From Escherichia phage Sa157lw: a DNA stretch of 64,000 bases. The stretch is from sequence record OK322699.1. One strand, given 5' to 3'. Made by a program: the position numbers and the translations under genes. Below the pieces are notes generated by a model. The model had not been told where the DNA came from. It saw only the letters and a list, made by a program, of their open reading frames with translations, and made no database searches. Positions within the stretch are counted from its first letter, which is position 1, and each line of letters begins with the position of its first letter. Below, one piece after another: positions 1-64,000 of this stretch.

Positions 1-47
1 TGGATTCTATCGCAGCCGATATGAATTCAAACAACAACGGCCAGTAA
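1..47 (+). CDS. 3' end of an upstream gene truncated by the window edge (position suggests portal gp20 or a prohead core protein)
   Basis: Open frame from window start to TAA at 45-47; followed by AAGGAG RBS for the next gene; too short to identify. Confidence 0.2.
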   Translation, partial: DSIAADMNSNNNGQ

Positions 48-55
48 GGAGATGC

Positions 56-373
56 ATGATGGAAATCACAGAGATCGCCACGTTCGCTGATTTCCTGGCC
101 TCTCGTATGGACGAGCAGCGAGTCATCGATAAAGTGAACGCTCGTGGTAAACGCCGCCGCCGCTTGAAATGTGCCCCTGGGTTCAAATTGTCGGCTGATG
201 GTTCACGTTGTGAAGTTATGGACGCCAGCGAACGTCGTGTTCGCAAGATCGGCAACCGCAAAGCCCTCCGCTCTAAAAAGCGTATGGGAATGGGCTATCA
301 ACGTAAAATCGAGCGCCGCAAGAAAAAGGCTATGAAGTTCCGCAAAATGATGGGACTGAGTAAGAACAAGTAA
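56..373 (+). CDS. small highly basic protein, prohead core protein-like (gp67/gp68 position)
   Basis: 105 aa, Arg/Lys-rich, immediately upstream of gp21 as in T4 order 20-67-68-21; AAGGAG RBS. Confidence 0.35.
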   Translation: MMEITEIATFADFLASRMDEQRVIDKVNARGKRRRRLKCAPGFKLSADGSRCEVMDASERRVRKIGNRKALRSKKRMGMGYQRKIERRKKKAMKFRKMMGLSKNK

Positions 374-380
374 GGAGTTT

Positions 381-1049
381 ATGATGAAACTGTTGCGTGA
401 GATCACAGCGATAGGGAAGGATCTTCAAATCGGTGAGGCCACAACCTCAACTGGTGGGAAGGCCATGTTCATCGAAGGTCCGTTTGTGATGTGTAACCAA
501 GTCAACCGTAACGGGCGTAACTATGATCTACAGAAAGTGGGTATTCCTGCTGTCGAAGCATACGACAAAGAGTATATCCAAGATCGTCGCGCAATCGGTG
601 AAGTCACACATCCTGACTATCCTTTCCCTAATTTAGTGGAAGCTGCGCTCAAAACCGAATCCCTTCGATGGGAAGGCACTAATGCCATCGGTCGGGCGAG
701 AATTTTAAACACACCAAAAGGCCAAATCATTCGTGCATTGGCCGAAGCAGACTTCAATCTGGCCGTATCTACTCGTGGCCTGGGTGAGACTAAGTCGGTA
801 AGCGGTTATGATGATGTTCAGCCTGGCTTTATGCTTACCGCCGTTGACGCAGTTGACCGTCCTTCTGGACAAGTTTGTTATGTTAAGGCTGTGAGTGAAT
901 CTGTTGAATGGCAGCTGGACGAGGCTTCGGGTATTTGGATGCCTCGTGATGTTAAAGGGAAAGTTGTAGACCAGTTGGTGAAAGCCAATATCCAGGTTGA
1001 AGACGATTTCCTGCGCCGCCTTGATGCAGCATTGAATCATCTGGGCTGA
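381..1049 (+). CDS. 21: prohead core scaffold protein and protease gp21
   Basis: 222 aa; alignable by eye to T4 gp21 (NRNxRxY, HPxxxxxxxxEA, GRARI, STRGLG motifs); position before gp22/gp23. Confidence 0.9.
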   Translation: MMKLLREITAIGKDLQIGEATTSTGGKAMFIEGPFVMCNQVNRNGRNYDLQKVGIPAVEAYDKEYIQDRRAIGEVTHPDYPFPNLVEAALKTESLRWEGTNAIGRARILNTPKGQIIRALAEADFNLAVSTRGLGETKSVSGYDDVQPGFMLTAVDAVDRPSGQVCYVKAVSESVEWQLDEASGIWMPRDVKGKVVDQLVKANIQVEDDFLRRLDAALNHLG

Positions 1050-1095
1050 ATTTCAGCTCACTAAATACTGAAAAATCGTTCAGAAGGAAACTATC

Positions 1096-1935
1096 ATGAA
1101 ACCTGAATTGCAAAATCTGTTTGAAGGCGTTAACGGCATCAGCCCAGATTTCCTGGATAAAGTATCCAATTTGCTGGAATCGAAAGTTGAAGCGGCTCGT
1201 CTGAAAGCTATCCAAGAAACCGAAGCAGCTGGCAACGTCGAGCGCCTGAATCTGGTAGAATCTCACCAGAAAGAAATCGCCGACCTGAAAGAAAATTTCA
1301 TTCTGCAATTGGCTGGGAAAGTTGACTCATTCCTCAACGCGGTGGTTGAAGAATGGGCTAACAAAAATGCCCCAGCTATTGACGCTCAGATCAAAACTGA
1401 AGCTGCTGAACGCTTCCTCACTGGTTTCTCCAACGTGCTGAAAGAAGCAGGTGTGAGTTTCGCTACTGACCCAGACGGTCAGATTGCCGCCCTCACCAGT
1501 CGCCTTGCTGAAGCAGAACAACGCGCCAACATGGCTAATACAGAGTTGAGCCAACTCAAAGAAAGCGAGACTAAACGCCAGCGCACCGACGTAATTGATC
1601 GCATTTGTGAAGGTATGGTTGACACCAAGAAAGACACTGTTGTCAACCTGCTGGAAGGTATTGAATTCCAGACCGAGTCTGAATTCGAATCGCGTGTTCG
1701 CACCTTCCGTAATCTGGTAGAAGGTAAAGATGACTTCTCTGACAAAGTCGGTAAAGACAATGAAAAGGGTAAGCCAGATGGCGACAAGGCTGAAAAAGAC
1801 ATCAAAGAAGGTAAGAAACAGAAAAAAGAAGGTGATGATGTTGACGACGATAAAGACGACGACGACAAAGACGAAGTTGGCAAAGAAGTCAACGAAGCCG
1901 TCCGTCGCCAGATCAGCGCCATTCTGAACGGCTAA
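1096..1935 (+). CDS. 22: prohead scaffolding protein gp22
   Basis: 279 aa, coiled-coil rich, acidic KDDDDKDE C-terminus; between gp21 and gp23. Confidence 0.7.
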   Translation: MKPELQNLFEGVNGISPDFLDKVSNLLESKVEAARLKAIQETEAAGNVERLNLVESHQKEIADLKENFILQLAGKVDSFLNAVVEEWANKNAPAIDAQIKTEAAERFLTGFSNVLKEAGVSFATDPDGQIAALTSRLAEAEQRANMANTELSQLKESETKRQRTDVIDRICEGMVDTKKDTVVNLLEGIEFQTESEFESRVRTFRNLVEGKDDFSDKVGKDNEKGKPDGDKAEKDIKEGKKQKKEGDDVDDDKDDDDKDEVGKEVNEAVRRQISAILNG

Positions 1936-1948
1936 TTTTAGCAGCCAC

Positions 1949-1975
1949 AGCCCTCGAAAGGGGGCTTGATTTTGA
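1949..1975 (+). terminator. stem-loop (AGCCC..GGGGCT) followed by T-rich tract after gp22
   Basis: inverted repeat read directly. Confidence 0.4.
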
Positions 1976-2026
1976 ACTACTAAGTAATTTCAACTTAACT
2001 GAATATCAATGTAAGGAACGAGCATC

Positions 2027-3349
2027 ATGACTAAGAAACTTGTAACCGAAGAAATGCGCAAACAGTGGCTGCCAGTTCTCCAAAAAGAATCTGAAGCCAT
2101 CCAACCTCTGTCTGCCGAAAACGTAACCATCCGTCTGATGCAAAACCAGGCCGAGTGGAACGCTAAAAACCTGGGCGAATCCGACGCTCCTGGTTCTGTA
2201 AACAGCACTGTCGGTAAATGGCAGCCAGTCCTGATCGACATGGCAAAACGTCTAGCGCCGATCAACATCGCAATGGACTTCTTCGGCGTTCAGCCGCTGT
2301 CTGGTCCTGATGGTCAGATCTTCGCACTGCGTGCTCGCCAAGGTGTTGGTGACGGTTCTACTACCGCTCAGGCGCGTAAAGAACTGTTCATGAACGAAGC
2401 CGATTCCGGCTACTCTGGTGATGGCACTGTACAGGCTGGTGACCCGTCAGGCTTCAGTCAGGCTGAGATCGAAGGTTCCGGCTCTGTCGTGACCACTATC
2501 GGTAAAGGTATGCCGTCAACCGACGCGGAACTGCTGGGTACTACCACCAATCCGTGGGCGCGTGTTGGTATTACCGTTCAGAAAGCGACCGTTACTGCCA
2601 AGTCTCGCGGCCTGTATGCTGATTACAGCCATGAACTGCGTCAGGATATGATGGCAATTCACGGCGAAGACGTGGACAATATCCTGTCTGACGTGATGGT
2701 AACTGAAATTCAGGCGGAAATGAACCGTGAATTCATCCGCACCATGAACTTCAGTGCTGTTCGTTTCAAAAAATTCGGCACCAACGGTGTTGTTGATATC
2801 GCACAGGACATCTCCGGTCGTTGGGCGCTGGAAAAATGGAAATTCCTGACTTTCATGCTGGAAGTCGAAGCGAATGGTATCGGCGTTGACACCCGTCGTG
2901 GTAAAGGCAACCGTGTTCTGTGTTCTCCGAACGTGGCGTCTGCTCTGGCGATGTCCGGCATGCTGGACTATGCTCCGGTTCTGCAGGAAAACACCAAACT
3001 GGCTGTTGACCCGACTGGTCAGACCTTCGCGGGTGTTCTGTCCAACGGCATGCGCGTCTATGTTGACCCATATGCTGTAGCAGAATATATCACCCTGGCG
3101 TATAAAGGCGCGACCGCGCTGGATGCTGGTATCTTCTTCGCACCGTATGTGCCGCTGGAAATGTACCGTACTCAGGGTGAAACCACCTTCGCTCCGCGTA
3201 TGGCGTTCAAAACCCGTTACGGCATCTGTGCTAACCCGTTCGTTCAGATTCCGGCTAACCAAGACCCGCAGGTTTACGTGACTGCTGACGGTATTGCTCA
3301 AGACAGCAACCCATACTTCCGTAAAGGTCTCATCAAATCTCTGTTCTAA
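2027..3349 (+). CDS. 23: major capsid protein gp23
   Basis: 440 aa; motifs FGVQPLSGPDGQIFALRA, YVDPYA, FKTRYGI, C-terminal YFRKG match T4 gp23 pattern. Confidence 0.9.
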   Translation: MTKKLVTEEMRKQWLPVLQKESEAIQPLSAENVTIRLMQNQAEWNAKNLGESDAPGSVNSTVGKWQPVLIDMAKRLAPINIAMDFFGVQPLSGPDGQIFALRARQGVGDGSTTAQARKELFMNEADSGYSGDGTVQAGDPSGFSQAEIEGSGSVVTTIGKGMPSTDAELLGTTTNPWARVGITVQKATVTAKSRGLYADYSHELRQDMMAIHGEDVDNILSDVMVTEIQAEMNREFIRTMNFSAVRFKKFGTNGVVDIAQDISGRWALEKWKFLTFMLEVEANGIGVDTRRGKGNRVLCSPNVASALAMSGMLDYAPVLQENTKLAVDPTGQTFAGVLSNGMRVYVDPYAVAEYITLAYKGATALDAGIFFAPYVPLEMYRTQGETTFAPRMAFKTRYGICANPFVQIPANQDPQVYVTADGIAQDSNPYFRKGLIKSLF

Positions 3350-3367
3350 TCAACAGGTTTTGATAAA

Positions 3368-3397
3368 CAAACCCCGCCATGTGCGGGGTTTTTCTTT
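3368..3397 (+). terminator. rho-independent terminator after gp23 (AAACCCCGC catgt GCGGGGTTT + TTTCTTT)
   Basis: perfect 9-bp GC-rich stem and T-run. Confidence 0.8.
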
Positions 3398-3443
3398 ATA
3401 GGGATTCACTATAAGACCGCTAATAGTTTTCAATAAGTGGGCA

Positions 3444-3680
3444 ATGAACGATCATTACCTAACTTTCACAACTGGAACGCTACTCATGGCTAAAGAAACT
3501 CTGACTAAAGAAAACTCTAACTTCGCAGAATGGCATGCAGAATTAGAGCGTGTCGCTCGTTCTCAACATGGCTCTGCCGCCGATGCTATGGCGTGGCATG
3601 AAGATTATGAGTCTGGCAAAACCCCGCGTCAGGCTTGGGAAGATGAATGGGGGTGGAATGATGCAGACTCTAATTCGTAA
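3444..3680 (+). CDS. hypothetical small protein
   Basis: 78 aa ORF; true start may be internal (MAKETL). Confidence 0.3.
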   Translation: MNDHYLTFTTGTLLMAKETLTKENSNFAEWHAELERVARSQHGSAADAMAWHEDYESGKTPRQAWEDEWGWNDADSNS

Positions 3681-3891
3681 GATATATCTGGATAAGAACT
3701 ATTTGGAATCCAAAATCGAAGTTTTCTCGGCTCAAAAAATAATTGAAGACGGTGAAACGAGATATTATCTGAAACCTGACCTTTATCTTCCAGGAAGTAG
3801 TTTGAATCGCGATATAATTCAGTCGGACGGTATTACTGTTCGTTGGGAAATGGCGTCACAGGAAGACAACTGTCATAGCATAACACTTTGA
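3658..3891 (+). CDS. hypothetical small protein
   Basis: ORF 3550..3891 trimmed to internal ATG overlapping stop of upstream ORF, GGGGGTGG RBS. Confidence 0.3.
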   Translation: MMQTLIRKIYLDKNYLESKIEVFSAQKIIEDGETRYYLKPDLYLPGSSLNRDIIQSDGITVRWEMASQEDNCHSITL

Positions 3892-3906
3892 AGAGAGATC
3901 TATATT

Positions 3907-4347
3907 ATGTCAAAAGAAAAATACATATTCATCAGCCCCGCTACGAAGGAGTTCTTCATCTCCGACGTGAAAGATCGTGTTGAGAAGTTCCGCTACATGC
4001 GCAGCTATGGTCTGGCATCCGGTGATATTGATTATCAGTCACTGGACAATGATCGCCAAGATCTGATCGACGACGGTTGGCGTTTAGTTCCGTCCCCTCA
4101 GTACATTCATATCACGTTGTACTATATGAAGGACAGCGGGAAGTTCTATTCCGAAGGTGAACTCGTACTCAATCGAGGAGAAGCAGAAGCCGAACCTGCC
4201 AAAACCTGGATGTTGGCGATGGATCAGATCCGTGAATTGCTGGACTCCGGTAATCTGCCTGGCCTGATCAGGGGTTCAAAATTCGACGTGTTCGTTACTG
4301 GCCAGGGTCATCCTGGTGGATACCCACATCTGTTCCGTATTAACTGA
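3907..4347 (+). CDS. hypothetical protein
   Basis: 146 aa ORF; start carries conserved GAGAGATCTATATTATG element. Confidence 0.4.
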   Translation: MSKEKYIFISPATKEFFISDVKDRVEKFRYMRSYGLASGDIDYQSLDNDRQDLIDDGWRLVPSPQYIHITLYYMKDSGKFYSEGELVLNRGEAEAEPAKTWMLAMDQIRELLDSGNLPGLIRGSKFDVFVTGQGHPGGYPHLFRIN

Positions 4348-4355
4348 GGTCAATT

Positions 4356-4730
4356 ATGAGCAATTTACCACTGCTTCAAGTCGGTGACGTATTCATTCTC
4401 ACGGCAGAAATGACCGTTGAAACTCAGGTGCCAAAGCATTTCTTGTATTCTAATTGCAAGGGTGATTGGCAAATGGACTCTGGTTATATCACCCCTGAGG
4501 GATTCTTCGGTTACATGCAAGGACATTACGTCGTTACCAAAACAGCCCTACAAGGCGGTAGCACTGGTCATGATCCATACCCTGACGGCCATCATGTTTG
4601 GGCACAGCATACTGAAAATGAACGCATCAGAATCTGTTTCTATCAGACAGGTAGTTTCAGGAATATGCACCGGAATGTTCCAGTAGTCGGAAAGGCTAAG
4701 GCGCAAACATGGACTTGGGAGAAATTATGA
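4356..4730 (+). CDS. hypothetical protein
   Basis: 124 aa ORF closely following upstream gene. Confidence 0.4.
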   Translation: MSNLPLLQVGDVFILTAEMTVETQVPKHFLYSNCKGDWQMDSGYITPEGFFGYMQGHYVVTKTALQGGSTGHDPYPDGHHVWAQHTENERIRICFYQTGSFRNMHRNVPVVGKAKAQTWTWEKL

Positions 4731-4963
4731 AAATCAAAAAGATAGGCGCAAGCCCATTGACGGGAACAATCTTCCAGGGTACTTTGAACACCAAGACCAG
4801 TATGTGGGTCGGTGAGAAGACTGATGTGACTAACGACTGTGTAGCGGCTACGGCTGAACACATGCGTCACATCAAGAAAGACTACTGCTTCCCTACTAAA
4901 GACGGCAAGTTCCTGGTGCTGAGCGCTGAGGTTCACGACACCCTTCCTGATCGCTTCAAATAA
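4727..4963 (+). CDS. hypothetical small protein
   Basis: ORF 4709..4963 trimmed to MKIKK start with GGGAG RBS; ATGA overlap with upstream stop. Confidence 0.35.
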   Translation: MKIKKIGASPLTGTIFQGTLNTKTSMWVGEKTDVTNDCVAATAEHMRHIKKDYCFPTKDGKFLVLSAEVHDTLPDRFK

Positions 4964-4989
4964 ATTTAAAATTTATTCAATAAACGGGG

Positions 4990-5017
4990 TTTACTTCTTC
5001 AATAAACCCCGTATACT
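4990..5017 (+). promoter_or_regulatory. early sigma70-type promoter (-35 TTTACT, 16-bp spacer containing TTCAATAA, -10 TATACT)
   Basis: sequence read directly; member of repeated promoter family. Confidence 0.55.
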
Positions 5018-5066
5018 TCATTCCATAAGCAGCACAACACTGACTCTGAAATGAAGGAACTACACC

Positions 5067-5504
5067 ATGACCACAGCAAAAGTTACCATCTACGCTTTCG
5101 ACGCTTTCTCTAAATTTGACGCATTCGTCTCCTCCGCATTTGGTATCAAAGAAGTTGAAGCAGAGAAAACTTTCTGTGGTGGACTCGGCAAGTTTGCCAA
5201 CCTGAGTTTATCCCTGACAGAGTTCATGAAATCTCTTGAAGGTCACTTTGACGCCGAAACCATTCGCACTTCCTTACTCAAGAAAGACGGCACCCCTCGC
5301 AAACTGTCTGGCAAGACTAGAATTTACGATGCTGACGGCTTTACTGTGTCTGTGCATTTTACTGAAGAACCTGTGTACGAACTTTTCAGCGGGTCTGAGG
5401 ACCTCACTCACTATGTGGTCAGGAAAGGCGATTCCCGCCCTGTGTTCGAATCTGGCGACATCCTCGCCGCTATCAAAGAACTTGCGCGTCTGAATAGCCT
5501 CTAA
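5067..5504 (+). CDS. hypothetical early protein
   Basis: 145 aa; downstream of promoter and conserved leader GAAGGAACTACACCATG. Confidence 0.45.
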   Translation: MTTAKVTIYAFDAFSKFDAFVSSAFGIKEVEAEKTFCGGLGKFANLSLSLTEFMKSLEGHFDAETIRTSLLKKDGTPRKLSGKTRIYDADGFTVSVHFTEEPVYELFSGSEDLTHYVVRKGDSRPVFESGDILAAIKELARLNSL

Positions 5505-5579
5505 CAGACGTTTGTTCTAAACCTTTGAACGGGGTATGGTTAATCCATACCCTATCCCATACAAATAGAGGACTTTATC

Positions 5580-5924
5580 ATGACTACAAGAATCCCACCG
5601 CAGTCGATTGAAATCTCGAAGGTCGTCAATATCGAACCTCGTCGAGGAACCCGTAAACCCCGCGCGGGGCGTCATCTGACCACCAAGCTGGATCTTCTGA
5701 AACAGAAGTTCGGCGACCACAGTGTGTTTACCCGTATCCGCAACGCATTAAAGGAAGGGCGAACCGAGTTGGAGCTATATCGTCCGAACGGTTCGACTCG
5801 AGCGTATCAGACCACCGACGGTTTGCTGGAACTGATCCGCCTATCAGGGATGAACATAGAACCCCGTTCATCAGGAACCCCGCTATGCAGCCTGTACGTC
5901 ATCAGCAATCTTGGGGCGCTGTGA
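5580..5924 (+). CDS. hypothetical protein
   Basis: 114 aa ORF. Confidence 0.4.
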   Translation: MTTRIPPQSIEISKVVNIEPRRGTRKPRAGRHLTTKLDLLKQKFGDHSVFTRIRNALKEGRTELELYRPNGSTRAYQTTDGLLELIRLSGMNIEPRSSGTPLCSLYVISNLGAL

Positions 5925-5929
5925 GTTCT

Positions 5930-6352
5930 ATGAAGAAGTATATCGTTCTTATAACGGGTTCCCGTTCTATAACTGAGCGGGACAAAATATTTGCCAAATT
6001 AGATGAACTCTTAATCCCTCACGAGATAGAGACGTTTATTGAAGGTGAAGCAGTGGGTGTGGATCTGATATCCCGTGATTGGTGTGAAATCAATTATGTG
6101 CATATCACACCAATGCCGATTCCTCAAAATTACCATACGTTATATGGGAAAGGTGCGGGCAATCAACGTAACAAAGATATGCTGGACAAGGCTCTAACAT
6201 TGGCGAAGCAAAAAGATCTTGAGGTCTTTGGAATTGCATTATGGGATGGTTCGTCTACTGGGACGCAAGACATGATCAAGCGCATGAAGAAAGCGGGAAT
6301 AAATGTCAATATCACTCTCATGGGCAAACCCAAAACCAAACGATTGTTATAA
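5930..6352 (+). CDS. Rossmann-like SLOG/DprA-LOG-like protein (DUF2493-like)
   Basis: ORF trimmed to MKKYIVLITGSRS; motifs ITGSRS..GEAVGVD..DGSSTGT resemble SLOG family. Confidence 0.35.
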   Translation: MKKYIVLITGSRSITERDKIFAKLDELLIPHEIETFIEGEAVGVDLISRDWCEINYVHITPMPIPQNYHTLYGKGAGNQRNKDMLDKALTLAKQKDLEVFGIALWDGSSTGTQDMIKRMKKAGINVNITLMGKPKTKRLL

Positions 6353-6382
6353 ATAAATTTGCCACCCATGAGGAGTTATACC

Positions 6383-6553
6383 ATGTTACAAATACTGTTG
6401 GTGCTTTGTGTCGCATTTACCATGTACTTCATGGCACGCATCGGTTTTATTACTTTAGATGACATGAAGGGTATCCCACGTGAACCCAAATTCATCTTTC
6501 TGAAGAAGTTTGCCAAAAAGTTCTCAGAAAACTTTATTTATCATCTACCATGA
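6383..6553 (+). CDS. small single-pass membrane protein
   Basis: 56 aa with hydrophobic N-terminal helix (ORF 6359..6553 trimmed to ATG). Confidence 0.3.
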   Translation: MLQILLVLCVAFTMYFMARIGFITLDDMKGIPREPKFIFLKKFAKKFSENFIYHLP

Positions 6554-6557
6554 TTAA

Positions 6558-6583
6558 ATACCCCCAAAATTGGGGGTATTTTT
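6558..6583 (+). terminator. stem-loop ATACCCCC aaaatt GGGGGTAT + TTTT directly abutting the next start codon
   Basis: inverted repeat; also sequesters the G-rich RBS of the 6584 gene. Confidence 0.5.
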
Positions 6584-7312
6584 ATGAACGCACAAATCTA
6601 TGATGTCCTTTCCTCTGGCAATGCATTTAGCAATCCGCTTCCATCCCTCTCCGGTCCTTCTCAGGATTTAATAACCAGTGGCATCACCAATATACCATTG
6701 ATAACTGCCAACGCTACTCCGGAGATGCAGGCGGCTATGGCAGCTGGTGGACTAACACCAGAAAAACTCACAGCAGCCAGCACCATGTATAGCACCGCCA
6801 ACACAGGGATAACAACTCTGAACACATATGGCGACCAAAGTATCAATGACGCGTATTCTCGCATCGGTACTTCCGTGTCATACAAATCAGGTCTGAAGGG
6901 TATATCACGAGAGCCAAACAATTGTGATTTGATCAACAAGGCTTTTGGTGTTGTTCAGGATTTAGGACGCCAATGGCTGAATGCTATGGAAGGCGCTCTA
7001 CAGACCGTAACAAACAAGATATCGGAATTGTATGAGATGATCATGGAAGGTGCCTCAGAAGGAATGGCAAAGCTGCAGGAATTGGCTGCAGAAGTAACGG
7101 GACACATCAATACTGCGATAACCGCAGTCAACGGGGTTATAAGTGATATTACAGATGGTATAGCCGCAGAACTTGCACACATTGAAAGCATGATCAAAGA
7201 GTGCTTGAATTTCTCTTTTGCTAACGTGCTCGGGGAATGGGCTAAAGATCTGTGCGCCGGAGGTGTTATTGACAAAATAGGGACTCCAGCATTAAAAGAA
7301 TCCCTGAAATAA
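6584..7312 (+). CDS. hypothetical protein (Ser/Thr/Ala-rich N-terminus)
   Basis: 242 aa ORF. Confidence 0.45.
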   Translation: MNAQIYDVLSSGNAFSNPLPSLSGPSQDLITSGITNIPLITANATPEMQAAMAAGGLTPEKLTAASTMYSTANTGITTLNTYGDQSINDAYSRIGTSVSYKSGLKGISREPNNCDLINKAFGVVQDLGRQWLNAMEGALQTVTNKISELYEMIMEGASEGMAKLQELAAEVTGHINTAITAVNGVISDITDGIAAELAHIESMIKECLNFSFANVLGEWAKDLCAGGVIDKIGTPALKESLK

Positions 7313-7313
7313 A

Positions 7314-7934
7314 TCAATGACGAGCAGGGAGGACTCCCACTGGTTCGATGCCTTCGATCATCAGGGAGTCCACTCCAACATCGCTCAGGCGAATCCAAAC
7401 CTTACCCCCTGGCCTTATCTCATAGATGTTCATCTCGTTTCCAACAGCAGACCCATTCACAAAAACGCCTTGAGTAGCAATCCGAATAGGCGTTTTGGTG
7501 TTGTTGATTATCTGAAAAGATATCGTGATATCCCTTGTCAATTCCACATTTCTTGCTTTTGTATATCTCCTCAATTTTTCAAAGAAAGATGGATTGAATG
7601 TGGCTATGATGCTGTTGTTTTGTGAGTAGTAAATACTGGCAGACAGATAAGGGATTTTTCCCTCATCACCTTTCCTCAATAGAGGGATCGTGGTTTTCCA
7701 GTACGGTCTCAACGCCTGGTTGTTATCATCAAAACAACCGACGGCTTGTATGGTTTGGAAATTCTGGAAGTCTGCCACAACTTGATCCAGTAACTTTTTA
7801 TTACATTTGTCGACATCAGCAGAAATATTGACTGGTATAGTTCTGATTTCAGGATCCCAAAGATCGGTGACAGAAATCACGGACGTGACAAAGATACGGC
7901 AGCTTGTAAGTACAAGCACCATTATCATCGTCAT
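7314..7934 (-). CDS. putative lipoprotein
   Basis: ORF 7314..8012 trimmed to MTMIMVLVLTSC; lipobox L-T-S-C after hydrophobic stretch. Confidence 0.4.
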   Translation of the reverse strand: MTMIMVLVLTSCRIFVTSVISVTDLWDPEIRTIPVNISADVDKCNKKLLDQVVADFQNFQTIQAVGCFDDNNQALRPYWKTTIPLLRKGDEGKIPYLSASIYYSQNNSIIATFNPSFFEKLRRYTKARNVELTRDITISFQIINNTKTPIRIATQGVFVNGSAVGNEMNIYEIRPGGKVWIRLSDVGVDSLMIEGIEPVGVLPARH

Positions 7935-7997
7935 GATCCATTTTCTGAATCCGCGTATCAGGAACACTAAAAAATTCTCCACAGCAAAGGTGCTAAC

Positions 7998-8495
7998 ATG
8001 ACAGGTGTACAATTCAAAAACGAAAATCCTAATTTCGCGGCTTCCGATAAATGGCGCTTAACCATCGGAGACCTGGTGCTGCTAACCCGTTCGATACACG
8101 ACTTCAGTATCCCTGGCGTGTATTCCGAAGGTATCGAAGGCCCATCCCCTGGCGATGTCCTAAACTCTATACCTTCAGAACGTCTCACGTATGACCCCAT
8201 CGTATTTACGTTCGTTATCGATGAGAGTTGGTACAACTGGGAACAGATTTACAATTGGATCGCTTCGAACGCGGGTTCAGATTTAGCCGTCAGTAGAGAT
8301 ATTACGATTGAACTTTTAGACAACATGAACCGTCCTGTTGGGCTTCAGTTGCTTCTAGAAGAAGGGCGACCAACAGCGCTAGACAACGTGTTGGTTGACG
8401 TGGATGCATCGGTTCCTCAGTTGGTCACAACGGTGACATTCAAATATCTGAAACTGACTCCGACCCGCGTAACCCGCGAAATTGATAAACAATAA
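7998..8495 (+). CDS. hypothetical protein
   Basis: 165 aa ORF. Confidence 0.45.
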   Translation: MTGVQFKNENPNFAASDKWRLTIGDLVLLTRSIHDFSIPGVYSEGIEGPSPGDVLNSIPSERLTYDPIVFTFVIDESWYNWEQIYNWIASNAGSDLAVSRDITIELLDNMNRPVGLQLLLEEGRPTALDNVLVDVDASVPQLVTTVTFKYLKLTPTRVTREIDKQ

Positions 8496-8533
8496 GTTAT
8501 AATACAGAGAGTTGAAACAGCAGGAAATAAATC

Positions 8534-8989
8534 ATGAGTGAAACAAAATTTGAAACAATGAAGACCGAAGATATAATCGCGGAATTAGATCCTCTTATTT
8601 CGGTGAATCCTGAAGACATGAATTTAGACCAAATATCATTGAAAATTGGTCGTTCATGGATGGCTGTCCAGCGCCATTACATTCGTGAAGGGCGTTATCT
8701 AGAATTTTTGACAGGAAAATTCCGTCAAATCGATCTTTATTTACGTCGGTATTATGCAGGGGAATTACCACCCAATATTTATGTCGAACGTCCCCTGAAA
8801 GTTCGCCCCCTGAAATCTGATATAGACGTTTGGGTAAAGGCTGATGACGATTACATTGAGTTATCGAGCATGTTGCAAGAACAAAAAGCCAAAGTAAAAT
8901 TAATCGAAAGTAGTTTAGAACGTTTGAATAAACTCGGCTATGAAGTGAAAAATGCGATTGATTGGCGAAAATACTTGGACGGCATGTGA
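8534..8989 (+). CDS. hypothetical protein
   Basis: 151 aa ORF with AGGAAATAAATCATG start context. Confidence 0.45.
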   Translation: MSETKFETMKTEDIIAELDPLISVNPEDMNLDQISLKIGRSWMAVQRHYIREGRYLEFLTGKFRQIDLYLRRYYAGELPPNIYVERPLKVRPLKSDIDVWVKADDDYIELSSMLQEQKAKVKLIESSLERLNKLGYEVKNAIDWRKYLDGM

Positions 8990-9735
8990 TGGTTTCCCTG
9001 CAGGCTTTGCGTAAACTCAATGATTTTGAGAACCGCCATTACACATTTCAGCAGTATGCCTTGCCCTTTAAGGAACTGACTTGTGTAACAACGGAAAACG
9101 GACGCCATTATGTGTCTCCAACAGGCGTCAAACTCACATCTGTAACAACGATGTTGGGGCGTACCGGAGATCATACATGGTTAGAAGCCTGGCGGGACAA
9201 GTTAGGACACGAAGCCGCCGATATCGAAACAGAGCGTTGCGCAGACCGTGGGGAAAAACTTCATTTGGCCTGTGAATTATATCTCAAAAACAGGCCGATG
9301 AAGGAAGTGTTAGAAGCCGCAGGGGAATACGTGTTTATGTTTAAACAGGTCTTCCCCTACCTGAACAAAATGAGCAAGATATACGCGCAGGAGATTCCGT
9401 TATATAGCGAAGTCCTTGGTCTTGCTGGTCGTGTTGATCTCATCAGCGTTTACGAGGGAATCCCTAGCATTATCGATTTCAAAACATCCAACACCCTGAA
9501 AACTCGGAGCATGATAGAAGATTACAGCATTCAACTATGCCTGTACTCAGTCATGTTTCAACAGATGTTTAATGTTAAGATCGAACGTTTGGTCAATATT
9601 ATATCTAACGAAAATTCTCTTGTCCCGACTATAATCGAATTTAATCGAAAAGACGTTATTTCTAAAATGTTTGATCGTGTTCGCCTGTATCATAAAATGG
9701 ATAAAGAACAGAACGGGATCTGGGCGGATCGCTAA
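8989..9735 (+). CDS. PD-(D/E)xK family nuclease (RecB/Cas4-like)
   Basis: motifs GRVDLI .. IIDFKTS .. QLCLY; start coupled to upstream stop (TGATG). Confidence 0.5.
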   Translation: MVSLQALRKLNDFENRHYTFQQYALPFKELTCVTTENGRHYVSPTGVKLTSVTTMLGRTGDHTWLEAWRDKLGHEAADIETERCADRGEKLHLACELYLKNRPMKEVLEAAGEYVFMFKQVFPYLNKMSKIYAQEIPLYSEVLGLAGRVDLISVYEGIPSIIDFKTSNTLKTRSMIEDYSIQLCLYSVMFQQMFNVKIERLVNIISNENSLVPTIIEFNRKDVISKMFDRVRLYHKMDKEQNGIWADR

Positions 9736-9763
9736 ATACTCCATAATATTGGGGGAATTAGTG

Positions 9764-11269
9764 ATGTCAGAAATTCAAATAATCAAAGTTAACGAAGTGC
9801 GCATGCGAATCTTGGCGGAAGACTATATCCGCGAAGAACTCAATGATTACTTCAAATTTGAAGATCCTAATTTCCAACCGAATCCCTTCAGTAAATGGGA
9901 TGGCGTGGTACGCTTGTTCACAAAGAGTTCTGGCCTTATAGACATCGGTCTGTTGTTTGAGGTGTTTAAGTTCTGTAAGATGAATGGTTACACCATCAAA
10001 TTAGATCCCGCCTTAAAATATATCCAAGATATACCAGACGAAGAGATACATACATTTATCAATTCCCTGAACGCTGTTTACCGTGATGAAAACAAGCAAT
10101 ACCAAATCGCAACAGTGCGCGACTATCAATTCGACTCAGTGGCCACAGCAATACGCCAATCCAGATGCGTGCTAGAAGCGGCTACGAGCGCGGGTAAATC
10201 GTTTATTTTGTACATCATGGCGCGTTACTACAGGCAACGCAGAGAGGCACTGGAAAGCAATCTCAAGACGTTGATCGTTGTACCTTCCATTCACTTGGTG
10301 ACTCAGTTGTATGACAACTTTGAGGAATACAGCCATGGCACAAATTGGAATACCATGATGAATGTCCAGATGATATGTGAAGGTGCAACAAAGGATATAT
10401 TCAAGCCCATAGTCATTTCCACTTGGCAGGGTATTCAGAATCAGCCCAAAGAATGGTTCCATCAATTTGGGGATATTGTTGTCGACGAAGTACACACATC
10501 TAAATCTGAAAAGCTATCTTATATCCTGAACAACTGCATTAATGCTGACCAAAGATTGGGAGTAACCGGAACCCTCGCGAATACAAAGGTTGCAGGGTTG
10601 CAGGTCGTTGCCCATTTTGGAGCATACCATAAAATTATTACAGCACGTGATTTAATAAATCTTGGTTATGCCGCAGATATCCATGTCAACATGATTGAAG
10701 TCATACATCCCATGGCGGATTGTATAGAAATGCATGGTGCTGAGTACCAAAAGGAAATAGAATTCCTCATAGCGAATGAACGTCGAAACGAGTTAATAGC
10801 CAGAATGGCATTGTCTTTGAAAGGTAACGTGGCCGTTATGTTCGAACGCATTGACGCCCATATGATGATTGTTTATGAAATGCTTTCAGCCGTTAAGAAA
10901 AACGTATTTGTCATTAACGGCGAAGTTAAGACAGAAGTTCGTAAACAAATTCAGGCAGCGATGGAAGAGGGCGAAGATATAACACTGCTGGCATCTTATG
11001 GGACCATGCAACAGGGAGTGTCGATCAAAAAACTTCATCATTTGATATTGGCACACCCGAGTAAATCCTATATTCGTGTCATACAGACTTTAGGGCGTCT
11101 CATGCGCCAGCACTCTTCAAAGGATGTTGCCAAGATCTGGGATTTAGTAGACAACTTGCGTTACAAAGGATTTTCGTACAACCATGCCCTCAGACATTCG
11201 CATGAGAGATATAAATTTTATCTTATGGAGCGACACCCTGTACAAATGAAGAAAGTGTCGCTCCAGTAA
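9764..11269 (+). CDS. uvsW: UvsW RNA-DNA/DNA-DNA helicase
   Basis: 501 aa; Walker A ATSAGKS, DEVH box, C-terminal LHHLILAHPSKS..QTLGRLMR..WDLVDN match T4 UvsW. Confidence 0.9.
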   Translation: MSEIQIIKVNEVRMRILAEDYIREELNDYFKFEDPNFQPNPFSKWDGVVRLFTKSSGLIDIGLLFEVFKFCKMNGYTIKLDPALKYIQDIPDEEIHTFINSLNAVYRDENKQYQIATVRDYQFDSVATAIRQSRCVLEAATSAGKSFILYIMARYYRQRREALESNLKTLIVVPSIHLVTQLYDNFEEYSHGTNWNTMMNVQMICEGATKDIFKPIVISTWQGIQNQPKEWFHQFGDIVVDEVHTSKSEKLSYILNNCINADQRLGVTGTLANTKVAGLQVVAHFGAYHKIITARDLINLGYAADIHVNMIEVIHPMADCIEMHGAEYQKEIEFLIANERRNELIARMALSLKGNVAVMFERIDAHMMIVYEMLSAVKKNVFVINGEVKTEVRKQIQAAMEEGEDITLLASYGTMQQGVSIKKLHHLILAHPSKSYIRVIQTLGRLMRQHSSKDVAKIWDLVDNLRYKGFSYNHALRHSHERYKFYLMERHPVQMKKVSLQ

Positions 11270-11270
11270 T

Positions 11271-11648
11271 TCATTTATCTTGATTCACATAGGCGGGGGT
11301 TGCCTCGCCGTCTTTGTTAGAACCGAACAAACAACCCATCGTGTTGATGCATTGTTGTAGAACTTCCGGCTCAAGAATCTGACTCATCAGTTCTTCATTA
11401 GATTCCATCAGCGGGATGACTTTCACTTCCCGCGCCTGTCCTTGTTGGATAATGCCGATATACAGACCTTTGGTGTCTGGCAGTAACGGGATCACCATCA
11501 TTGGTGTCACAACAAACTTAGAAGTGCGATAGAGGCTGTGTAAGTAAACACCTTTCAATGTCGGTTGTTCTTCTACCAACATTGAAGACATTGAAAGGTT
11601 GGATTCTTGAACTTCCCCCACTGCATATAAACCCACGAATTGTTTCAT
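11271..11648 (-). CDS. hypothetical protein
   Basis: 125 aa ORF convergent with uvsW. Confidence 0.4.
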   Translation of the reverse strand: MKQFVGLYAVGEVQESNLSMSSMLVEEQPTLKGVYLHSLYRTSKFVVTPMMVIPLLPDTKGLYIGIIQQGQAREVKVIPLMESNEELMSQILEPEVLQQCINTMGCLFGSNKDGEATPAYVNQDK

Positions 11649-11984
11649 ATATCACTCTCTTGTTAGTAAACATAACTACATAATAATCTCATGCTGTGTT
11701 TAGACCAAATAAATTATTTTGCTAGTTGAATAAAAATCGCTTTCTTGTTGAACAATCCGTGCGTAATATACGAGTTGTGAGCTTTGCGAGCAACGAGTAT
11801 TATCACGAGCGAAGCGAGTAGACTGATAAAGAAAGGTTTTATTAAAACAGAATATTATAAATGCCGTCAGGCATTTATTTATCGCGCGTAGGGCATTTTA
11901 ACACTTGTTCTATAACTGCAAACACGCGATACTAATTTGCGTCAAACATGACTTGAACCCCACTATATTTTGAGGATATAAACA

Positions 11985-12653
11985 ATGCAAGAGATCACTC
12001 TCTCTGAACGCACTTTACAACTGCTGGCCAACTTTGAAACCATTTGCCCTTCTATCGTTCTGGCACCTGGTAAAAAGCTGCGCACTGTTAACGACTCCAG
12101 CACCGTCATCGCTATCGCTGACATCGACGAAGACTTCCCGTTTGAATTCCCTATTTTGGACCTGACCAAACTTCTGGCCATTCAGCGTCTGCCTAGTTTC
12201 AAAGGCGGTAAAATCGAAATGTCGGAAGATCATATTTTACTGAAAGGTGAAAACTCGCAGCTGCAATTCTGGCGCTCAGCAAAAGAATTGACTGTCGTTC
12301 CTGCCGACAGCATTGATCTCCCGTCCGTTGAATTCGAAGCGACGGTCACTCCTGAAAAAATGAAAGAGCTGACCCGCGCCTGTTCTACTCTGGGACACAA
12401 AACTGTTCGTCTGGTTGCCAGCGGCGGTAAAACCCGTCTGGTCGGTACGACTACGACTATCGATAATTCCAACGATTACACCGTTGAATTGGGTGAAACT
12501 GCTCTGGCTGATTTCGCTATGCCTGTCGACGTTGTTAACCTGAAAATGATCGAGGGCAACTATGTGATCCGCGCCTGTGCTGAAATGCAGCTTGTTAACT
12601 TCCAGTCGGCAGATGGTACCATCAACTACTACGTTGGCATGCAGCTGGATTAA
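11985..12653 (+). CDS. 45: sliding clamp gp45
   Basis: 222 aa; N-terminal LLANFETICPSI pattern like T4 gp45; followed by gp44/gp62. Confidence 0.85.
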   Translation: MQEITLSERTLQLLANFETICPSIVLAPGKKLRTVNDSSTVIAIADIDEDFPFEFPILDLTKLLAIQRLPSFKGGKIEMSEDHILLKGENSQLQFWRSAKELTVVPADSIDLPSVEFEATVTPEKMKELTRACSTLGHKTVRLVASGGKTRLVGTTTTIDNSNDYTVELGETALADFAMPVDVVNLKMIEGNYVIRACAEMQLVNFQSADGTINYYVGMQLD

Positions 12654-12683
12654 TCAATATCGCTTCGGCGCTTTATTATCGGT

Positions 12684-12708
12684 GGCGGGGTTATTATCCC
12701 GCCCTTTG
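12684..12708 (+). terminator. stem-loop GGCGGG ttattat CCCGCC + CTTTG
   Basis: inverted repeat after gp45. Confidence 0.4.
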
Positions 12709-12733
12709 AAATGTTTTATCTAAAGAGGCTGCA

Positions 12734-13723
12734 ATGTCCAACATTACTATCGTTACAGACCAATACGCGTGGGAAAACAAATATCGTCCTGATAATTTAG
12801 ATGAGATCGTTCTCCCCTCAGACGTCCGTGCCAAGATCCATGGTTATGTTACCTCTGGCAACGGAAACATCCCCTCTATGCTGTTCTACTCCCCTCAGCC
12901 TGGTACGGGTAAAACTACTTCTGCTCTGGCCGTGTGCAATGAAATCGGTTGTGTGAAACCTCTGATGATCAACGCATCGCTTGACAACAGCATTGATGTG
13001 ATTCGCGATCGTGTCATTCAATATGCTACTGGCGTCAGCGTTTTCGGTGGTCGGAAAGTCGTCATCCTCGACGAAGTTGAGCGTCTTTCTATGGCGGCTC
13101 AGGAATCATTGAAAGGTATCGTGGAAAAGGTTTCCAAGAACTGCTCGTTTATCCTGACCACCAACGCCAAACAGCGTGTCAATGAGCCTCTGCGTTCTCG
13201 TTGCCGTGAAATTGATTTCATCTGGTCCGAAAAAGAAGCCGACGAAGTTAAACTTCAATTTATGCGTCGTTGTGCCACTATCCTGACAGAAGAAGGCATT
13301 CCATACGAAGCTGGTGTTATTGCGTCGATTGTCAAGTCGTATTTCCCCGACAACCGTAAGATTATGGGCACCCTTCAGGATAATGCCACCACGTTTGGTA
13401 AAATCGATGAACGTGCTTTGGCTCAGGTGAAAGCGGGTGAATTCCAGGCGTTGGTCGATTTCTTAAAGGCCAATGATTGGGCTGGTATGAAGCAATGGGT
13501 GACTGACAACCAAAACTACATCACAGAGGACTTCTACTCTCGTTTCTTCCATTTCTGTGTTCCGCAGAACAAAGAGAAGAATCCTTTGATCCAAAACGAA
13601 TCTATCCCAGATTTGGTCTGTGTTTGTGGTCAGTCACAGATTGAACATCGTTCAGTTGGAGACGTCTGGTTACACGGCGTTTACTTCCTGACCAACGTCA
13701 TGCTCAACATCAAGTGGAAGTGA
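12734..13723 (+). CDS. 44: clamp loader large subunit gp44 (AAA+)
   Basis: 329 aa; Walker A SPQPGTGKTT, DEVERL box, SRC motif. Confidence 0.9.
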   Translation: MSNITIVTDQYAWENKYRPDNLDEIVLPSDVRAKIHGYVTSGNGNIPSMLFYSPQPGTGKTTSALAVCNEIGCVKPLMINASLDNSIDVIRDRVIQYATGVSVFGGRKVVILDEVERLSMAAQESLKGIVEKVSKNCSFILTTNAKQRVNEPLRSRCREIDFIWSEKEADEVKLQFMRRCATILTEEGIPYEAGVIASIVKSYFPDNRKIMGTLQDNATTFGKIDERALAQVKAGEFQALVDFLKANDWAGMKQWVTDNQNYITEDFYSRFFHFCVPQNKEKNPLIQNESIPDLVCVCGQSQIEHRSVGDVWLHGVYFLTNVMLNIKWK

Positions 13724-13727
13724 TATT

Positions 13728-14150
13728 ATGGCCGCTCCGTCACTGTTCGATTACCTGGGTGCTCTGAACAGCACCAAAGAGAATCTGTTGTTGACCGAAG
13801 ACCCCGAAATCAGAAAGGCTTTTGATCCTTTCATGACTCGGCGCGGCCTTGCTCAGAGTAAAGACACGTTGGTGGTTGCAGAACGAATGAACCGCTTCCA
13901 TGCCATTACTCCTTGGATGCAATGGAACCTTGCGTTTCATAGTATTCCAGCAAAACGCCGTTATGACAAATGGTCTAAGAAAGGAGCCATGGACCCTGAT
14001 GTAAAATTGATTTCTGAGTATTACTACATCAGTCCTGAAAAGGCTTCTGAGTATGTTCGATTCCTGCCGAAAGAAGTCCTGGCTGAAATCAAGGCGAAGG
14101 TCGAACGTTCCAACAGCAACGAAAAAGCTAAACCGCGCAAGGCTAAGTAA
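13728..14150 (+). CDS. 62: clamp loader small subunit gp62
   Basis: 140 aa; AKRRYDKWSKK motif resembles T4 gp62 RGKRYGKWAK; position after gp44. Confidence 0.6.
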   Translation: MAAPSLFDYLGALNSTKENLLLTEDPEIRKAFDPFMTRRGLAQSKDTLVVAERMNRFHAITPWMQWNLAFHSIPAKRRYDKWSKKGAMDPDVKLISEYYYISPEKASEYVRFLPKEVLAEIKAKVERSNSNEKAKPRKAK

Positions 14151-14248
14151 TTCAAATTATTGTTAAAGGGGTACGAGTCATGGCGCGTAATACGCTGGAC
14201 ATCTTGAAACTTTCAGCTGTTAACGATGAGGCCAGCATCGTTGATTGT

Positions 14249-14644
14249 ATGGTTGAAGTTCAATTGAACCAAGATAAACCAGGAATTTTTCTGGGTATCA
14301 AGGAAACGCTGAGCCGCATCGGGGTGAACACTCGTCAAGAGCCGAATACCCTGTACCAAACATGTCATATTCTGCATAAATTTGGCAGATATCACATCGT
14401 GCACTTCAAGCATCTTTTCATGCTGGATGGGCATTACAACGGCTTTACGCGTGAAGATGTCCTGCGTATGAATCGGATTATTCGGCTTTTGGAGCAGTGG
14501 AATATGGTTAAAATACTGCATCCGGAACAGATTACCGAAGTTGCTGATATGTCTCGAATCAAAGTTGTAAAACATGACCAAGTTTCTGATTGGAAACTGG
14601 TTCCAAAATATACCATCCGCCCGACTCGGGCGAAAAGCGAATAA
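14249..14644 (+). CDS. regA: translational repressor RegA
   Basis: ORF 14180..14644 trimmed to internal ATG; IKETLSRIGV..LYQTCHILHKFGRYHIVHFKHLF..WKLVPKYTI matches T4 RegA. Confidence 0.85.
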   Translation: MVEVQLNQDKPGIFLGIKETLSRIGVNTRQEPNTLYQTCHILHKFGRYHIVHFKHLFMLDGHYNGFTREDVLRMNRIIRLLEQWNMVKILHPEQITEVADMSRIKVVKHDQVSDWKLVPKYTIRPTRAKSE

Positions 14645-14660
14645 CTGGAGTCGCTATATT

Positions 14661-15524
14661 ATGACAACTACATTTAATAAAAACGTGAGACTGAATCTGG
14701 CTTTTGGTAATGCTGCAGGGGACGTGACCGACCCCGACTTTAGCAAAATTCGCAATCAGGCAAAACTCGTGCTGGAAGAGACCCGCGAACTTCTGGAAGC
14801 GGCTTATTACGATCATCAAGTGGTTCTAACATTAGAATTGAATCCTCGAGAAAGCGAGACGCCGACCACTACCGAAGATCTGATGAAAGCCATCATGGAC
14901 GCGCAGGGTGATATCACTACTGTTAACGACGGTGTGGCCCATATCGCGGGTTTCAATGGTGATGAGTGCTTACAGCGCGTGTTTGCTTCCAACATGAGCA
15001 AGTTTATCCGCTCTGAAGATGAAGTCGGTCCGGCTCTGGACTATTACTATTCTCGCGGTTTCCCTGATGGACAATTGCGTGTGGAAGGCGAATTCCCTCA
15101 GGCATGTATTAAAGTTAATGAAACTGTCGTTTGGAATGGTAAAGAATATCCTAAAGGGAAATTCCTTAAAAACATGGCTGTTTTCCAAGAGCCTGATTTT
15201 TCTGACATGCTGACCAAAACTCCTTCCCGTCAGATCAACGATATCGTTGCCAGCATGGCGATTGAAGAAGGTCAGGTGTTTATCGATGATCTCAATGGCG
15301 TGGCGTTGGTATCCCCGAACACATTGGGTGTAATCCTTTCCATGGCTGTTGAAAAAACTTCTCAACCTGTAGAGATCGACGGGCAAATCGAAAGTTATGT
15401 GCCAGCGTTCATCGTGGATGACACCAATATGCCTAAGCTGTGTGGGGTGTGGGGTTCTAATGTTCGTGTTTATGCGAGCACTCCAGTGCAGAACACGGTA
15501 ACACACCTCTCCCGTATCGATTAA
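14661..15524 (+). CDS. hypothetical protein with N-terminal MazG-like EExxExxEA motif (possible NTP pyrophosphohydrolase domain)
   Basis: ORF trimmed to ATG with GGAG RBS; LEETRELLEAAYYD motif; occupies the slot where T4 has gp43. Confidence 0.4.
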   Translation: MTTTFNKNVRLNLAFGNAAGDVTDPDFSKIRNQAKLVLEETRELLEAAYYDHQVVLTLELNPRESETPTTTEDLMKAIMDAQGDITTVNDGVAHIAGFNGDECLQRVFASNMSKFIRSEDEVGPALDYYYSRGFPDGQLRVEGEFPQACIKVNETVVWNGKEYPKGKFLKNMAVFQEPDFSDMLTKTPSRQINDIVASMAIEEGQVFIDDLNGVALVSPNTLGVILSMAVEKTSQPVEIDGQIESYVPAFIVDDTNMPKLCGVWGSNVRVYASTPVQNTVTHLSRID

Positions 15525-15548
15525 TATAAACCGTTATTCATTAAACAA

Positions 15549-15575
15549 CAGAGGCTATAATGGCCTCTGTTTTTG
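15549..15575 (+). terminator. stem-loop CAGAGGC tataatg GCCTCTG + TTTTTG
   Basis: inverted repeat read directly. Confidence 0.6.
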
Positions 15576-15593
15576 TATTCTAGAGAGGATACC

Positions 15594-16817
15594 ATGAAAG
15601 ATAAACCGTGTGACATTCCTTATTGCGGTGTTCGGGAAACCAAAATTAAATCTGCACACCCCACGTTAAGTCCATTCCATAAACAACTCGCATACGAATG
15701 GATGAGCGAGCGCTATAAGATCCACGTGAGAAAGGACGTCCAACGTCTTCCTGCTCCTTGGACGGATAATCCCATACTACGGCAGGTCAAGTTCTGTAAC
15801 GTCCGGAGAGAGCACGACAGGCAGTCTCTTAACCTGATCAACAATATCGTCAAGAACGATGCTCTGGGCATTGCCGACAAGATGTTCAACTGTGTTCTGT
15901 TCCGCATGTTCAACCTCTGGGACCCGATCAAGGCTATCGGTGACGCTCGTACTATCAAAGAGTTCGCAAACATCGATCTTGATGCAACCCGCAAAAGTCT
16001 TCAGGAATTTGAGGCCAACGGTGGTAAGATCTTCACCAATGCCTTCAACACAGGCGGTCTAAAGCAGTGTCTGGCGTTCCCCGAACTCGTTGTCAACCAC
16101 AAGGAGCAGCGCTTTGGTGGTATGATGGTTAAGGTACACCGTGTTGGCCAGGGTATCGTTGATGAATTGGATTACAAGGTCGCCAAGAAGCTGGTTGAAG
16201 AAAATCCTGGGGAGTACACGATCGAGGGCTGGGAGCCGTACATGCCGATGCGTGTTATCCGTTCCCTGAAGGCATTTGTCAACAAGTATCCTGATTATTT
16301 CAATGATCTTTTACGTCTTGACTCTCCGCTGAAAGTTTACCAGCGCATGTATGACGACATTGAAGGGCTTGGGCCATTCCTGGCATATCAGATATGGGTG
16401 GACTTCACATACATCCCTGAGTATCCATTCAGTGAGAATCACTTCACCATCGCTGGCCCAGGTTGCCGTGCGGGTATTGACCTGATGTTCCTGGATAAGG
16501 ACGGTATGACTCATGAAGAGTGCATCTTCTGGGTTCGAGATCACCAGTATCAATTGTTTGCCCAGTATGGTTATGTCCAAGAGCAGTTCTGGTCAGCCGA
16601 AGCGCCGGAAGATCAGTGCATGAATGTCATGCAGCTGGAGAACATGTTCTGTGAATTGAGCAAGTACACCCGCTGTGTTGAGGCCATTGAGAGAGGGGAA
16701 AAGCCACGCGGCAAGGTCGGTTACGATGGAGGCGGAGAATACAAAAAGCGGTGCGATGAAGTTGTCCTCAAACGCGGTTCCGTCAATTTGTTAGATCGTT
16801 TGAAGAAACCTGAATAA
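15594..16817 (+). CDS. hypothetical protein (407 aa)
   Basis: ORF 15573..16817 trimmed to MKDKP with GAGAGG RBS; no confident domain match. Confidence 0.45.
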   Translation: MKDKPCDIPYCGVRETKIKSAHPTLSPFHKQLAYEWMSERYKIHVRKDVQRLPAPWTDNPILRQVKFCNVRREHDRQSLNLINNIVKNDALGIADKMFNCVLFRMFNLWDPIKAIGDARTIKEFANIDLDATRKSLQEFEANGGKIFTNAFNTGGLKQCLAFPELVVNHKEQRFGGMMVKVHRVGQGIVDELDYKVAKKLVEENPGEYTIEGWEPYMPMRVIRSLKAFVNKYPDYFNDLLRLDSPLKVYQRMYDDIEGLGPFLAYQIWVDFTYIPEYPFSENHFTIAGPGCRAGIDLMFLDKDGMTHEECIFWVRDHQYQLFAQYGYVQEQFWSAEAPEDQCMNVMQLENMFCELSKYTRCVEAIERGEKPRGKVGYDGGGEYKKRCDEVVLKRGSVNLLDRLKKPE

Positions 16818-16825
16818 AGAATCGC

Positions 16826-16864
16826 TTTACTTCATTCTTCAATAACCCCCTTTCAACGTATATT
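16826..16864 (+). promoter_or_regulatory. promoter-like element of the TTTACTTC-TTCAATAA family (spacing atypical)
   Basis: TTTACTTCattcTTCAATAA .. TATATT; conserved leader AGGAAGACTATACCATG downstream. Confidence 0.35.
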
Positions 16865-16929
16865 GACCTCACTTTAACGACGCGCCCATTTAGGGCGCTC
16901 AATTTGAACTGAAACAGGAAGACTATACC

Positions 16930-18951
16930 ATGGCAGAATTCAAACCTTTCGCAACGGCTGTTAATGATAACGTGCTGGCGATGTCCGCAACTGGTCTGTT
17001 TATGACCAACGTTGATAAAGATGCTCTGTGGGATTTGTATTTGGCATCCTTCCCAGCTGGTACCAACCCGATGTACCGCGAACGCACTGAACACGACTGC
17101 ACCTGCTGTAAACAATTCATCCGTAATATCGGCGGCGTCGTGACTATCGATGCTGACCTGAACGTTATCTCGATTTGGGACAACATTGAGCTGGGTAACG
17201 AATACGACGTGGTGGCTGCGGCGCTGTCGACCTTCGTTAAACAACACGCAATCGTCGACGTGTATTTCAACGATTCTGCTAAAGTCGGCCTGTCTCATAA
17301 CCACGAATCTGGTGAAGACGGCAAAATCCGCACGTATAACCATTTCCACACCGAACTGCTCGGCAGCTATGTCCTGCGTTCTGATGCTATTGCATCTAAA
17401 AAAGGTGAAATCCGACAGGCTATCGAATTATTTGAACGCGGTCTGCGTGAAATTACTCTGGAATCAGCAGAAATCGTTCTGGAATTGATTGATCAGAATT
17501 CTTTGTATCGCGGCGCTGAACATAAAGCTGCGGTGATGGGCTTCGTAGTAGCCAAGACGGCATATGAAGAAATCCCAGAATCTAACCGTTCTCTGTGGGC
17601 ATGGCGCACTGGTTATCGTTCAAACAATCATGTTCCACATGGCATTCGCAACACCGTTATCGGTACTCTGTTGACTGATATCAGTGAAGGCGTGGAACTG
17701 GAAAAGGCCGTTAAGTCGTTTGAAACCAAAGTTGCCCCAGCGAACTACAAACGCCCGACGGCTCTGGTCTCCAAGTCCATGATCGAAAACGCTCAGAAAG
17801 AAGTGATTGCTCTCGGTCTGGAAGATTCGCTGGCGCGTCGTTATGCAGTTTATGACGACCTGACGATCAATAACGTTCTGTTTGCAGACCTGGCTGCTCA
17901 AAAAGCGATGGATCCATTCGCTCAACTGGCCGCCGAAGTGAAAACGCCGACCAAGTCGCTGGATAAAGTTGAAGAGATTGGCATTGACGACTTCCTGAGC
18001 AATATCCTGCCGAAAGCGCATTCAATGGAAGTGCTGGTTGAAAACTCGCATACTGGCAACCTTATGTCTCTGGTCGCTCCGGCTATTGCAGGTGCTCCTA
18101 ACCTTTTCAAATGGGGCAACGGTTTCTCATGGTCATACAACGGCGAAGTGGCCGACTCCATCAAAGAGCGTGTGAAAGCGGCTGGCGGTAAAGTCGACGG
18201 GTTCCTCCGTGTATCCCTGGCTTGGCACAACAACGATGACCTCGATCTGCATATGTTCTTTAACAATATGGAACATGTGTACTTCCGCGATCGTCGTTCA
18301 ATGACTGGTGCTCATCTCGATATCGACATGAACGGTATGGACGGCATCGACCCGAACCGCTCTCCGGTAGAAAACATCATCTTCACTGATGAAAGAAAGC
18401 TGCGTGACGGTGAATATCGTTTTGAGATTCACAACTACAACCAACGTGAAAAGATCGACGAAGGGTTTGAAATTGAAGTTGAATACAAAGGCGCTACGCA
18501 ACGTTTTAGCCACAATGGGTTAAAAGACCAGGGGCGCATCACTGCCGTCGTTCTGACTGTTAAAGACAAACAAGTCGTTAGCATCAAGTCTGAGCTGGCG
18601 AATGTTGATAAATCCAAAGAAATTTGGGGCATTAAGACAGCGACCTTCCAGAAGGTACAGCTGGTCCTGAACTCACCAAACCATTGGGATGGTGAACAAA
18701 CTGGCAACAAGCACGTCTTCTTCATCTTGGAAGGTTGTGCGAATCCTGAAGGTACTCGTGGTTTCTACAATGAATATCTGAAGCCGGAACTGGATAAACA
18801 TCGTAAGGTTTTTGAAATGTTGGGTAGTAAAATGAAAGTACAACCCAACGAAAACCAACTGTCTGGTTTGGGGTTCTCGACAACGCAACGCAACCATGTG
18901 TTCGTCAAAGTGTCCGGCGCGTTTAACCGTACTGTAAAAGTCATTTTCTAA
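16930..18951 (+). CDS. hypothetical large early protein (673 aa)
   Basis: long ORF with conserved leader; no confident domain match. Confidence 0.5.
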   Translation: MAEFKPFATAVNDNVLAMSATGLFMTNVDKDALWDLYLASFPAGTNPMYRERTEHDCTCCKQFIRNIGGVVTIDADLNVISIWDNIELGNEYDVVAAALSTFVKQHAIVDVYFNDSAKVGLSHNHESGEDGKIRTYNHFHTELLGSYVLRSDAIASKKGEIRQAIELFERGLREITLESAEIVLELIDQNSLYRGAEHKAAVMGFVVAKTAYEEIPESNRSLWAWRTGYRSNNHVPHGIRNTVIGTLLTDISEGVELEKAVKSFETKVAPANYKRPTALVSKSMIENAQKEVIALGLEDSLARRYAVYDDLTINNVLFADLAAQKAMDPFAQLAAEVKTPTKSLDKVEEIGIDDFLSNILPKAHSMEVLVENSHTGNLMSLVAPAIAGAPNLFKWGNGFSWSYNGEVADSIKERVKAAGGKVDGFLRVSLAWHNNDDLDLHMFFNNMEHVYFRDRRSMTGAHLDIDMNGMDGIDPNRSPVENIIFTDERKLRDGEYRFEIHNYNQREKIDEGFEIEVEYKGATQRFSHNGLKDQGRITAVVLTVKDKQVVSIKSELANVDKSKEIWGIKTATFQKVQLVLNSPNHWDGEQTGNKHVFFILEGCANPEGTRGFYNEYLKPELDKHRKVFEMLGSKMKVQPNENQLSGLGFSTTQRNHVFVKVSGAFNRTVKVIF

Positions 18952-18988
18952 TTGATTTGACAACAACTTCGTAATAAGGAACAAAGAA

Positions 18989-19360
18989 ATGTTTGATCAA
19001 GCAACCCGTTTAAAACTGCGTTTTAACTCTAACAAAGGTCTGCTGTCTGTTGAGCAGGTTTGGGATCTGAATCTGAACGCACTGAACGAGCTGGCGAAAG
19101 ATCTGAGCCGTCAGGTGAAAGAAGCAGCCAGCGATGAAGAAGACTTCATCGGTGTGAAAAGCGCGGTCGATTCTCAGTTACAACTGCGGTTCGATATCGT
19201 GAAAGCGATCATCGGTGTTAAACTGAAAGAACGCGATGAAAGCGCGACCGCAGCAGAGCGTAAAGCGAACAACCAGGCGATCATGGAACTGATCCAGCGT
19301 AAGAAACAACAGGAACTGGAAGGTCTGTCTGTTGAAGAACTGGAAAAACTCCTGAAATAA
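18989..19360 (+). CDS. hypothetical coiled-coil protein
   Basis: 123 aa, heptad-rich, AAGGAACAAAGAAATG start. Confidence 0.45.
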   Translation: MFDQATRLKLRFNSNKGLLSVEQVWDLNLNALNELAKDLSRQVKEAASDEEDFIGVKSAVDSQLQLRFDIVKAIIGVKLKERDESATAAERKANNQAIMELIQRKKQQELEGLSVEELEKLLK

Positions 19361-19380
19361 TCTGACGGCTCCGGCCTGAG

Positions 19381-19408
19381 AAACCCCGCCGTGTGCGGGG
19401 TTTCTTTT
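19381..19408 (+). terminator. rho-independent terminator AAACCCCGC cgtgt GCGGGGTTT + CTTTT
   Basis: near-identical to terminator at 3368-3397. Confidence 0.75.
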
Positions 19409-19419
19409 GGACAAAAATC

Positions 19420-19830
19420 ATGAAATCTATTACGTGTGATTACTGCGGTCAACCTGCCCAATACGTCGGGTGTGATGTTGTATACCCCCACCGCCCCGAC
19501 CTCCGCAATCTGAAGTTCTGGGTATGCTCGCCATGCGACGCTCGTGTGGGTTGCCATACCCATGGGGATGGTAGACAACCTCTGGGAAGGATGGCGAATG
19601 CCGCTCTCCGTGCTGCTAAGCAGGAAGCTCATAGATCGTTTGACCCTATCTGGAAAGGTGGGCAGAGGAGCAGGAGTGATGCTTACAGCTGGCTGGCTCA
19701 TAATCTGGGGATCAAGAAGCGCGATTGCCATATCGGCTTGTTCGATATCGATATGTGCCGTAAAGTAGTCGCTGTGTGTAATCAACTAAAGGCACAAGAT
19801 AATGTCAAAGGAAATACAAGAAGCATTTGA
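19420..19830 (+). CDS. zinc-finger protein (CxxC..CxxC)
   Basis: ORF 19393..19830 trimmed to MKSITCDYCG; cysteine pairs CDYCG / CSPCD. Confidence 0.45.
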   Translation: MKSITCDYCGQPAQYVGCDVVYPHRPDLRNLKFWVCSPCDARVGCHTHGDGRQPLGRMANAALRAAKQEAHRSFDPIWKGGQRSRSDAYSWLAHNLGIKKRDCHIGLFDIDMCRKVVAVCNQLKAQDNVKGNTRSI

Positions 19831-20053
19831 AAAATTATCTCAGGTAATGACCGACTGCAACCGCCGGAATTATTGTGATGAAGCGTATACCAAATTGAAA
19901 ACTGCTGTTGAAACCGAGCTGGCAGGTCTTTCCGTTTTCAAAGATATTCAGACCGAAGTGCTATATCTGTCGGATGAAGATTTAAGGCGTTGCCCCCGCA
20001 AGATTTACCAATTACTGGATCGTTTGGTGAAAGTGGGGGTGAATAATGGGTAA
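19802..20053 (+). CDS. hypothetical small protein
   Basis: 83 aa ORF overlapping neighbours. Confidence 0.3.
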   Translation: MSKEIQEAFEKLSQVMTDCNRRNYCDEAYTKLKTAVETELAGLSVFKDIQTEVLYLSDEDLRRCPRKIYQLLDRLVKVGVNNG

Positions 20054-20771
20054 TCGTGAAGGGATTAAACTCACACCAGAACTTCTGAAGTCACATATTG
20101 CTGAAGTGATTTATGAAGACCGTGAAGTTGGTGGTCACCGCGTCATTACATGCCATTTCAAGATGGACAATGGGTTCGTTGTGTGGGGTAAGAATAGTTC
20201 CACATCGGTAGACCCTGCCAACTTCGATGAAGAAATAGGCAAGCAGCTGGCCTATGAAAAGACCTTTTCTCAACTGTGGGAACTGGAAGCATATCGCGCG
20301 ATGGTAGAAAAGCAGATCATCGATGTGTCTGCCGAAGATGCTAAGATCAACATTGATGAATATGTGTCAGAAAGGGAAGCGATACATGAGATGGGTGGTT
20401 CTGAATTTCTTAAGGGTAAAGGACAATCCATCGTGTTTCGTCATCCCAAAGATCCAAGTCGGGGATTTCGCGTTGAATTTGTTCGCACCGATAATGAACG
20501 TTATAACGAACGACGCAATGGTGAGGCACGATCTTTGGTGGAAGCGTATCTTCGCTCGTTCATGACTTCTGAAGAACTAAATTCTGAACTTGTCTTGCGT
20601 TTGGCGAAAACGTGTAATGCTGCTTCAGGGGATTATCCGTGGTGTGACCTGTCAGAAGACAAACGCCAAGCAGCCTGTGATCGTGTTAAGAAATTCTTGT
20701 TAGATCCGAAAGCCCAACCTGGTGATTCCGTAGGGGCACTGTATAGAGCCATTGTGGTGTCCTACTTGTAA
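20046..20771 (+). CDS. hypothetical protein
   Basis: 241 aa ORF, ATGA-coupled to upstream gene. Confidence 0.45.
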   Translation: MGNREGIKLTPELLKSHIAEVIYEDREVGGHRVITCHFKMDNGFVVWGKNSSTSVDPANFDEEIGKQLAYEKTFSQLWELEAYRAMVEKQIIDVSAEDAKINIDEYVSEREAIHEMGGSEFLKGKGQSIVFRHPKDPSRGFRVEFVRTDNERYNERRNGEARSLVEAYLRSFMTSEELNSELVLRLAKTCNAASGDYPWCDLSEDKRQAACDRVKKFLLDPKAQPGDSVGALYRAIVVSYL

Positions 20772-21038
20772 TTCTTCAAAAGTCTTTCAAAATCAATAAC
20801 GTCCGGCAAAATGCTGGGCGTTTCAATTAATAAGCCAAGGTATAATGGCCCAACTGAAAACGCGGGGGAATTTCTTTGTCCAAGCCATTCATTCGTTCCG
20901 GAGTTGATTCTCTAGACTCCCAATTTAAGCCGAGCGAAGTTTTAATCCAACAAATTGAAACCAATCGTGAATTCATAGAACACATGTTGGCAAAGCCGGA
21001 AGGCGAAGCCGCTCAAACCACCAAAGAAGGTAATAACG

Positions 21039-23255
21039 ATGATTGAATCATTAACATTTAAAAATGCGGTAGCAACCGTCGCGCCGTCTAACCATGTAAT
21101 CGTTGTGGATATCTCCGGTTCCATGTACCGTTCACTTCCTGAAGTTCGCAAGCATCTGAAGGAAAATCTCCCGTCTCTGGTTAAACCAGAAGATACCGTC
21201 AGCATTCTTTACTTTTCATCCCGTGGTGATTTCGGTACGGTATTCGCTGGCCGTCAGATCAATAGCGCGACCGATCTCAGTGAAATCAATAAACTGATTG
21301 ACCGCTTCCTGCAACCGTCCGGTTGTACGGGATTTGTAGAACCTCTGAAGTTGGCTGCTGAAACCGCGTTGAGCCTGAACAAACCTGGTTATGTCAATAA
21401 CCTGGCGTTCATGACCGACGGCTATGACAACTGCTGGCGCTCTAATGAAATTCTGGCAGCAGCTGAAGTACTGCCCAAGGCGTTCGATAATATTACATTC
21501 ATCGAATATGGCTGGTATTGTAACCGCGAACTTCTGGCTCTGATGTCCGAGCGTTCTGGCGCGACTCACGTGTTTGCCGAAGGTCAGACTGAATATCAGA
21601 CCGAACTGGAAAACGTACTGAAATCATCTACGCCGAAAGTGGTTGTTGATGTTCCCCTGGTTTACACTCATGCCATCTACGTTGAAAACGGCGTGGCAAC
21701 TGTGCTAGCCGTACAACCCGATGAAGAACACCCGATTGGCCACGTCAGCATCCCTGAAAGCGTTTCTCAGCTGTGGGTTGTAAACCCTAACATGATCGAC
21801 CAGCTGGATAATCTGGCAGACACCCAGGCGGCATACGTGCTGGCATTCTATGGCGTGTACACCATGGACGCCGATCTGGTCTGGGCCGCGCTGAAGAAGA
21901 CGGGTGACGTCCGCTTCATCAAACAATACAGCAACTGTTTCACCAAGCAGGACTATTCCAACATCAAAGTCGATCTGACCCAGGCTATCGTGGATGAAAC
22001 TCTACGCGGCGTAGATGGCATCGATTACAATATGGTTCCAGCTGAAGATGCAACGACCATTGTTGATGTCTTGACCTACCTGGCCGAAGCCGATGTCTCT
22101 GTTGTCACTAAGCATCCATTGTTCTCTTACAACAGCATCGGTCGCGGCACTGTGCAGAAAGTTGATGACACTGAAGACAAGCTGGCTGAACAAATCGCCG
22201 AAGCCAAAACCAAAGCAGAGCGTAAAGCGCTGGCTCTCAAACTGGCTGAGCACGAAGATTGGACACCGGAATTTACTCCGGTTGATGACAAAGGGATTGT
22301 CCCAATTAGCAATCTGGTCTACAATTCAGAGCGCCCTAACATCAGCATTCAGACCGTTCAGCATGGGACGGTTGTTGTGCCGGAGTTCGTACAGAAGAAA
22401 TATGAACTCCCTGAAGAACTGGGAACCTGGCGTTATCGTAATTACACCATCGTCAAAGATGGAATCATCAACCTGAAGACGATGCCGATTACTGCCGAAT
22501 CTCCGATTGTCCGAGCTAAGGTTGTCCAAGATTTGATCGCCATGGGCGTTAATGTATTTGGTGGACCGGAAATCTTCATCGTTAATTTAGAAAGCGTTCC
22601 GATGGTCAACCGCGCCATGACCAAGAACATCAGTGCTGCCGAATTCTTCGCTGACAACGTTCGTCGCGAAGCGCTGAAGGCAAAACAGAAAGTTCTGAAA
22701 TTCTATCGTGATGAACTGGTTGGCAAAGGCAATGCAACTGGTCTGGCTTCTAAATATGGTAAAGAAGCCGCCGATTTCTTGTCGGCAAATGGCATTCGCG
22801 ACTACGGGTTCTCGCCGAAAACTACTTCTGTGGAATCAACCGATGTCTACATGAGCCGTGAGCTGAATGTGAAAATCAAAGGTGCTTCGTCGCTGCCGAG
22901 CATTGCGTCAGTTATCAAAAAGCAAGCAGATGGTAAAAAACTGAATGTCGCTGATCAGTTGATTGCCAATGCTTTGGCCGAATACGACGCTTTTGTTAAA
23001 TCGCCAATGATCACCAGCGTACCTGAAGAGACTCAGAAAAAGCTGATTGAAAGCTGGATCGGAGACGCAGCAAAAGCGGCCATTAACGAAGTCCGCGCCC
23101 TGAACAAAACTCTGTCTAAAGTAGTTTACGGCATCGTCGCTGGTCATGGTTGGTTCACTGATTTGGATCTGGAAGAGTCTACGATGGATGTAGAAGTTGA
23201 TGGGGTGAAATACACCGTCACTGCCGAACTGGCCGAAAAAGAAATCAAAATCTAA
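21039..23255 (+). CDS. von Willebrand factor A (vWA) domain protein with MIDAS motif
   Basis: 738 aa; N-terminal VVDISGSM (DxSGS) and downstream FMTDGYDN consistent with vWA/MIDAS. Confidence 0.55.
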   Translation: MIESLTFKNAVATVAPSNHVIVVDISGSMYRSLPEVRKHLKENLPSLVKPEDTVSILYFSSRGDFGTVFAGRQINSATDLSEINKLIDRFLQPSGCTGFVEPLKLAAETALSLNKPGYVNNLAFMTDGYDNCWRSNEILAAAEVLPKAFDNITFIEYGWYCNRELLALMSERSGATHVFAEGQTEYQTELENVLKSSTPKVVVDVPLVYTHAIYVENGVATVLAVQPDEEHPIGHVSIPESVSQLWVVNPNMIDQLDNLADTQAAYVLAFYGVYTMDADLVWAALKKTGDVRFIKQYSNCFTKQDYSNIKVDLTQAIVDETLRGVDGIDYNMVPAEDATTIVDVLTYLAEADVSVVTKHPLFSYNSIGRGTVQKVDDTEDKLAEQIAEAKTKAERKALALKLAEHEDWTPEFTPVDDKGIVPISNLVYNSERPNISIQTVQHGTVVVPEFVQKKYELPEELGTWRYRNYTIVKDGIINLKTMPITAESPIVRAKVVQDLIAMGVNVFGGPEIFIVNLESVPMVNRAMTKNISAAEFFADNVRREALKAKQKVLKFYRDELVGKGNATGLASKYGKEAADFLSANGIRDYGFSPKTTSVESTDVYMSRELNVKIKGASSLPSIASVIKKQADGKKLNVADQLIANALAEYDAFVKSPMITSVPEETQKKLIESWIGDAAKAAINEVRALNKTLSKVVYGIVAGHGWFTDLDLEESTMDVEVDGVKYTVTAELAEKEIKI

Positions 23256-23293
23256 ATCTAATTGGCGGGGAAACCCGCCTTTACTTTCAGGAA

Positions 23294-23611
23294 ATGAATA
23301 TGAGCAACAAACCGACTTATGTTGATGTCATGCGCGATTTGGCCCAATACGCATGTGACAACCTGAACATGGAAACTTGGCGCGACGGCGATCATAAAGA
23401 AAAGTTCGATAATATCGACGACAACATCGATGCGTTGGCTCCTCTTCGGGCCAAGAGCGATCTCGGCGGTGATGATCTTGACATGATTGAACTCATCATG
23501 GAAGTTGAAGAACAATATGATGTTGAAATCAGTGATGACTGGGTAGGCAAACATGGTGATGATCCCACGCTCGGCGAATTAGCTGAATTGGTAGTTGCCC
23601 TCAGCAAGTAA
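23294..23611 (+). CDS. acyl carrier protein-like protein lacking the phosphopantetheine-acceptor Ser (DDLD instead of DSLD)
   Basis: C-terminal DLGGDDLDMIELIMEVEEQYDVEISDD mirrors ACP helix II [20 protein letters not shown]..IPDE. Confidence 0.45.
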   Translation: MNMSNKPTYVDVMRDLAQYACDNLNMETWRDGDHKEKFDNIDDNIDALAPLRAKSDLGGDDLDMIELIMEVEEQYDVEISDDWVGKHGDDPTLGELAELVVALSK

Positions 23612-23619
23612 ACCAAAAG

Positions 23620-23648
23620 AATCCCCAATATTTATTGGGGATTTTTAC
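23620..23648 (+). terminator. stem-loop AATCCCCAATA ttt TATTGGGGATT + TTTT
   Basis: 11-bp inverted repeat read directly. Confidence 0.6.
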
Positions 23649-23657
23649 TTTTAGGGG

Positions 23658-23686
23658 TTTACTTCTTCTAAAGAATATCCTATTAT
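23658..23686 (+). promoter_or_regulatory. early sigma70-type promoter (-35 TTTACT, 17-bp spacer, -10 TATTAT)
   Basis: promoter family member; TTCAATAA lies just downstream of -10. Confidence 0.5.
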
Positions 23687-23731
23687 TCAATAACTGGCTA
23701 ACGTGGGGTTGGCTAGAAAAGGAGATACAAA

Positions 23732-23971
23732 ATGAAACTACCAGGTCATATTGAAGTTTATATGCGGTTATACAAAGAAGGTAACGCCGCTGCTAAAGAA
23801 CTACACGAACTGATTTTGTCATACGGCGTTAAGTCTGTTACAGAAGTAAAGAACAACAAAATAGACGGCGAATATGTGTCAATCAATGGGCGTGGTCTGA
23901 AAACCAACCCAACATATTTTGTGGGTGTCCATTTAGACACAGGGAAAGAAGTCGTGGAGATCGTGGCATAA
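23732..23971 (+). CDS. hypothetical small protein
   Basis: 79 aa, AAAGGAG RBS. Confidence 0.4.
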   Translation: MKLPGHIEVYMRLYKEGNAAAKELHELILSYGVKSVTEVKNNKIDGEYVSINGRGLKTNPTYFVGVHLDTGKEVVEIVA

Positions 23972-24210
23972 TGTCTAATAAGAAAGTTGAAACGACGGTA
24001 GAAATTGATCGTAATTGGGGATTACTCCGCGCTAAAGGTTTTCGTCGTGTTTATATGACCAAGGAAGTTTATGTTCAGCGTCGCGACGTTATTATCAGCA
24101 AGAAAGGTAAAGAGTGGGTTGCTGAAGAAGTTGACATTGAAACAGGTGTCGTGGGCAAAGTAAAAGCGAAGGCGGCTATTTTGTTTTCTCTTCTGAAGCA
24201 TATCAATTAA
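23971..24210 (+). CDS. hypothetical small protein
   Basis: 79 aa, start overlaps upstream stop. Confidence 0.35.
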   Translation: MSNKKVETTVEIDRNWGLLRAKGFRRVYMTKEVYVQRRDVIISKKGKEWVAEEVDIETGVVGKVKAKAAILFSLLKHIN

Positions 24211-24223
24211 TTCTATAAACTCC

Positions 24224-24250
24224 GGCGGGGTATGATTACCCCGCCTATTT
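24224..24250 (+). terminator. stem-loop GGCGGGG tatgatta CCCCGCC + TATTT
   Basis: inverted repeat. Confidence 0.5.
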
Positions 24251-24294
24251 GAAATTGCAGGAACTTATATCATGATCTCTGTCGAGGGTATAAT

Positions 24295-24582
24295 ATGACA
24301 AAGGAACAAGAACTCGCTTTGTTCTCTATGGTTCGCAGTAATGTTAAATTGAGTTTTAGACAAGTGGACTCCATTATTGATCTTATGAAAATTAAGAATT
24401 CCATAGATAACGATCATTTGCGCACCGCTCTTTTGGGATTGTTGGAATTCGTTTTGCGCGGATCTGATCTTGGACCAGTGAATGATATTGACGACCTGAC
24501 CAAATTGTTAAACACTGGCGGTGATGGTTTCGATACCGCTCGTATTCTGATTAACTGTGGTCCTAACAAAGAAGAGGTATGA
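24295..24582 (+). CDS. hypothetical small protein
   Basis: 95 aa ORF. Confidence 0.35.
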   Translation: MTKEQELALFSMVRSNVKLSFRQVDSIIDLMKIKNSIDNDHLRTALLGLLEFVLRGSDLGPVNDIDDLTKLLNTGGDGFDTARILINCGPNKEEV

Positions 24583-24583
24583 T

Positions 24584-24742
24584 GTGGACAAAGATTTGGT
24601 TTGGGAAATCGTGAAAGGTATCCTGGTAATAATTGCTGTGGTCTTTATCCTAGGAGGAAACTTCTTCTATTGGTTATTGCGGTATGAAGAGAAGCGTCGA
24701 GAGCGGAAAGAACAGAAGAGAAAAGATCGATGGATGAACTAA
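24584..24742 (+). CDS. small membrane protein (possible GTG start)
   Basis: ORF 24557..24742; hydrophobic helix ILVIIAVVFILGG then basic tail; start ambiguous. Confidence 0.25.
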   Translation: MDKDLVWEIVKGILVIIAVVFILGGNFFYWLLRYEEKRRERKEQKRKDRWMN

Positions 24743-24774
24743 CTAAGGGATAACCCTATATCCCGAGGTGTGTC

Positions 24775-25224
24775 ATGTTCCTTACATCCTTTATTGACTG
24801 GATGAATATCATAAATGGCCTGAGGATCCCTGTTGGGAACCTCGGGCTTTCTCGTTCTTCTATGCCGCAAATCGATGCCGACAAACAAGAAGATTTTCAC
24901 AAATATCTTGAAGACAACGGCGTGTCTATAGATGCTGCGCAAGTGCCCATCAAAATGCTTCGTCTTACCCAGAACGAAATCAACAAGATGAAGGTCTGGA
25001 AGATTATGAAGCAAATCCGAAATAAGAAACCTATGGGTCGAGTTTGGGTGTCTTCTGACAATTACGTTGTTGACGGATCTCACCGATTTGTCGCTGCGTT
25101 GAACATGGACGGCAAACAGCGCATGAAGGTCTACAAAGTTGATTTGCCAGCGATGGAATTTGTTAAACTCGCTAAACAGTTTCAAGGGGTGCGATACAGA
25201 ACGGTCAGCGATACCCGTTTCTGA
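24775..25224 (+). CDS. ParB/Srx-like nuclease domain protein
   Basis: 149 aa; VVDGSHRFVAA resembles the DGxHR core of ParB N-terminal/sulfiredoxin fold. Confidence 0.45.
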   Translation: MFLTSFIDWMNIINGLRIPVGNLGLSRSSMPQIDADKQEDFHKYLEDNGVSIDAAQVPIKMLRLTQNEINKMKVWKIMKQIRNKKPMGRVWVSSDNYVVDGSHRFVAALNMDGKQRMKVYKVDLPAMEFVKLAKQFQGVRYRTVSDTRF

Positions 25225-25303
25225 ATACGATAGTTTATTGAAACCCTTTACTCAACATGGTGACAGCCCTATCATTTTATCCAATGAAATAAGGAGAATC
25301 ACC

Positions 25304-25993
25304 ATGAAACGTTTAATCCTCGGGGTTGTGCTGGCAGGTCTGGCATTACCCGCCGCCGCCAAGCTGAACTCCACAGGTGACAAACTGTGGTCTGATCTTT
25401 CCTACTGTGCTGGGTTCTCCCAGGCCGTGGCTATAGACAAGTCCGGTTCCATAGAGAATTTCGCTGAACTTTGGAACACGGGTAACGTCTCCACTGCTGT
25501 TGTTAATGCTGGGATTGAGTTCAACCGTTACAAACAGGGAGCCTACAACTTGAAAGGCTACCTGAATGACGATGAATTTAACCGAGGAGGCATGGAGGCT
25601 GGCGATCTCATCATGACTGGCCGTATGGGCACACAAGGCCGTATGACTGTAAGGCAATGCCGTTCTCTCCCCTCTCCGGCATTACAGAAGGGTGTGCAAA
25701 TCGGGCGTCGACATTTGGATCTGATCAATGATGGCAACCAATGCATCAAGGTGTTTGAATATAGTGCCGACCAAGAATCAGATCGACGTTTGAAAAAGGA
25801 ATGGCGGACACGTGCCCTTGGATTGAGAGCATGGCTCGTAGAAAACGATTATTACTACGAGGATCGTGTTCAGAACGGATTGAAAGATCTTTCCACTAAT
25901 TTGTCTGTCAATCTAGACGACCCAAGGCTTTCGCGTGAACTCAAGCAAACACGGATTGACTGCGACAATATGATGAAGGAGAACGAAAGATGA
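25304..25993 (+). CDS. secreted (signal peptide) protein
   Basis: ORF 25139..25993 trimmed to MKRLILGVVLAGLALPAAA with AAGGAG RBS. Confidence 0.5.
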   Translation: MKRLILGVVLAGLALPAAAKLNSTGDKLWSDLSYCAGFSQAVAIDKSGSIENFAELWNTGNVSTAVVNAGIEFNRYKQGAYNLKGYLNDDEFNRGGMEAGDLIMTGRMGTQGRMTVRQCRSLPSPALQKGVQIGRRHLDLINDGNQCIKVFEYSADQESDRRLKKEWRTRALGLRAWLVENDYYYEDRVQNGLKDLSTNLSVNLDDPRLSRELKQTRIDCDNMMKENER

Positions 25994-26310
25994 GAAACAT
26001 AATATTCTTGTTATTCTTTTCTATGTTGGCATCATTCCAAGTTATGGCGACTCCGGCCAGCAAATTGAATATTTGCGCGGCCTGGTTGTCTACTTATCAA
26101 CAATTTCACCCTGATGATAAAGATACATCTATCCTTTTATCGGATTATGAAGGTGAGTTGAAACGCCTTGATCTCTACAGCGTGGATCAAATAGAGAATG
26201 CTTTAGATTTGCCAATGATGGAGTCCGCTGCCGACAATAGCAAACAGACGATCAAAGATCTGACTATGTGTCGGGAAATAGCCACTAATTTCGTTGGAAA
26301 TCAAAGATAA
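25990..26310 (+). CDS. secreted (signal peptide) protein
   Basis: MRNIIFLLFFSMLASFQVMA signal-like N-terminus; ATGA-coupled to upstream gene. Confidence 0.45.
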   Translation: MRNIIFLLFFSMLASFQVMATPASKLNICAAWLSTYQQFHPDDKDTSILLSDYEGELKRLDLYSVDQIENALDLPMMESAADNSKQTIKDLTMCREIATNFVGNQR

Positions 26311-26360
26311 TTTTCAGGTTAAAATTTAACTTCCATTGAACTGAAAGGAAATACTTCGTG

Positions 26361-27167
26361 ATGATTATTACTAAAAAGATCGCCGAATCGATCGTTGAAA
26401 AGAATAAGATGTTCGCGCCCAACAAAGCAAAGGTCATTCTGATTCACGAAGACGGGCGCGTCATCTTCGCTGAGAAGTTTGAGCAGGGTTGTGCTTTCTG
26501 GTTCGCAGATACTATGCGCGAAAGCAAGCTGCAGGGCATCATCTATAAATTGACCCTGGTTGCCAAGCGCAATGATCAGGGTGATTGGGTTACGGTCTGC
26601 GATTTCAGCTCTAAGGTTGAAACGAAAGCCAAAACCCGCCAAGAAAGAATTTTAGAGGCTCAGGAAAAACTTCGGGTCGCTCGCACATCATCCGCGGAGA
26701 AGCCGGAAATAAAACCAGCCGTTATGCCTGTCACCAATAATCCGCTCCCACCTGTGGGTCAAAAGGCTTTCGAACAATATGTTGAAAAGAGAAAAGAAGA
26801 ATCTATGAAGACTCCGGTAGAAAATAATGATGAGTCTGAATTCATTTCAATACGACAGTTGTGCCCGCAAGAACAACGTTATTCTTCTCCAAATGATTTA
26901 TTTGTGTCATTCAGATGCAACGGGAAGATCATCCTGTGTAAAACTCTGCGTGAACAACTACCATGGCCTAACATCAATATGATGGTGAGTCGCAATTTTA
27001 AACGATTTGCTATTAGTGAAGGGAACGATTATCCCGTAAACAAGAGCGGAACGTATGCCAACAAACATATGTGTGGTAAGTTGTCTTTCCCTAACGATTC
27101 CGGAACCATCCGCGTTCGTTTAGAATGGGATGAAACCCTGAACATGTATGTTGGTGATATAAAATAA
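26361..27167 (+). CDS. hypothetical protein
   Basis: ORF 26358..27167 (GTG) trimmed to adjacent ATG. Confidence 0.45.
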   Translation: MIITKKIAESIVEKNKMFAPNKAKVILIHEDGRVIFAEKFEQGCAFWFADTMRESKLQGIIYKLTLVAKRNDQGDWVTVCDFSSKVETKAKTRQERILEAQEKLRVARTSSAEKPEIKPAVMPVTNNPLPPVGQKAFEQYVEKRKEESMKTPVENNDESEFISIRQLCPQEQRYSSPNDLFVSFRCNGKIILCKTLREQLPWPNINMMVSRNFKRFAISEGNDYPVNKSGTYANKHMCGKLSFPNDSGTIRVRLEWDETLNMYVGDIK

Positions 27168-27180
27168 TTCAATAACATTA

Positions 27181-27210
27181 GGGCGGTTATTATTAAACCG
27201 CCTTTTATTT
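27181..27210 (+). terminator. stem-loop GGGCGGTT attatta AACCGCC + TTTTATTT
   Basis: inverted repeat. Confidence 0.55.
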
Positions 27211-27224
27211 GAGAGATCTATATT

Positions 27225-27893
27225 ATGAATAAGAAGAGTCGTATCATCATCGGCGCGGATCAGGGAAATCTGTATTTTGATACAACTGGTGCTATTGCCC
27301 ACGCCATCCTTCCAACAGGTATTTCTGTTTATTGTGTCGAACACCCAGATCCAGCGATCAAACGACTTTGTTACATCCATCGTGAAAAGGGATTGATTGT
27401 ATTACCGGAAGGCGCAATTATGCGCGCTCGTTCTTGGCCGATCGATTTTAATTCCATGACCGCCAGAGAGATTGACGCCCGTTTCTTCGCATACAATATG
27501 AATCGAACTTTAAGGAACGAAACTCAAAGAGTTGCCCATTTCGATAATGAAACATATACCGTGACATTAGAATTTCGCGTTCTTGGTGAAGCTCTTCAGG
27601 TAAAGAAAACGAGTTGGGCAACCGAAGGGACGTTTACCAATGATTATGCTCTTATCGATAGATTGTGTAATCGGTTCCGAATTAGCCTGACTGCGAATGA
27701 AGATTTGGGAGAATATGTATCATGGACAGCTCGTTCTCCACATATGAATGGGATCATGATGGAGAGCGGGACTCGTAATCGTGCTGTTCTTCAGCTGCTG
27801 TTGTTAGATGCGTATTCTCGCAATCCTCTGGAATATTTGTCTCGAGAGCAAATCGACAACGCTCTTTCCCATTGCAATCATCTGGAGGTGTGA
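27225..27893 (+). CDS. hypothetical protein
   Basis: 222 aa; start carries GAGAGATCTATATTATG element. Confidence 0.45.
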   Translation: MNKKSRIIIGADQGNLYFDTTGAIAHAILPTGISVYCVEHPDPAIKRLCYIHREKGLIVLPEGAIMRARSWPIDFNSMTAREIDARFFAYNMNRTLRNETQRVAHFDNETYTVTLEFRVLGEALQVKKTSWATEGTFTNDYALIDRLCNRFRISLTANEDLGEYVSWTARSPHMNGIMMESGTRNRAVLQLLLLDAYSRNPLEYLSREQIDNALSHCNHLEV

Positions 27894-27894
27894 T

Positions 27895-28182
27895 ATGTCC
27901 GGCGTATGGTGTGATGTATTATTAGTGAGATTTTCAAACGGGATGGATAACCAGATTATTTCATTCTTTTATCCTGTTCCCTTTTCTTCTATGGGTCTGA
28001 CTGTCAAGCGCGTTCTTGACATAGAAGAAAAACTCAACGCTATGCCGTATATGGCGCGACCACACGTGCTGGGTTGTGAACTGTTAAACGAAATGATGAT
28101 CGATGAGAATCTTGTTGAAACAATTATCACGCGTGAACAGATGAAAACTATACTGGCTCAGGGAGAACCCCATGTCGAATAA
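27895..28182 (+). CDS. hypothetical small protein
   Basis: ORF 27808..28182 trimmed to MSGVW behind GGAGG RBS. Confidence 0.35.
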   Translation: MSGVWCDVLLVRFSNGMDNQIISFFYPVPFSSMGLTVKRVLDIEEKLNAMPYMARPHVLGCELLNEMMIDENLVETIITREQMKTILAQGEPHVE

Positions 28183-28492
28183 ACCGTTTGAACTTAAATT
28201 TCGCGTTTGGCATATTCCCCAGGTTCCTGGGATCGCTTTTCATGTTGAGGTTCCAACATTTGAAGAAGCGCAGCGCCTGAAGAATGCTCTGGGTGATTAT
28301 GATTTGTTCCAGTTCAACAACAATATCAAGCCGGATTATTGCAATGCTTCGGGCATTCAGATTTATCAACATGATCTGACCGATGATGATCTTAATGATA
28401 TGGGTCTGGATGATCGTTGGGTTGATATGGAAGATGTTGACGAACTCAACGATTATTTCGAGCATCTGCGCAGTACAGGGTGGGAAATATGA
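28172..28492 (+). CDS. hypothetical acidic protein
   Basis: 106 aa, overlaps neighbours (operon-like). Confidence 0.4.
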   Translation: MSNKPFELKFRVWHIPQVPGIAFHVEVPTFEEAQRLKNALGDYDLFQFNNNIKPDYCNASGIQIYQHDLTDDDLNDMGLDDRWVDMEDVDELNDYFEHLRSTGWEI

Positions 28493-28797
28493 TTTCAAAA
28501 TATATTGTAAAGCCTGGGGATACTCTGTCCAGCATCGCTCTAAAATTATATGGTGATGCCCAACAGTATATCAAATTAGCCAGATTCAACAATATCCAAA
28601 ACCCAGGCCATATCACGGTTGGTCAGGTTATTTGTTTACCCACACCTGTCGAAGACAAAGAACACATTATGATTCCGGTTCAACCGACTCAGAAGTGTTT
28701 GGATGCGATAGCTGGTTTATTTCGGCCAGGTTTTTGTGATGGAACTATTGAACGTCACATTTATCAAGCGATTGTGGAAAACGCAGGTGTAAAATGA
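28489..28797 (+). CDS. LysM domain protein
   Basis: YIVKPGDTLSSIALKLYGD..QYIKLARFNNI..ITVGQVICLP is a canonical LysM. Confidence 0.55.
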   Translation: MISKYIVKPGDTLSSIALKLYGDAQQYIKLARFNNIQNPGHITVGQVICLPTPVEDKEHIMIPVQPTQKCLDAIAGLFRPGFCDGTIERHIYQAIVENAGVK

Positions 28798-29003
28798 TCG
28801 GATTAATTCGTTACCTGTTCATATTCGTAATTTCAACATTCATTTTATTTTTCTTTTTCAAATACTTGAAAGAGACTAAAATCTACCGAAGTAAACGTTG
28901 GCGCAAACGGGTGAGGGTAACTTTCCTGCTGCTGATTTCTTCGGTTACAATAACCGCACTCACATTGGGTGCATATATCTACATTTTTGAAGGGGTACAT
29001 TGA
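28794..29003 (+). CDS. small two-TM membrane protein (holin-like topology)
   Basis: 69 aa; two hydrophobic helices separated by basic loop; ATGA-coupled. Confidence 0.4.
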   Translation: MIGLIRYLFIFVISTFILFFFFKYLKETKIYRSKRWRKRVRVTFLLLISSVTITALTLGAYIYIFEGVH

Positions 29004-29794
29004 TGTTCAAGAAATTGGTGTTCGGTGCAATTATGGTTCTGGCTGCAAGTCTACTTTCTGGTTGTGGTGGCGTTATCGATGAAGGTAATGTCGGCGTTCG
29101 CACCCAATGGGGTGAAGTAGACATGAACCCTGTAACAGCGGGGATCTACACCAGCTTTGTTTCAAGCGTGGATGTTTACACGACCAAAGAAGCCGTTGTG
29201 AGTCTGACTAAAATGACGCCAAAGGCCAAAGACAACCTGACTCTGGAAGACTTGGATGTGGATGTTTATTACACACCCAATGTCGCAAAGGTTCCGTGGT
29301 TCCATACCAAATTTGCTGGCCAGAGCGCTGAACTCGATGATGGCACGATAGCGGTGGGTTTCAATCTAGTTAAAACTGCTGCAGCATCTTCTTCGATGGA
29401 CGCCGTTTCTTCTCTTGATTCTATGACAATTCACACCCAACGTGCTGAATTAGAGAAGATGATTAAAGACCGCACTCAGCAACAATTAGAGACTGCTGCG
29501 CCTGGCATGTTCACAATCACACGCGTGTTGGTCAAAAAGGCGCTGACGGATCCTTCTATTGAGCAGTCTATCCGTGATAATGTTATGGCGGACAAACGAT
29601 TGGATACGGCAAGAAAGAACGTTGAAATTCGCGAGCAAGAAGCCCAAGCGAACCAGAAACTGACCACTTCGCTGACGCCTGAATATCTTCAACATGAATA
29701 TAACATGGTATTACAATCATGTGCCAATAGTGGAAAATGTACTCTGATCGTTGACGGATCCGGCTCAGGTAAAATGCTGAACGTCGGCAAATAA
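29000..29794 (+). CDS. SPFH/band-7 (prohibitin-like) domain lipoprotein
   Basis: signal + lipobox LLSGC; GNVGVRTQWGEV start typical of SPFH. Confidence 0.5.
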   Translation: MMFKKLVFGAIMVLAASLLSGCGGVIDEGNVGVRTQWGEVDMNPVTAGIYTSFVSSVDVYTTKEAVVSLTKMTPKAKDNLTLEDLDVDVYYTPNVAKVPWFHTKFAGQSAELDDGTIAVGFNLVKTAAASSSMDAVSSLDSMTIHTQRAELEKMIKDRTQQQLETAAPGMFTITRVLVKKALTDPSIEQSIRDNVMADKRLDTARKNVEIREQEAQANQKLTTSLTPEYLQHEYNMVLQSCANSGKCTLIVDGSGSGKMLNVGK

Positions 29795-29877
29795 ACGCTT
29801 TATTCAATAATATTTGTTAGGTAAGCTGTAGTCCTCTTGTAGTGAAACATTGTAAACAACTAACTGGAGTAATCCGA

Positions 29878-30156
29878 ATGAACCGTACTGATTTTATCGC
29901 TCACATCGCCCAGACTCAGGGTATGACCAAAGGCGAAGCAGAGAAGATCGTGGCATCCTTTATCAATGGCGTAAAAACTGCAGTCGCAGCTGGCCAATCT
30001 GTCCAATTCGTCGGCTTCGGCGCGTTTGAAGTTAAACATCAGGAAGCGCGCACTGGTCGCAACCCGCTGAACGGGCAAGCGATTCAGATCGAAGCGAAAA
30101 ATGTTGTTAAATTCAAAGTCGGCGAAGGTCTGAAAGCTGCTGCCAACGGCCAGTAA
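29878..30156 (+). CDS. HU/IHF-family DNA-binding protein
   Basis: ORF 29842..30156 trimmed to MNRTDF (GGAG RBS); FxGFGxFEV..R.GRNP..G..I arm motifs of HU. Confidence 0.8.
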   Translation: MNRTDFIAHIAQTQGMTKGEAEKIVASFINGVKTAVAAGQSVQFVGFGAFEVKHQEARTGRNPLNGQAIQIEAKNVVKFKVGEGLKAAANGQ

Positions 30157-30204
30157 TCACATCCAGAGCGGTCGTGCCTAGCACAGCGTGTTAGGCTAAA
30201 AGAG

Positions 30205-30234
30205 AAAGCCGAGGTTAATGCCTCGGCTTTTTCG
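30205..30234 (+). terminator. rho-independent terminator AAAGCCGAGG ttaatg CCTCGGCTTT + TT
   Basis: 10-bp stem and T-run. Confidence 0.75.
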
Positions 30235-30281
30235 TTGTTGGAATTCGGGTAAACTATAACAGAACCCAAAGGAGGAACAAC

Positions 30282-32003
30282 GTGACAGCATTTAATCAAT
30301 ACCGAAAGGCGATTGACGCCATAGGCCGTAAGGTTCCTATAGAAGAAATACAAAGCCTTGCCAAAAACGAATTTCCATATGACAAGGCGAACCAAGGCCA
30401 GATGGAATGTATCGTCGAAGCCGTTGATGCCTTGGTCAACAAAAAGGTCAAACACGTGATCATTGAAGCCCCAACTGGCGTGGGGAAATCTTTGATTGGG
30501 ACAACAATTCATAAAGTGATTCGCCATTTGGTTTTACAGGCCGATCCTTATGGGCAATTCCGCACGTCTATCAGTACGCCCACCAAAGGTCTACAAGATC
30601 AGTATGCTGCTGAAAAGGCGGTGGCGATAGACATCCTGAAAGGCAAGAAGAACTATCGTTGCCACGTACACCCAGATGTGTATTACAACGCCGTGCAATG
30701 CCGTATAGCATGCCGCGACGGGCATTGTAGCAAACGCCGTTGTCCTTATGTACAGGCGCGCAATTTATGGACTGATATTTCGTCATTGCGTTGCACTAAT
30801 GCAGCTATGATGATTGAGATGTGCACCACCATCTGTATGAAGCCTGAAAACCGTTCCGATATGCTGATCTTAGACGAGTGCCATAAGATGCCCTCTACGC
30901 TCCTAGAGCACACGATAATGGAATACAATACAAAGGCTGTGGATGGGCTGCGAACTATCCCCGAAGGGAAGGAGATAGTCTCTATCATTGCCGATATCGT
31001 AGAACGCACCAAGGACTATGTCTTGGGCAAGTTGTATTCCTTGTCCGGTGAAATGCATTCGATGTTTGAAGACCTCCATCTTAAAGTGGAGTCTTTGTTG
31101 GAAGTTCTTGAAGAATTGGTTGAAGATGACCGCCTGAGTGAAAGCCAGGTGATGAAACTCGCCGACATTATCGATGTACTACACAATCTGAGTGATTATT
31201 GTGGTATTATGTCTCAGACAAAGGCCAGCACCTTTATCGTACAGGAAAAGGGAGATGACTTTATTCGGTTTAAACCCGTCATGCCTTCTGATGTAAGTGA
31301 ATTTGGATTGTTCAGGAAAGCCGATTACCATGTTCATATGTCGGCAACAATCTGCGGAATCGATTCATATGCCCGTTCCTTGGGTATCCGCCAGGGGGAT
31401 TATCATTCAATACAGATTGGAAATCCAATCCCAATTGAAAATCGGAAAGTCAACTATATGCCCATCGTTAAGATGACCAACAACATGGGCGATTATGAAA
31501 TGAAAAGGCTGACGGAATACATTGATGAAATAATCGCATTCCATCCAGGGCAATCTGGCATCATACATACGGTGAGCTATGATCGCGCATTAGCAATACA
31601 AAAATTCAGCAAATACCAGAACTTTATCCATGTGCCACGCACTCGAAAGGCGTTGATGGATATTATGGAAAATGCCTTCAGGACAAAAACACCTTGTGTT
31701 ATTGCCAGTCCGGCCATGGAAGAAGGATATGACTTCAAAGGTGATTACAGCCGATTCCAAATACTGATCAAAGTTCCTTACGATTATTTGGGTGATCCAT
31801 TGATCGCACATATTAATTCAGTGGATCCGTCTGCGTACTTCCGCAACGCAGTATTGCGCATTGTTCAGATGTGCGGACGTTCGGTCAGGGGTGTGGATGA
31901 CTGGGCTGCAACATACATAATCGATTCTTCCTTTGAATCTCTTATGATGCGCAACCCAGAGTTCTTCCCAACCTGGTTCACCGATGCAGTATTTGAAGTT
32001 TAA
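30282..32003 (+). CDS. DinG/XPD-like SF2 helicase with Fe-S cysteine cluster
   Basis: 573 aa; Walker A EAPTGVGKS, DECH box LILDECHK, Cys cluster CHVH..C..C..C..C. Confidence 0.55.
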   Translation: MTAFNQYRKAIDAIGRKVPIEEIQSLAKNEFPYDKANQGQMECIVEAVDALVNKKVKHVIIEAPTGVGKSLIGTTIHKVIRHLVLQADPYGQFRTSISTPTKGLQDQYAAEKAVAIDILKGKKNYRCHVHPDVYYNAVQCRIACRDGHCSKRRCPYVQARNLWTDISSLRCTNAAMMIEMCTTICMKPENRSDMLILDECHKMPSTLLEHTIMEYNTKAVDGLRTIPEGKEIVSIIADIVERTKDYVLGKLYSLSGEMHSMFEDLHLKVESLLEVLEELVEDDRLSESQVMKLADIIDVLHNLSDYCGIMSQTKASTFIVQEKGDDFIRFKPVMPSDVSEFGLFRKADYHVHMSATICGIDSYARSLGIRQGDYHSIQIGNPIPIENRKVNYMPIVKMTNNMGDYEMKRLTEYIDEIIAFHPGQSGIIHTVSYDRALAIQKFSKYQNFIHVPRTRKALMDIMENAFRTKTPCVIASPAMEEGYDFKGDYSRFQILIKVPYDYLGDPLIAHINSVDPSAYFRNAVLRIVQMCGRSVRGVDDWAATYIIDSSFESLMMRNPEFFPTWFTDAVFEV

Positions 32004-32767
32004 TAACCTGCAATAAACGATAAATGGCACTTGATATTTGGTTCAAGTGTCGTTATCGTGATGATCATATTATCCACATCTTGACTAAAAGATATATTTG
32101 CTATTGGTTTAGTCTGAACGTGGTTGTACAGGCTGTATATCAAATCTTCACCACGGTATCCGACTTTACCATCAGTATCCTGCCAATGGCCTAACGTGGA
32201 TTCATGAGCATGTACTCGGAATTCTATCATATGGAACAATGCTTTTGGGATTGTTTTCAGTATGCTGGTTCCGACAACAGGGATATCAATAGCAGAGTCG
32301 TTGGAATTGCCCTCATATACTGAAGCCCAACCAAATGTTGGATCTCCTCCCGCCACGGGAGTTCTCTTCCAGTATTGGAATTCTGGATTACCCGAAGCGT
32401 TCTTTTGCAGAAGGATTACTTCACCGCCTTCAAAATTAGAAGTGTCTATATCATCACGTGCTAATAAATCAGCTGGAGAACCAATAAATTTCCAGGTTTC
32501 GCGATCTAAAATAGACTTATAATAATCGGTGAATACGTTGCTGTCGTTAGCTGCATTGATTGCGTCTTTAAGACCTTCACCTGTGACCATCTCATTGAGT
32601 TTTAGCCACATGTTTTTGACAGCTGACGCAGCTGCGACTTGACCTTCAGTCCCACCCGCCGTGTAGTCATAAACGATGTCCAGCTTTTGTATGGAATCAT
32701 TTATAGACAAGAGCAAACGCTCAATTTCTGGGGCGGTCAGACTGAAACGATATGCGCGTTCTGACAT
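32000..32767 (-). CDS. hypothetical protein (isolated minus-strand gene)
   Basis: 255 aa ORF convergent with helicase. Confidence 0.45.
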   Translation of the reverse strand: MSERAYRFSLTAPEIERLLLSINDSIQKLDIVYDYTAGGTEGQVAAASAVKNMWLKLNEMVTGEGLKDAINAANDSNVFTDYYKSILDRETWKFIGSPADLLARDDIDTSNFEGGEVILLQKNASGNPEFQYWKRTPVAGGDPTFGWASVYEGNSNDSAIDIPVVGTSILKTIPKALFHMIEFRVHAHESTLGHWQDTDGKVGYRGEDLIYSLYNHVQTKPIANISFSQDVDNMIITITTLEPNIKCHLSFIAGY

Positions 32768-32809
32768 GATTCGTTCCTCATCGATAAAACCAGTTTGGGA
32801 TACTTATAC

Positions 32810-33337
32810 ATGATTGAAATATACACTGACGGGGCATCTTCCCCGCAGAAGACACAAGCCGCAGGTTGGGCATTTGCTATCGGTCCAATCACTGGAGAGC
32901 AATGGAAAGTGTTTTATGGGTATTTACCCCCACCGTCAACGAATAATATCGCTGAGTTGCTTGGGGTTATAAACGCCTTGAAGATTCTATGGAAATTCTC
33001 TAATTGTGGGGAACGCTGTATTCCCTCAGCCAGTATTATATCCGACAGCCAATATGTTATCAATAGTGTTTTGGAGTGGCGTAGAAAATGGGAATATGAA
33101 GGAATGCCGCCTAAGAACACAGAACTTCTGCTCGAGTTGTTCGATTATTATGACAAAGTTTGTTCAATTTGTGAACTTGAATTAAAATGGGTGAAAGGTC
33201 ATGCGGGGAATATCGGCAACGAAATCGCAGATCAGTGGAGCGTCAGAGCCAAAGAAAATAGCTCGATGGTTCTTGAAAATAATCGTTTCCTGGTCAGAAA
33301 GGTTGTTGGTTCTTTCAATGAATTCATTGGTATTTGA
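32810..33337 (+). CDS. ribonuclease HI-like protein
   Basis: ORF 32795..33337 trimmed; YTDGAS .. NNIAEL .. SDSQYV .. WVKGHAGNxGNExAD motifs. Confidence 0.7.
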   Translation: MIEIYTDGASSPQKTQAAGWAFAIGPITGEQWKVFYGYLPPPSTNNIAELLGVINALKILWKFSNCGERCIPSASIISDSQYVINSVLEWRRKWEYEGMPPKNTELLLELFDYYDKVCSICELELKWVKGHAGNIGNEIADQWSVRAKENSSMVLENNRFLVRKVVGSFNEFIGI

Positions 33338-33348
33338 GGATTATCACG

Positions 33349-34119
33349 ATGGGTATGAATTTTGTAGACAGGGGTGATAACGTCACCAAATATTTCACTG
33401 ACGAAGATAACGATCGAGTTGTGGGGATATTGCGTGATTGGATCCCTGCTCGTAAAAAGGCATTAGCCGAAGGAACACCCCTACCAAGAATCCCCAATTA
33501 TGTGGCCATGAATGTTCAGATGATAATCAAGAATATGAGTATGCGTTACAACTACCGTGATTATCCATATCGTGAAGACATGGTGAGTGAAGCGGTTGTG
33601 AACATCCTTCGTTACCTTCACACCTTTGATGTTAGCCATATCGGCAAGAAAGGAAAGATCAACTTCTTCTCTTGGGTGACTATGTGTGCCGATCGCTCAT
33701 TCGCCAAGAAACTCACGAGTGAAGAAGAACACAACTACATTAAATTGCGTTCCTTTGAAGAAGCAGGTGGGTTCGCAGCTTTATCGGATGACCCAGACTT
33801 CCAACAACAAACCTTCGTTGATAGCACTGGGATAACGATGGACTTTCGTGAACGCATCGGTAATTTCGAAAATAAGAAAGAAGCCCAGCGTGAAAAGGAA
33901 CGCCAAAAGCAAACGGCTATCAAAGAAGAGGAAAAGAATAAGAAAATCCCTCGCGGTATACTTCGATGTCTTACGAAGAGTGTAAATACCATTACCGCTG
34001 ACGCCGAAGACAATTCAGATAATGACTTCGGCTCTACTCAATTTAGTCTTGAAGATATAATGGACAGCCCCACATTGTTAGCCGAATCAGTTGGAGAAAA
34101 GAATAATGGCGATTGCTAA
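33349..34119 (+). CDS. 55: late promoter sigma factor gp55-like
   Basis: ORF 33334..34119 (TTG) trimmed to ATG; central region aligns to T4 gp55; located before gp47/gp46; Lys/Glu-rich C-terminal extension. Confidence 0.55.
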   Translation: MGMNFVDRGDNVTKYFTDEDNDRVVGILRDWIPARKKALAEGTPLPRIPNYVAMNVQMIIKNMSMRYNYRDYPYREDMVSEAVVNILRYLHTFDVSHIGKKGKINFFSWVTMCADRSFAKKLTSEEEHNYIKLRSFEEAGGFAALSDDPDFQQQTFVDSTGITMDFRERIGNFENKKEAQREKERQKQTAIKEEEKNKKIPRGILRCLTKSVNTITADAEDNSDNDFGSTQFSLEDIMDSPTLLAESVGEKNNGDC

Positions 34120-35221
34120 AATTGGCGATTTACACATCGGGAGCCGCAATGGTTCCCGTTACGTTCGTGAATTCATAAAGAATTATCTCATCAACTATTT
34201 TATTCCCGAATTGGTAGATGCAGACATTAAAGAAGTTTGGCAATTCGGCGACACATTTGATGTTCGTAAATTTATGTACGGGCGCGACAAAGATTGGTTG
34301 AAAGATGAACTGACTCCAGCCCTGAGAAAGGCGGGTATCAAATGGAATGGCATCGTTGGAAACCATGATATCACCTTAGAAGAATCTAACCGTATCAACT
34401 GGCCATCCTATCTGAATGAATTAGCGCCAGACGTCTATCATTATTACAGTGAACCCACTGAAGTTTCGATTGAAGGCGAAAAGGTATTGCTTCTCCCATG
34501 GATCAATAAAGAGAATTATGATGCATCTGTTAAAGCGATACAAGATACAGACGCCAAGTACTGTTTTGCGCATCTGGAGTTGGCAGGGTTCAAAATGTAC
34601 CAGTCCTCTGTATGTGATAAAGGTCAGATCGACGTGGCGCTCCTTTCCAAGTTCGAACGCGTGGATACCGGACATTTCCATACCCGTTCGATGGAAGGTA
34701 ACATTCAGTATATTGGGACTCCTTATCACCTTACCTGGGAAGACCATAAAGACGGAACGAACCGAGGATTCTATGTAGACGACATGAAAGGCGGGGAATT
34801 GTTTATTCCCAACAACGAGCAACAAACGTTGTTCCGATTCATCGAATACGACTACACCCAAATGTCTTCCGACACCGAAGGAAACTGGATTGACCCAGAT
34901 TGGCTAAACAATGGTTTGGGTATTGAAGGGCAAATCGTTAAAGTGATTGTACAGAACCGCGATAATGCCAAGCATTATGAAAAGTTCTGCGACGCGCTGA
35001 AGCGCTGTAAATGCATCGATTACAACTTTATAGATCGGACTATCACAGTCTCGTCTGAGAAGGTAGAAGTCACTGAAGAGATGGTGGCGACTGATGCTGT
35101 GGAAGTCCTAAAGAAAGATATCCGCGCCGCCAATAATATCCAGCGCCCTGAAAATGTTTGCAAATTAGCAGAACAATTCTATAATGCTGCCCAACAACGC
35201 CTGAACACATTGGATGCATAA
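34106..35221 (+). CDS. 47: recombination endonuclease subunit gp47 (Mre11/SbcD-like)
   Basis: ORF 34091..35221 trimmed; GDLHIG, QFGDTFDVRK, VGNHD, GHFH phosphoesterase motifs. Confidence 0.85.
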   Translation: MAIAKIGDLHIGSRNGSRYVREFIKNYLINYFIPELVDADIKEVWQFGDTFDVRKFMYGRDKDWLKDELTPALRKAGIKWNGIVGNHDITLEESNRINWPSYLNELAPDVYHYYSEPTEVSIEGEKVLLLPWINKENYDASVKAIQDTDAKYCFAHLELAGFKMYQSSVCDKGQIDVALLSKFERVDTGHFHTRSMEGNIQYIGTPYHLTWEDHKDGTNRGFYVDDMKGGELFIPNNEQQTLFRFIEYDYTQMSSDTEGNWIDPDWLNNGLGIEGQIVKVIVQNRDNAKHYEKFCDALKRCKCIDYNFIDRTITVSSEKVEVTEEMVATDAVEVLKKDIRAANNIQRPENVCKLAEQFYNAAQQRLNTLDA

Positions 35222-35223
35222 TA

Positions 35224-37557
35224 ATGAGCAACGTAGATCTATTATCAAAATTTGGTTCGCTGTTGAAAGAAGCGGACGCTCCTGTTATTGTTGAAGCACC
35301 ATTTGAAATCCGTGGGGAAATTACTCACAAACTGACTTTCCATCGTGGTCGCGCTAAGAACTTTCGTTCTATCGGTAATGAATTCATGGAAATTGATTAC
35401 CAACGCAATTCGGCAACCTTGGTTACATCCGATGACAATGGCGCTGGTAAATCCACCATGCTTGTCTGGCTGCTGTTCTTCGTTCTGTACAACGACACGT
35501 ACAGCAAGAAAGAGAAGAAAGCCGGATTGGTTAACTCTCAAAACAAAAAGGAATGCGTGGGTGAAGTTGAGTTCTCAACTCGCGGTAGTGAATGGAAAGT
35601 CCGTCGGGGTATCAAACCAGATTTTGTAGAAGTTTATCAGATGGTGGAAGGAGAGTGGAAGCAAGTCGTGAACGATGCGGCCAAAGCTGATATGAACAAG
35701 TACATCGTGAATCTCATCGGCGTGGACCAGAAGATGTTCGAGAACTCTTTGGTTCTGGGCAAGGAGAAGTTTATTCCTTTCACAGAGATGTATACCGCTG
35801 ACCGCCGCGCCATGGTTGAAACAATTTGGGACTTGGGTTTCTTCAGCCTGATGAATGAGGATGTTAAAGCATCTATCAAGGCGGTAACGAACGAACTCAC
35901 GACGGTCACCAATGATTACGCCTTTCATGATGTGAATCTAAAAGGCCAGCAAGCGCAGTTGGAACAGATCAATAATTCCAATGCGATGGTTCAGCAACAA
36001 TCTGCGGATATCCTTGTCCAAGAGAAGGAACGTCTGAATAGCCTGAATTCAGATATCGGCGCAGTGCAGGAACAACTGACCGAGTCCCGTGCTCAAGACT
36101 CTAAATTGGAATCAGAATTATCAGAAGTCCGTAATCGCCTGAACGCTGAAATGAAGGTGGATATCGATGCCATCAATGACGAGTATTTTGCCAAAATTCA
36201 AGCGGTACAGGATGAGGCTGATACCAAGGCTGAAGACTATGAACGTATCGAGGTGTCTGATGGCGAACGTTCATTACAAGAAATTCGTGAGAGAATGGCG
36301 GTAGTCGCGGAACGTAAAAATGATCTGGTCAGCCAACGGAATGCTAACCTGGATGAACTGAACAAAGCATTAGCGCGGCGTCAGCAGGGTGAGAACTTCC
36401 GTATCAAATTCGTAACAGAAATGGAAGGACATGAATCTGCCATCAAACGTTTTCACGATATGGGCACTTGCCCTACGTGTACGCAATTAGTGTCGGACGA
36501 TACCAAATCACGCATTGAAAGTCAATATTATCCACAAATCATTGAACTGACTGACAAGATTCTTCAGGTTGACACAGCCCTAGAAGAAGTTAATTCCCTG
36601 ATTGAGAATTACAACGTCAAAGATTCAGAATTATCTTCTCAGATTTCGGTTGTTGACAAAGAACTGGATGCTTTGCGCAATGAAATCCGAGAAGCGGAAT
36701 CAGCGATCGCTGCATTAAAACGCGACATCCAAGGATTCTATGATGTGGCAGCTGTTGAGAAAACATCTTTACAGCGGGAACAACAGTCCAAAATTAACGA
36801 TATCCTCAAGGCCGTAGACACCCGTTACGAAGATATCACGACGTCAATCCGTCAAGCGCGCGAGCAGCTCTCTAAGAGTATCAACGACACGGCTGATAAA
36901 CTCACCAGCCTGAAATCACGCCGTGCCCCTCTGGAGGCATCCATTGCCGATTTAGAGCGTAAATTGGCGGTTAAGCCGACACCAACTGACACCCTGGAAG
37001 AAGAGATCGCTCGCATCACGGCGTTAATGGAAGATCTGAATGCGCGGCGCGTAGAGTTGGATGAGAAATTGCAAGACCTGAACCATCTTCTGTTCTTCCT
37101 AAAAGATGATCAGACCAAGGCTCGAATTATCAGCCTGTATTTGCCTTTCCTCAATAGTAAAATAAACGAGTATCTTGAAGCACTCAATATGTTCTTGGAT
37201 ATTGCTGTTGATGATACATTTGAAATCACCATGAGCGCTGCAGGTCGTAAAGGGCAAAGTATCTTCTCGTTATCTACTGGTCAGCGTAGTCGCCTGAACC
37301 TGGCTGTGACATTAGCTTTACGCGATGTTGCAAACCTCAAGGCGTCGGTGCAATGTAACCTGTTTGTGTTAGATGAAATCCTTGAGAACATGAGCGAGCG
37401 CGGCGTACAAGAATCGGTTGAGATGCTGAAGCATAAATTTGGCGGGAACAATCTGTTCGTTATCAGTCAACGCGAGCAGGAATTCCAAGAGTATTTCCAA
37501 CACAACATCCGTTATGGTCTGCGTAATGGCATGACTGAAGTGATTAAGAAGGATTGA
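35224..37557 (+). CDS. 46: recombination endonuclease subunit gp46 (Rad50/SbcC-like)
   Basis: 777 aa; Walker A NGAGKST, long coiled coil, CPTC zinc hook, signature LSTGQRSR, Walker B LFVLDE. Confidence 0.85.
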   Translation: MSNVDLLSKFGSLLKEADAPVIVEAPFEIRGEITHKLTFHRGRAKNFRSIGNEFMEIDYQRNSATLVTSDDNGAGKSTMLVWLLFFVLYNDTYSKKEKKAGLVNSQNKKECVGEVEFSTRGSEWKVRRGIKPDFVEVYQMVEGEWKQVVNDAAKADMNKYIVNLIGVDQKMFENSLVLGKEKFIPFTEMYTADRRAMVETIWDLGFFSLMNEDVKASIKAVTNELTTVTNDYAFHDVNLKGQQAQLEQINNSNAMVQQQSADILVQEKERLNSLNSDIGAVQEQLTESRAQDSKLESELSEVRNRLNAEMKVDIDAINDEYFAKIQAVQDEADTKAEDYERIEVSDGERSLQEIRERMAVVAERKNDLVSQRNANLDELNKALARRQQGENFRIKFVTEMEGHESAIKRFHDMGTCPTCTQLVSDDTKSRIESQYYPQIIELTDKILQVDTALEEVNSLIENYNVKDSELSSQISVVDKELDALRNEIREAESAIAALKRDIQGFYDVAAVEKTSLQREQQSKINDILKAVDTRYEDITTSIRQAREQLSKSINDTADKLTSLKSRRAPLEASIADLERKLAVKPTPTDTLEEEIARITALMEDLNARRVELDEKLQDLNHLLFFLKDDQTKARIISLYLPFLNSKINEYLEALNMFLDIAVDDTFEITMSAAGRKGQSIFSLSTGQRSRLNLAVTLALRDVANLKASVQCNLFVLDEILENMSERGVQESVEMLKHKFGGNNLFVISQREQEFQEYFQHNIRYGLRNGMTEVIKKD

Positions 37558-37868
37558 TCATGGGAAGTCTGATTCGTGTTTCTAAGATATCCAAGGGCGC
37601 TGAAAAGCGCCTGTACAAAGCCGTTCGCCTGATGATCCTCTACAAGTACACTGCTGAGAATCGGTGCTGGCGAAAGAAAACACGTGCCCGATATCAGTTA
37701 GCTCAGTACAATATGAGGCGTCATGTCGTCCGGTTGGCGTTGAAGATCGCGGGGAATTACAAGTATTGGACTTGTGAGGCTGTTGGTAGCCGCAAGGCTA
37801 TTGACCTCATAAATGACCGGAATCTATCTTTCCTGATCAATCTATCGGATTATGAGGACATGTCGTGA
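37554..37868 (+). CDS. hypothetical basic protein
   Basis: 104 aa, ATGA-coupled to gp46. Confidence 0.35.
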   Translation: MIMGSLIRVSKISKGAEKRLYKAVRLMILYKYTAENRCWRKKTRARYQLAQYNMRRHVVRLALKIAGNYKYWTCEAVGSRKAIDLINDRNLSFLINLSDYEDMS

Positions 37869-38194
37869 AAGTCGTCCACTTCAAGAAGGAGCCATATGAC
37901 GTCTACATTGGGCGGCCTGGCAAATGGGGTAATGACTTCGAAGTCAAAGACCATGGGCGCGGCGTTTGTATCGAGTTATTCGAAGACGATTTGTATGTGC
38001 GTCTGATTGAAGGGGAAATCACTGAGGATGAACTCCTTGAACTGGACGGAAAGATTCTAGGGTGCTGGTGTAAACCACGCCCCTGCCACGGGGATGTTTA
38101 CGTCAAAGTGATCGGTCGTATTAAACTATTCCGTAAGTTGGGTAAATCTTTTACTGAATATTTGAGACAAACATATGTCAGAAGAGAAAGATGA
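37865..38194 (+). CDS. DUF4326-like protein
   Basis: GTG start; YIGRPGKWGN and CWCKPRPCHGD motifs. Confidence 0.45.
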   Translation: MKVVHFKKEPYDVYIGRPGKWGNDFEVKDHGRGVCIELFEDDLYVRLIEGEITEDELLELDGKILGCWCKPRPCHGDVYVKVIGRIKLFRKLGKSFTEYLRQTYVRRER

Positions 38195-38459
38195 AATACA
38201 GATTGCTTGTGATATCGCTGTGGAATTATGGAATCAGCGAAATAGACATCATCAGGTAGCATTGACACCAAAACGTTACCTAGAGCAAGGTGGGTTGATC
38301 GTTGTTGACGCCGTCTTGGGTTTCAACAAGTACACAGATATGCAAATCCTCCAAGGGGATTTCATAGTGGCATCAAAATCAGCATGGGACGATCCTATGG
38401 AGTTTGTCTACGGCTGGTTAGAGTGTATTGAGGAATCATACCATCTGATCTACGAATAA
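38175..38459 (+). CDS. hypothetical small protein
   Basis: 94 aa ORF. Confidence 0.35.
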   Translation: MSEEKDEIQIACDIAVELWNQRNRHHQVALTPKRYLEQGGLIVVDAVLGFNKYTDMQILQGDFIVASKSAWDDPMEFVYGWLECIEESYHLIYE

Positions 38460-38464
38460 GGTGA

Positions 38465-38498
38465 AGGGCACTAAATATCAAGTGCCCTTTATCTTTTA
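38465..38498 (+). terminator. stem-loop GGGCACT aaatatcaa GTGCCC + TTTATCTTTT
   Basis: inverted repeat. Confidence 0.55.
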
Positions 38499-38555
38499 AC
38501 CCTGTCAGGAGGCTCAATCGAGCTGCAAGTCGACAAACACATAAGGAACGCCATC

Positions 38556-39173
38556 ATGACGATGACAACGTTGAAGGCCATGGCCTTGTCCGTGACCTTT
38601 ACCATTGCCAGCGGGAGTGTGCACGCTTCCCAAAGTACCACCCAATGTGATTACGAATTTTCTGATCAGCAACTTTCAACTATGGCCACTGCCTATCACA
38701 TAGGCAAACAGCAAGACCTTGGTTTCACCCTAGCCGCGATATCATGGAGGGAAAGCCGCGCCGGAGAAGATGTGGTATCCATGCGGAATAACCTGAAATC
38801 GGCTAATATGGGGGCATTCCAAAATCGCGTCCAAACCGTTGGGAAACGGGAGGGATGCAAAACACAGAAGTGTTACGCCAACGTGGCGATTAAATTGCTG
38901 GTCAATCAAGAGTACGCAGCCAATGCAGCCCTTGATGAAATGAATTTCTGGCTTGGATATCATAACCAAAACATCCGCAAATCGCTCTCCTCTTACAATG
39001 CCGGTTTCAGTCGTAACCAAAAATCCAATTCATACGCTGCTGATGTCGTGAAGAAGGCTAAATATCTTCAACGATGTGTGTCTTTCAAAGGCATGGCAAT
39101 AAACCCGAAGGTCGACCCAGGAGTGATCGCCATGAATAAGCGCACGATTGAGAAACTCAAGAGGACCCGATAA
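38556..39173 (+). CDS. secreted protein with lytic transglycosylase (SLT)-like motif
   Basis: signal peptide with VHA-SQ cleavage-like site; AISWRESRAGEDVVS..ANMGAFQN resembles the ES..GLMQ motif of SLT domains. Confidence 0.4.
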   Translation: MTMTTLKAMALSVTFTIASGSVHASQSTTQCDYEFSDQQLSTMATAYHIGKQQDLGFTLAAISWRESRAGEDVVSMRNNLKSANMGAFQNRVQTVGKREGCKTQKCYANVAIKLLVNQEYAANAALDEMNFWLGYHNQNIRKSLSSYNAGFSRNQKSNSYAADVVKKAKYLQRCVSFKGMAINPKVDPGVIAMNKRTIEKLKRTR

Positions 39174-39811
39174 TGAATATCACTCCATCCCAGACCGGAT
39201 ACGAGCACTTAATGGTGTTTATTGCGATTCAGGGGGCAAAAGAAGGCATCATCAGTTCTGAATATTCTGGAACGATGCGCCTGGCTGATTATGTTGCTCC
39301 CGAAGCGTTTATCAAGAAATGTATCGACGCATGGTGCCTTTATGCTCTCGGCACGTATCCTACTCCTCCGGCAGGTGAGCTACTGTTTACCGTTCCGACC
39401 CCAGCCGCTGGCGACACAGACGCGATCTTTGCTGATATGTTGGCCAAAGGTTATTTGGCGTATGACAGTGCTCATGATGTCTACGATTTCTCGGCGTTGA
39501 ATCGTATCTTCGGATACACCATAACATCCGAAGCCAATATTCCCGACTATGGAATTCTGGCATGGGGTATTGACGGTCTCGGCGCAACATATGCGTCTTC
39601 TGATGTTGGTCCTGTATTGATTGACACAGGTGTGACAATGGAGCAATACATGTCACAATTCCCTCAGCATAATGTTACCGGAAGCGATATCATTATCGTC
39701 TATCCTGGTTCCAATGCGTTGTCCCGCCTGGTGGACGGCTGGAAACCTCAGCTGAAGGACATCGTTGCTGGAATCAGATTTCACATCCCTGTCGTCAATC
39801 CCACACCTTAA
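39173..39811 (+). CDS. hypothetical protein
   Basis: 212 aa, TAATG-coupled to upstream gene. Confidence 0.4.
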   Translation: MNITPSQTGYEHLMVFIAIQGAKEGIISSEYSGTMRLADYVAPEAFIKKCIDAWCLYALGTYPTPPAGELLFTVPTPAAGDTDAIFADMLAKGYLAYDSAHDVYDFSALNRIFGYTITSEANIPDYGILAWGIDGLGATYASSDVGPVLIDTGVTMEQYMSQFPQHNVTGSDIIIVYPGSNALSRLVDGWKPQLKDIVAGIRFHIPVVNPTP

Positions 39812-39840
39812 AATAATTCAATAAAAGGGGCAAACGCCCC

Positions 39841-39868
39841 TTTACTTCTTCAATAACTACCGTATAAT
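39841..39868 (+). promoter_or_regulatory. early sigma70-type promoter (-35 TTTACT, 16-bp spacer with TTCAATAA, -10 TATAAT)
   Basis: best match to consensus in the family; preceded by hairpin AGGGGC aaac GCCCCT. Confidence 0.6.
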
Positions 39869-39916
39869 TCTAAACATAAGCAGTACGACACCAACTTGAA
39901 AAGCAGGAACTATATC

Positions 39917-40285
39917 ATGACCAAAACTGAATTGAACAACATTCTGAACGTTGCTGGGTACAAGAATATTCGTCGTGGGAATAACAAAATCGCGCGTGAC
40001 CGTAGCAACAAAATCATCAAGGGGTTTCCCCTGTGTAAAACTGGTCCTCTCGATATCAGCAACCCGTCCAAGCGCTTGTTTAAAGACTTATTGCGTGAAC
40101 TCGGCACTAAAGGCCTGGTGCTAGATAAAAAGGATGACCTGGTTGACTTTGGCATCGCGGTTATGAAGATTGCCAAATTCAAAATAACTCTGTGCGTACA
40201 GACCATTCAGACATATGACTACTCTGAAGGCCGTGACCCGAATTACGAAACAAAATATGTCAACGTAAGGATTGAAGGGTTATAA
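39917..40285 (+). CDS. hypothetical early protein
   Basis: ORF 39896..40285 trimmed to ATG after conserved leader CAGGAACTATATCATG. Confidence 0.45.
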   Translation: MTKTELNNILNVAGYKNIRRGNNKIARDRSNKIIKGFPLCKTGPLDISNPSKRLFKDLLRELGTKGLVLDKKDDLVDFGIAVMKIAKFKITLCVQTIQTYDYSEGRDPNYETKYVNVRIEGL

Positions 40286-40366
40286 TACGAATATGCGGGG
40301 GCTTGATGCCCCTTTCTTTTCGCTAATTAAGGAAAACCGCACCGATTTATTATCAGGAGAATTACA

Positions 40367-42754
40367 ATGGCCATCCAATCTTTCTTAAATTTCCTTGACG
40401 AGTCCAAACAATTGGACGAAGCGTTTAACTCCGCTCCATACGAATTGACTTTCGGCAAGAAAAATGCTGGTGACATTTTCTTCACGTTCGTAGACGAAGA
40501 TGAAAAAGAATTCCGCATCCAATTTTATACCCCGCAGGGGCTGGGCAAGAACGTTCGTCAGGTCTTCATAGGCCAGAAACGTGGTTCAACCTATCCAGAC
40601 GCAATCGGTCGTTTCAAAAACCCAATGCGTGTCATCGCATCCATGATCGAAGCGACTAAACAATTCATGGCGACACCGCTGGGTAAAACCATTGATGGGT
40701 TTGCGATTAACTTCTCCAAGAAAGCTCTAGAACGCGGAACGACGTTACTCCCAAAAATTATTCGTCAATCTGGTCTGAAGCAGAAACTCAACGTCATGGA
40801 TCTGACTTATACCCCAATCCCTGACCGTGCCTTCGTATGGGTTGTGCGTAAAGGCAAGGATCCTGCTCAGGTATTTGATGGTCCGAAAATGAAAGGCGTG
40901 ACTTGGGACGATCCAGACAAAGTCGGTGACGTTCCTGACCAGGCTGCTCGTGACGCCGCACTACAAGGTGACATGGATGATTTGAGCCAATCCATAAATG
41001 CCGATTCTCGCTGGATTCTGACCAAAGCTGATCATACTCAGCCTATGCTGGTCTGGTCTGGTAAAGAACGTGGGCGGACTATTACCGCCAATATCGCACC
41101 TCACGCGAATGAACCTGGTGTGTATGCTGGTAGTATCATGAACGAGAAACGGATCCGCGCTCAATCCCCAGACGCTATTGTACGCCAACTGGGATTACCG
41201 CAGATCCCTGTGAATATTCTGAATGATTTCACCAAGCAGTCGTCCATCTTCTGGAAAGAGATGACGGGGGATTCTGGAAAAATAGACATGCAGACTTTGC
41301 CAAAAACAGGATCTGTGGATGACTTACGAAATCAGGGTTATATTGCTCGCCTTCTGGGGATTGTAGACACATATGCTCCACAACAGGTCGGTATGTATGC
41401 AGGTGAGAAACTAACACGAATCGGCGCGGGCAAATATCGTACTTCGGGTGGTCTGGACATTCAGGTTTATTTCTGGGGAATTGTCAACGGAAAACTTTCT
41501 GTAGAAGTGGTTTCTGATTTATCTGGCAATGAACAGCTGATGCTGGAAGGCGACGTGAAAAACGCTGCTTTTGAAATCGTCAGTGCGATATCCCGTGCTG
41601 CTGATTCTCAGTTCAACGGTGAAGTGGAATGTCGTGTTGTTCCGATCAACGGTGCCCCATACCCGATTCAAAAGGTTTCCCGTTCTCAGGGTTATTCTTA
41701 TGTCGATTGTATTTCGTTTACTTTGAAGATCGCCGATGCATTGTTAAATCGATTTACTCTGGGTAAGGCAGTCAAACTCGATCTGATAAAAGAGTTCCCT
41801 CGAACGACGTTTATTGTTCGTTATGACTGGCGCAGCAAAGATACTCTGATGGTCCAGTCTTCTGATGGGAAGACTATCTTCGGCGAAATCAACACAAATT
41901 CCAGTGATAACGCTGTCATCACTGCGAACCTGAAAGCCCCAAGCAATGCGAAGATATTTGGTGAAACCGTTCATGGGTTCTCTGTGGCTTGGGACTTCCA
42001 GTTCCCTGCGGGTAGCCAGCTGCAAGCCGCAAGATTCGTTACCAACGTGACTTACGACTTCGATCGTAATAAGGCCAACATCACGACCATGCTGACAGAA
42101 AATGGCCGAAATGTAGTCAATAGCAGCGGATATGACATTCAGTTATCTGTCAAGTCTGTGCAAGATGCATTGAATGAGACTTCACAACGCCTGAAAGACG
42201 CTGCGGCTCAATTGAGCCATCTTGGTTCATCAAACTATAACCCGAACAAGCTGTTCCTGAATGATATCACCGTCAGTAAGTTTGGTGCAATTATGTTCCA
42301 AGACAAAGATCTGGCACAGTCCAAAAACCGCACGGCAGTCATTGATGCTTTGGCTCGGGCGAAAGATCAGGTCGCTGGTGGTAAGAATGCAGGCGATCTG
42401 GCCACCTATGCCGGATCCATTCGTGATAGCGCTCCTAATGGACGAGATCTGGATTGGCAGGTATACACAGCCAGTAATGGTACAGTTCTGAATGTTGCCT
42501 GGGATATCACTTTCCGTCGCAATACGACCGAAGGAGCATATCGTGAATTCAAGGATCAGATCAACCGTGCCAACCAATACCTGCAAACGGTATACAACGA
42601 CGCGAAATCTAAAGGCTATAATCCTACCGAGCCAAATCTCATGACTCTTGAACGCGCTCGCCAATCCGACGAATGGGCTATGAGTAATGGTGATAGTGCA
42701 TACAGTGAATATGAACAATCGCTGGGTGGTAATCTTCAGATTAGTCTGAAATAA
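40367..42754 (+). CDS. hypothetical large protein (795 aa)
   Basis: long ORF, AGGAGAATTACAATG start; shares a ~40-aa module with the next gene. Confidence 0.5.
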   Translation: MAIQSFLNFLDESKQLDEAFNSAPYELTFGKKNAGDIFFTFVDEDEKEFRIQFYTPQGLGKNVRQVFIGQKRGSTYPDAIGRFKNPMRVIASMIEATKQFMATPLGKTIDGFAINFSKKALERGTTLLPKIIRQSGLKQKLNVMDLTYTPIPDRAFVWVVRKGKDPAQVFDGPKMKGVTWDDPDKVGDVPDQAARDAALQGDMDDLSQSINADSRWILTKADHTQPMLVWSGKERGRTITANIAPHANEPGVYAGSIMNEKRIRAQSPDAIVRQLGLPQIPVNILNDFTKQSSIFWKEMTGDSGKIDMQTLPKTGSVDDLRNQGYIARLLGIVDTYAPQQVGMYAGEKLTRIGAGKYRTSGGLDIQVYFWGIVNGKLSVEVVSDLSGNEQLMLEGDVKNAAFEIVSAISRAADSQFNGEVECRVVPINGAPYPIQKVSRSQGYSYVDCISFTLKIADALLNRFTLGKAVKLDLIKEFPRTTFIVRYDWRSKDTLMVQSSDGKTIFGEINTNSSDNAVITANLKAPSNAKIFGETVHGFSVAWDFQFPAGSQLQAARFVTNVTYDFDRNKANITTMLTENGRNVVNSSGYDIQLSVKSVQDALNETSQRLKDAAAQLSHLGSSNYNPNKLFLNDITVSKFGAIMFQDKDLAQSKNRTAVIDALARAKDQVAGGKNAGDLATYAGSIRDSAPNGRDLDWQVYTASNGTVLNVAWDITFRRNTTEGAYREFKDQINRANQYLQTVYNDAKSKGYNPTEPNLMTLERARQSDEWAMSNGDSAYSEYEQSLGGNLQISLK

Positions 42755-42805
42755 GTCATAGCCCCTTCGGGGGCTAAATACATCAAAATCCTTAGGAGAT
42801 CCACG

Positions 42806-43351
42806 ATGAAACCGTTTATCGAATATTTTAAAGAACAAGCTCAACAACCGCAAACTCATGGCGGCATACAAGGCAAAAGTGTAACCATCACCAAACAGGC
42901 CGACGGAACCCAATGGTGTACTGGTGCCACCGTGACCCAGATCACTCCAGATAATCAGGCCGACATCTATAATCTGGAATTGACTAATGGCAACACCATC
43001 AAAGTGAAGCTAACTCCAGACCAGACCCACGGCATTACCCAAGGCCAAGAAGTTGTTGCCGTCCATGATGGTTTTGAATTTTTCTTCGGCAAGTCAGCTG
43101 ACAAAGGTCAGGTTACTGAAGCGGAAGGCTGGCGTTTCGTCGGTGACCGTGGCGCTCATATTCTGATGTATGACGCAAAAGTTGGCGGTGCCTCCACTAT
43201 CCTTCGCAGTCCAACAGATCGAACCAAATTTGTTGGTGGTCTCATCAACGGTAGAAAAATTTTGGGTAATTCCCCAGAAGAACTGGCGGCAAAATTAGGT
43301 CTTCCAAAAATTCCTGATAATTTATTAAAATCGTTTTTTGGTAAAAAGTGA
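42806..43351 (+). CDS. hypothetical protein sharing LGLPxIPxNxL module
   Basis: 181 aa; C-terminal SPEELAAKLGLPKIPDNLLKSF parallels aa 267-290 of the 795-aa protein. Confidence 0.45.
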   Translation: MKPFIEYFKEQAQQPQTHGGIQGKSVTITKQADGTQWCTGATVTQITPDNQADIYNLELTNGNTIKVKLTPDQTHGITQGQEVVAVHDGFEFFFGKSADKGQVTEAEGWRFVGDRGAHILMYDAKVGGASTILRSPTDRTKFVGGLINGRKILGNSPEELAAKLGLPKIPDNLLKSFFGKK

Positions 43352-43362
43352 TTATAAAATAC

Positions 43363-43395
43363 AATCCCCCTAAATACAGGGGGATTTTCTTTTTA
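43363..43395 (+). terminator. stem-loop AATCCCCC taaataca GGGGGATT + TTCTTTTT
   Basis: inverted repeat. Confidence 0.6.
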
Positions 43396-43407
43396 GGGGT
43401 AAATATC

Positions 43408-43761
43408 ATGGTCAATGCGAGTATATTCATCAACCGTGGACTGCTTGCTATAGCCCACTCCCATGCCCTCCACTTCGTTACAACGTCCTATGCCAAGCAC
43501 AAGGCACTCGGGGAGTTCTACGGGGAACTGGAGGACTTGCTGGATACCTTCACAGAGGCATATATCGGCGCGGGTGGTGTATATGTCCCAGGGTTTGAGA
43601 ATATTAAACTGTACAACCCAGATCCTATATCGTATGTCAACAGTGTTGTTATCGACGTAAACGGAATTTATGGTCAATGCGACAGCCATCTTCAAAATAC
43701 GCTTGATGAAATCAAAACTTTGTGCTATCAAACGATTTACAAACTGAAGAAATTGTCCTAA
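43408..43761 (+). CDS. hypothetical protein
   Basis: ORF 43348..43761 trimmed to MVNAS. Confidence 0.35.
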   Translation: MVNASIFINRGLLAIAHSHALHFVTTSYAKHKALGEFYGELEDLLDTFTEAYIGAGGVYVPGFENIKLYNPDPISYVNSVVIDVNGIYGQCDSHLQNTLDEIKTLCYQTIYKLKKLS

Positions 43762-43824
43762 CTCAATAGGATCATCGTCAGGTTATAATTTTGCCCATTC
43801 GTCATCAATAGGATACAGATAACA

Positions 43825-44442
43825 ATGGGCAAAATCTTTATACCTTCTCACTCAGAAGGTTGTCAAATCGCTGCAAAATTTCTACACAAACAAATGAATT
43901 GTGGTGCTGTGTTCGTAGAACCAAATTCATTCGATAATCGTGAATCCCCTGACGCCATCGGGTTCAGACCTGGGGGTTGTTCTATATTAATGGAAGTTAA
44001 AGTCTCCCGCGCCGACTTCCTGACAGACAAAAAGAAACCTCATCGCATGAATCCTTCCATAGGCATGGGAGCATATCGTTTCTATGTTTGCCCAGCAGAT
44101 GTTATTAAAATTGAAGACCTCCCTCCCAAATGGGGTTTGTTGTACTTCACCCCTAGAAAATCTTTGAAGCCCGTTCACGTTCCGAATATGCAATATTCCT
44201 CTTTGTCTTCACCGGAACATTATGCATCATATTTGTCTAAATCTTTGGGCAAAAGAAGTCCTACAGATATCCCTCCTTATCTATTAGGGTACAAACAGAT
44301 GCTGGAAGAATTTGCCCACTTTGATCGCAATCAGGTTGCGGAACAAAATATTCTGTATGGGGCTTGGCGACAGCTTTGCATAGCTCAAAGTCGCGGGGTG
44401 GATTATAATGTGACAGAAGTGTTCCAGAGGCCAAATATCTAA
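43825..44442 (+). CDS. putative PD-(D/E)xK-like nuclease
   Basis: PDAIGF .. ILMEVKVSRADF pattern (D..ExK); coupled to primase start. Confidence 0.3.
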   Translation: MGKIFIPSHSEGCQIAAKFLHKQMNCGAVFVEPNSFDNRESPDAIGFRPGGCSILMEVKVSRADFLTDKKKPHRMNPSIGMGAYRFYVCPADVIKIEDLPPKWGLLYFTPRKSLKPVHVPNMQYSSLSSPEHYASYLSKSLGKRSPTDIPPYLLGYKQMLEEFAHFDRNQVAEQNILYGAWRQLCIAQSRGVDYNVTEVFQRPNI

Positions 44443-45506
44443 TGAAATTCTTGGACGAACAATACATCAATTTTCTCGCCCCCCGACTTGATAAATTCAG
44501 TTGGGAACGTGTTGGCGCTGTCGCCAAATTTCGTTGCCCATTATGTGGGGATTCTAAGAAGAGTGCCAACAAGCGTCGTGGTCACTTCTTTTATGATCGT
44601 GATGACGATGTGTTTCGTTTCAAGTGCCACAACTGTAATGAAATGAGCGGTTGGGCGTTTGAATTCTGGTTGAAGAAGTTTGACGAGCGTCTGTATAATG
44701 AATACAACCTTGAAAAATTCAGAATCATGGGGGATACCAGTTCCCGCCCGTTACAAAAACTCAAACCACTACAGCGCCTGACCCAGACAGCACGTATCGG
44801 TTCTCAGGTCGCCAAACGGGATGAAGAGCACCTTGGGAATATGATACGCCTTGATCTTCTTGACCGTGATCATATCGCCCGTCGTTATGTTGAAGGCAGG
44901 GGAATGCCGGAGAGTGCGTTATCTCTTTTGTATTACAGCAAAAACTTCCGCGAAGATCTTTTGAATTTTGAAACAGACGTTGAAAAACAGAAGAAGATCC
45001 CTGAAGATGAACGGTTGGTTATCCCATTCTGGACTCAAGACGGTCGCATGAAGATCGTTCAGGGGCGCGCATTCGGTGATAACCTTCCTGATAATGTGTT
45101 GCGGTACGCCACTGTCAAGCCCAAAAACGAGGATACTAAAATCTATGGGGAAGAGCGCATCATATGGAATAAGACCAAATTGGTCGTTGAAGGTCCAATT
45201 GATAGCCTGTTCCTCCCGAATTGTTTAGCAACTGCGGATGCTGACCTTCTGAGCGCCAAGGGGGATATCTATATCCCTGACAACCAATATCGAAACAAAC
45301 AAGTTTGTGACGGTATACAGAAGATGATAGACAGCGGAGTCAAAGTCGTTCTGTTTCCACCGGAAATACCGTGGAAGGATATCAATGATATGGTTCGCCC
45401 CGACAAGGGAAATATCCCGATACGTGATCTGCTTCAGATCATAGCCAAGAACGTATATCAGGGGATGTCGGCGTCCTTACGATTTTCTGACTTGAGGAAG
45501 ATATGA
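44442..45506 (+). CDS. 61: DNA primase gp61
   Basis: zinc ribbon FRCPLCGDSK..KCHNCN and EGPIDSLF motif align to T4 gp61. Confidence 0.85.
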   Translation: MKFLDEQYINFLAPRLDKFSWERVGAVAKFRCPLCGDSKKSANKRRGHFFYDRDDDVFRFKCHNCNEMSGWAFEFWLKKFDERLYNEYNLEKFRIMGDTSSRPLQKLKPLQRLTQTARIGSQVAKRDEEHLGNMIRLDLLDRDHIARRYVEGRGMPESALSLLYYSKNFREDLLNFETDVEKQKKIPEDERLVIPFWTQDGRMKIVQGRAFGDNLPDNVLRYATVKPKNEDTKIYGEERIIWNKTKLVVEGPIDSLFLPNCLATADADLLSAKGDIYIPDNQYRNKQVCDGIQKMIDSGVKVVLFPPEIPWKDINDMVRPDKGNIPIRDLLQIIAKNVYQGMSASLRFSDLRKI

Positions 45507-45712
45507 TGGATTTGAAAGAACTGAATAGTATGGACGATGAAGAGATTCTTCGTGGGTATCTGCAAGCCCGTGAAGGATATGTCCTGTCTGGCTTAGAATC
45601 TAAGAGTTTCATCCATGGTTGGAGGAACGGAATGGTGGACTTCGGCGGTTGTCCTATCACTGAAGAACAAATGAATTTGGCTCGCCAGTATTTGAAAAAG
45701 AAGCCGACCTAA
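45503..45712 (+). CDS. hypothetical small protein
   Basis: 69 aa, ATGA-coupled to primase. Confidence 0.35.
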   Translation: MMDLKELNSMDDEEILRGYLQAREGYVLSGLESKSFIHGWRNGMVDFGGCPITEEQMNLARQYLKKKPT

Positions 45713-45740
45713 AACTTTTTAACTCAAAAACCTTCTCTCT

Positions 45741-45765
45741 AGGCCTCATTCTACGAGGCCTTTTA
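45741..45765 (+). terminator. stem-loop AGGCCTC attctac GAGGCCT + TTTT
   Basis: inverted repeat. Confidence 0.6.
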
Positions 45766-45805
45766 AAATACTTCAAAAATAATTTAAAAATTTATTGAAA
45801 AAGAC

Positions 45806-45834
45806 TTTACTCTTCAATAATCATGCACTATTAT
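45806..45834 (+). promoter_or_regulatory. early sigma70-type promoter (-35 TTTACT, TTCAATAA spacer, -10 TATTAT)
   Basis: promoter family member. Confidence 0.55.
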
Positions 45835-45911
45835 AGTTCACATAGGGCGGTACACAACACCCCGCCGAATGAAAAGTGAAACGACCCAACTACATTATGA
45901 GGAATTACGTC

Positions 45912-46400
45912 ATGGCTACTACCAAAACTCTGATCACCAACGGCACCATCTCTTTTGAACTGAACACCGAAGTTGCAAAAGTTGAAATGTTCCGCATCGC
46001 TCAGGCAGCTGGCTTCACTGGTGGCAAAACTTCCTTCATGAATCTGCTGAACGGCAAAGTGAAAGCAACCAACGGTTTCACCCTGGTAGAGCAGGTTGTC
46101 GTAGACAAAGCCGTGGTTGCCAAAACTGCTGACAAGGTTGGCATGCTGAAAGACCTGGGCCATGACATCCACGTTGTCGAAGCGAATACCGAAACTTACG
46201 GCACCATCGTAGTCGGTAAAGGTCGCATTCAGCTGAACCCGCTGAACAACGGAACCTTCTCCGTGATGGTATTCCCGAAAAAGGGTTATGACAACAGTGA
46301 TATCGTGAAAGCCGCTGGCGGTGAAGCGAAATCCCAGTATGTCAAAATGGGTAAACTGAGCGCCGACGCAGTAGAAACTCTGGTGAACAAACTGGCTTAA
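45912..46400 (+). CDS. hypothetical early protein
   Basis: ORF 45876..46400 trimmed to MATTKTL behind GAGGA RBS. Confidence 0.5.
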   Translation: MATTKTLITNGTISFELNTEVAKVEMFRIAQAAGFTGGKTSFMNLLNGKVKATNGFTLVEQVVVDKAVVAKTADKVGMLKDLGHDIHVVEANTETYGTIVVGKGRIQLNPLNNGTFSVMVFPKKGYDNSDIVKAAGGEAKSQYVKMGKLSADAVETLVNKLA

Positions 46401-46404
46401 CCGC

Positions 46405-46430
46405 AAGGGGGAAACCTCCCCCTTTCAAAG
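46405..46430 (+). terminator. stem-loop AGGGGG aaacc TCCCCCT + TTCAAAGTTTT
   Basis: inverted repeat. Confidence 0.45.
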
Positions 46431-46450
46431 TTTTGGTAGGAGAATGAGAC

Positions 46451-46639
46451 ATGAGTAGAGCAATTATCCAAGCCTCTCCTGGCGCTCTATGGGTTGCCGA
46501 CCGAATTCCCAACGCGCACTTTCCTCAGTTCCAAGAGGAACTGGAACAAGCAATGTTGAAAATATTTGAAAAATATGGGTATGATTCCGAAGTTAGGACT
46601 TCCTTCAAAGAAATCATGCCTGTCGTCGTGGTCAGATAA
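46451..46639 (+). CDS. hypothetical small protein
   Basis: 62 aa, GGTAGGAGAATGAGACATG context. Confidence 0.3.
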   Translation: MSRAIIQASPGALWVADRIPNAHFPQFQEELEQAMLKIFEKYGYDSEVRTSFKEIMPVVVVR

Positions 46640-46708
46640 TCAACACTAAATCCTCAAGTTCGACTTTCACTTTAAATACCTTCGCATACATTGCGGAGGT
46701 ATTTTCTT

Positions 46709-47503
46709 ATGGCCATTCTAAAACTTGGCAACCGAGGTTCTGAAGTCAAAGCGCTTCAACAAAGCCTCAACAAAATCGGTTTCTCCCTTACAGCCGATGG
46801 CATATTTGGTAAGGCAACAGAGAATGCTGTCAAATCCGTTCAGGCAGGTGCTGGATTGGTGATTGATGGTATTGCAGGTCCAAAAACCTTCTATGCTATC
46901 CGTAATGCCGGAGACGCTCATCAGGAACATCTTACCGAAGCCGACTTAGTTGACGCAGCGCGTGAACTTGGTGTCGAACTGGCCAGCATGAAAGCTGTTA
47001 ACCAGGTCGAATCTCGGGGAACGGGTTTCACCAAAACAGGTAAGATCAAAACTCTGTTCGAGCGCCACATCATGTATAAGAAAGTGGCGGCTAAATTCGG
47101 ACAAGCAAGAGCCAATGCTCTGTACCAACTCTACCCAACATTGGTTAACCCCAATTCTGGTGGCTATATCGGCGGAGACGCGGAGTTGGAACGCCTTCAG
47201 GGTGCAATCGCCCTTGATGAGGACTGCGCGTACGAGAGTGCGTCCTACGGCTTATTCCAGATCATGGGGTTCAATTGCCAGATATGTGGTTATCCGAACG
47301 CCAAAGAAATGTTCACAGATTTTCTGACTGGTGAACGTGCACATCTTCTGGCATTTGTGAAATTCATCAAAGCTGACGCCAATATGTGGAAAGCATTGAA
47401 GAACAAAAATTGGGCTGAATTCGCCCGTCGGTACAATGGTCCAGCATATGCCAAGAACCAGTATGACACCAAACTAGCGGCGGCATACAAGAGTTTCTGT
47501 TAA
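46709..47503 (+). CDS. endolysin: N-terminal peptidoglycan-binding domain + N-acetylmuramidase-like domain
   Basis: ORF 46691..47503 (TTG) trimmed to ATG behind GGAGG; PG_binding_1-like LKLGNRGSEVKALQ..DGIFG; C-terminal FQIMGFN and WAEFARRYNGPAY. Confidence 0.7.
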   Translation: MAILKLGNRGSEVKALQQSLNKIGFSLTADGIFGKATENAVKSVQAGAGLVIDGIAGPKTFYAIRNAGDAHQEHLTEADLVDAARELGVELASMKAVNQVESRGTGFTKTGKIKTLFERHIMYKKVAAKFGQARANALYQLYPTLVNPNSGGYIGGDAELERLQGAIALDEDCAYESASYGLFQIMGFNCQICGYPNAKEMFTDFLTGERAHLLAFVKFIKADANMWKALKNKNWAEFARRYNGPAYAKNQYDTKLAAAYKSFC

Positions 47504-47505
47504 CA

Positions 47506-47529
47506 AAAGGCCGGAAACGGCCTTTTTCT
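47506..47529 (+). terminator. stem-loop AAGGCCG gaaa CGGCCTT + TTTCTTT
   Basis: inverted repeat. Confidence 0.65.
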
Positions 47530-47608
47530 TTATCTAACATACAGGTATGCTGGGCGCGTCGCTTAATTAAAGGTGTCGACAACCCCTGTAGATATAGGAA
47601 GGTTCAAC

Positions 47609-48448
47609 ATGCAATCTGCGTCTAAAGTTGTATCCATGAAGCCAGCGAAGACAAAATCTGCTCGTAAGAAAGACACCATCCAGAAGGAAGAAGACTGGAT
47701 GAAGTTTTCCAAAGGCGATTTCAAAATTGCTCCGTTCAATGGCCTCTCAGAAAATCAGAACCTCGCATATCAATCCGCACTCAATGAACATCTCACTATC
47801 GCTATCGGTCCGGCAGGTACAGGCAAATCCTATTGTGGTGCGTCCGCTGCTGCCAAGCATCTGATTGACAAAACCATCAACAAGATTATCATCACGCGTT
47901 CTCCTTTACCGACTGGAACCACAGCGGGGTTCCGGCCTGGTGACACATATGAAAAGCTGATGCCTTATTTGATGCCGCTCATACAGACATTCAAAAAGGT
48001 TCTCAAAACAGATACGGGTTCCGACGGTTTCTTCAACTATCTGTGGGAGAAACGCATCATAGAAATTCAAGACCTTGAAACTGTAAAGGGAATGACCTTC
48101 GATGATTGTTTCCTGATTATCGAAGAGGCGCAGGAATGCGATATGGAGCAACTGAAAAACTTATTGACTCGTGCTTCAGATTCTTCGTACATCTTCGTGA
48201 ATGGAGATATCAAACAGTCTAACAAGCGACTGCGTGATAGTGCGTTACAGACGTATGTAGATTCCTTTAAAGACTTCAACAACAAGCTGGAAACAGGTTC
48301 TTTGCAAATTGACGGTGTAGAAATCGGAGATGAATATCCTGAGTGGGTTCAGCCATTCAGCATCATCGAATTCGATAAGTCTGATCGTAATGGTCGCGGT
48401 AACTTCACCCGCCTGATGTTAGAAATTAACGACCTGTACAACATTTAA
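47609..48448 (+). CDS. phoH: PhoH-like ATPase
   Basis: ORF 47573..48448 (GTG) trimmed to ATG; Walker A GPAGTGKSY and PhoH-like architecture. Confidence 0.7.
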   Translation: MQSASKVVSMKPAKTKSARKKDTIQKEEDWMKFSKGDFKIAPFNGLSENQNLAYQSALNEHLTIAIGPAGTGKSYCGASAAAKHLIDKTINKIIITRSPLPTGTTAGFRPGDTYEKLMPYLMPLIQTFKKVLKTDTGSDGFFNYLWEKRIIEIQDLETVKGMTFDDCFLIIEEAQECDMEQLKNLLTRASDSSYIFVNGDIKQSNKRLRDSALQTYVDSFKDFNNKLETGSLQIDGVEIGDEYPEWVQPFSIIEFDKSDRNGRGNFTRLMLEINDLYNI

Positions 48449-48532
48449 ATACCACACGAACTTCCCCGTCGCCTTCAATCCATGGAGGCGACGTATAATA
48501 ACAGCCTGCATTAACACAAACCGAGGATCGCT

Positions 48533-50815
48533 ATGATTAACATCATAAAGCGGGACGGATCTTCTGTCCCCTTTGACATTGAAAAACTCCACACTGTTCT
48601 TGAACGTGCCTGTGAAGGATTAGAAGGAGTTTCGGTGTCTGAGGTGGAAGCAGCATCGAAGATTCAGTTCACAGACAATATGAAAACCGAACGCATTCAG
48701 GATATTATCATCCAAGCGGCGGCTACATTGATTTCTGTAGAAAAACCCAACTACCAATATGTTGCTGCCCGTCTGAAATCGTATGACCTGCGCAAAGTCG
48801 TCTATGGGCGATACAAGCCACCTCATTTGCTTGATATATTCGCTAAAAACATCAAGCAGGGCGTTTATGATCGTGAATTCCTCGAACTCTATACGAAAGA
48901 AGAATTTGAAGAACTGAACACGGTCATCAATCACAAACGCGACAAGAATTTTACTTGGGCGGCTATGGGCCAGCTCACGCAAAAATATCTTTTGCGCGAT
49001 CGCTCAGCAGACAGCAAAGTATATTACGAAACGCCTCAAGTCATGTATATGGCGATCGCGATGGCTCTGTTCTCTGCATGGGATAAAGAAACCCGCCTGA
49101 CGATGGTGAAGAAATTTTATGAATACGCCAGTACAGGTAAATTCAGTCTTCCAACACCCATCATGTCCGGCGTTCGTACCCCAACCCGCCAATTCAGTTC
49201 TTGTGTTCTTATCAAAACTGGTGACACTTTGGACTCAATCAATGCTACAGCCAAAAGTATTGTTGATTATGTATCCAAACGCGCTGGGATCGGATTTGAT
49301 GTCGGAGCAATTCGCGGCATCGGTAGCCCTATCCGAAAAGGCGAAATGGTGCACACAGGCCTGGTTCCTTTCATCAAATATCTGACTGGGGCATTAAAGT
49401 CTTGCTCTCAAGGCGGTATTCGTGGCGGATCAGCAACTTGCTATATCCCTATCTGGCATTATCAATTTGATGATGTTGTGGTCCTGAAGAATAACCGTGG
49501 TCTTGAAGAGAACCGTGAACGCCGTATCGACTACGGTATTCAGATCAACCGTGTCATGTTCGAACGTCTGGTGAACAAACAACCCCTGTATTTGTTCGAT
49601 CCGAAAGACAACCGCGATATGTACGAAGCGTTTTTCGCAGATGTCGATAAGTTCCGTACCCTGTACGACAACATGGTCAAAGCTGCTGATGCTGGTTTGG
49701 TTCGTGCCAAGAAGATGAATGCGGAAGAAGTATTCCAGATGTTGTTGGATCAGCGTTCAGATACAGGCCGCATCTACATCGCGTTTGTCGACCACATGAA
49801 CCAGTACAGTCCATTCAATCTAGACACAATCTATAGTTCTAATCTGTGTCTGGAGATTGCGCTTCCTACTCGTGAATTCCAACAGTACGACGATGAAGAA
49901 GGTCGGATCGCTCTGTGTACTTTGGCCTCTTTTAACCTGACGGCGTTTGAAGACCCGACAGAAATGGAAGATGTTGCTTTCGTTCTGGTTTCAGCTTTGG
50001 ATATGTTGTTGGAATATCAGGACTACCCAGCTCGCCAAGCCCGTTTGGCTGTAGAAGAATATCGTCCTCTGGGTATCGGTATCGTCAACGTCGCGCATTT
50101 CTTCGCCAAGAACTTCACGGGGTATGGATCTCCTGTTGGGTTAGAACTCCTGGACAAGTGGATGGCGCACCTGCATTTCTATCTGGTAAAGGCTTCGAAT
50201 CGTCTGGCCATGAAGTTTGGGGCATGTAAGAAGGAAACCATTCATCGTTCTGGTAAGATAACAGCCGACCTTCAACCGTTGCCGCTGGATATCCTCCCCA
50301 ATGGTAAAAAGCCGGAAGGTATGGCATACGGCCTTGACTGGGACGGTTTGAAAGACTCTCTGCGTTGCCATGGTATCCGCAATGCTACTCTCTTGGCGAT
50401 AGCACCAACTGAAAGCTCCTCTCAGGTGCTGAACGCCACGAATGGTATAGAGCCACCCAAAGGCCTCATCAGTATCAAAGGCAGCAAGGATGGCGTTTAC
50501 AAGCAGATCGTTCCGGACGTTGAAACCCTTGGTCCTCTATATGACCTGAAATGGAATCTGTCTTGTATCGACTATTTGAAAACAGCGGCGGTCGCCCAGC
50601 GTTGGGTAGACCAATCCATCAGCGTTAATACACATTATGATCCAGAGAAATTCCCAGACGGGAAGATCCCGCGCTCTCTCATGATGCAGGATATTCTGTC
50701 TTTCTACATGTGGGGTGGTAAAACTCTGTATTACAACACCAACAAAGACTCTAAGGAAGATGAAGAGTTGAAACAAATTGAAGATCCGAATCACTGTGAC
50801 ACCTGTGTTGTCTGA
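48533..50815 (+). CDS. nrdA: ribonucleotide reductase class Ia large subunit NrdA
   Basis: 760 aa; ATP-cone start MINIIKRDGSSVPFD, C-terminal redox cysteine pair. Confidence 0.9.
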   Translation: MINIIKRDGSSVPFDIEKLHTVLERACEGLEGVSVSEVEAASKIQFTDNMKTERIQDIIIQAAATLISVEKPNYQYVAARLKSYDLRKVVYGRYKPPHLLDIFAKNIKQGVYDREFLELYTKEEFEELNTVINHKRDKNFTWAAMGQLTQKYLLRDRSADSKVYYETPQVMYMAIAMALFSAWDKETRLTMVKKFYEYASTGKFSLPTPIMSGVRTPTRQFSSCVLIKTGDTLDSINATAKSIVDYVSKRAGIGFDVGAIRGIGSPIRKGEMVHTGLVPFIKYLTGALKSCSQGGIRGGSATCYIPIWHYQFDDVVVLKNNRGLEENRERRIDYGIQINRVMFERLVNKQPLYLFDPKDNRDMYEAFFADVDKFRTLYDNMVKAADAGLVRAKKMNAEEVFQMLLDQRSDTGRIYIAFVDHMNQYSPFNLDTIYSSNLCLEIALPTREFQQYDDEEGRIALCTLASFNLTAFEDPTEMEDVAFVLVSALDMLLEYQDYPARQARLAVEEYRPLGIGIVNVAHFFAKNFTGYGSPVGLELLDKWMAHLHFYLVKASNRLAMKFGACKKETIHRSGKITADLQPLPLDILPNGKKPEGMAYGLDWDGLKDSLRCHGIRNATLLAIAPTESSSQVLNATNGIEPPKGLISIKGSKDGVYKQIVPDVETLGPLYDLKWNLSCIDYLKTAAVAQRWVDQSISVNTHYDPEKFPDGKIPRSLMMQDILSFYMWGGKTLYYNTNKDSKEDEELKQIEDPNHCDTCVV

Positions 50816-50847
50816 TTAGGTCTATACCACACAATCGTTTAATATCA

Positions 50848-50870
50848 GGGGTGATTCGTCACCCCTTATT
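50848..50870 (+). terminator. stem-loop GGGGTGA ttcg TCACCCC
   Basis: inverted repeat; weak T-run. Confidence 0.35.
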
Positions 50871-50885
50871 CATCAGGAAAGAAAC

Positions 50886-51989
50886 ATGAACGAACAAAAG
50901 CAATTCTCAGTATTCGATCCATCTTCAAATAATACAGGACTGCCATTCTTTGGCGACCCTGTAAGTATCCAGCGTTATGACAAAGTGGCTTGGCCTTTTG
51001 TTCAAAAATGGTATGAAAAAGGCCTCAGCCAATTCTGGCGTCCGGAAGAAGTGGATGTCACCAAAGACAAAGCGGACTTTGCCACTCTATCCGCTGCGGA
51101 ACAACACATCTACTTCAGCAACCTGAAACGCCAAACCATGCTGGACTCTATTCAGGGCGCTGCTCCGTTCGAAGCGTTTGGCCCGTGGGCATCAACACCA
51201 GAAGCGCAATTTGCTATTCTGGAATGGACGCGCCAAGAAGCCATCCACTCACTATCTTACACGCATATCCTTCGTAACACAGTGAATGATCCTGGTATCG
51301 TTTTTGACCATGTTCTGGACGTTCAGGAGATCGTAGATTGCGCCGGACAGATCAGCGTATACTACGACGACATGGTGCGTTACAGCGGAATGCGTATGGC
51401 TGGACGCGCGTTCACCCGTGAAGACATCATGAACGCCAAGCGTGCATTCTGGCGTGCTCTGTTTGCTGCTAACTCCCTCGAAGGCGTCCGTTTCTATGTT
51501 TCATTCGCATGCTCTTGGGCATTCATGCAATTCCTCAACAAAATGGAAGGCAATGCCAAGATTATTCGCCAGATCGCTCGTGACGAGCAAGATCACCTCA
51601 TTCTGACACAGACTTTCCTGAATCGTCTTCCGTTGTTGGACCCTGATTTTGGTATCATCCGTGAAGAACTGCGTGGCGAAATGACCCAGATGTATGTGGA
51701 TGTGGTCAACCAAGAGAAAGAGTGGGCGAACTATCTGTTCAAAGACGGATCCATGCTGGGTCTGAACGCAAATATCTTACACCAAATGGTTGATTGGCTA
51801 GCAACACATCGTATGGGCGCGATTGGCCACCCGTACCCTGGGCAAGCCCGTAAAGACAATCCGGTTCCATGGATAAATGAGTGGCTAGATAATAAAACAA
51901 TGCAATACGCATTACAGGAAGCGGAAGCCCCTGATTATCTGACTGGTGTCCTTACTGGATCAGTCTCCGACGGTCTGAAATTTGTTTAA
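50886..51989 (+). CDS. nrdB: ribonucleotide reductase small subunit NrdB
   Basis: 367 aa; ferritin-like di-iron E/H motifs; follows nrdA. Confidence 0.9.
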   Translation: MNEQKQFSVFDPSSNNTGLPFFGDPVSIQRYDKVAWPFVQKWYEKGLSQFWRPEEVDVTKDKADFATLSAAEQHIYFSNLKRQTMLDSIQGAAPFEAFGPWASTPEAQFAILEWTRQEAIHSLSYTHILRNTVNDPGIVFDHVLDVQEIVDCAGQISVYYDDMVRYSGMRMAGRAFTREDIMNAKRAFWRALFAANSLEGVRFYVSFACSWAFMQFLNKMEGNAKIIRQIARDEQDHLILTQTFLNRLPLLDPDFGIIREELRGEMTQMYVDVVNQEKEWANYLFKDGSMLGLNANILHQMVDWLATHRMGAIGHPYPGQARKDNPVPWINEWLDNKTMQYALQEAEAPDYLTGVLTGSVSDGLKFV

Positions 51990-51998
51990 AGGTGAGAA

Positions 51999-52223
51999 AT
52001 GATTACGATCTATTCCAAACAAGGTTGTGCGCAGTGTTTACAAGCCGAAAACATCTGCCGCATTCGCGGTATTGAACACAAGATTCTGAAACTTGATAAA
52101 GATTACAAGCTGGAAGAATTACAGAAAATCACTGGTAAACAGCGCATGTCTATGCCCGTGATTGTCCTGGCCGATCAAACCGTGACCGATGTTACTGGAC
52201 TCGCCGCAAGTTTAAAACGTTGA
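51999..52223 (+). CDS. nrdC: glutaredoxin/thioredoxin NrdC-like
   Basis: 74 aa with CAQC active-site motif, follows nrdB. Confidence 0.65.
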   Translation: MITIYSKQGCAQCLQAENICRIRGIEHKILKLDKDYKLEELQKITGKQRMSMPVIVLADQTVTDVTGLAASLKR

Positions 52224-52249
52224 TATTTCAAAGCCCCTGATCCAGGGGC

Positions 52250-52278
52250 TTTACTTTTGAAACCTTCCCGCCTATACT
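52250..52278 (+). promoter_or_regulatory. early sigma70-type promoter (-35 TTTACT, 17-bp spacer, -10 TATACT) overlapping terminator hairpin AGCCCCTG atc CAGGGGCT
   Basis: promoter family member. Confidence 0.5.
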
Positions 52279-52329
52279 TCCCAATAATTCATTGGCAAAC
52301 GCCACAAATTGAACAGCAGGAACTATATC

Positions 52330-52563
52330 ATGACCAATTCTGAAATATATCATGCTTCTATGCATTATCATGACCTACGCGCCCGTCCAGGACACGCCAA
52401 ACAAAAAGCATTCTGGGTGGCAGAACTCAGATTACGCCGTGCCGTCGTTAACCACCAAATAATCATGAATCGGAAAAACGACAAATCACCGTTGTTGGCA
52501 GATTCTTATCTTGAACTCCGCACAGCCTATGAACAAGCCAAACAGCACGTAATAGGAGCATAA
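52330..52563 (+). CDS. hypothetical early protein
   Basis: ORF 52309..52563 trimmed to ATG after conserved leader CAGGAACTATATCATG. Confidence 0.4.
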   Translation: MTNSEIYHASMHYHDLRARPGHAKQKAFWVAELRLRRAVVNHQIIMNRKNDKSPLLADSYLELRTAYEQAKQHVIGA

Positions 52564-52564
52564 T

Positions 52565-53026
52565 ATGTCCAACAAATTACTCACCAACCCCCGCCACAAC
52601 TTTGGTTATATCCAATTACCAGAAGTGATAGACACGTTGTTTGCTGAAGACAAGGAAGAAGTTTGTTGGGCACCAGCGACTCTTATTGAACGCGAAATTT
52701 TCAAATCTGAAGTAGACGTGATGTTCCGCATCGGTTCATCCGGAGACCTTCATTATTTGGGGAAAGTGACCGAGTTAAAGACCTGCCATGCTCAAAGATT
52801 TTTGCGCATTGACACCACTCAATGTGACGACTTTTCATTCAGCATTCTGCGTGAATATGTTCAGGTCAACCGTCCTGTGTATCAACACCGCCCTTATTTG
52901 ACGTCGATGCATATAGACAATTATATTTCCGACATTCATTTACGTGCATCAACTATCCATGAAGAAGATTCTGGTATCGCGGTTGATACAGTACTCAATA
53001 TGATCGTCATTACTTTGGTGCCGTGA
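52565..53026 (+). CDS. hypothetical protein
   Basis: 153 aa ORF. Confidence 0.4.
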   Translation: MSNKLLTNPRHNFGYIQLPEVIDTLFAEDKEEVCWAPATLIEREIFKSEVDVMFRIGSSGDLHYLGKVTELKTCHAQRFLRIDTTQCDDFSFSILREYVQVNRPVYQHRPYLTSMHIDNYISDIHLRASTIHEEDSGIAVDTVLNMIVITLVP

Positions 53027-53027
53027 T

Positions 53028-53366
53028 ATGTACAAATTCCCGATATTAGAAACAGTGTACTCAGTTCACAAAAAGGAAGGTCCATTATTTGAAAATTTGG
53101 ATATTCTGTTAAAGGAAAATGTCCGTATCCCTCTGGTTCTAAAGGGAAAGCAAATAGGATATAGCCATGACTGCCAAATAATGCGTTCTGAAGGCATCGA
53201 CGTCTTACGCATCCGTCTAACATTTGTGTTGACAGGTAATCTGGACGGTATGGTGGTTAATCTGAAACCAACCACCATAGTCCACAGAACGGGTGGGAAA
53301 ATATTATATCGTTTATTAACTCATTTTGAGTTGGTGACAAAATGCTCTGCCACGGACGTTCTTTAA
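53028..53366 (+). CDS. hypothetical protein
   Basis: 112 aa ORF. Confidence 0.4.
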   Translation: MYKFPILETVYSVHKKEGPLFENLDILLKENVRIPLVLKGKQIGYSHDCQIMRSEGIDVLRIRLTFVLTGNLDGMVVNLKPTTIVHRTGGKILYRLLTHFELVTKCSATDVL

Positions 53367-53747
53367 TCAATTTGTCCGTTTCAACCATATGGTGTCTGTT
53401 ATCGGCTCTGGGTTGTTGACCACATAAAACGTTATGGTTACACCCAGAGAATGATAATCTTCAGACAATGACACATCAACTGATTGTATCTCCGCTCTCG
53501 GTTCAAATAAAGCAATCGCGTCTTCAACTTTGTTTTTAACATCAACCTGAATTGTGGGATTCGTATTTTCCCCCAGCATGGTATACAGCCCAGCCCCGAT
53601 ACTTGGGTATGTCGGCCAATCCCCAACTGTTGTCATCACGATATTTCGTACGGATTGCAACACGGCATAGACACCTGTTTTCTTTGTGACATCTTTGGTG
53701 ACCGGATGCATGCCAAACTTCAGGTCAATGTCCTTGTACTCTTTCAT
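53367..53747 (-). CDS. 25: baseplate wedge protein gp25 (GPW/lysozyme-like fold)
   Basis: ORF 53367..53780 trimmed to MKEYKDIDLKF behind AAGGGG RBS; pattern resembles T4 gp25. Confidence 0.65.
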   Translation of the reverse strand: MKEYKDIDLKFGMHPVTKDVTKKTGVYAVLQSVRNIVMTTVGDWPTYPSIGAGLYTMLGENTNPTIQVDVKNKVEDAIALFEPRAEIQSVDVSLSEDYHSLGVTITFYVVNNPEPITDTIWLKRTN

Positions 53748-53811
53748 GTTAAACCCCTTTGGATATTGCCTCTCCGGCACGAGAGGGCATTATCTACCCT
53801 CGCCAGTGTAA

Positions 53812-55437
53812 TCATGCGTCTTTACCACCAAAGTTGCCGCCATTATCCTCCAGTTCCGGTTTTATATCAATTGGACCAGGACCAGAAGTAGATACTGGAG
53901 TTGCCCCAGCGCGTGATGCAGCACGACCAGCACCTTCAGCATATTTGATGTTGCCTTCAATAGTCTGCGCCACCGACAACTTATCACAAACTATTTCACT
54001 AGCCAGTATTTTAGGCACTTTTAAAGTATTGGAAACTTCCAACATCTCGCAGATGATACGCATCACGTTTTGCGCCTGAATTTCGGCCAGCTGTGAAAAT
54101 TTCATCAACGCCGTGCCAGCAACCACATTGGAGTAGTTCGATGAATGTAGATGATAGACCTCACCTGTCTTGCGCTGAACTTCAGTCCCACCAATGGTCA
54201 GGTTGTGATCACGACCAACATAGTAACGTTTGTCAAACATCGTCAGATCATAATGATCTTTGACTGATTTATTGACCACGTCCCCGTCAGGAAGCATCTG
54301 CTTATAAGACCCCGAGGAGTGCATCCAATGGAGACGTTCCCCGCCTGGTGTGTCATCAACCTCCATAATATGCCCCGACCGAGATGCCATGACATTGTTG
54401 TAAGGATAACGAGACCCGCCAGCAGAAGGAACCGACACCTCTCCTGTGTTATCAATATCTTGAACACGCCCAGAAGGAGGCGGAGTTTCCTGAACTTTTG
54501 GTGTACGATCGGGGATTGGCTCAGACCATTTACCATTTTGTTGCGCAGGAGCCGCCGATGCTGTCGTAGCAGGACCAGGCCAACGATAACCCAACACAGA
54601 TGAGCGGCTGAAGCGACTCACCTTCACAGAATCTGATTGGTTGCCTCCAATACACCAAACATAATTGGCATCGAATTTCTGTACAAACGCAACGTGTCCA
54701 AATGTTGGGTTGTTGCCACGACGGAATACAACAACTGCGCCGTAACGGGGTTCTGACAAAGGGGAACCCCATTGCAAATATGAACGAGCCAAAGCCGAGC
54801 GCGTTGAAGTGTATCCTGCTTGGATCAACACCCATCCCACAAATGAAGCGCACCAGCTGACTTCATCTTCCGAAGCGCCCAAAGATGTTGTCTTGTGATA
54901 TTCCAAAATCCTTGGGTTATTATTGAATTTGCCAGAATATTCTTTGACACCTAATTCACCACGAGCCACTGTCATCCATTTCTCAGGATCATAACCGTCC
55001 ACAGGCGGTTGAGGTTCTGGTTGTGGGTCGTCTTCAATCTTGACAGGAACATTTTCAACGGCGTTATATTTCTGTCTTTCTATAGATTGAACAACCTGGC
55101 CCAGCGCCAACGGGTTTGTGTCTGAACCATCCGTTGGTGTCGCCGCTGGCCAAACCCAGGCGATACGAATATTTTGGTATGCTTCATCCAAAGCAAATCC
55201 CATAACATCCGACCCGACTGTAATACCCGTTGGAGACCAGCCTAAACCTGCCGAGGAGGCGTTAGATGCTGGCATGAGCATTTTACCCCAAGGCAATAAT
55301 TCGGTAGGTAAGAGAGTGGTATCTTCCGTGTGTACACCATAGATGCGCACAGCGACGCGCCCGTTCTGGTCGGGATCATTCACGTCTTCAACGCGCCCGT
55401 AAAACCAACGCAAGTTGTCTAACATATTGAAACCCAT
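53812..55437 (-). CDS. 5: gp5-like baseplate central spike with CHAP/TIGR02594-like peptidoglycan hydrolase domain
   Basis: N-terminal OB-like GRVEDVNDPDQNGRVAVRIYGVHT, middle KEYSG..WCASFV..GHVAFV domain, Gly/Ser-rich C-terminus. Confidence 0.7.
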   Translation of the reverse strand: MGFNMLDNLRWFYGRVEDVNDPDQNGRVAVRIYGVHTEDTTLLPTELLPWGKMLMPASNASSAGLGWSPTGITVGSDVMGFALDEAYQNIRIAWVWPAATPTDGSDTNPLALGQVVQSIERQKYNAVENVPVKIEDDPQPEPQPPVDGYDPEKWMTVARGELGVKEYSGKFNNNPRILEYHKTTSLGASEDEVSWCASFVGWVLIQAGYTSTRSALARSYLQWGSPLSEPRYGAVVVFRRGNNPTFGHVAFVQKFDANYVWCIGGNQSDSVKVSRFSRSSVLGYRWPGPATTASAAPAQQNGKWSEPIPDRTPKVQETPPPSGRVQDIDNTGEVSVPSAGGSRYPYNNVMASRSGHIMEVDDTPGGERLHWMHSSGSYKQMLPDGDVVNKSVKDHYDLTMFDKRYYVGRDHNLTIGGTEVQRKTGEVYHLHSSNYSNVVAGTALMKFSQLAEIQAQNVMRIICEMLEVSNTLKVPKILASEIVCDKLSVAQTIEGNIKYAEGAGRAASRAGATPVSTSGPGPIDIKPELEDNGGNFGGKDA

Positions 55438-55774
55438 TAGTCAATTAGAATCATGGGTTATTTATGGCGGGGATTTGAAATCTGTCGAATAGTAATATTA
55501 TAGGAAGCTCTGCTTCCGTTCAACTTTATTCTTTTCGTTTCTACTCGCTGAAGCTCGTAACACCGCCTTGACAGGCAGTCCCATTCCAATGCCATGGAGG
55601 CATAAAGGCGAGGAAAATACTGTACACCTCAGAACATGCGTAGAAAAGGATTATTTTTGCTTCAAAACAAATTCAAACCCCAATTTACACAACACTTACT
55701 TCAGCAACAACGGTGTTATAGCAATTTAAGGTTAAACGTTCCTGTCTTAACCTATAAAACAGGTAAGCAAAGAA

Positions 55775-55800
55775 AACCCCACATTACGTGGGGTTGGAAG
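55775..55800 (-). terminator. minus-strand terminator AACCCCAC gtaatg TGGGGTT + TTCTTTGC
   Basis: inverted repeat read on reverse complement. Confidence 0.55.
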
Positions 55801-55944
55801 ATTTCTTGGACAAACGTATCTTTAGTGTCTCTGTTAGCAAATCAAGATGCCAAGGCATCGACTCGCTTATTTCAAATATGCTATAGCCATGTGCCTTTAA
55901 TTCGTCACACATCACAAAGTAGGAGAGTAAATCAATTTCAAAAA

Positions 55945-56748
55945 TTAAATGAAAATTTCAGTGACACTGTTAAATTTGACTTCATGTTCTTTCCCACACG
56001 AAGGACATTTAATTTTCGTCGCGTAACGGATACGAGGAATCTTTTTAAAGAAATCGTCGGATATATCTTGAACAATCTCAGATTCAATATTTTCCCCCAC
56101 CCATTTAACAAATTCATCTTTGACGCGTTGACGTTCTTTAGCAACATCAGGTGCTATGCCAGGCTCTGCCGGATTCTCTACTTTCCAAACCTGACCATCA
56201 TCGTCATACAAACAATCAATAAATGTCGCGATCATTTGCTCCACAGATGATGCTTCGTTGAGCACTGAGGCGTCCGAGAAGGACGGTTGACGCATCTTGA
56301 TGTGATAGCCACCAGGGAGGTCAAATGTTTCCCTGAAGCCTTCTGGGGACACGCATTTCACTTGGTTGAGGGGGATCGGTAAAACAAGTTCTTGACCACA
56401 TTCTTTAAGGCCAGAAACTGGTTCTTCACCTTCATTTGTGTCGGATGGAACTTTGTTGTTACATTTGTATCGTATCTTCATGACCTCGCCGATAGATATA
56501 CAGCGCATCTTTAAAAATACTTCTTCAGTAACACCGATTGGCAGTTTACTAAAGGGAACCCCAGCGTCAACACAACTATCAAACAGTTGCTCCAGCGTCG
56601 CCACACGTTCACTCATAGGAGTGTTCGGATCAGCAACCTGAAGTAACATGGTCTGTTGCCCTGCTGTGAAAGCGCGGTATTTAATCACCGTCGGCCAGAA
56701 ATCACTTTTGTGTGTTCTCTCAGTTTTGGGCAATGATGGTAAATTCAT
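55945..56748 (-). CDS. putative baseplate-associated protein with C-terminal zinc ribbon
   Basis: ORF 55945..56841 trimmed to MNLPSL behind GGAG RBS; co-oriented upstream of gp5; KCPSCGKEHE motif. Confidence 0.4.
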   Translation of the reverse strand: MNLPSLPKTERTHKSDFWPTVIKYRAFTAGQQTMLLQVADPNTPMSERVATLEQLFDSCVDAGVPFSKLPIGVTEEVFLKMRCISIGEVMKIRYKCNNKVPSDTNEGEEPVSGLKECGQELVLPIPLNQVKCVSPEGFRETFDLPGGYHIKMRQPSFSDASVLNEASSVEQMIATFIDCLYDDDGQVWKVENPAEPGIAPDVAKERQRVKDEFVKWVGENIESEIVQDISDDFFKKIPRIRYATKIKCPSCGKEHEVKFNSVTEIFI

Positions 56749-56797
56749 AATGTATCTCCACGGTATATTGTAACCATATTTATAATGAGGACCGAAA

Positions 56798-57322
56798 ATG
56801 CACGCGTTCTGTTTCAGTAAAGTTGGAGAACAACTTACCATTAATTATCCGGATACAAATACGGATTTCTTTGTATTGCTAACGGATTTCGCAAATAAAT
56901 TGGGGATCAAGAATATCGCCATGACTGTGGACGATATGAAATTTGGTCGTCTGGGTGTAAAAGATTTATTGAATTACGGATTCAACGTAATCATCGTCGA
57001 TCAGACATACAGCCCAATTGACGAGGAAGATGTTATTCCAGTTTGGGTTCAACGAGACATAAACACTCTGGATAAGCATTATCCCGATTGTGTCATCATT
57101 GGCGAATTAATACCATATTTTCATAAACGTCGTCGGCTTGAATCAATTAAAAGTTATTTTCAAGATAGCGATGACGGATATAAAATGGATGTCCTTACGA
57201 GCGGTTGGGTTGTGAAGAATACCACAGGCAATGCCGACCGAATTACTTCCCGTCTTTATGAATATGTTAAAGAACGGGATTATGAACTGGAGAACAATAA
57301 TGCCAAACGTAGAACGCGCTGA
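56798..57322 (+). CDS. hypothetical protein
   Basis: 174 aa, divergent from the baseplate cluster, GAGGA RBS. Confidence 0.4.
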   Translation: MHAFCFSKVGEQLTINYPDTNTDFFVLLTDFANKLGIKNIAMTVDDMKFGRLGVKDLLNYGFNVIIVDQTYSPIDEEDVIPVWVQRDINTLDKHYPDCVIIGELIPYFHKRRRLESIKSYFQDSDDGYKMDVLTSGWVVKNTTGNADRITSRLYEYVKERDYELENNNAKRRTR

Positions 57323-57785
57323 TATTCAGCAGGTACAAGACGTCATCCTTCAACGCCTCCGCGCTGTGATCACAAATGAAAAGGGAGAAATTGCGCCAGG
57401 GTTTGAAGGCGCATTCGACGGTTTCGTTGCCGATGATCAGGGGAACCCCGTTGTACAAACGATCGCTGGCATGATTATGCTGAATAGCGAATTTATGGCT
57501 GATGGTAAAATCCATTATTCTCCCAATCTCAGTGTTGACGGAGAATCTTTGGCTTCCGAAGTGGTTGATTTAACGGTTGCCGTTGGTGAGTTGGGTTATG
57601 TTTTGATGGTTTGCACCGCGCATTATGTGGACGCCAACGGCCATGTGTCATATGGTGATGAAGCGCGGGGAATCAAACGTCATGTGGATACTGCGGCAGT
57701 TCTGCAACAGATCCGCCAGATGCAAGACAATATGGATTCCAAACCCCGCCTGATTTTGCCAGATAGTAAAATCGTGACAAGATAA
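57300..57785 (+). CDS. hypothetical protein
   Basis: ORF 57231..57785 trimmed to MPNVERAD. Confidence 0.4.
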   Translation: MPNVERADIQQVQDVILQRLRAVITNEKGEIAPGFEGAFDGFVADDQGNPVVQTIAGMIMLNSEFMADGKIHYSPNLSVDGESLASEVVDLTVAVGELGYVLMVCTAHYVDANGHVSYGDEARGIKRHVDTAAVLQQIRQMQDNMDSKPRLILPDSKIVTR

Positions 57786-57834
57786 TCCGGTCTAAATACC
57801 CATAACACAATGAAACTTCGTTATGGGTATTTTT

Positions 57835-58434
57835 ATGAAATTTTGCGGAATCGACTATTCTTATGGCTGTCCTGCCATGTGCTTCTGGGATGATAAAGAT
57901 CCTTTGGATTTTGACCATCTTCATTTCTATGCGCATCATACTGTAGAAAAACATTGTCGTCAGGTACGGCATAACATCCTCATTTTACGCCAGCCGAAAT
58001 ATGAATCCCCAGAAGAACGCTTCTACAATATCTCCAAATGGGCCGAAGCTGTTCTTCTAACCGAGAAGCCTGATTTCATCACCCTTGAGGGGTACGCAAT
58101 GGGCAACTCGAAGAATTCCAATAACATATGCCAGACTGCTGAAAATACATCTTTATTGAAGCAAGCAATGCGCCGGAATAATATGGAATTCCAGATCGTT
58201 ACTCCTTCTTTCGTTAAAAAGCATTTCTGTGGTAAAGGAAACGCCGATAAATTGGTAATGATCGATCATTTCGAGAAGCTGTTCAACGTTAAGATGCGTG
58301 GTATAATGGACATGTTGGACGTGAAGGATCCAAAGCCTATCGATGATCTTGTAGACTCATTCGCAAACATGGTGTCTGGACCTTACTTCATAGAAAATTA
58401 TCCCGATTTCAATAGAGGTGTAAGAAATGATTAA
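57835..58434 (+). CDS. putative RuvC-like Holliday junction resolvase
   Basis: MKFCGIDYS start, LEGYA, C-terminal DDLVDSFA compatible with RuvC catalytic layout; weak. Confidence 0.35.
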   Translation: MKFCGIDYSYGCPAMCFWDDKDPLDFDHLHFYAHHTVEKHCRQVRHNILILRQPKYESPEERFYNISKWAEAVLLTEKPDFITLEGYAMGNSKNSNNICQTAENTSLLKQAMRRNNMEFQIVTPSFVKKHFCGKGNADKLVMIDHFEKLFNVKMRGIMDMLDVKDPKPIDDLVDSFANMVSGPYFIENYPDFNRGVRND

Positions 58435-58723
58435 TTACTGGCTGTTGGCAGATATACTGCTTTTCGCCTTGCTGTTGATAACGGCATTTATTTGGGTTAA
58501 GGGATTTCTGACATTCCTGCACTCGTTGAGCGCCATGATATCTTTCTATGCTGTGTCCCCCCATAGTGACGTCAATGTACGAGCGGCAAATCAATCTGAC
58601 ATGTTGGCTGAATACGTCATGATGCGTGATAAAGCAACCAGGATCGTCCTGTTTTCTACACTGGCGGGGGCGGTTATTATATTCATACAACACGTCTTGG
58701 AGGCAACTCATGCCGTTTTATGA
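58427..58723 (+). CDS. small membrane protein
   Basis: 98 aa with two hydrophobic helices. Confidence 0.3.
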   Translation: MINYWLLADILLFALLLITAFIWVKGFLTFLHSLSAMISFYAVSPHSDVNVRAANQSDMLAEYVMMRDKATRIVLFSTLAGAVIIFIQHVLEATHAVL

Positions 58724-58955
58724 TTATGCCTGTACAGGTTGTGGTAATTCTTTCAGTACCAGAAGGTCTTGTGCTGAACGCCATACGCCTGAATTAGATC
58801 CATGCGCTGAATGTGGCGGTGAAATCAAAATGGTCATTGGAGCACCAAAGATCGTATCTGGTGTCCGTGGCCCACAATCCGCACCTGATGGCTTCAAAGA
58901 CGTATTGCGTCATATTAAGAAGCAGTCTGGGAAGGGGAATACAATCGATGTCTGA
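58710..58955 (+). CDS. FmdB-family zinc ribbon protein
   Basis: ORF 58626..58955 trimmed; MPFYDYACTGCGNSF .. CAECGG signature. Confidence 0.5.
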   Translation: MPFYDYACTGCGNSFSTRRSCAERHTPELDPCAECGGEIKMVIGAPKIVSGVRGPQSAPDGFKDVLRHIKKQSGKGNTIDV

Positions 58956-59190
58956 CCAACAAATAGCACAAGTCCTTACACCTGATTCATTCTCAGAATT
59001 GGTGTTGATGCGAGCGAGCCAACGCAAGGAGTCTATTCTTGAAACGATGGCCAGTGTTTGTGAAGAGTACGACATCGAAGAGGCGAAAGTTAAGAAACTG
59101 ATTACACCACCTCTCCTGTCAAGGCTAACAGCTGAATGTTCTGATGCTCGGTTGTTGAAGGGTGAATTGAAATCTAAAAAACTCATTTAA
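58948..59190 (+). CDS. hypothetical small protein
   Basis: ORF 58813..59190 trimmed to MSDQQIAQ. Confidence 0.3.
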   Translation: MSDQQIAQVLTPDSFSELVLMRASQRKESILETMASVCEEYDIEEAKVKKLITPPLLSRLTAECSDARLLKGELKSKKLI

Positions 59191-59199
59191 GGTTGTAAC

Positions 59200-59439
59200 A
59201 TGAGCAAAGAGCAAATTTATAAATTGTTGAAGGCGCAAGAGTATCTGCCAGGTTCTATTCGCTGGCGTCATGGTAGCCTCAACGAACATGCTGATGATAT
59301 GGATCGCGTTCGTTTCACAACGCCGGAAGGTAAATCCTATGTCATCGAGTACCATACATTCTTGGAAGGTCATAAAACCTTCTCGGATGTGTACGATATT
59401 ATTGAGATAGACCCAGCAAAACAAATGATTGCGGGTTAA
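59200..59439 (+). CDS. hypothetical small protein
   Basis: 79 aa ORF. Confidence 0.35.
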   Translation: MSKEQIYKLLKAQEYLPGSIRWRHGSLNEHADDMDRVRFTTPEGKSYVIEYHTFLEGHKTFSDVYDIIEIDPAKQMIAG

Positions 59440-59534
59440 CTCAATAGCAAAAGGCAGTATAATTACATCGTCGGAATAATAGACAAATACATTTATAGAA
59501 TAGCCCGAAGGGGCGGATTATAGAGGAATATAAA

Positions 59535-60572
59535 ATGGGTAACTTATTTGATCGTCTTAAACAATCTCGTGGCCAACAAGCCGAAGCCATGCAACAGCGT
59601 CTCGCTCAGCAAGGTCAGCGTGTTGGTGGCGGTCGTGACCCGCGCATCTGGAAGTGGACTTGGAATGAAAAAGGCACTTCCGAAAACATTATTCGTTTCC
59701 TGCCTATCCCTTTAGTGGACATGAAGGCTCAAGAAGAAGGCACCATCCCTGAAGATGCTGTGTTAACTCCATGCGCCATGATCATGAAACACGCTTTCCA
59801 GGGTGCTGGCGGCTGGTATATCGAAAACTCACCTCAGACTTTCGGTAACGATGATCCGGTTCGTGACCATGATCGTCCTCTGTGGGCACAACAGAAAGAA
59901 ACGAACGATGAAAAACTGAAGACGGTCCTGAAAAAACGTCTGCCGGACACCAAATACTACGCCAACATTCTAGTGATCAAAGATGGCAATAATCCGGAAA
60001 ATAACGGCAAGGTCTTCTTGCTGGAATTCGGTAATGCCGTCAAGAAAATCCTGGATTCGGCTCAGAATCCTAAGTTCTCAACCGACCCGAAATTCGACCC
60101 GTTCGATATGTGGGAAGGTGCGAATCTGATTCTTAACCTGTTCGGCGAAGAGAAAGAGTTCGGAAACTGGAAAGGCCTGGTTGCCAACTTCACCAACGTG
60201 AAGTGGGATAGTCCGGCACCGCTGGGAACCGACGAATACATTGAAGAGATCTGGGAAAAAGAGCACAGCTTGTTTGAGTTCTTTAATCCGGCCAACTTCA
60301 AATCGTACGAAGATCTGGAAAAACGTTTGCGCAAAGTTCTGGCCATCCCTGATAATCAGCCTCTGGTTGAAGGTGGTGCTTCTACTATGGCACATGCGCC
60401 TACCCAGTCTCAGGAACCCCAGCGCCCGACAGCGCAGGAAAGCCTGAACCAACAACAATCTCAGCCTTCTAATGCACAGCAATCTGTTCCAGCCAATAAT
60501 GGTGGTGCGGGTGCCGATGCGAAACAGACGGCTTCCATTGATGAGTTCGAGCAGTTCCTGAAGCAAGACTAA
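59535..60572 (+). CDS. 32: single-stranded DNA-binding protein gp32
   Basis: YYANILVIKDGNNPENNGKVFLLEFG aligns with T4 gp32 core; acidic C-terminus. Confidence 0.85.
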   Translation: MGNLFDRLKQSRGQQAEAMQQRLAQQGQRVGGGRDPRIWKWTWNEKGTSENIIRFLPIPLVDMKAQEEGTIPEDAVLTPCAMIMKHAFQGAGGWYIENSPQTFGNDDPVRDHDRPLWAQQKETNDEKLKTVLKKRLPDTKYYANILVIKDGNNPENNGKVFLLEFGNAVKKILDSAQNPKFSTDPKFDPFDMWEGANLILNLFGEEKEFGNWKGLVANFTNVKWDSPAPLGTDEYIEEIWEKEHSLFEFFNPANFKSYEDLEKRLRKVLAIPDNQPLVEGGASTMAHAPTQSQEPQRPTAQESLNQQQSQPSNAQQSVPANNGGAGADAKQTASIDEFEQFLKQD

Positions 60573-60580
60573 TTTCACTA

Positions 60581-60608
60581 AAGCCCCTTCGGGGGCTTTT
60601 TAGTTTTT
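60581..60608. terminator. bidirectional terminator AAGCCCC ttcg GGGGCTT flanked by T-run (+) and A-run (-)
   Basis: sits between convergent gp32 and the minus-strand gene ending at 60600. Confidence 0.7.
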
Positions 60609-61739
60609 AACGACGTCTTGTAACAAACCGAGTAAACTACTCTTCTCAGACGCCGTCAGGTTATCATTGCCTAATATATCCCTCTGGATGCCGATAGAGA
60701 TCCTTTCGAAGTCTGCCAGGCTGATACCCGCCAAATTATTTACAAGCTGATCGAGTTGCTTGTAGGCCAGTAGGGCTTCACCTGTAAAGTTCCCTTCCTT
60801 AATCTTTTTATACAGCTGTCCGGCTTTTGACGCTGCGGTTTCCCAATCTCCGGAAGCAAGAGCATCAGCAATGCCCAAAGGAAGAAAGTCGCTGGCGAGG
60901 CTGCGCGTTTCATATTCAGTCTCCGATAATACTTTATTGTAAGAGAACGATATATTGTACTGGTTAAATTGGTCGGCGGCACTTTTGTCGAGGTCGATGG
61001 AACTGAAGTTAATAGGATGAGCCTCCGTCACATAAACACGGTGCACCACCTGGTCTTCTGTATCCATTTGCTCTATACAAATATCAGTCACGAAATCTTC
61101 GTAATAACCCATCTTGGTCGTATATGGGTCGAATATCAAATTCTTCCATTTATCCATGACCGACTTTTCATAATAGTCGTTGGCAAGGAGAAATGATAAC
61201 TCCAGATCAACGTTTGTTTTGTTGTTCGGCATCTTAATATGGTTGCCGTTATTTGTCATTGGCGTTGTATCAATCCCAGTACCAGGCAAAGAAGCAACCA
61301 TACACATCATTTGTAAGGAACGAGACGTCTGGTTTGTCCCTCCAAAGAAAGCGTTTACAATACGGGCGCTTTGTTTGAACAGATCCCCAAATGATGAAGA
61401 TGAAGGATATGCGTTGCCGTCATTGGATAGAGTCGCATTAGAATCGAAAATACCAGGCGGCAACGGGATTGTAACACGAAATCTGTTCTTGCGGGAAATC
61501 CCCCGCTGAAGCAGTTGCGTTAGAAAATTGCGATAGTCTTCCACGATGAGGACTCCATTTAAATAATATATCTGCTGATATTTATAAGGAGTTGACAAAT
61601 GGCCAAGAACGCTATGGGTGAAGAAGACCCGTTGTTGCTTCCTGCCGAGATGGACGCCCCAGAATTGGTCAAGCGTTACATCCGCAAATATCGTCAACAT
61701 TTTGGACCAGAAGCGAAACGTAATATCCGTCGGTCTCAC
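60600..61739 (-). CDS. hypothetical protein (start uncertain)
   Basis: 379 aa maximal ORF; N-terminal ~140 nt overlaps the + gene at 61599, so true start is probably internal (candidates near 61310 or 61259). Confidence 0.4.
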   Translation of the reverse strand: MRPTDITFRFWSKMLTIFADVTLDQFWGVHLGRKQQRVFFTHSVLGHLSTPYKYQQIYYLNGVLIVEDYRNFLTQLLQRGISRKNRFRVTIPLPPGIFDSNATLSNDGNAYPSSSSFGDLFKQSARIVNAFFGGTNQTSRSLQMMCMVASLPGTGIDTTPMTNNGNHIKMPNNKTNVDLELSFLLANDYYEKSVMDKWKNLIFDPYTTKMGYYEDFVTDICIEQMDTEDQVVHRVYVTEAHPINFSSIDLDKSAADQFNQYNISFSYNKVLSETEYETRSLASDFLPLGIADALASGDWETAASKAGQLYKKIKEGNFTGEALLAYKQLDQLVNNLAGISLADFERISIGIQRDILGNDNLTASEKSSLLGLLQDVVKN

Positions 61740-62303
61740 GTGTGGTTTATGGAACGCGTATCGAAAGATGCCAATTTATCCCCCAACCACATGATGAAGG
61801 CGTTTGCTGAAAATAAACGTCCTGTTCAGGGTGTGCGCTATATTGTTGGTCGCATGTACTATTTCAAATATGATGCGCTGACCAAAGATGAACTCCCGTA
61901 TTGGGATATGTATCCTCTTGTATTCTTCTTCAATTTTGTGAAGGGTGACGGGGTAAAATTTGGGGAACGTGGTGTGACCTATCTTTATGGTCTCAACCTT
62001 CATTATTTGCCACCAAAGCTCAGATTATTAGTGTTTGAAGATCTTATCAAGTTGAGGAACGAAAGAGCGTATCGTTCTAAAACTCGTTTGAGACTTACTT
62101 GGGATGCCCTGAAACGGTTCGCCAATCACCCTCTGTACAACCATTGTGTGAAACTGTACCGCGCTGATCAATTTCGTTCACAGCTTTATGAGATTGAGCC
62201 TCAATACTGGGAAGTTGTTTTGTTTATGCGCACTGCTCGATTCCAGAAACAGAGCCAGATGTCTGTTTGGAAAGACGCTCGTCGTAAACACAAAAATGGT
62301 TAG
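61599..62303 (+). CDS. hypothetical protein
   Basis: 234 aa, TAAGGAG RBS. Confidence 0.45.
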   Translation: MAKNAMGEEDPLLLPAEMDAPELVKRYIRKYRQHFGPEAKRNIRRSHVWFMERVSKDANLSPNHMMKAFAENKRPVQGVRYIVGRMYYFKYDALTKDELPYWDMYPLVFFFNFVKGDGVKFGERGVTYLYGLNLHYLPPKLRLLVFEDLIKLRNERAYRSKTRLRLTWDALKRFANHPLYNHCVKLYRADQFRSQLYEIEPQYWEVVLFMRTARFQKQSQMSVWKDARRKHKNG

Positions 62304-62365
62304 TTCTAAAAGCCGTTCTATGGGATAATTCGCGAACGGCTTTCTATAAACATGAGGTTCCATAT

Positions 62366-63097
62366 ATGTCATATCTACACAGAATTTTTGGTATTGAATT
62401 CAGTTCCAACAGCGTTCGTTATGACCGCACTCACAAAGACTCCGGCGGCAAGACTGGTTACGAACTTGGATCTCGTTTGGGGTATACTGAAGAGCGCCGC
62501 CTGAGTGAACAAACTCTTTTCACAGCTATGGGTATTGAATTTGAATCCGAGGCTGCTTTAGATCTGGGGGATGAGGTTCGTTTTGGTAAGCCTGAAGTCT
62601 TAGAATTTGTTGAAGACTTCGTGACAGGTTATACCCATGCCGCTAACAATCGTCGCGCCGCCAATGATGCTGTTGGTAAATTTCATTTTGCTGTGAAATA
62701 CCTTGCCGACAAGCGTATTCAAATGGAAGCCGAATTCAGTGAAGAAAACTTGAAAGCAGTTTTCGGAGAGACTGGCGATTTCCTATTGACAGAAGAATCC
62801 GGTACTTCTTCCGCTCGTCATTTCTTTAGTCAACCGTTTATCGTGAAGGGATGTAAAATTCTGATTGATGAAGAACATGTTTTTGGTATTCATCCGGATG
62901 TTGTATACGATGAAGAGACGTGTCTGATCATTTCCAGATTGTTTAACAGCCTGGCGTACACTTCATATTCATTGATCGAACGCTGTATGGAAGAAGAGCA
63001 TCGCCAAGTTGTTGTCAACAAAATTCGCTTACATGTTGAGCAGAATTTTAATGGATTCCATTGCGCGTCTGGTGAGATTCCAAACTTCTACATGTAA
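62366..63097 (+). CDS. hypothetical protein
   Basis: 243 aa ORF. Confidence 0.45.
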   Translation: MSYLHRIFGIEFSSNSVRYDRTHKDSGGKTGYELGSRLGYTEERRLSEQTLFTAMGIEFESEAALDLGDEVRFGKPEVLEFVEDFVTGYTHAANNRRAANDAVGKFHFAVKYLADKRIQMEAEFSEENLKAVFGETGDFLLTEESGTSSARHFFSQPFIVKGCKILIDEEHVFGIHPDVVYDEETCLIISRLFNSLAYTSYSLIERCMEEEHRQVVVNKIRLHVEQNFNGFHCASGEIPNFYM

Positions 63098-63115
63098 AGA
63101 TATCAGGGGGGCTGT

Positions 63116-63403
63116 ATGAAGAAATATGTTCGTCTGAACACTGTACTTGAATCAGTTATAGAATATTTCATAATGCAGCACCTCAGAGCAGAAAATGAAC
63201 ACGTGAGCGACGCTCTGACTTATGATCACCGGATAGTGGTTCATTCCGTCGAAATAGTGGATGACGAATTGTTGATTGCCAATGTTGAGCATGCTCTCTG
63301 GGATGAAGTGTTAGATCAGTACGTTCAACCGAAGTTCACACAGATCGAGTTATCTGCCATGTGGCCACCTGAAACAGTTTTCAATATTGATATACAAAGT
63401 TAA
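63116..63403 (+). CDS. hypothetical small protein
   Basis: 95 aa, GGGGGG RBS-like context. Confidence 0.35.
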   Translation: MKKYVRLNTVLESVIEYFIMQHLRAENEHVSDALTYDHRIVVHSVEIVDDELLIANVEHALWDEVLDQYVQPKFTQIELSAMWPPETVFNIDIQS

Positions 63404-63482
63404 TATTCACGTCAGTCCGCGCTATACCAGCGTTCCGTTGTCTAACACAGAAGTGTTAACCAACTTTTCAATAAAAAGTGGT

Positions 63483-63509
63483 TTACATCTTCTAAAAAGG
63501 CAGTATATT
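63483..63509 (+). promoter_or_regulatory. early sigma70-type promoter (-35 TTTACA, -10 TATATT) preceded by TTCAATAA
   Basis: promoter family member. Confidence 0.45.
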
Positions 63510-63576
63510 AATGTTCCAGACGCACAGTTGAACATTAAACTGCCAAAGAAGGTTACTACACAAAAGGGTTTTTATT

Positions 63577-64000
63577 ATGTCCTATATTCTTCATATCGAG
63601 TCCGGCCTGAAATTTGAAATTGATGGTAAAACCGCTGCTGATCTTCAAGCAGAAATCAAAGGTGCAGACCTTATCATCGGCAACGTCACGTTACGCCGTA
63701 TGATGGAAGGCGTCCTCCAGTCAGCCAACGGCTTTGAACTCATTGAAGGTCTGAGCCAGGAAGAGAAAGAAGAGACTCTCGAAGCTCTTGACCGCGCTGA
63801 AGCCGAAAAAGTTAAACCGACCGAAGATGCGGGGGTTAAACAGGGCGACGGTGAATCAAATCCGGTGATTGACGCCGAAGAAACGGTTGGGCAACCTGTC
63901 GGTGATCAAAATTCCCAGACCGTCGAAGACGGTTCTCTTGAAGTCAACAAAGACGGCTCCATTTCCCTGGTAGTTGAAGGCGAAGAAGTTCTTGACGAAG
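63577..64000 (+). CDS. hypothetical protein, 3' end beyond window
   Basis: open frame from ATG 63577 to window end; acidic, repetitive C-terminal region; not in ORF track because no stop. Confidence 0.4.
   Translation, partial: MSYILHIESGLKFEIDGKTAADLQAEIKGADLIIGNVTLRRMMEGVLQSANGFELIEGLSQEEKEETLEALDRAEAEKVKPTEDAGVKQGDGESNPVIDAEETVGQPVGDQNSQTVEDGSLEVNKDGSISLVVEGEEVLDE

What the first reader, a model, noticed from the sequence alone, without database searches (positions are those of the whole stretch)
7314..7934. Lone minus-strand lipoprotein gene among + strand genes
Lipobox L-T-S-C follows a hydrophobic leader. The gene is convergent with its neighbour with only 1 bp between stops and is divergent from the next + gene. 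Phage lipoproteins such as T5 Llp or Cor block receptors for superinfection exclusion; orientation and isolation suggest independent regulation.
Basis: partly seen in the sequence, partly recalled or inferred. Interest (0 to 1): 0.4.

Follow-up and report, generated by a model that had tools for sequence, protein, structure and literature searches.

The report
Conserved phage outer-membrane lipoprotein, function unknown
The lone reverse-strand gene is a real lipoprotein gene found in every Vi01-like (Ackermannviridae) phage; its relatives sit beside the repressor in dormant phages, which hints at a role in blocking other phages, but nothing has tested this.

Summary
The window comes from a Kuttervirus (Vi01-like Salmonella phage). 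The minus-strand ORF is real and matches Pfam DUF7424 (E=2.5e-60).

**Start codon.** The true start is almost certainly GTG 7967, not ATG 7934. Only this start gives a canonical lipoprotein signal, MFLIRGFRKWIMTMIMVLVLTS|C. The GTG and a TGGAGA ribosome site are invariant in six lineages.

**What is shown.**
- A lipobox is present in 50/50 phage and 90/90 prophage homologues.
- The gene occurs in every enterobacterial Ackermannviridae record. It always diverges from the tail-completion gene gp3 and is alone on its strand.
- It was not reported in two virion proteomes that detected both flanking products.
- It has its own terminator-like hairpin.
- Vibrio orthologues carry the family's late-promoter motif 36-44 nt upstream. 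In the window only a conserved GTAAATAC lies 235 nt upstream, inside gp3.
- The AlphaFold model (pLDDT 85) matches no solved fold of informative function.
- Only the signal peptide aligns to T5 Llp or N15 Cor.

**Context of remote homologues.** Most bacterial homologues examined lie in prophages. Five of nine sit in the repressor (lysogeny) operon.

**Reading.** This is probably an outer-membrane, periplasm-facing lipoprotein that alters the envelope to exclude phages or to protect progeny. It would be an analogue of Llp, not a relative. The function is inferred, not shown (confidence about 0.4).

The parts
7314..7967 (-). DUF7424 lipoprotein gene, 217 codons plus TGA, revised start GTG 7967. 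The precursor is 217 aa; the predicted mature protein is 195 aa, about 22 kDa, pI 8.5.
   Evidence: ORF. Pfam PF24199 scores 204 bits against a cutoff of 27. Start is supported by the lipobox rule and by homologue N-termini and the invariant GTG.
7902..7967 (-). Signal peptide, residues 1-22. The n-region has R5, R8 and K9; the h-region is WIMTMIMVLVL.
   Evidence: This is the only hydrophobic segment in the protein. The n/h/lipobox layout is conserved in alignment A1.
7899..7910 (-). Lipobox L20-T21-S22-C23. Cys23 is the predicted acylated first residue of the mature protein. The +2 residue is Arg, which predicts Lol sorting to the outer membrane.
   Evidence: A lipobox is present in 50/50 phage, 68/71 deep-search and 90/90 prophage full-length members, and the +2 residue is R or K in most. 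The +2 sorting rule is textbook knowledge for E. coli and was not tested here.
7976..7981 (-). Shine-Dalgarno TGGAGA, with GGAG 9 nt before GTG 7967.
   Evidence: Invariant in six Ackermannviridae lineages. Annotated as the RBS in Mooltan and Menlow.
8202..8209 (-). GTAAATAC, a candidate late-type promoter core for the lipoprotein gene. It lies 235 nt upstream of the start, embedded antisense in gp3 codons V-F-T.
   Evidence: It is invariant in 6/6 lineages, including two wobble positions, whereas only 12% of amino-acid-invariant codons are codon-invariant. Promoter function is inferred.
7272..7305 (-). Terminator-like hairpin: a 9-bp stem followed by AUUUUG, starting 9 nt after the lipoprotein stop codon, inside the 3' end of the convergent gene.
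   Evidence: -23.3 kcal/mol, z = -2.65. A clearer GC stem with a U-run sits at the same place in Klebsiella phage Menlow, where it is annotated as a terminator. The simple terminator scan did not list it.
7734..7805 (-). Segment bounded by the codons of Cys55 (7805-7803) and Cys78 (7736-7734). These are the two other family-wide conserved cysteines and may form a periplasmic disulfide.
   Evidence: In alignment A3 (79 sequences), C78 is invariant and C55 nearly invariant. Both are also conserved in A1 and A2. The disulfide is inferred.
6584..7312 (+). Convergent neighbour: a DUF7217 virion protein.
   Evidence: Pfam PF23854, E = 5e-99. Detected in virions of Sajous1 (gp166) and LIMEstone1 (ORF129).
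7998..8495 (+). Divergent neighbour: the gp3-type tail completion / sheath stabiliser gene. Its start lies 30 nt from the lipoprotein start.
   Evidence: Annotations and phrog_45. The divergent pairing is kept even in Vibrio Ackermannviridae.
7629..7637 (+). GTAAATACT on the gp3-sense strand inside the lipoprotein gene (codons S-I-Y read antisense). It is a candidate late-type promoter facing the one at 8209-8202.
   Evidence: Codons AGT ATT TA[CT] are invariant in five lineages while flanking wobble positions vary. Function is inferred.

Best explanation
**Shown from sequence and comparison.** The gene encodes a secreted lipoprotein precursor of Pfam family DUF7424. It is a core, non-virion gene of Ackermannviridae and forms its own small transcription unit on the opposite strand.

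**Inferred steps.**
1. The precursor is exported by Sec, diacylglyceryl-modified on Cys23, and cleaved by signal peptidase II.
2. Because the +2 residue is Arg, Lol carries it to the inner leaflet of the outer membrane. The compact beta-sandwich domain starts two residues after the lipid anchor, so it would lie flat against the membrane.
3. It is made late in infection.
4. It binds a conserved envelope component from the periplasmic side. This makes the cell, and later its debris and vesicles, non-productive for phage adsorption or DNA entry.

In the virulent Ackermannviridae, this would mainly protect released progeny and block late superinfection. In temperate relatives the same protein is made with the repressor and would protect the lysogen. 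Functionally this is an analogue of T5 Llp or Cor, built on an unrelated fold. The target is unknown.
For: - **Lipoprotein signal.** It passes the PS51257-type rule only with the conserved GTG start. A lipobox is present in 50/50, 68/71 and 90/90 family members. Two further conserved Cys fit a periplasmic protein.
- **Not a virion part.** Sajous1 gp166 and gp168 are listed but gp167 is not. LIMEstone1 ORF127 and ORF129 are listed but ORF128 is not.
- **Family context.** Nine bacterial DUF7424 loci were examined. Five lie in prophage repressor operons: Paracandidimonas lambdoid, Aeromonas P2-like, Desulfosarcina Mu-like, Glaesserella P2-like and Haemophilus HP1-like. One lies in a prophage tail moron block, one at a prophage edge and one in a defence-island-like stretch. 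No partner gene is conserved among them.
- **No catalytic signature.** The family-wide conserved positions are three Cys, F70, P95, N155 and L194-S195.
- **Late expression.** The motif CTAAATA[CT]C lies 29-55 nt upstream of 12 Vi01 late genes. The same motif lies 36-44 nt upstream of the lipoprotein start in three Vibrio Ackermannviridae. The window has a wobble-conserved GTAAATAC 235 nt upstream.
- **Own terminator**.
Against: - There is no experimental evidence for any function, and the context evidence is guilt by association.
- Exclusion genes are usually accessory and fast-evolving, and they track the receptor-binding protein. This gene is present wherever gp3 is in the enterobacterial lineages. 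It diverges at about the rate of its structural neighbour (48-63% against 46-64% identity), while the tailspikes of these phages vary greatly.
- The known receptors of these phages are surface polysaccharides, which a periplasm-facing lipoprotein cannot mask directly.
- Late expression cannot prevent early superinfection.
- In the window itself no canonical late promoter lies close to the start. The -235 motif begins with G rather than C, T or A, and TAAATA alone occurs at chance frequency on the antisense strand.
- No match to any PADLOC defence model.
Confidence: 0.4

Rival explanations
1. Lysis or egress accessory. A late outer-membrane lipoprotein that helps disrupt or time disruption of the outer membrane, in a spanin-like, disruptin-like or lysis-regulating role.
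For: It has an outer-membrane lipoprotein signal and probable late-class promoter signals. It is a core gene of a virulent family. No convincing o-spanin-type small lipoprotein ORF was found elsewhere in this 64-kb window.
Against: - The mature protein is a 195-aa folded beta-sandwich. It is not a short proline-rich o-spanin.
- There is no adjacent, overlapping or embedded i-spanin gene; the neighbours are virion proteins.
- There is no C-terminal membrane segment, so it is not a u-spanin.
- Homologues are co-transcribed with prophage repressors, where an outer-membrane-disrupting protein would be harmful.
- A published table of Vi01-like genes lists Rz-like and i-spanin genes separately.
- The Mooltan annotators noted 'no coiled coil, can't be i-spanin'.
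Confidence: 0.13
2. An envelope-directed factor not aimed at other phages. Examples are a conversion or fitness factor for the host (serum or complement resistance like Bor, or outer-membrane stabilisation), or an inhibitor of a host periplasmic or outer-membrane activity that would harm the infection.
For: The lysogeny-operon position is equally typical of conversion genes. The family occurs in prophages of animal pathogens: Pasteurella, Haemophilus, Glaesserella and Aeromonas. The protein has no enzymatic signature. A strictly conserved core gene fits a function needed in every infection better than an exclusion role does.
Confidence: 0.2
3. A tail or virion assembly component, because the gene is embedded between two virion-protein genes.
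For: It lies between the DUF7217 virion protein and gp3, and the pairing with gp3 is kept across the whole family. A Pasteurella prophage homologue sits after a baseplate hub gene.
Against: A lipoprotein signal exports the protein from the cytoplasm, where tails are assembled. It is absent from two virion proteomes that detected both neighbours. Most prophage homologues are in lysogeny modules, not tail modules.
Confidence: 0.03
4. A spurious or untranslated ORF lying antisense to late read-through transcription.
For: GenBank records disagree on the start, with three versions. Some records truncate the gene.
Against: It matches a Pfam family at 204 bits. It is present in 347 phage records and has prophage homologues down to about 20% identity with the same lipobox. 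The protein is conserved over abundant synonymous change. The SD and GTG are invariant.
Confidence: 0.01

Closest known systems
T5 Llp (lytic conversion lipoprotein that blocks FhuA)
   Same: Both are lipoproteins encoded by a virulent phage, with the folded part starting right after the lipid-anchored Cys. Both genes lie on the opposite strand next to a tail-gene cluster, divergent from a tail gene; T5 llp is divergent from oad/pb5. Progeny protection plus exclusion is the proposed logic for both.
   Different: Only the signal peptide aligns: 27 columns, hhalign probability 64%. Llp is 61 aa when mature, against 195 aa here. Llp pairs with the receptor-binding protein gene and (from my own knowledge) varies with it. 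This gene pairs with gp3 and is a slowly evolving core gene. By my own knowledge llp is an early gene; the signals here are of the late type.
Cor (phi80/N15/HK022 exclusion lipoprotein)
   Same: A small phage lipoprotein that is prophage-expressed and located among tail genes (N15 gene 24). It is a single-gene system.
   Different: No homology beyond 24 signal-peptide columns. The size and fold are different.
Ltp of Streptococcus thermophilus phage TP-J34 (from my own knowledge)
   Same: A lipoprotein encoded in the lysogeny module between the integrase and the repressor. This resembles the Aeromonas and Haemophilus DUF7424 genes, which run repressor - x - DUF7424 - (x) - integrase. Ltp blocks DNA entry.
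   Different: Ltp belongs to a Gram-positive host and is built from helical repeat domains. No comparison was run here, and no Pfam family other than DUF7424 was hit.
Pfam DUF7424 (PF24199) / PHROG 3832
   Same: A full-length member: 204 bits, covering residues 26-216. phrog_3832 matches at E = 2.7e-111.
   Different: Neither family carries a function. A full-text search for 'DUF7424' found no paper, and the 2024 Ackermannviridae review contains none of the words 'lipoprotein', 'superinfection', 'promoter' or 'transcript'.
o-spanins (Rz1 type)
   Same: Late phage outer-membrane lipoproteins.
   Different: See the membership test. The size, fold and gene arrangement do not fit.

Membership tests
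Bacterial lipoprotein precursors (Lgt/LspA substrates; PROSITE PS51257 rule) | A positively charged n-region, with K or R in the first 7 residues | tested here: met
   R5 is present with start GTG 7967. The feature is not met with ATG 7934.
Bacterial lipoprotein precursors (Lgt/LspA substrates; PROSITE PS51257 rule) | An uncharged h-region followed by a lipobox [LVI][ASTVI][GAS]C, with Cys at position 15-35 | tested here: met
   IMTMIMVLVL-TS-C has Cys at position 23. Only 2 of 246 window ORFs pass the rule.
Bacterial lipoprotein precursors (Lgt/LspA substrates; PROSITE PS51257 rule) | The lipobox Cys is conserved in homologues | tested here: met
   Present in 50/50 phage, 68/71 deep-search and 90/90 prophage full-length members.
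Bacterial lipoprotein precursors (Lgt/LspA substrates; PROSITE PS51257 rule) | Actual lipid modification and signal peptidase II cleavage | not testable with these tools
   This needs palmitate labelling, globomycin treatment or a C23 mutant.
Pfam DUF7424 (PF24199) | HMM score above the gathering threshold over the full domain | tested here: met
   204.1 bits against 27, covering profile positions 2-195 of 196.
T5 Llp family | Sequence or profile similarity of the mature domain | tested here: not met
   hhalign of A3 against Llp aligns only signal-peptide columns 1-27.
T5 Llp family | The gene is adjacent to and divergent from the receptor-binding protein gene | tested here: not met
   The neighbours are gp3 and DUF7217. 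The tailspike genes lie more than 20 kb away in Vi01.
T5 Llp family | Binds and inactivates the phage's own receptor | not testable with these tools
   This needs adsorption and binding assays.
Cor family | Sequence or profile similarity of the mature domain | tested here: not met
   hhalign of A3 against N15 Cor aligns only 24 signal-peptide columns, at probability 41%.
o-spanin (Rz1-like) | An outer-membrane lipoprotein signal | tested here: met
   The +2 residue is Arg.
o-spanin (Rz1-like) | A short, proline-rich, largely unstructured mature protein | tested here: not met
   The mature protein is a 195-aa beta-sandwich with helices, pLDDT 84.6.
o-spanin (Rz1-like) | The gene is embedded in, overlapping or adjacent to an i-spanin gene | tested here: not met
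   It is flanked by DUF7217 and gp3 on the other strand.
u-spanin (T1 gp11-like) | An N-terminal lipobox plus a C-terminal transmembrane segment | tested here: not met
   No hydrophobic window exceeds 1.13 (Kyte-Doolittle, 19 aa) outside the signal peptide.
T4-type late genes (gp55/gp33-dependent) | A TATAAATA-like element shortly upstream of the gene (in this family CTAAATA[CT]C, 29-55 nt before the start) | tested here: inconclusive
   The motif is met in Vibrio orthologues, 36-44 nt upstream. In the window only GTAAATAC is found, 235 nt upstream, though it is wobble-conserved. No transcript data were found.
Known anti-phage defence systems (PADLOC) | A match to a defence-protein model | tested here: not met
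   Only a stray hit at E = 0.022 for the window protein, and none for three prophage members.

The most novel reading that the evidence does not exclude
DUF7424 could be a previously unrecognised, widespread class of phage-borne outer-membrane lipoprotein with a new fold. It would block phage entry by acting on a conserved envelope component from the periplasmic side. It would be used by temperate P2-, HP1-, Mu- and lambda-like phages from the repressor operon, and fixed as a late core gene in a whole family of virulent phages. In the enterobacterial lineages its dose may be set by two face-to-face late promoters, each embedded in the other gene's coding sequence (lipoprotein and gp3). These would give about 580 nt of mutually antisense RNA.
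Probability: 0.2. Interest if true: 0.65.

Novelty: new variant of a known kind. Interest (0 to 1): 0.4.

Why it matters
Ackermannviridae are widely proposed for biocontrol of Salmonella, E. coli O157, Klebsiella and Dickeya. About half of their genes have no function, and this one is in every genome. If the protein blocks phage entry, it would matter in three ways.

- It would affect the design of phage cocktails.
- It would explain cross-resistance of lysogens that carry P2-, HP1- or Mu-like prophages with the same family.
- It would point to a conserved envelope step that many phages depend on.

The work also gives a practical correction. The start codon is misplaced in many GenBank records, which hides the signal peptide. 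The link between a virulent-phage core gene and prophage repressor operons is a concrete hypothesis that simple experiments can test.

Tried and rejected
- **Sequence searches.** The PDB sequence search found nothing below E = 1. NCBIfam matched only signal-peptide noise to LptM. PADLOC gave nothing.
- **Conserved partner gene.** The two 208-aa ORFs preceding DUF7424 in Aeromonas and Desulfosarcina looked like a cassette, but they are unrelated (E = 82).
- **Sigma-70 promoter scan.** No convincing promoter lies upstream of the gene. The only minus-strand hit lies downstream of the start.
- **T4 consensus.** TATAAATA is not enriched in the window. The family's own motif had to be derived from the Vi01 late genes.
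- **Literature.** No hit for DUF7424. No Ackermannviridae transcriptome was found. The 2024 review is silent on this gene. The Viunalikevirus proposal paper is not held.
- **Spanin genes.** I tried to locate the phage's spanin genes to close the lysis rival. They are not annotated in the Mooltan or Guerrero stretches examined, and no o-spanin-like ORF is in the window.

Full report
**Source and observation.** Region 6500-8600 is 100% identical to Salmonella phage vB_SenM-AKM_ssTn and 99.8% identical to Vi01. The window is therefore a Kuttervirus of the family Ackermannviridae. The minus-strand ORF 7314-8012 exists. Its stop codon is one base from the stop of the convergent + gene 6584-7312, and it diverges from the + gene 7998-8495. 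In four annotated relatives every other gene across about 11 kb is on the + strand.

**Start codon.**
- Only GTG 7967 yields a leader that passes a PROSITE PS51257-type rule: MFLIRGFRKWIMTMIMVLVLTS|C, with Cys23 and GGAG 9 nt upstream.
- Homologues begin at the equivalent position.
- GTG and TGGAGA are invariant in six genus-level lineages.
- Tested on every start of all 246 six-frame ORFs of at least 60 aa, the rule fires on only this ORF and one other.

**A real, conserved gene.** The protein matches Pfam DUF7424 at 204 bits and PHROG 3832.
- A word-indexed search gave 52 clusters, the longest contigs about 150-160 kb, at 49-91% identity.
- tblastn finds the gene in 347 phage records. The neighbouring gp3 is found in 355, with identical counts for Salmonella, Klebsiella, Escherichia, Dickeya, Serratia, Shigella, Erwinia, Enterobacter and Aeromonas phages. 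It is therefore a core gene of the family.
- It diverges about as fast as its structural neighbour DUF7217 (48% and 63% identity against 46% and 64%) and faster than gp3, UvsY or the exonuclease.
- Across six lineages only 6 of 50 amino-acid-invariant degenerate codons keep the same codon, which shows protein-level selection.

**Arrangement.** The layout DUF7217 / lipoprotein on the other strand / gp3 is kept in Kuttervirus, Taipeivirus, Agtrevirus, Limestonevirus, Miltonvirus and a 49%-identical metagenomic lineage. In Vibrio-infecting members the far neighbour differs, but the divergent pairing with gp3 remains.

**Not a virion protein.** CsCl-purified Sajous1 virions gave spectra for gp166 (DUF7217) and gp168 (gp3), while gp167 is never mentioned. 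LIMEstone1 virions gave ORF127 (gp3) and ORF129 (25 kDa), but not ORF128. Absence from a proteome is weak evidence on its own. Here it occurs twice, and an exported lipoprotein could not join cytoplasmic tail assembly anyway.

**Wider family.** A full HMMER scan of 1.84 billion representatives with the phage profile found 80 proteins at E <= 1e-3, mostly 190-230 aa.
- Nearly all have an N-terminal lipobox followed directly by [KRD]-x-x-[VIL]-x-[ST]-x-[VI]-x-x-S-x-L, plus two further conserved Cys.
- The named members are from Pasteurellaceae, Aeromonas, Alcaligenaceae, Halomonas, Salinivibrio and Desulfosarcina.
- All tested members hit DUF7424.

**Genomic context of bacterial members.** Nine bacterial loci were examined.

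| Context | Loci |
|---|---|
| Prophage repressor operon, same strand as a CI/HTH/S24 repressor, gaps of 70 nt or less, divergent from the early operon | Paracandidimonas (lambdoid), Aeromonas salmonicida (P2-like: repressor - orf - DUF7424 - integrase), Desulfosarcina (Mu-like), Glaesserella (P2-like), Haemophilus haemolyticus (HP1-like: CI - orf - DUF7424 - orf - ParE - integrase) |
| Moron block inside prophage tail genes | Pasteurella multocida |
| Prophage edge | Castellaniella |
| Defence-island-like stretch | one 6.3-Mb genome |
| Uninformative | Alcaligenes |

No partner gene is conserved among these loci. This is the position typical of prophage-expressed exclusion or conversion genes.

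**Comparison with known exclusion lipoproteins.** T5 llp was fetched. It is divergent from the receptor-binding gene oad, an arrangement reminiscent of this locus. However, profile comparison aligns only the signal peptide, both for Llp and for N15 Cor. Any resemblance is functional analogy, not membership.

**Expression.**
- These phages encode gp55, gp33 and gp45 homologues and use T4-like late promoters (PMC3121705 and PMC3296691).
- On the late-gene strand of the Vi01 region examined (45 kb fetched; the late genes span about 38 kb), 12 of 14 TAAATA occurrences lie 29-55 nt before a late gene. Most read CTAAATA[CT]C. CTAAATAC is enriched in the window, with 5 occurrences against 1.1 expected, all on the + strand.
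- In Vibrio phages K452, D493 and GR28A this motif or its CTAAGTAAT variant lies 36-44 nt upstream of the corrected lipoprotein start. The orthologue there looks like a late gene.
- In the enterobacterial lineages the gp3-lipoprotein spacer is only about 30 nt and holds no such motif.
- The longest invariant run in the 373-nt upstream alignment is GTAAATAC (8209-8202, minus strand), 235 nt upstream. It lies antisense in gp3 codons GTA-TTT-AC, whose wobble bases are fixed in 6/6 lineages although only 12% of comparable codons are.
- A mirror-image (G/A)TAAATACT lies on the gp3-sense strand inside the lipoprotein gene (7629-7637), with the wobble bases of AGT-ATT fixed in five lineages.
- These two motifs would face each other and give about 580 nt of overlapping transcripts. 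This is an inference, because TAAATA alone occurs at chance frequency on the antisense strand.
- A hairpin followed by AUUUUG starts 9 nt after the lipoprotein stop (z = -2.65). The equivalent in Menlow is a clear terminator. The opposite strand lacks a U-run there, so plus-strand late transcription from the DUF7217 promoter (TTAAATACCCCC at 6554-6565) could read through to gp3.

**Interpretation.**
- Firm: this is an exported lipoprotein of a phage and prophage family, a core and non-virion gene, and its own transcription unit.
- Probable: it is localised to the outer membrane (+2 Arg rule) and expressed late.
- Inferred (about 0.4): it modifies the envelope from the periplasmic side so that phage adsorption or entry fails. 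That would protect lysogens in temperate relatives, and progeny or late-infected cells in Ackermannviridae.
- Main counter-arguments: strict conservation and an unremarkable evolutionary rate despite highly variable tailspikes, polysaccharide receptors that a periplasm-facing protein cannot mask, and late timing.
- Rivals: a lysis accessory (0.13), weakened by the fold, the lack of an i-spanin partner and the repressor-operon homologues. A non-exclusion envelope or host-fitness factor (0.2). A virion or assembly role (0.03). A spurious ORF (0.01).

**Novelty.** The ORF and the label 'putative lipoprotein' are already in databases. No function is reported in the literature I could search. New here are the corrected start, the family-wide lipobox, core-gene status, the link to prophage repressor operons, the apparent new fold and the late-promoter evidence. 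If the exclusion role holds, this is a new structural family doing a known kind of job.

Noticed in passing
window 29000-29794 (+): A second predicted lipoprotein, and the only other ORF in the window that passes the lipobox rule: MFKKLVFGAIMVLAASLLSG|C. It matches phrog_200 'lipoprotein'. It is probably the SPFH/band-7 lipoprotein that gave 3 spectra in Sajous1 virion preparations.
   Followed up: partly
window 1061, 6555, 9732, 42774, 43370, 46673, 57792 (+); L022 (Vi01 96000-141000): The late-promoter core of this phage family appears to be CTAAATA[CT]C, 29-55 nt before the start codon, rather than T4's TATAAATA. TATAAATA occurs only 3 times in the window, which is chance level. CTAAATAC occurs 5 times against 1.1 expected, all on the + strand.
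   Followed up: partly
window 7629-7637 (+) and 8202-8209 (-): Two wobble-conserved TAAATAC motifs face each other, each embedded antisense in the other gene (lipoprotein and gp3). They would produce about 580 nt of mutually antisense late RNA covering both translation start regions. This could tune the dose of both products.
   Followed up: partly
window 4964-5066, 16818-16929, 23612-23731, 39812-39895, 52224-52308 (+): A repeated intergenic module: a GC-rich terminator hairpin followed directly by TTTACTTCTTCAATAA...TATA(C/A)T. This is a sigma-70-like -35/-10 pair with a conserved spacer, and these are probably the early promoters.
   Followed up: no
GenBank records of relatives (L001-L004, L018; P0133, P0134, P0050): The gene is annotated inconsistently. 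There are three start codons among Kutterviruses, and truncated versions in Serratia phiMAM1 and 3M (102 aa), EspM4VN (174 aa) and Vibrio K452 (start inside the signal peptide). All of these hide the lipoprotein signal.
   Followed up: yes
window 6584-7312 (+): The convergent neighbour DUF7217 is a confirmed virion protein of unknown role. It gives weak PHROG hits to tape-measure proteins and to a baseplate hub/tail lysozyme family, and a weak Pfam hit to the baculovirus PEP C-terminal domain. In phrog_289 it aligns only to the C-terminal half of a 500-position profile labelled 'GTP-binding domain'.
   Followed up: no
phage records OR844942.1 and others: Records named 'Enterococcus phage Efm 3-10' (111 kb) and one 'Pseudomonas' phage carry sequence about 97% identical to this Salmonella Kuttervirus region. 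These are probably mislabelled or contaminated entries.
   Followed up: no
L007/L008 7353-7979 and L011 7345-7971: In an Aeromonas P2-like prophage and a Desulfosarcina Mu-like prophage, the gene just before DUF7424 is exactly 208 aa in both. The two proteins are unrelated (BLASTP E = 82), and the Aeromonas one has a BRCT domain.
   Followed up: yes

Follow-up and report, generated by a model that had tools for sequence, protein, structure and literature searches.

Replication genes are scattered, and a C-terminal tail is shared by the DNA polymerase and three DNA-modifying proteins, in a Kuttervirus

What occupies the place directly after regA, where T4-type phages carry the gene for DNA polymerase gp43, and does its presence there reflect a replacement of the polymerase by a module of another kind? 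The locus lies in a 64,000-nucleotide stretch of Escherichia phage Sa157lw DNA (sequence record OK322699.1; the window hereafter), which we identified as a Kuttervirus sequence (ViI-like, Ackermannviridae) with 99.7% identity to phage ECML-4 and 99.2% identity to Vi01; all features of the locus described below are on the plus strand. The genes for the gp45 sliding clamp (11985-12653), gp44 (12734-13723), gp62 (13728-14150) and regA (14180-14644) form an operon spanning 11985..14644, assigned through PHROGs 223, 168, 225 and 242 (E 4.8e-65 to 3.6e-108) and through Pfam matches to Gp44_lid, Phage_clamp_A and Translat_reg. They are adjacent and co-directional, as in the T4-type operon, and phage RB6 confirmed the T4-type order 45-44-62-regA-43. 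In the window, however, the position held by gp43 in that operon is taken by ORFs of 287, 407 and 673 amino acids, located where the original prediction had placed them, and none of these is a family B polymerase: gp43 is absent directly 3′ of regA, and the three downstream ORFs showed no polymerase match in Pfam or PHROG.

The polymerase gene lies elsewhere, as had been anticipated. In the near-identical ECML-4 genome it occupies 66213-69209 and runs on the opposite strand; with ~54 kb between it and the clamp operon, it falls beyond the window, and Pfam gave no polymerase family match for the ten largest of the window's remaining ORFs. Its ECML-4 neighbours encode proteins matching Pfam ADDT, HMUD2 and PALP (a PLP-dependent enzyme), and at this distance gp43 adjoins the core thymidine-hypermodification genes, namely those for 5-hmdU DNA kinase 2, serine:DNA transferase and a PLP decarboxylase. 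ViI-like phages replace ~40% of T with 5-NeOmdU, and ECML-4 encodes gp095 (HMUD2), gp092 (ADDT) and gp030 (thymidylate-synthase-like) alongside a clade-1 aGPT-Pplase; a set consisting of kinase, clade-2 transferase, dUMP hydroxymethylase homolog and Pplase1 is clustered in Vibrio phage K448 and in two further loci, L011 and L012. Because replication genes are known to be scattered across the genome in Ackermannviridae (PMC11721090), the displaced gp43 is an instance of this organisation and involves no replacement event. To this extent the initial observation rediscovers published biology, comprising scattered replication genes, 5-NeOmdU and gp160, encoded by the second ORF, as a listed hypermodification candidate. 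Nor are the three proteins unassigned, since public records carry annotations for two of them, which Lee 2018 and Lee 2021 also discuss, and the third belongs to Pfam DUF8224.

The first ORF (14661-15524, 287 residues, corresponding to Vi01_131c) encodes a MazG/HisE-type all-alpha NTP pyrophosphohydrolase, in agreement with the suggested MazG/HisE likeness: phrog_2144, 'MazG-like pyrophosphatase', matches it with E 2.8e-132, and its family profile aligns with D. radiodurans DR2231 (9e-9) across the metal-binding helices, with weaker matches to E. coli MazG and HisE. Searched singly against Pfam, the protein gave no match, and among 36 family members PRA-PH was matched by 21, MazG by 12 and MazG-like by 10. 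The EExxExxEA motif that had drawn attention to the protein was confirmed (E39 E40 T R E43 L L E46 A47); E40, E43 and D84 do not vary across 36 homologs, and D80 is nearly invariant (EExxE ... DxxxD). Most of 215 representative homologs are standalone proteins of ~150-270 residues that align to query residues 1-185, which the family alignment predicts to be the catalytic domain (approximately residues 1-185, nt 14661-15215), and a ~100-residue C-terminal extension is restricted to close relatives. DR2231 is the closest solved relative and the acidic EExxE...DxxxD residues are kept, whereas the phage protein has an insertion in addition to its C-terminal extension. DR2231 is reported to be dUTP-exclusive. 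The 287-residue enzyme probably removes dUTP and/or dTTP from the pyrimidine dNTP pool, which would lead the polymerase to incorporate 5-hmdUTP. Counting against this substrate assignment, the genome holds two further all-alpha NTP pyrophosphatases, and a dUTPase/dTTPase role suggests itself more readily for the one that neighbours the dUMP hydroxymethylase homolog.

A consensus scan placed a terminator-like hairpin, an 11-bp stem followed by a T-run, at 15547..15571, between this gene and the second ORF (15594-16817). The 407-residue product of the latter is a clade-1 aGPT-Pplase and is 100% identical to gp160 (Vi01_130c) of Salmonella phage ViI (Vi01), in which the same gene, without any difference, likewise follows regA and the MazG-like gene. 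The aGPT-Pplase-like possibility raised at the outset was thus correct for this protein, which matches Pfam PF18723 (HMUDK_hel) over residues 31-366 with 279.5 bits (cutoff 25) and E 4e-83. Its fold is of the helix-hairpin-helix DNA-glycosylase-like type, and gp160 is a glycosylase-like paralog of the amino-acid:DNA transferases; a Foldseek search of the PDB with gp160 returned no significant match. ViI gp160 was among the five lysates used in a reconstitution of 5-NeOmdU (PMC5889632), and the necessary transferase has been identified as the clade-2 protein gp247 and not gp160 (PMC8989533).

GPGC and ENxxCE are among the 58 columns that are invariant in an alignment of 36 gp160 homologs, and we regard both as candidate active-site motifs (G288-P-G-C291, nt 16455-16466, and E349-N-x-x-C353-E354-x-x-K-Y358, nt 16638-16667). 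The C-terminal domain of SP10 gp186, with 24% identity, keeps E349, C353 and GPGC. The arrangement E349-N-x-x-C353 resembles the metal and nucleophile site E243-T244-x-x-C247 of the PUGT enzyme PaMx11 gp46 (PMC11472151); the likeness between ENxxC and the transferase ETxxC is a pattern match, because hhalign, run with thin profiles, gave no alignment of clade 1 with clade 2 (probability <1%), and Pfam ADDT (PF18724) showed no match to gp160. Given the invariant Glu/Cys motif, gp160 is most likely an enzyme, which, as a base-flipping, glycosylase-fold paralog of the transferase, would have 5-hmdU or 5-phosphomethyl-dU of nascent DNA as its substrate. A non-enzymatic role, in which gp160 would be a DNA-binding helical accessory that targets or positions the 5-hmdU DNA kinase, seems to us unlikely. 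This role would fit the Pfam name 'HMUDK helical domain', the fusion of the domain to the kinase in SP10, where the kinase domain is active alone, and the finding that purified kinase, gp247 and gp226 complete the steps to 5-NeOmdU without gp160, making it dispensable in vitro; but the conservation of invariant Cys, Glu, Asp and Arg over homologs of 24-45% identity is enzyme-like, the Glu-x-x-x-Cys arrangement is like the metal and nucleophile site of the transferase, and gp160 bears a clamp-type tail of its own (see below) and does not depend on that of the kinase.

The third ORF (16930-18951) encodes a multidomain protein of 673 residues, assigned by Pfam and PHROG to DUF8224 (PF26675, phrog_1735). 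Fold prediction placed a TerD-like domain at approximately residues 420-560 (nt 18187-18609), and the predicted domain has the TerD beta-sandwich fold, although Pfam TerD did not match residues 413-565 even at E 10. It differs from TerD/TerE (Ter) proteins in being embedded, together with four other domains, in a long polypeptide. Synteny identified a 123-residue protein (phrog_2018; 18989..19360) as the conserved partner of DUF8224: its homologs, 43-45% identical, lie directly downstream of DUF8224 in L006 and L007, where no other neighbour is common with the window. The two genes form a mobile two-gene cassette that is not tied to base modification. We consider it very improbable that DUF8224 is a DNA-directed RNA polymerase or another enzyme of replication or transcription, even with the gene situated among replication genes and with a GenBank record of phage Guerrero that labels it 'putative DNA-directed RNA polymerase'.

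The original prediction had combined all three proteins into a single early-expressed module, possibly concerned with the nucleotide pool or with DNA modification. The genes are indeed co-directional and adjacent, and two of the three proteins come from nucleotide or DNA-modification families, so that the functional guess holds for the 287- and 407-residue proteins; it does not hold for the DUF8224 protein, which pairs with the 123-residue gene in unrelated phages. As a description of the whole slot, one module is improbable: the terminator-like hairpin lies between the MazG-like gene and that for gp160, the DUF8224 pair recurs in unrelated phages and contigs where MazG, Pplase and kinase genes are missing from its surroundings, and the relatives have Pplase1 apart from MazG and DUF8224, either with kinase and transferase beside the polymerase or upstream of gp45. 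The HU-like protein that had been invoked in support is present in the window (29878-30156), but we found no link between it and this locus. The account we consider probable overall is one in which the replication genes are scattered, the slot after regA would hold three separate entities (a MazG/HisE-type enzyme, gp160, and the cassette of DUF8224 and its partner), and modification would be docked at the clamp.

The last element of this account comes from the end of gp160. Residues 382-407 (of 407) are disordered in the model (pLDDT <50), and within this linker we identified a candidate gp45-binding tail, S396-V-N-L-L-D-R-L-K-K405 (nt 16779..16808). A strict form of the motif, V[NS]L[LM]x[LMR][LM], occurs four times in the 128,906 six-frame residues of ECML-4, always C-terminally, in the DNA polymerase, the serine:DNA transferase (AADT), the HMUD2 kinase (kinase 2) and gp160, and these are the only proteins of the genome that have it. 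The four tails differ in their codons, so that it is in the protein sequence that their similarity is kept. Among 25 CDS of Vibrio phage K448, a [KR][KR]LW ending is found on these same four proteins, and NLL/NVL-type tails are common to the polymerase, kinase and AADT of Taipeivirus. The motif is thus carried by the cognate polymerase, and changes in step with it, in Kuttervirus, Taipeivirus and K448; the exception is locus L012, where the three enzymes end in KKLW and the polymerase ends in VNVFKFFKQKEA, so that the covariation is not universal. The three enzymes of locus L011 end in NVFDIFGA, SLNDFFG and SVLDLF, and the C-terminus of the T4-type gp43 of RB6 is SLDFLFG.

The C-terminus of T4/RB69 gp43 reportedly carries a clamp-binding peptide (Berdis 1996; Shamoo and Steitz 1999). 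The tails described here resemble it in being short, hydrophobic peptides that follow a flexible linker and end the chain, common to the polymerase and to DNA-acting enzymes, and they differ from it in their lineage-specific sequences (VNLLxxM, KKLW, SLxDFFG); by analogy, they are also reminiscent of the PCNA-interacting (PIP-box) tails of the DNA methyltransferase DNMT1. That the tails are common to these proteins, covary and in one lineage are like that of T4 gp43 suggests clamp tethering, and we favour, with moderate confidence, a model in which the peptide would dock gp160, kinase 2, the transferase and the polymerase on the gp45 sliding clamp in the manner of the T4/RB69 gp43 tail. Through such docking, the modification that follows replication would be coupled to the fork.

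That the tail binds some other partner shared by these proteins, such as gp32, the helicase or a modification scaffold, or that it acts as a degradation or localisation tag, appears to us a minor possibility. T4 late-transcription proteins bind gp45, and their counterparts here are without the motif, which, together with the unlike polymerase tail of L012, would agree with such a partner. Against this, the peptide occupies the position of the T4/RB69 gp43 clamp-binding peptide, the tails of one lineage are near-copies of SLDFLFG, the polymerase carries the tail in three lineages, and Pplase1 adjoins clamp and clamp-loader genes in two arrangements. We found no report of a clamp-type tail on DNA base-hypermodifying enzymes in the literature searched, within which the common tail of gp160, transferase, kinase 2 and polymerase appears unreported.

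A wider reading, which we regard as tentative and rather doubtful, is that kinase 2, transferase and gp160 ride the gp45 clamp and that gp160 turns the remaining ~60% of 5-(phospho)hydroxymethyl-dU back to thymidine. Here, Cys353 of gp160 would form an exocyclic methylene, which would then be reduced to yield thymidine; M6 gp51 with borohydride converts 5-PmdU to T, and how 5-hmdU becomes thymidine 'is still unknown' according to Lee 2018. What goes beyond published knowledge is the common, covarying peptide of the polymerase and of three proteins that modify DNA. It suggests that nascent DNA is modified in a clamp-coupled manner, which, if true, would account for modification keeping up with replication. 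The tail and the Cys residues of gp160 also provide a handle on the role of clade-1 Pplases and on the conversion of 5-hmdU to thymidine.

Over the 5.4 kb around the locus, the sequence shares 99.7% identity with Escherichia phage ECML-4 (NC_025446.1) and 99.2% with Salmonella phage Vi01, both of the genus Kuttervirus, family Ackermannviridae. Two additional small ORFs of ECML-4, gp142 and gp141 (132517–133125), are missing from the window (~20800–21040), which marks it as a close relative of ECML-4 and not ECML-4 itself. Pfam and PHROG profiles identified the clamp operon as gp45 (11985–12653), gp44 (12734–13723), gp62 (13728–14150) and regA (14180–14644), followed on the same strand, exactly as the original prediction had mapped them, by ORFs of 287 aa (14661–15524), 407 aa (15594–16817) and 673 aa (16930–18951), none of which matched a polymerase in either database. 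The order 45-44-62-regA-43 is present in the T4-type genome RB6. Among the ten largest other window ORFs checked with Pfam, which include ribonucleotide reductase, gp32, helicases and a von Willebrand A (vWA) protein, there was no family B polymerase.

The expectation that the polymerase lies elsewhere was borne out by ECML-4, in which gp43 occupies 66213–69209 on the opposite strand, beyond the window and with ~54 kb between it and the clamp operon; near gp43 are an amino-acid:DNA transferase (Pfam ADDT, ortholog of ViI gp247), 5-hmdU DNA kinase 2 (Pfam HMUD2, ortholog of gp243), a PLP enzyme (ortholog of gp226) and an NT5C-like nucleotidase. Since gene organisation in the Ackermannviridae is scattered, in contrast to T-even phages (PMC11721090), the absence of gp43 after regA is a known family trait; the same review gives ~40% of Ackermannviridae thymidine as the hypermodified 5-NeOmdU. 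Searches with PADLOC and NCBIfam returned no match for any of the locus proteins, and a T4 late-promoter motif search gave 3 matches against 1.7 expected, none within the locus.

The three genes had been taken for one early module, possibly related to the nucleotide pool or DNA modification, an interpretation that is partly supported: a MazG-like pyrophosphatase and gp160, a member of a DNA-modification family, agree with it, but the 673-aa protein seems independent of them and the locus itself is already known. Their unity was not supported, as a terminator-like hairpin (11-bp stem, T-tail) between the MazG-like gene and gp160, a 112-bp gap before the 673-aa gene and the synteny data argue for three units rather than one. 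The HU-like protein invoked alongside them is present as an HU/IHF-type protein (29878–30156, +), but we found no link between it and the locus.

The 673-aa protein belongs to Pfam DUF8224 and phrog_1735. Its homologs number more than 6000, lie on large phage contigs and typically match it in length at ~50% identity. On two unrelated contigs (L006 and L007), no MazG, Pplase or kinase gene lies near DUF8224, which is followed there by a homolog (43–45% identity) of the window 123-aa protein (18989–19360), these two being the only genes that the contigs share with the window. We regard DUF8224 and its 123-aa partner as a cassette of two genes that stands on its own and may bind metal. Splitting DUF8224 into domains yielded no Pfam match, and phmmer and profile searches of PDB sequences with either DUF8224 or gp160 gave nothing usable. 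An annotation of DUF8224 as RNA polymerase in one GenBank entry was considered and rejected. The gene is unbroken in the window and ECML-4; at the equivalent position in Vi01 (14931–16950) the annotation divides it into two CDS that overlap, Vi01_129c and Vi01_128c, a split that is a frameshift or sequencing error in Vi01. Further along the window are a 145-aa DUF3268 zinc-finger protein (19393–19830, +; Pfam 5.6e-37), unannotated at the equivalent ECML-4 RefSeq position, and, within 21039–23611, a 738-aa protein with an N-terminal vWA domain followed by a 105-aa acyl-carrier-protein-like ORF, neither of the latter two being kept next to DUF8224 elsewhere.

The reading of the 287-aa protein as MazG-like, made from a motif, was upheld by a full-length match to phrog_2144, "MazG-like pyrophosphatase" (2.8e-132). 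By itself the protein matched no Pfam model; members of its family matched Pfam PRA-PH, MazG and MazG-like, and a profile of 36 relatives matched the Deinococcus MazG-like NTP pyrophosphohydrolase DR2231 (9e-9) and, weakly, E. coli MazG and HisE. When 1.8 billion representatives were searched exhaustively, 215 relatives came up; these are mostly standalone proteins of ~150–270 aa aligned to residues 1–185, the C-terminal ~100 residues being confined to close relatives. E40, E43 and D84 are invariant across 36 homologs. DR2231 is reportedly dUTP-only, and in 5-hmdU phages dTTPase/dUTPase activity frees the pool for 5-hmdUTP (PMC8989533; PMC13458397). By analogy, pool clearing for 5-hmdUTP is the likely kind of role for the 287-aa protein, one of three all-alpha NTP pyrophosphatase-type proteins in ECML-4, where the further loci are 21764–22309 and 48820–49398 and one of these two encodes a dUTPase_2 protein adjoining a thymidylate-synthase homolog.

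The 407-aa protein matches Pfam PF18723 (HMUDK_hel; 4e-83) and is 100% identical to Vi01_130c, ViI gp160, listed as "aG/PT-PPlase1" by Lee et al. 2018 (PMC5889632), in whose experiments gp160 lysate was among five jointly making 5-NeOmdU on 5-hmdU DNA. Lee et al. 2021 (PMC8989533) explained the pathway by kinases, serine transfer by the clade-2 enzyme gp247 and decarboxylation by gp226, in purified-enzyme reactions containing no ViI gp160; the clade-1 paralog proved dispensable, the M6 homolog gp55 being explicitly omitted, and was given no function. A 2026 paper treats Pplase2 alone. Across 36 gp160 homologs, with identity down to 41%, 58 columns are invariant, in blocks including KFxNxRRExDR, FTNAFNxGG, GPGC and ENxxCExxKY, and E349, C353 and GPGC are kept, at 24% identity, in the kinase fusion SP10 gp186, within its C-terminal domain. 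The E349-N-x-x-C353 pattern is suggestive in its resemblance to the transferase active site, with E243/T244 for metal and C247 as nucleophile (PaMx11 gp46; PMC11472151), but when the gp160 family was compared by hhalign with clade-2 transferases, either one or four of them, the Cys motifs did not align. Speculatively, gp160 may be the enzyme that turns remaining 5-hmdU into thymidine, a conversion that Lee et al. 2018 (PMC5889632) left as an unanswered question.

Between gp160 and the transferase of ECML-4, hhalign picked up only the last dozen residues, and we then compared the C-termini of ECML-4 replication and modification proteins. The DNA polymerase ends in …RRVNLLSMMGKKG, the transferase in …STSVNLMSLLKR, kinase 2 in …SSVSLLGLMRKA and gp160 in …GSVNLLDRLKKPE. 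Six-frame translation of the complete ECML-4 genome gave 1219 segments with 128,906 residues, in which V[NS]L[LM]x[LMR][LM] occurred four times altogether, at the extreme C-termini of exactly these proteins. Codons differ among the four tails, indicating no recent DNA duplication. Under a looser pattern, a fifth ECML-4 protein has a polymerase-type tail: an 86-aa ORF without annotation, close upstream of the gene for DNA ligase (NC_025446.1 28471–28731, +; beyond the window) and ending in ...KGKINLLNMMRK.

In Taipeivirus, polymerase, kinase and transferase carry NLL/NVL-type tails, and in Vibrio phage K448 (45% identity) [KR][KR]LW ends polymerase, kinase, transferase and Pplase1, and each of 21 neighbouring CDS ends otherwise. 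An exception is the relative L012, in which the enzymes end in KKLW and the polymerase in VNVFKFFKQKEA; there, a 329-aa ORF after Pplase1 (11245–12234), with an HNH-endonuclease-like N-terminus and a copy of the last ~60 Pplase1 residues including the KKLW tail, looks like a homing-endonuclease insertion duplicating the Pplase1 3′ end. In a third lineage, the metagenomic relative L011, the ends of the three enzymes (NVFDIFGA, SLNDFFG and SVLDLF) closely resemble SLDFLFG, with which T4-type gp43 ends, a type of peptide that reportedly binds the gp45 clamp, as in RB69. At 7050–14817 of L011, the kinase 2-transferase-Pplase1 trio immediately precedes gp45-gp44-gp62-regA on the upstream side. This is a second and different way in which Pplase1 is linked to clamp genes, the Kuttervirus Pplase1 lying a short way downstream of the operon.

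Nothing connecting hypermodification enzymes with the clamp turned up in targeted literature searches, and the only new lead at this locus is the C-terminal tail, which is shared and co-varies. The best reading of these sequences is that the tails dock modification enzymes on the sliding clamp, on which the enzymes would ride via their candidate C-terminal docking tails.

Follow-up and report, generated by a model that had tools for sequence, protein, structure and literature searches.

Introduction

What can a protein with the fold of an acyl carrier protein (ACP) do when the serine to which the phosphopantetheine (Ppant) arm is attached has given way to an acidic residue? The question is raised by a short open reading frame (ORF) of Escherichia phage Sa157lw (sequence record OK322699.1), of which a stretch of 64,000 nucleotides, referred to here as the window, was analysed. 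The window comes from a Vi01-like myophage, a Kuttervirus of the Ackermannviridae, and belongs to a widespread group whose hosts are Salmonella, E. coli, Klebsiella and Dickeya. AcpP is among the most connected and most abundant enterobacterial proteins; the pathways to fatty acids, phospholipids, lipid A, biotin and lipoate all draw on it, and SpoT, MukB and IscS are further partners. A phage product that resembles AcpP while being unable to carry an acyl chain invites the question of its purpose, and a preliminary description of the sequence had suggested that it might act as a decoy for host ACP-dependent proteins.

The assignment of the fold is not in itself new, as hundreds of GenBank records as well as PHROGs already label the gene ‘acyl carrier protein’. 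Phage genome papers likewise list it under this name, in gene tables only, and the gene is absent from a 2024 review of Ackermannviridae biology. A search of the available literature returned no paper on the missing serine or on the function of this phage gene.

The open reading frame and its genomic setting

The features of the locus that concern the ORF, its upstream neighbour and the intervening and following non-coding DNA are as follows.

23294..23611, + strand: ACP-like ORF, 105 aa counted from the first ATG; net charge -18, pI 4.05.
21039..23255, + strand: vWA-domain protein of 738 aa, with an N-terminal vWA domain and an intact MIDAS (D24, S26, S28, T97, D127).
23264..23279, + strand: GC-rich hairpin, GGCGGG gaaa CCCGCC and then TTTACTTTC, within the 38 nt that separate the vWA stop codon from the beginning of the ACP-like ORF.
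23620..23643 or, on wider bounds, 23620..23650, no strand assigned: terminator-like hairpin, AATCCCCAATATTTATTGGGGATT and then a T run, directly 3′ of the ACP-like stop codon.

The ORF is present on the + strand as originally described, with 105 codons for amino acids, and its position 38 nt downstream of the vWA gene agrees with the adjacency first reported. Only 2 nt separate a Shine–Dalgarno sequence, AGGA, from the first ATG, and homologues have N-termini that read MSxKPTYV; this spacing and these N-termini favour the second ATG, at 23300, which is probably the true start of the gene. Hairpins flank the gene on both sides; the upstream one reads GGCGGGgaaaCCCGCC with a T-rich tail behind it, and may serve as an attenuator or mark an RNA end. 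Over bases 21000–24300 the window shows 100% identity to three Salmonella phages, GEC_vB_GOT, GEC_vB_N6 and SeF3a; to Vi01 the identity there is 98.6%. The AlphaFold2 (AF2) model of the vWA protein (pLDDT 85.4) resembles 4fx5, archaeal ArnB and the Sec23/24 trunk (vWA and beta-sandwich) over residues ~1 to 350–400; a structure search with this model found no solved structural relative of the C-terminal half.

The neighbourhood consists of replication, nucleotide-metabolism, host-interaction and small unknown genes. A survey of it found no lipid or polyketide enzymes, acyl-ACP users included, near the ACP-like gene, and this survey together with an AcpS search showed neither an association with fab or pls genes nor a phosphopantetheinyl transferase (PPTase) of the AcpS type. 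The AcpS search, whose scope was PPTases of that type, found no AcpS-like ORF in any Ackermannviridae record. A second candidate for an ACP, the 56-aa ORF at 20876..21046, is annotated ‘putative acyl carrier protein’ in phage Guerrero owing to its GVDSLDS sequence. This reading was dropped; the ORF is without any profile match, and its DSLD is found as DNLD or DTLD, or is missing, in homologues.

Homology to acyl carrier proteins and fold

The claimed resemblance to ACPs proves to be true homology, since the protein scores above threshold against the Pfam PP-binding family and its predicted structure fits solved ACPs. The search against PF00550 (clan CL0314) that had been proposed as a check gives 30.4 bits (gathering cutoff 20.8; E=4.7e-7), with a match spanning residues 55–100, and phrog_4154, which PHROGs names ‘acyl carrier protein’, aligns over the full length (E=4e-55). 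A phmmer search of all PDB sequences retrieves ~100 ACPs, the best of which is the ACP of B. subtilis (E=6e-7). The AF2 model of the ACP-like protein, built from 19 family sequences, is a helical bundle (pLDDT 85.6) in which helix II starts at residue 61. The best 50 matches of this model in a Foldseek search of the PDB are all carrier proteins, at a probability of 1.00, with TM-scores normalised to the target of 0.75–0.81 against AcpP-type ACPs; model and search agree on a four-helix-bundle carrier-protein fold. The PF00550, phmmer and Foldseek results place the match far beyond chance.

Homology does not extend to orthology. All 14 of the NCBIfam ACP equivalog models, TIGR00517 and PRK00982 among them, score below cutoff, and as the best of them reaches 33.3 bits against a cutoff of 70.45 the phage protein is not an AcpP ortholog. 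Its acidic residues make up 26% of the sequence, an acidity that equals that of E. coli AcpP. The near position-for-position match to helix II, which had been ascribed to the C-terminal 45 residues, is real, while the motif quoted for it covers only 27 residues.

An acidic residue in place of the Ppant serine

The part of the protein that contains this match, and the codon at issue within it, are located as follows.

23459..23539, + strand: residues 56–82, DLGGDDLDMIELIMEVEEQYDVEISDD; DLGGD-D-LD motif and recognition helix.
23474..23476, + strand: GAT codon of Asp61, where ACPs have the serine that bears Ppant; Asp or Glu throughout the family.

The alignment with the B. subtilis ACP is ungapped and sets DLGGDDLD of the phage protein over DLGADSLD, so that Asp61 takes the place of the Ppant serine, as had been proposed. 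The substitution is shared by every relative in which the site could be read, and the conserved serine of the D-S-L motif occurs in no family member examined. The site is Asp or Glu in all 19 close homologues; among 18 clusters from a search of 5.8 billion proteins the 105-aa type has Asp there and the 107–108-aa type has Glu, and Ser never occurs. When 1.84 billion cluster representatives were searched with a profile, only ~10 clusters of full-length relatives (P0019–P0029) were recovered, which at identities down to 36% have Asp or Glu wherever the site is covered, and the same holds throughout 20 IMG/VR loci. Even the 90-aa version from Miltonvirus, also of the Ackermannviridae (Serratia phages Kevin, phiMAM1 and 2050H1), reads LDELD. 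The codons used at the site are GAT (10), GAC (2), GAA (14) and GAG (1), that is all four GAN codons: the third base has drifted over the four nucleotides while the first two, which specify acidity, have stayed constant.

ACPs retrieved from other viral contigs keep the serine in 59 of 61 cases, and it is also kept in ORF97 of Vibrio phage ICP1 and in the ACP of Vibrio phage helene. Some metagenomic ACP-like sequences (P0032, P0035 and P0061) read DEL or DDL, on contigs whose shortness leaves them uninformative. Judged from the family alignments and codons, the change from serine to an acidic residue is a fixed and selected character of the whole family and no one-off, and it fits a charge or phosphate mimic.

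The statement that such a protein cannot be phosphopantetheinylated stands for the canonical site, given that the modifiable serine is absent and Asp or Glu is found family-wide; the sequence predicts that Ppant attachment there is impossible. Attachment at a non-canonical residue was considered and dropped: Ser, Thr and Cys are conserved nowhere, and the lack of a single invariant Ser, Thr or Cys in so divergent a family excludes an alternative site. With the attachment site missing, the labels ‘acyl carrier protein’ and ‘phosphopantetheine attachment site protein’ are functionally wrong.

Conservation of helix II and selection on the gene

What has been kept around the lost serine is the acidic recognition helix, as the preliminary description had held. 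D60, D63, E66, E72 and E73, together with L67-I68-M69, are invariant or nearly so; the equivalents of AcpP D35, D38, E41, M44, E47, E48 and D56 in the helix II region are kept to the same degree, and AcpP L37 is likewise matched by an invariant residue of the phage family. In the most divergent full-length members the invariant positions are K6, Y9, D56, D60, L62, I65, E66, M69, E72, D81, D89 and P91, which on AcpP include D31, D35, L37, V40, E41, M44, E47 and D56. By this mapping the invariant residues are the core of the recognition surface on helix II; the conservation of the helix may in part be structural. A further element is peculiar to the family.

23540..23569, + strand: family-specific loop W-x-G-x(2-3)-G-D-D-P-T, W83 to T92, inserted between helix II and the last helix; AcpP does not have it.

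The N-terminal half of the protein, ~25 residues longer than in AcpP, diverges fastest, with a mean pairwise identity of 50% against 63% for the C-terminal half. The dN/dS of 0.04–0.21 indicates purifying selection on the ACP-like gene and, being well under 1, rules out positive selection as the cause of this fast divergence; at 0.03–0.08 for the vWA gene, selection on the ACP-like gene is somewhat the more relaxed of the two.

A probable non-carrier binding protein and possible decoy

The family is a Ppant-independent version of the ACP fold that is specific to Ackermannviridae phages. From the loss of the serine, the retention of helix II and the purifying selection we infer that the protein acts purely by protein–protein binding, and these sequence features make it very probable that it is an ACP-fold binding protein which is not a carrier. 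The identity of the partner is a more tentative matter. By analogy with what is known of host ACP, the protein may be a decoy of host AcpP clients, a reading that we prefer to the other mechanisms and for which the odds fall somewhat short of even. It would build up during infection as an unreactive AcpP look-alike, and its helix II would fill the basic ACP-docking patch on at least one host AcpP client, for which the known E. coli AcpP interactome offers PlsB, Fab and Lpx enzymes, AcpS, SpoT, MukB and IscS as candidates. The fixed carboxylate at position 36 would substitute for the phosphodiester of the Ppant arm, and as an outcome a host ACP-dependent step would be competitively blocked or rewired.

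Several observations made on host ACP bear on such a decoy. Helix II is the docking site for fatty acid synthesis (FAS) enzymes, SpoT and MukB, and the E. coli ACP interactome also takes in AcpS, PlsB, Aas, YbgC and IscS (PMC3340395). An excess of non-acylated ACP, most strongly in the apo form, inhibits glycerol-3-phosphate acyltransferase and halts the growth of E. coli (reviewed in PMC3896788). In ACP complexes an arginine of Isd11 touches the Ppant phosphate (PMC8547962), and as a partner arginine makes this contact a fixed Asp or Glu could imitate the holo state. A stricter form of the decoy follows the same analogy: the protein would be a phosphomimic of holo-ACP, whose Asp or Glu imitates the Ppant phosphodiester and which, being unreactive itself, holds fast to a host AcpP client and competes for it, with PlsB or LpxA/D (envelope lipid), SpoT (stringent response) or MukB (chromosome organisation) as the targets. 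We regard this stricter form as rather doubtful.

Other features could draw the specificity away from AcpP clients, namely the longer N-terminal half, the W/GDDPT loop and the equivalog scores below cutoff, and the constant adjacency to a MIDAS-bearing vWA protein suggests equally well a partner encoded by the phage. Literature searches, which also took in host takeover, anti-defence and transcriptomics, found no phenotype, toxicity or expression results for the gene.

The vWA neighbour as a possible alternative partner

If the partner is a phage protein, the upstream vWA protein is the most obvious one, and the ACP-like protein would then be an adaptor or subunit whose Asp or Glu completes the metal coordination of the MIDAS. 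In integrin I-domains it is ligand carboxylates that complete the coordination of the MIDAS metal. A role of this kind would have its counterpart in those eukaryotic complexes that contain structural, Ppant-independent ACP subunits, and in one precedent a Ser-less ACP serves as a scaffold subunit (PMC8547962).

In its favour, the ACP-like gene follows the vWA gene at a distance of 37–65 nt in all loci of the Kuttervirus, Agtrevirus, Limestonevirus and Taipeivirus types, as it does in four divergent metagenomic relatives. The MIDAS residues D24, S26, S28, T97 and D127 are invariant in 34 vWA homologues, down to 34% identity, while the feature under selection at the old serine site is a carboxylate. 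One peptide each of the vWA and the ACP-like proteins was detected in a Vi01-like phage preparation (PMC10892097).

Against it, the vWA family is much the wider of the two, with ~485 phage records as compared with ~270 for the ACP-like gene, and vWA genes without an ACP-like neighbour are found in Slopekvirus KP15, Shewanella phage Thanatos-1 and Pseudomonas phage pf16, as well as in Aeromonas phage phiA8-29, itself one of the Ackermannviridae. Miltonvirus has four genes, over 1.3 kb, between the vWA gene and the Ser-less ACP-like gene. Nor do the two proteins co-vary, as the vWA protein remains 76–82% identical where the ACP-like protein falls to 36–42%, and phage maane pairs a 96% identical vWA protein with an ACP-like allele of 61–63% identity, which indicates that the ACP-like allele was swapped while the vWA gene stayed unchanged. 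A hairpin, moreover, stands between the two genes. The link to the vWA protein that the preliminary description implied is weakened: the adjacency is constant in Kuttervirus-type loci, but the vWA family is wider and its members often lack the neighbour. From the record counts, the phages with a solitary vWA gene, the spacing in Miltonvirus and the absence of co-variation, the link is not obligatory. Weighing both sides, we consider the adaptor unlikely, if still the main rival of the decoy.

Other explanations

Less probable again is that the protein works through its overall negative charge, mimicking DNA or another nucleic acid or chaperoning basic proteins, in the manner of Ocr, ArdA, Arn and gp5.9; the ACP fold would then be no more than a handy acidic scaffold. 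Its net charge of -18, pI of 4.05 and 26% of acidic residues would suit such a polyanion, as would its location in a set of early/middle genes for replication and host interaction and the exchange of alleles between related phages, which is typical of counter-defence genes. What is conserved, however, is no diffuse charge, being instead the precise motif D-L-G-x-D-[DE]-L-D-x-I-E-x-x-M-x-x-E-E and the W/GDDPT loop, and AcpP is just as acidic yet is no DNA mimic. The PADLOC defence and anti-defence models match neither the ACP-like protein nor the vWA protein nor the 56-aa ORF, and in the Foldseek search the fold is that of an ACP, unlike any known mimic fold. B-DNA mimics array their surface carboxylates after the phosphate backbone of DNA, usually on an elongated dimer, whereas the ACP-like protein is a small monomeric four-helix bundle. 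We therefore hold the polyanion to be improbable.

A decaying or functionless relic of an ACP gene once captured from host or phage would be expected to lose its catalytic serine, as any dead carrier protein might. Such a relic would not be expected to retain an intact ORF in the genomes of ~270 phages as well as in additional metagenomic relatives, to evolve under a dN/dS as low as that given above, to hold 12 positions invariant at 36% overall identity, or to restrict the replacement residue itself to Asp and Glu; the selection data effectively refute this reading, which we judge to be highly improbable. Least credible of all is a genuine carrier that receives its load on some non-canonical residue or from an enzyme of a novel kind, in a phage pathway such as thymidine hypermodification, for which the GenBank label ‘acyl carrier protein / phosphopantetheine attachment site protein’ and the thymidine-hypermodification gene aGPT-Pplase ~7 kb away might be cited, since none of the 12 invariant residues is Ser, Thr or Cys, the AcpS-type search found no such ORF in Ackermannviridae, no acyl-ACP-using enzyme lies in the neighbourhood and the published ViI hypermodification pathway reportedly does not require a carrier protein.

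Novelty and significance

What is new here is the absence of the serine across a whole phage family, combined with an invariant acidic helix II and purifying selection. To this are added the lack of any conserved alternative Ser or Cys, and of an AcpS-like gene detectable in these phages. Ser-less ACPs extend beyond the mitochondria of apicomplexans, against what the searchable literature suggests. If the decoy were borne out, it would represent a new principle of host takeover, and in its phosphomimic form the first known viral inhibitor to mimic the central lipid-carrier protein. The protein would in that case also provide a probe for those AcpP interactions which depend on the Ppant phosphate rather than on the acyl chain, and a lead toward peptide or protein inhibitors of ACP-dependent enzymes.

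Comparison with known systems

The phage protein shares with bacterial AcpP (PF00550, CL0314; TIGR00517) the four-helix bundle and an acidity at the level of its pI of 4.05, and the helix II sequence D-L-G-x-D-x-L-D-x-[VI]-E-L-[VI]-M-x-x-E-E, with the D-x-E-I-x-D that comes next, is matched nearly position for position. It differs in having Asp or Glu for the Ppant serine, and is thus no carrier; in the ~25 additional residues of its N-terminal half; and in a W-x-G...GDDPT loop that replaces the helix III region. Its gene, unlike that of AcpP, sits in a lytic phage without genes for FAS, polyketide synthases (PKS) or a PPTase, the last as judged by an AcpS-type search only.

The canonical phage ACPs (phrog_5934; ICP1 ORF97; Vibrio phage helene; cyanophage P-HM1) are likewise small, acidic, auxiliary proteins with the ACP fold. 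They keep the serine of the DSL motif, with the two exceptions among the 61 retrieved viral ACPs noted above, while the Ackermannviridae family never does, and as they keep it they could be real carriers. A 2026 preprint predicts docking of a phage ACP on host FabZ (10.64898/2026.03.01.708874).

Apo-ACP and the non-modifiable S36T mutant of AcpP (PMC3340395) show that in E. coli an unmodified ACP still binds clients by way of helix II, and the inhibition they cause is the functional analogy on which the decoy model rests. They differ from the phage protein in being laboratory states or mutants of a host protein; a natural, phage-encoded, non-modifiable inhibitor of this kind has no description in the searchable literature. 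Apo-ACP is not bound by SpoT (PMC3896788), and an acidic mimic of holo-ACP might for this reason differ from apo-ACP.

The nearest functional precedent is the Ser-less mitochondrial ACP (mACP) of Plasmodium and other apicomplexans. In Plasmodium falciparum the mACP has lost the serine, is not phosphopantetheinylated and has kept conserved acidic residues, and its role in Isd11-Nfs1 is purely that of a subunit that binds (Falekun et al. 2021, PMC8547962). Ser-less ACPs were found in that study only in Apicomplexa and Vitrella (PMC8547962). There, Phe, Cys or Gly replaces the serine, while the residue in the phage protein is always acidic, and the apicomplexan partner has co-evolved, losing its phosphate-binding arginine. 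The protein described here is, by contrast, viral, and its acidic residue would preserve a negative charge at the site. Isd11 and other LYR proteins are not known from bacteria. The best matches of the phage protein are bacterial ACPs of the AcpP type, which makes an independent origin of the phage and apicomplexan Ser-less ACPs likely. Common to both is an ACP that has dispensed with its serine while its fold and acidic surface are kept under selection.

Gene order and allele exchange at the vWA/ACP-like locus

The features relevant to the ACP-like gene of phage Sa157lw (window 23294..23611, + strand) are as follows.

20046..20771, + strand: 241-aa protein, encoded three genes upstream, with a domain of the N4 gp49/Sf6 gp66 family (PF13876)
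20876..21046, + strand: 56-aa ORF overlapping the start of the vWA gene and containing GVDSLDS
21039..23255, + strand: vWA protein, 738 aa
23264-23279: GC hairpin with a perfect 6-bp stem and a GAAA loop, between the vWA gene and the ACP-like gene, which are 38 nt apart

The order gp49-like gene, small ORFs, vWA gene and ACP-like gene is also kept in two divergent metagenomic relatives (L083 and L084). Co-transcription of the ACP-like gene with the vWA gene would need read-through of the hairpin, which may therefore determine the relative amounts of the two products.

The vWA protein is one member of an extensive phage family, present in about 485 GenBank phage records, that spans the Ackermannviridae, the T4-like Slopekvirus and Karamvirus, and pf16, with more distant members in AR9 and Rhizobium phages. 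Its metal site (MIDAS) is invariant across 34 homologs, and comparison of the predicted structure with solved structures returned no relative for the C-terminal ~450 aa. GenBank labels for the protein differ, being variously 'magnesium chelatase', 'minor tail protein' or 'hypothetical'.

Comparison of Salmonella phage maane (L015, 3746-6330) with window 21039-23611 showed that the two vWA genes are 96% identical but that the adjoining ACP-like gene of maane is of the other allele type, carrying DEL at the phosphopantetheine (Ppant) serine motif (61-63% identity). Since, in addition, dS between the maane ACP-like gene and the Agtrevirus-type allele is lower than that for the flanking gene, these sequences indicate a recombinational allele exchange at the vWA/ACP-like locus of maane.

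Within the same locus, the 56-aa ORF is annotated as 'putative acyl carrier protein' in the record of phage Guerrero. This label is spurious: profile searches with the ORF gave no match, and homologs have DNLD or DTLD in place of its DSLD, or lack the motif.

Serine-less ACP-like proteins beyond the Ackermannviridae

Further ACP-like proteins of normal ACP length with DEL or DDL at the serine motif were found among the retrieved loci and profile-search relatives (L087, which is P0032; L088, which is P0035; P0037; P0050; and P0060). Their contigs are short, metagenomic and crowded with small overlapping ORFs, and look phage-like. Some of these proteins have in common a G-D-D loop after helix II, a loop also present in P0042, where the serine is retained. 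These relatives hint at a wider clade of serine-less proteins that may be the source of the Ackermannviridae gene.

A bacterial family of 117-146 aa (A4; loci L095-L121), of which we found no description, also contains an ACP-like domain in which Glu or Asp replaces the serine (G-A-D-E-L-D-x-V-E-I). Its members, from MAGs of Acidobacteriota, Verrucomicrobiota, Planctomycetota and Burkholderiales, carry this domain behind a lipoprotein-type signal peptide (L-x-x-C), and are presumably extracytoplasmic, Ppant-less ACP domains.

Among other phages, Vibrio phage ICP1 encodes an ACP homolog: its ORF97 (L122, 1438-1755), a 'hypothetical protein' in this record, keeps the DSL serine and is extended at the N-terminus. 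On the host side, a non-synonymous mutation in the host acpP gene has been reported as one of the changes that accompanied selection of Klebsiella for resistance to the phage cocktail cp34 + mtp5 (10.1101/2022.08.04.502604).

Follow-up and report, generated by a model that had tools for sequence, protein, structure and literature searches.

The window analysed here, a stretch of 64,000 nucleotides from Escherichia phage Sa157lw (record OK322699.1), contains an open reading frame of 149 aa whose motif VVDGSHRFVAA was read by the first-pass annotation as a ParB/Srx-like domain standing alone, with possible roles against host defences or in DNA modification. What does a phage do with a solitary domain of this kind? 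Our analysis identifies the protein as a single-domain, particle-associated ParB/Srx-fold member of a large uncharacterised phage family, and not as a partition protein.

The gene, its surroundings and the predicted fold

Both the frame and the motif were borne out by the ORF listing and the sequence, and they lie beyond chance: Vi01 and many Kuttervirus genomes encode a protein 100% identical to it, homologs turn up by tblastn in 407 phage records, and a family HMM run against the window returns this frame with E=6.6e-56 and detects no second copy of the family in the 64 kb. The orthologs include Vi01_117c (the identical protein), LIMEstone1 CCD57662.1, Sajous1 gp192 and Guerrero gp115. The window belongs to a Kuttervirus (Ackermannviridae, Vi01-like) genome, and a 4-kb segment surrounding the gene shares 98% identity with Salmonella phages Guerrero, ST2 and others. 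The features of the gene and its product are as follows.

24765..24769, + strand: Shine-Dalgarno-like GAGGT, read from the sequence, 5 nt before the ATG
24775..25224, + strand: CDS of the solo ParB/Srx-fold protein (ORF listing: ATG start, 149 aa, end coordinate includes the stop)
24778..24819, + strand: N-terminal helix, aa 2-15 (FLTSFIDWMNIING); H2-15 in the AF2 model, pLDDT 62-70
24853..24870, + strand: N-terminal motif R27-S-S-M30-P31-Q32 ('R..MPQ'), family-specific, N-terminal to the canonical ParB/Srx core
24928..25179, + strand: ParB/Srx core, aa 52-135 (strand, Box I-like loop, helix, two strands, GxxR, helix, strand, helix)
24958..24993, + strand: Box I-like segment L62-R-L-T-Q66-N-E68-I-N-K-M-K73 (family consensus LK.TQ.E.N..K)
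25042..25059, + strand: strand beta-2 and its end, V90-W-V-S93-S-D95 (family 'IIvS.D')
25066..25098, + strand: Box II or P-motif, VVD100-G101-S102-H103-R104-FVAA (residues 98-108); DGSHR is the solo-clade variant of the consensus DGHHR

On the opposite strand, a 148-aa ORF (24739-25185, - strand) shadows the ParB/Srx gene almost exactly; it is purely mechanical, the homologs belonging to the plus frame, as the HMM match to that frame indicates.

The gene sits in a replication/lysis-type region, within a co-directional block flanked on both sides by terminator-like hairpins at about 23264 and 27180 (+ strand), a further hairpin being called at about 23620-23643 (- strand); sigma-70 and terminator scans of the window were at chance level. 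Of T4-type late promoters (TATAAATA) the window has 3, with 1.7 expected, and none is near the gene; a search for an Ackermannviridae transcriptome paper found none. The block is preceded by a VWA-domain protein and an acyl carrier protein, and it is followed by two signal-peptide proteins annotated as spanins. The VWA-domain protein is a 738-aa von Willebrand factor A-domain protein (21039-23255, + strand) with a MIDAS-like DISGS near its N-terminus, followed by the acyl carrier protein at 23294-23611 (+ strand); its ortholog is a confirmed virion protein of LIMEstone1 (6 peptides) and is represented by 1 spectrum in Sajous1. Directly upstream of the gene, the segment 24211-24774 is variable among Kutterviruses (compared with Vi01, locus L009, 2157-3000, and rabagast, locus L002): the place is taken by denV (pyrimidine dimer DNA glycosylase) and a small ORF in Vi01, rabagast and Sajous1, and by a 95-aa ORF (24295-24582) and a 61-aa predicted membrane protein (24557-24742) in the window and in Guerrero. 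The downstream genes at 25305-25993 and 25990-26310 (both + strand) overlap by 4 nt, have signal-peptide-like starts and are called i-spanin and o-spanin/lipoprotein in relatives. An obvious lipobox cysteine context was not seen in 25990-26310, so the spanin annotation may deserve checking.

The fold named by the first-pass annotation was upheld by structure prediction but not by profile. Pfam, NCBIfam and PADLOC gave no match to the protein even at E<=10, the PF02195 and NCBIfam ParB models among them. The AF2 model covers the full length as one domain plus a short N-terminal extension, and Foldseek matches it to M. xanthus ParB, Noc and KorB. In addition, the protein has a GxxR P-motif, G101-S102-H103-R104, with the Arg near the beginning of the helix that follows strand 3 (model secondary structure H102-111, E116-122, H126-134), and a ParB/Srx fold is close to certain. 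That the domain stands alone was likewise sustained: the protein is a single domain, no annotated ParA or other partition ATPase lies closer than about 6-8 kb to the Guerrero ortholog, and the 149-aa sequence contains no ParA-binding motif (L/F/I)G(K/R)G(L/F/I).

Conservation was computed over 170 non-Ackermannviridae domains, to which all percentages in this paragraph refer. In the R..MPQ motif, which is found in Bcep22 gp75 too, R27 is kept in 97%, M30 in 96%, P31 in 98% and Q32 in 96%. The Box I-like segment retains Q66 (99%), E68 (76%) and K73 (86%), and its spacing to the GxxR motif suggests that it corresponds to the ParB 'QPR' box and to E30 of SerK. At the end of strand beta-2, S93 (92%) and D95 (96%) are conserved, and in the hhalign alignment D95 faces the Asp that is conserved in the DdrB-like 'APIVG.D' segment. 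Box II is the most uniform part, with D100 at 99%, G101 and H103 at 100% and R104 at 91%. Position 102 is His in 75% and Ser in 16% of the domains, and the window protein has Ser. Motif alignment would put this position at the register of the catalytic Glu of ParB (GERR) and of Cys99 of sulfiredoxin; Ser102 at a catalytic register where most of the family has His means that catalysis may be altered or lost. The DGSHR form is found in solo proteins of <=200 aa in 27 of its 28 occurrences; fused forms have DGHHR and the giant DarB-like proteins DGHHQ. The putative active-site constellation is kept (R27, Q32, Q66, K73, S93, D95, D100, G101, H103 and R104), and ten polar residues are invariant or nearly so both in the Ackermannviridae clade and family-wide. 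The N-terminal helix mostly precedes the domain boundary of many fused relatives, in which profile matches typically start at positions 13-23; that it holds a packaging or targeting signal is speculation.

The family, its fusion partners and its neighbours

By tblastn, identities are 83-100% within Ackermannviridae, about 48% in Vibrio phages, about 33% in Aeromonas 65-like T4-type phages and 27-32% in Ralstonia and Pseudomonas 60-kb podophages. The protein matches phrog_2859 at E=3.2e-45, its residues 2-147 aligning to profile positions 316-467 of 740, as do 66 of 66 scanned relatives. An exhaustive profile search returned 4,870 cluster representatives with E<=1e-3, of which 2,275 reach E<=1e-10, a family size of about 4,900 counted as representatives at 50% identity. 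Among the best 150 of the 4,870 representatives, 68 are solo proteins (<=200 aa); the other 82 exceed this length, reaching up to 2,359 aa and often having two copies of the domain. A PDB search with the single sequence and two family profiles gave no significant match; the best profile matches were SerK/1vk1 (E 0.56-1.3), restricted to the motif, and matches to VWF at E of about 0.3 were rejected as noise. PF08857 appeared below threshold in a few relatives only.

Part of this is already public: the very same protein is on record with a ParB/Srx annotation and as present in virions, its name in UniProt and GenBank being ParB/Sulfiredoxin or ParB N-terminal domain protein. The general idea that ParB-fold proteins occur solo in phage virions and within polyvalent proteins goes back to 2017; a 2024 review of Ackermannviridae does not mention the protein. 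As far as profile comparison can tell, the phrog_2859 family has no Pfam or NCBIfam model and is distinct from both PF02195 and PF18763. A survey of the ParB-CTPase fold in 2025 was seeded with PF02195 (PMC12704722), and the family was therefore probably missed there. The same survey describes the binding of CTP, ATP or GTP by ParB-fold proteins via the GxxR arginine and the existence of short single-domain phage ParB-fold proteins, and the heading of its section 9 states that nucleotide specificity is reliably predicted neither by sequence analysis nor by AlphaFold3 (PMC12704722).

The domain is fused to Portal_Mu+GNAT+Zeta toxin, MuF-like head-morphogenesis modules, Zeta/AAA_33 kinases and RelA/SpoT, and further to ADP-ribosyltransferases (including ART-PolyVal), Acb1 and HINT/inteins. 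The family is thus one of the polyvalent modules in the sense of Iyer et al. 2017, and the window protein is a solo form of it. In Bcep22 gp75 (4,602 aa, 'DarB-like antirestriction protein') the domain lies at aa 979-1093 (E=1e-28), and the homolog of gp75 in phage JC1 is a virion protein detected with 51 peptides (PMC9144972). Pseudomonas phage Itty13 (NC_070969) has a stop-free frame of at least 4,112 codons at 2-12337 (- strand), antisense to the annotated gp01-gp03, with the order SLT, ParB/Srx family domain (aa 1073-1187), PBECR1, Eco57I-type methylase, ResIII/SNF2 helicase, LPD3 and LPD39. The codon-position GC of this frame (0.69/0.46/0.90) resembles that of the real virion gene gp04, and the annotated gp02 peaks at position 1; the GenBank CDSs gp01-gp03 look like wrong-strand calls over one giant polyvalent protein. 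In both Bcep22 gp75 and the giant ORF of Itty13 the Box II Arg is replaced (DGHHQ), and R..MPQ, TQ.E, S.D and DGHH are kept. The canonical phosphate-binding Arg is therefore dispensable in this branch of giant DarB-like virion proteins.

From IMG/VR, 113 loci were collected, 100 of which have a family ORF, in 26 clusters. In 24 non-redundant lineages, the positions up to ±2 from the family gene are occupied by helicases, RegA, clamp loader, exonuclease, RNase H, UvsY, PhoH-like and recurrent cytidylyltransferase-like genes. The expectation that solo homologs adjoin virion genes was not borne out, there being no enrichment of virion genes at these positions in the 24 lineages. A PF01467 domain is present at the N-terminus of three large fused proteins and in the immediate upstream neighbour of the largest solo cluster, and a PDB search identifies it as a NadM-type NMN adenylyltransferase (NMNAT; 2qjt E=4e-7, 1f9a, 1ej2). 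Altogether, an NMNAT is fused to the family domain (5 loci, L014, L019, L083 and L087 among them) or lies within 4 kb of it (34 loci, including L071, where it is adjacent) in 39 of the 100 loci. L019 also has a CCA-adding/poly(A) polymerase head domain. The link is essentially confined to the DGHHR sub-clade, with one DGSHR-clade locus only, at 1.4 kb distance; no NMNAT-like ORF was found in the window, and a literature search for a link between the family and NMNAT found no paper.

Presence in the particle and possible roles

Orthologs have been reported in virions by mass spectrometry for three phages, and two proteomics papers already place the protein among virion proteins. In LIMEstone1, the 450-nt ortholog is flagged 'confirmed structural protein' in the record, and Table 2 of the proteome study has an entry for an unknown structural protein of 17.31 kDa, detected through 5 unique peptides at 35.57% coverage; suspected carry-over proteins were represented by 1 peptide and <5% coverage, and for each of the 12 unknown structural proteins a structural counterpart exists in ViI (PMC3296691). 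In the Sajous1 preparation of virions, the clearly non-structural RegB (31 spectra), SSB (5) and glutaredoxin were present too; some carry-over is thus evident, and it is possible for the ParB/Srx ortholog too. The phiD3 proteome paper covers 10 major bands only and is uninformative. Taken together, the protein is probably a genuine virion component.

We prefer, with about even confidence in the model as a whole, that the protein is a virion-carried nucleotide-binding or phosphotransfer module that probably leaves the particle together with the DNA and has its effect early in infection. It would be incorporated into the virion as the solo counterpart of the domain found in DarB-like antirestriction proteins of Bcep22-like phages and in other polyvalent virion proteins, and most likely be released into the cell with the DNA. 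Early in infection it would then bind a nucleotide or transfer phosphate, and might serve host take-over or counter-defence. These parts differ in strength. A nucleotide ligand is rather likely, that the protein is an ejected, delivered effector is put forward tentatively, and a role specifically in counter-defence seems fairly unlikely. Against the model are the possible carry-over in the Sajous1 preparation, the replication/lysis-type location, the lack of a T4-type late promoter nearby, the replication and nucleotide-metabolism neighbours in the 24 environmental lineages, and Ser102 at the catalytic register. In addition, the only link to a characterised enzyme is one sub-threshold sequence echo (SerK, E about 0.6).

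In the main rival, the protein is a cytoplasmic accessory enzyme of nucleotide or NAD metabolism (a SerK/SbnI-like kinase or an NTP-dependent partner), made during infection and detected in virions through incidental carry-over. We consider this unlikely, though it survives better than the others: the window has no NMNAT-like ORF and the NMNAT link belongs essentially to the DGHHR sub-clade, the similarity to SerK is non-significant (E 0.56), and detection in three phages, with a LIMEstone1 signal (5 peptides, 35.6% coverage) comparable to that of genuine structural proteins and not to that of 1-peptide contaminants, argues against carry-over. A bolder combination is also conceivable, and quite improbable: the family would be an unmodelled ParB/Srx enzyme with a SerK-like DGHHRW box, and the solo form of Ackermannviridae would be preloaded and injected to phosphorylate or hydrolyse a nucleotide-type small molecule at entry. 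If this were true, the small molecule could be an NTP, an NAD+ precursor or an immune signalling nucleotide, and the frequent fusion or adjacency to NMNAT in environmental phages would point to a new non-P-loop kinase step within the reconstitution of NAD+ by phages against NAD-depleting defences.

Two further explanations are each improbable. In one, the protein is a ParB-like DNase or nickase, virion-borne or not, which attacks unmodified DNA of the host or of competitors and spares the hypermodified phage DNA. Some ParB/Srx proteins are reported to be nucleases (Osa, a ParB-methylase), such a role was considered for polyvalent ParB domains (Iyer et al., PMC5512222), the conserved D95, D100 and H103 could bind metal, and the DNA of Ackermannviridae is hypermodified (PMC5889632). 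However, the single domain fills the length and a DNA-binding domain is absent, the family is present in many phages that lack known DNA modification, and Iyer et al. themselves favoured nucleotide sensing or degradation, since the ParB domains were never displaced or accompanied by other DNases (PMC5512222). In the other, a decayed ParB/Srx domain serves as a non-catalytic structural, DNA-associated or assembly part of the head or neck. The detection of orthologs in virions would agree with this, as would the His to Ser change at the catalytic register, almost exclusive to solo proteins, and the loss of the GxxR arginine in the DarB-like giants, where the domain is tolerated in its DGHHQ form; however, the near-invariance of the ten polar residues, D100, G101, H103 and R104 included, is a pattern typical of a ligand-binding or active site.

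ParB-like proteins are known from some systems of DNA modification (DndB) and from the partition of plasmids and prophages. The fold alone would speak for such a role here, as an enzyme of thymidine hypermodification (5-NeOmdU) or a canonical ParB partition or CTP-clamp protein, which is essentially refuted: 5-NeOmdU synthesis was reconstituted from ViI gp67, gp160, gp226, gp243 and gp247, to which the window protein does not belong (PMC5889632), homologs occur in phages outside the 5-HMUDK groups, the phage is virulent, and the protein has no PF02195 or TIGR-type match, HTH, C-terminal dimerisation domain, ParA-binding motif or nearby ParA.

A ligand or an activity, if found, would provide an annotation for thousands of phage proteins and could show the role of a ParB-fold module at the first moments of infection. 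What is new here, namely the unmodelled family, its distinctness from DdrB-like ParB, the link to NMNAT and the solo-specific DGSHR, should be taken as leads and not as findings on the window.

Comparison with known ParB/Srx and particle-carried proteins

With canonical ParB, Noc and KorB the protein has in common the fold of the N-terminal domain, on which the Foldseek matches rest, the GxxR P-motif and a Gln at the Box I position. It differs from them in having no PF02195 match, HTH, C-terminal dimerisation domain or Box III, and the Glu of GERR is replaced by Ser or His in the phrog_2859 family. In contrast to sulfiredoxin, whose catalytic Cys lies in GGCHR, the corresponding position is Ser102 in the window protein and His in most of the family; moreover, the protein is phage-borne and virion-associated and has no link to peroxiredoxin. 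The free serine kinase SerK (5x0b/1vk1) and SbnI (5ujd) are proteins of about 240-250 aa with a second domain, which the window protein lacks, and it has DGSHR and not DGHHR. With a non-significant match (E 0.56-1.3) and no C-terminal substrate domain, it does not belong to these kinases (PF08857/DUF1015 relatives).

DdrB-like ParB domains, with DdrB of phage P1 as prototype, are phage-only, occur solo or in polyvalent proteins and are packaged in the head (Iyer et al. 2017, PMC5512222); they are now Pfam PF18763. The window protein resembles them in its ParB/Srx fold, its restriction to phages and prophages, its solo or polyvalent occurrence, its association with the head or virion and the lack of a ParA partner; the evidence for these traits of distribution and packaging is at the level of the family, with mass spectrometry of virions for the orthologs. 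In addition, the Asp at the end of strand 2 (Asp/Asn in DdrB-like domains, D95 here) and the GxxR-type box align across both families. However, PF18763 does not match the window protein, and no match was reported for 79 relatives scanned at E<=1e-3/1e-4. Direct comparison also failed: hhalign against P1 DdrB and an iterated HMM of 204 domains gave nothing, and the profile-profile probability against the DdrB N-domain alignment was 0.8%. Alignment was confined to the core common to both, where 'pIIvS.D.YvlDGhHR' pairs with 'APIVG.D.VVESGNGR'. The motifs differ (TQxE and DG(H/S)HR in the window family, ELQPRDR and ESGNGR in DdrB), the model of the window protein lacks the extra Tyr-bearing helix known from DdrB-like domains, a place where hhalign needs a gap, and the N-terminal R..MPQ element belongs to the family of the window protein. 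The phrog_2859 family and DdrB-like ParB are at most sister families in the superfamily.

T4 IPI-III, Alt and DarA have no sequence or fold relationship to the window protein, in which no T4-type capsid-targeting sequence or protease site was identified; a paper on injected T4 internal proteins (PMC12373910) deals with the ParB-like domains of host GmrSD and not with this protein. The likeness to the T4 internal proteins, Alt and the Dar proteins of P1 is one of life style, since these are small or large particle-carried proteins of T4-like or P1-like myophages that are active at DNA entry, as the window protein may be. The domain of the window protein is, moreover, embedded in DarB-like antirestriction giants.
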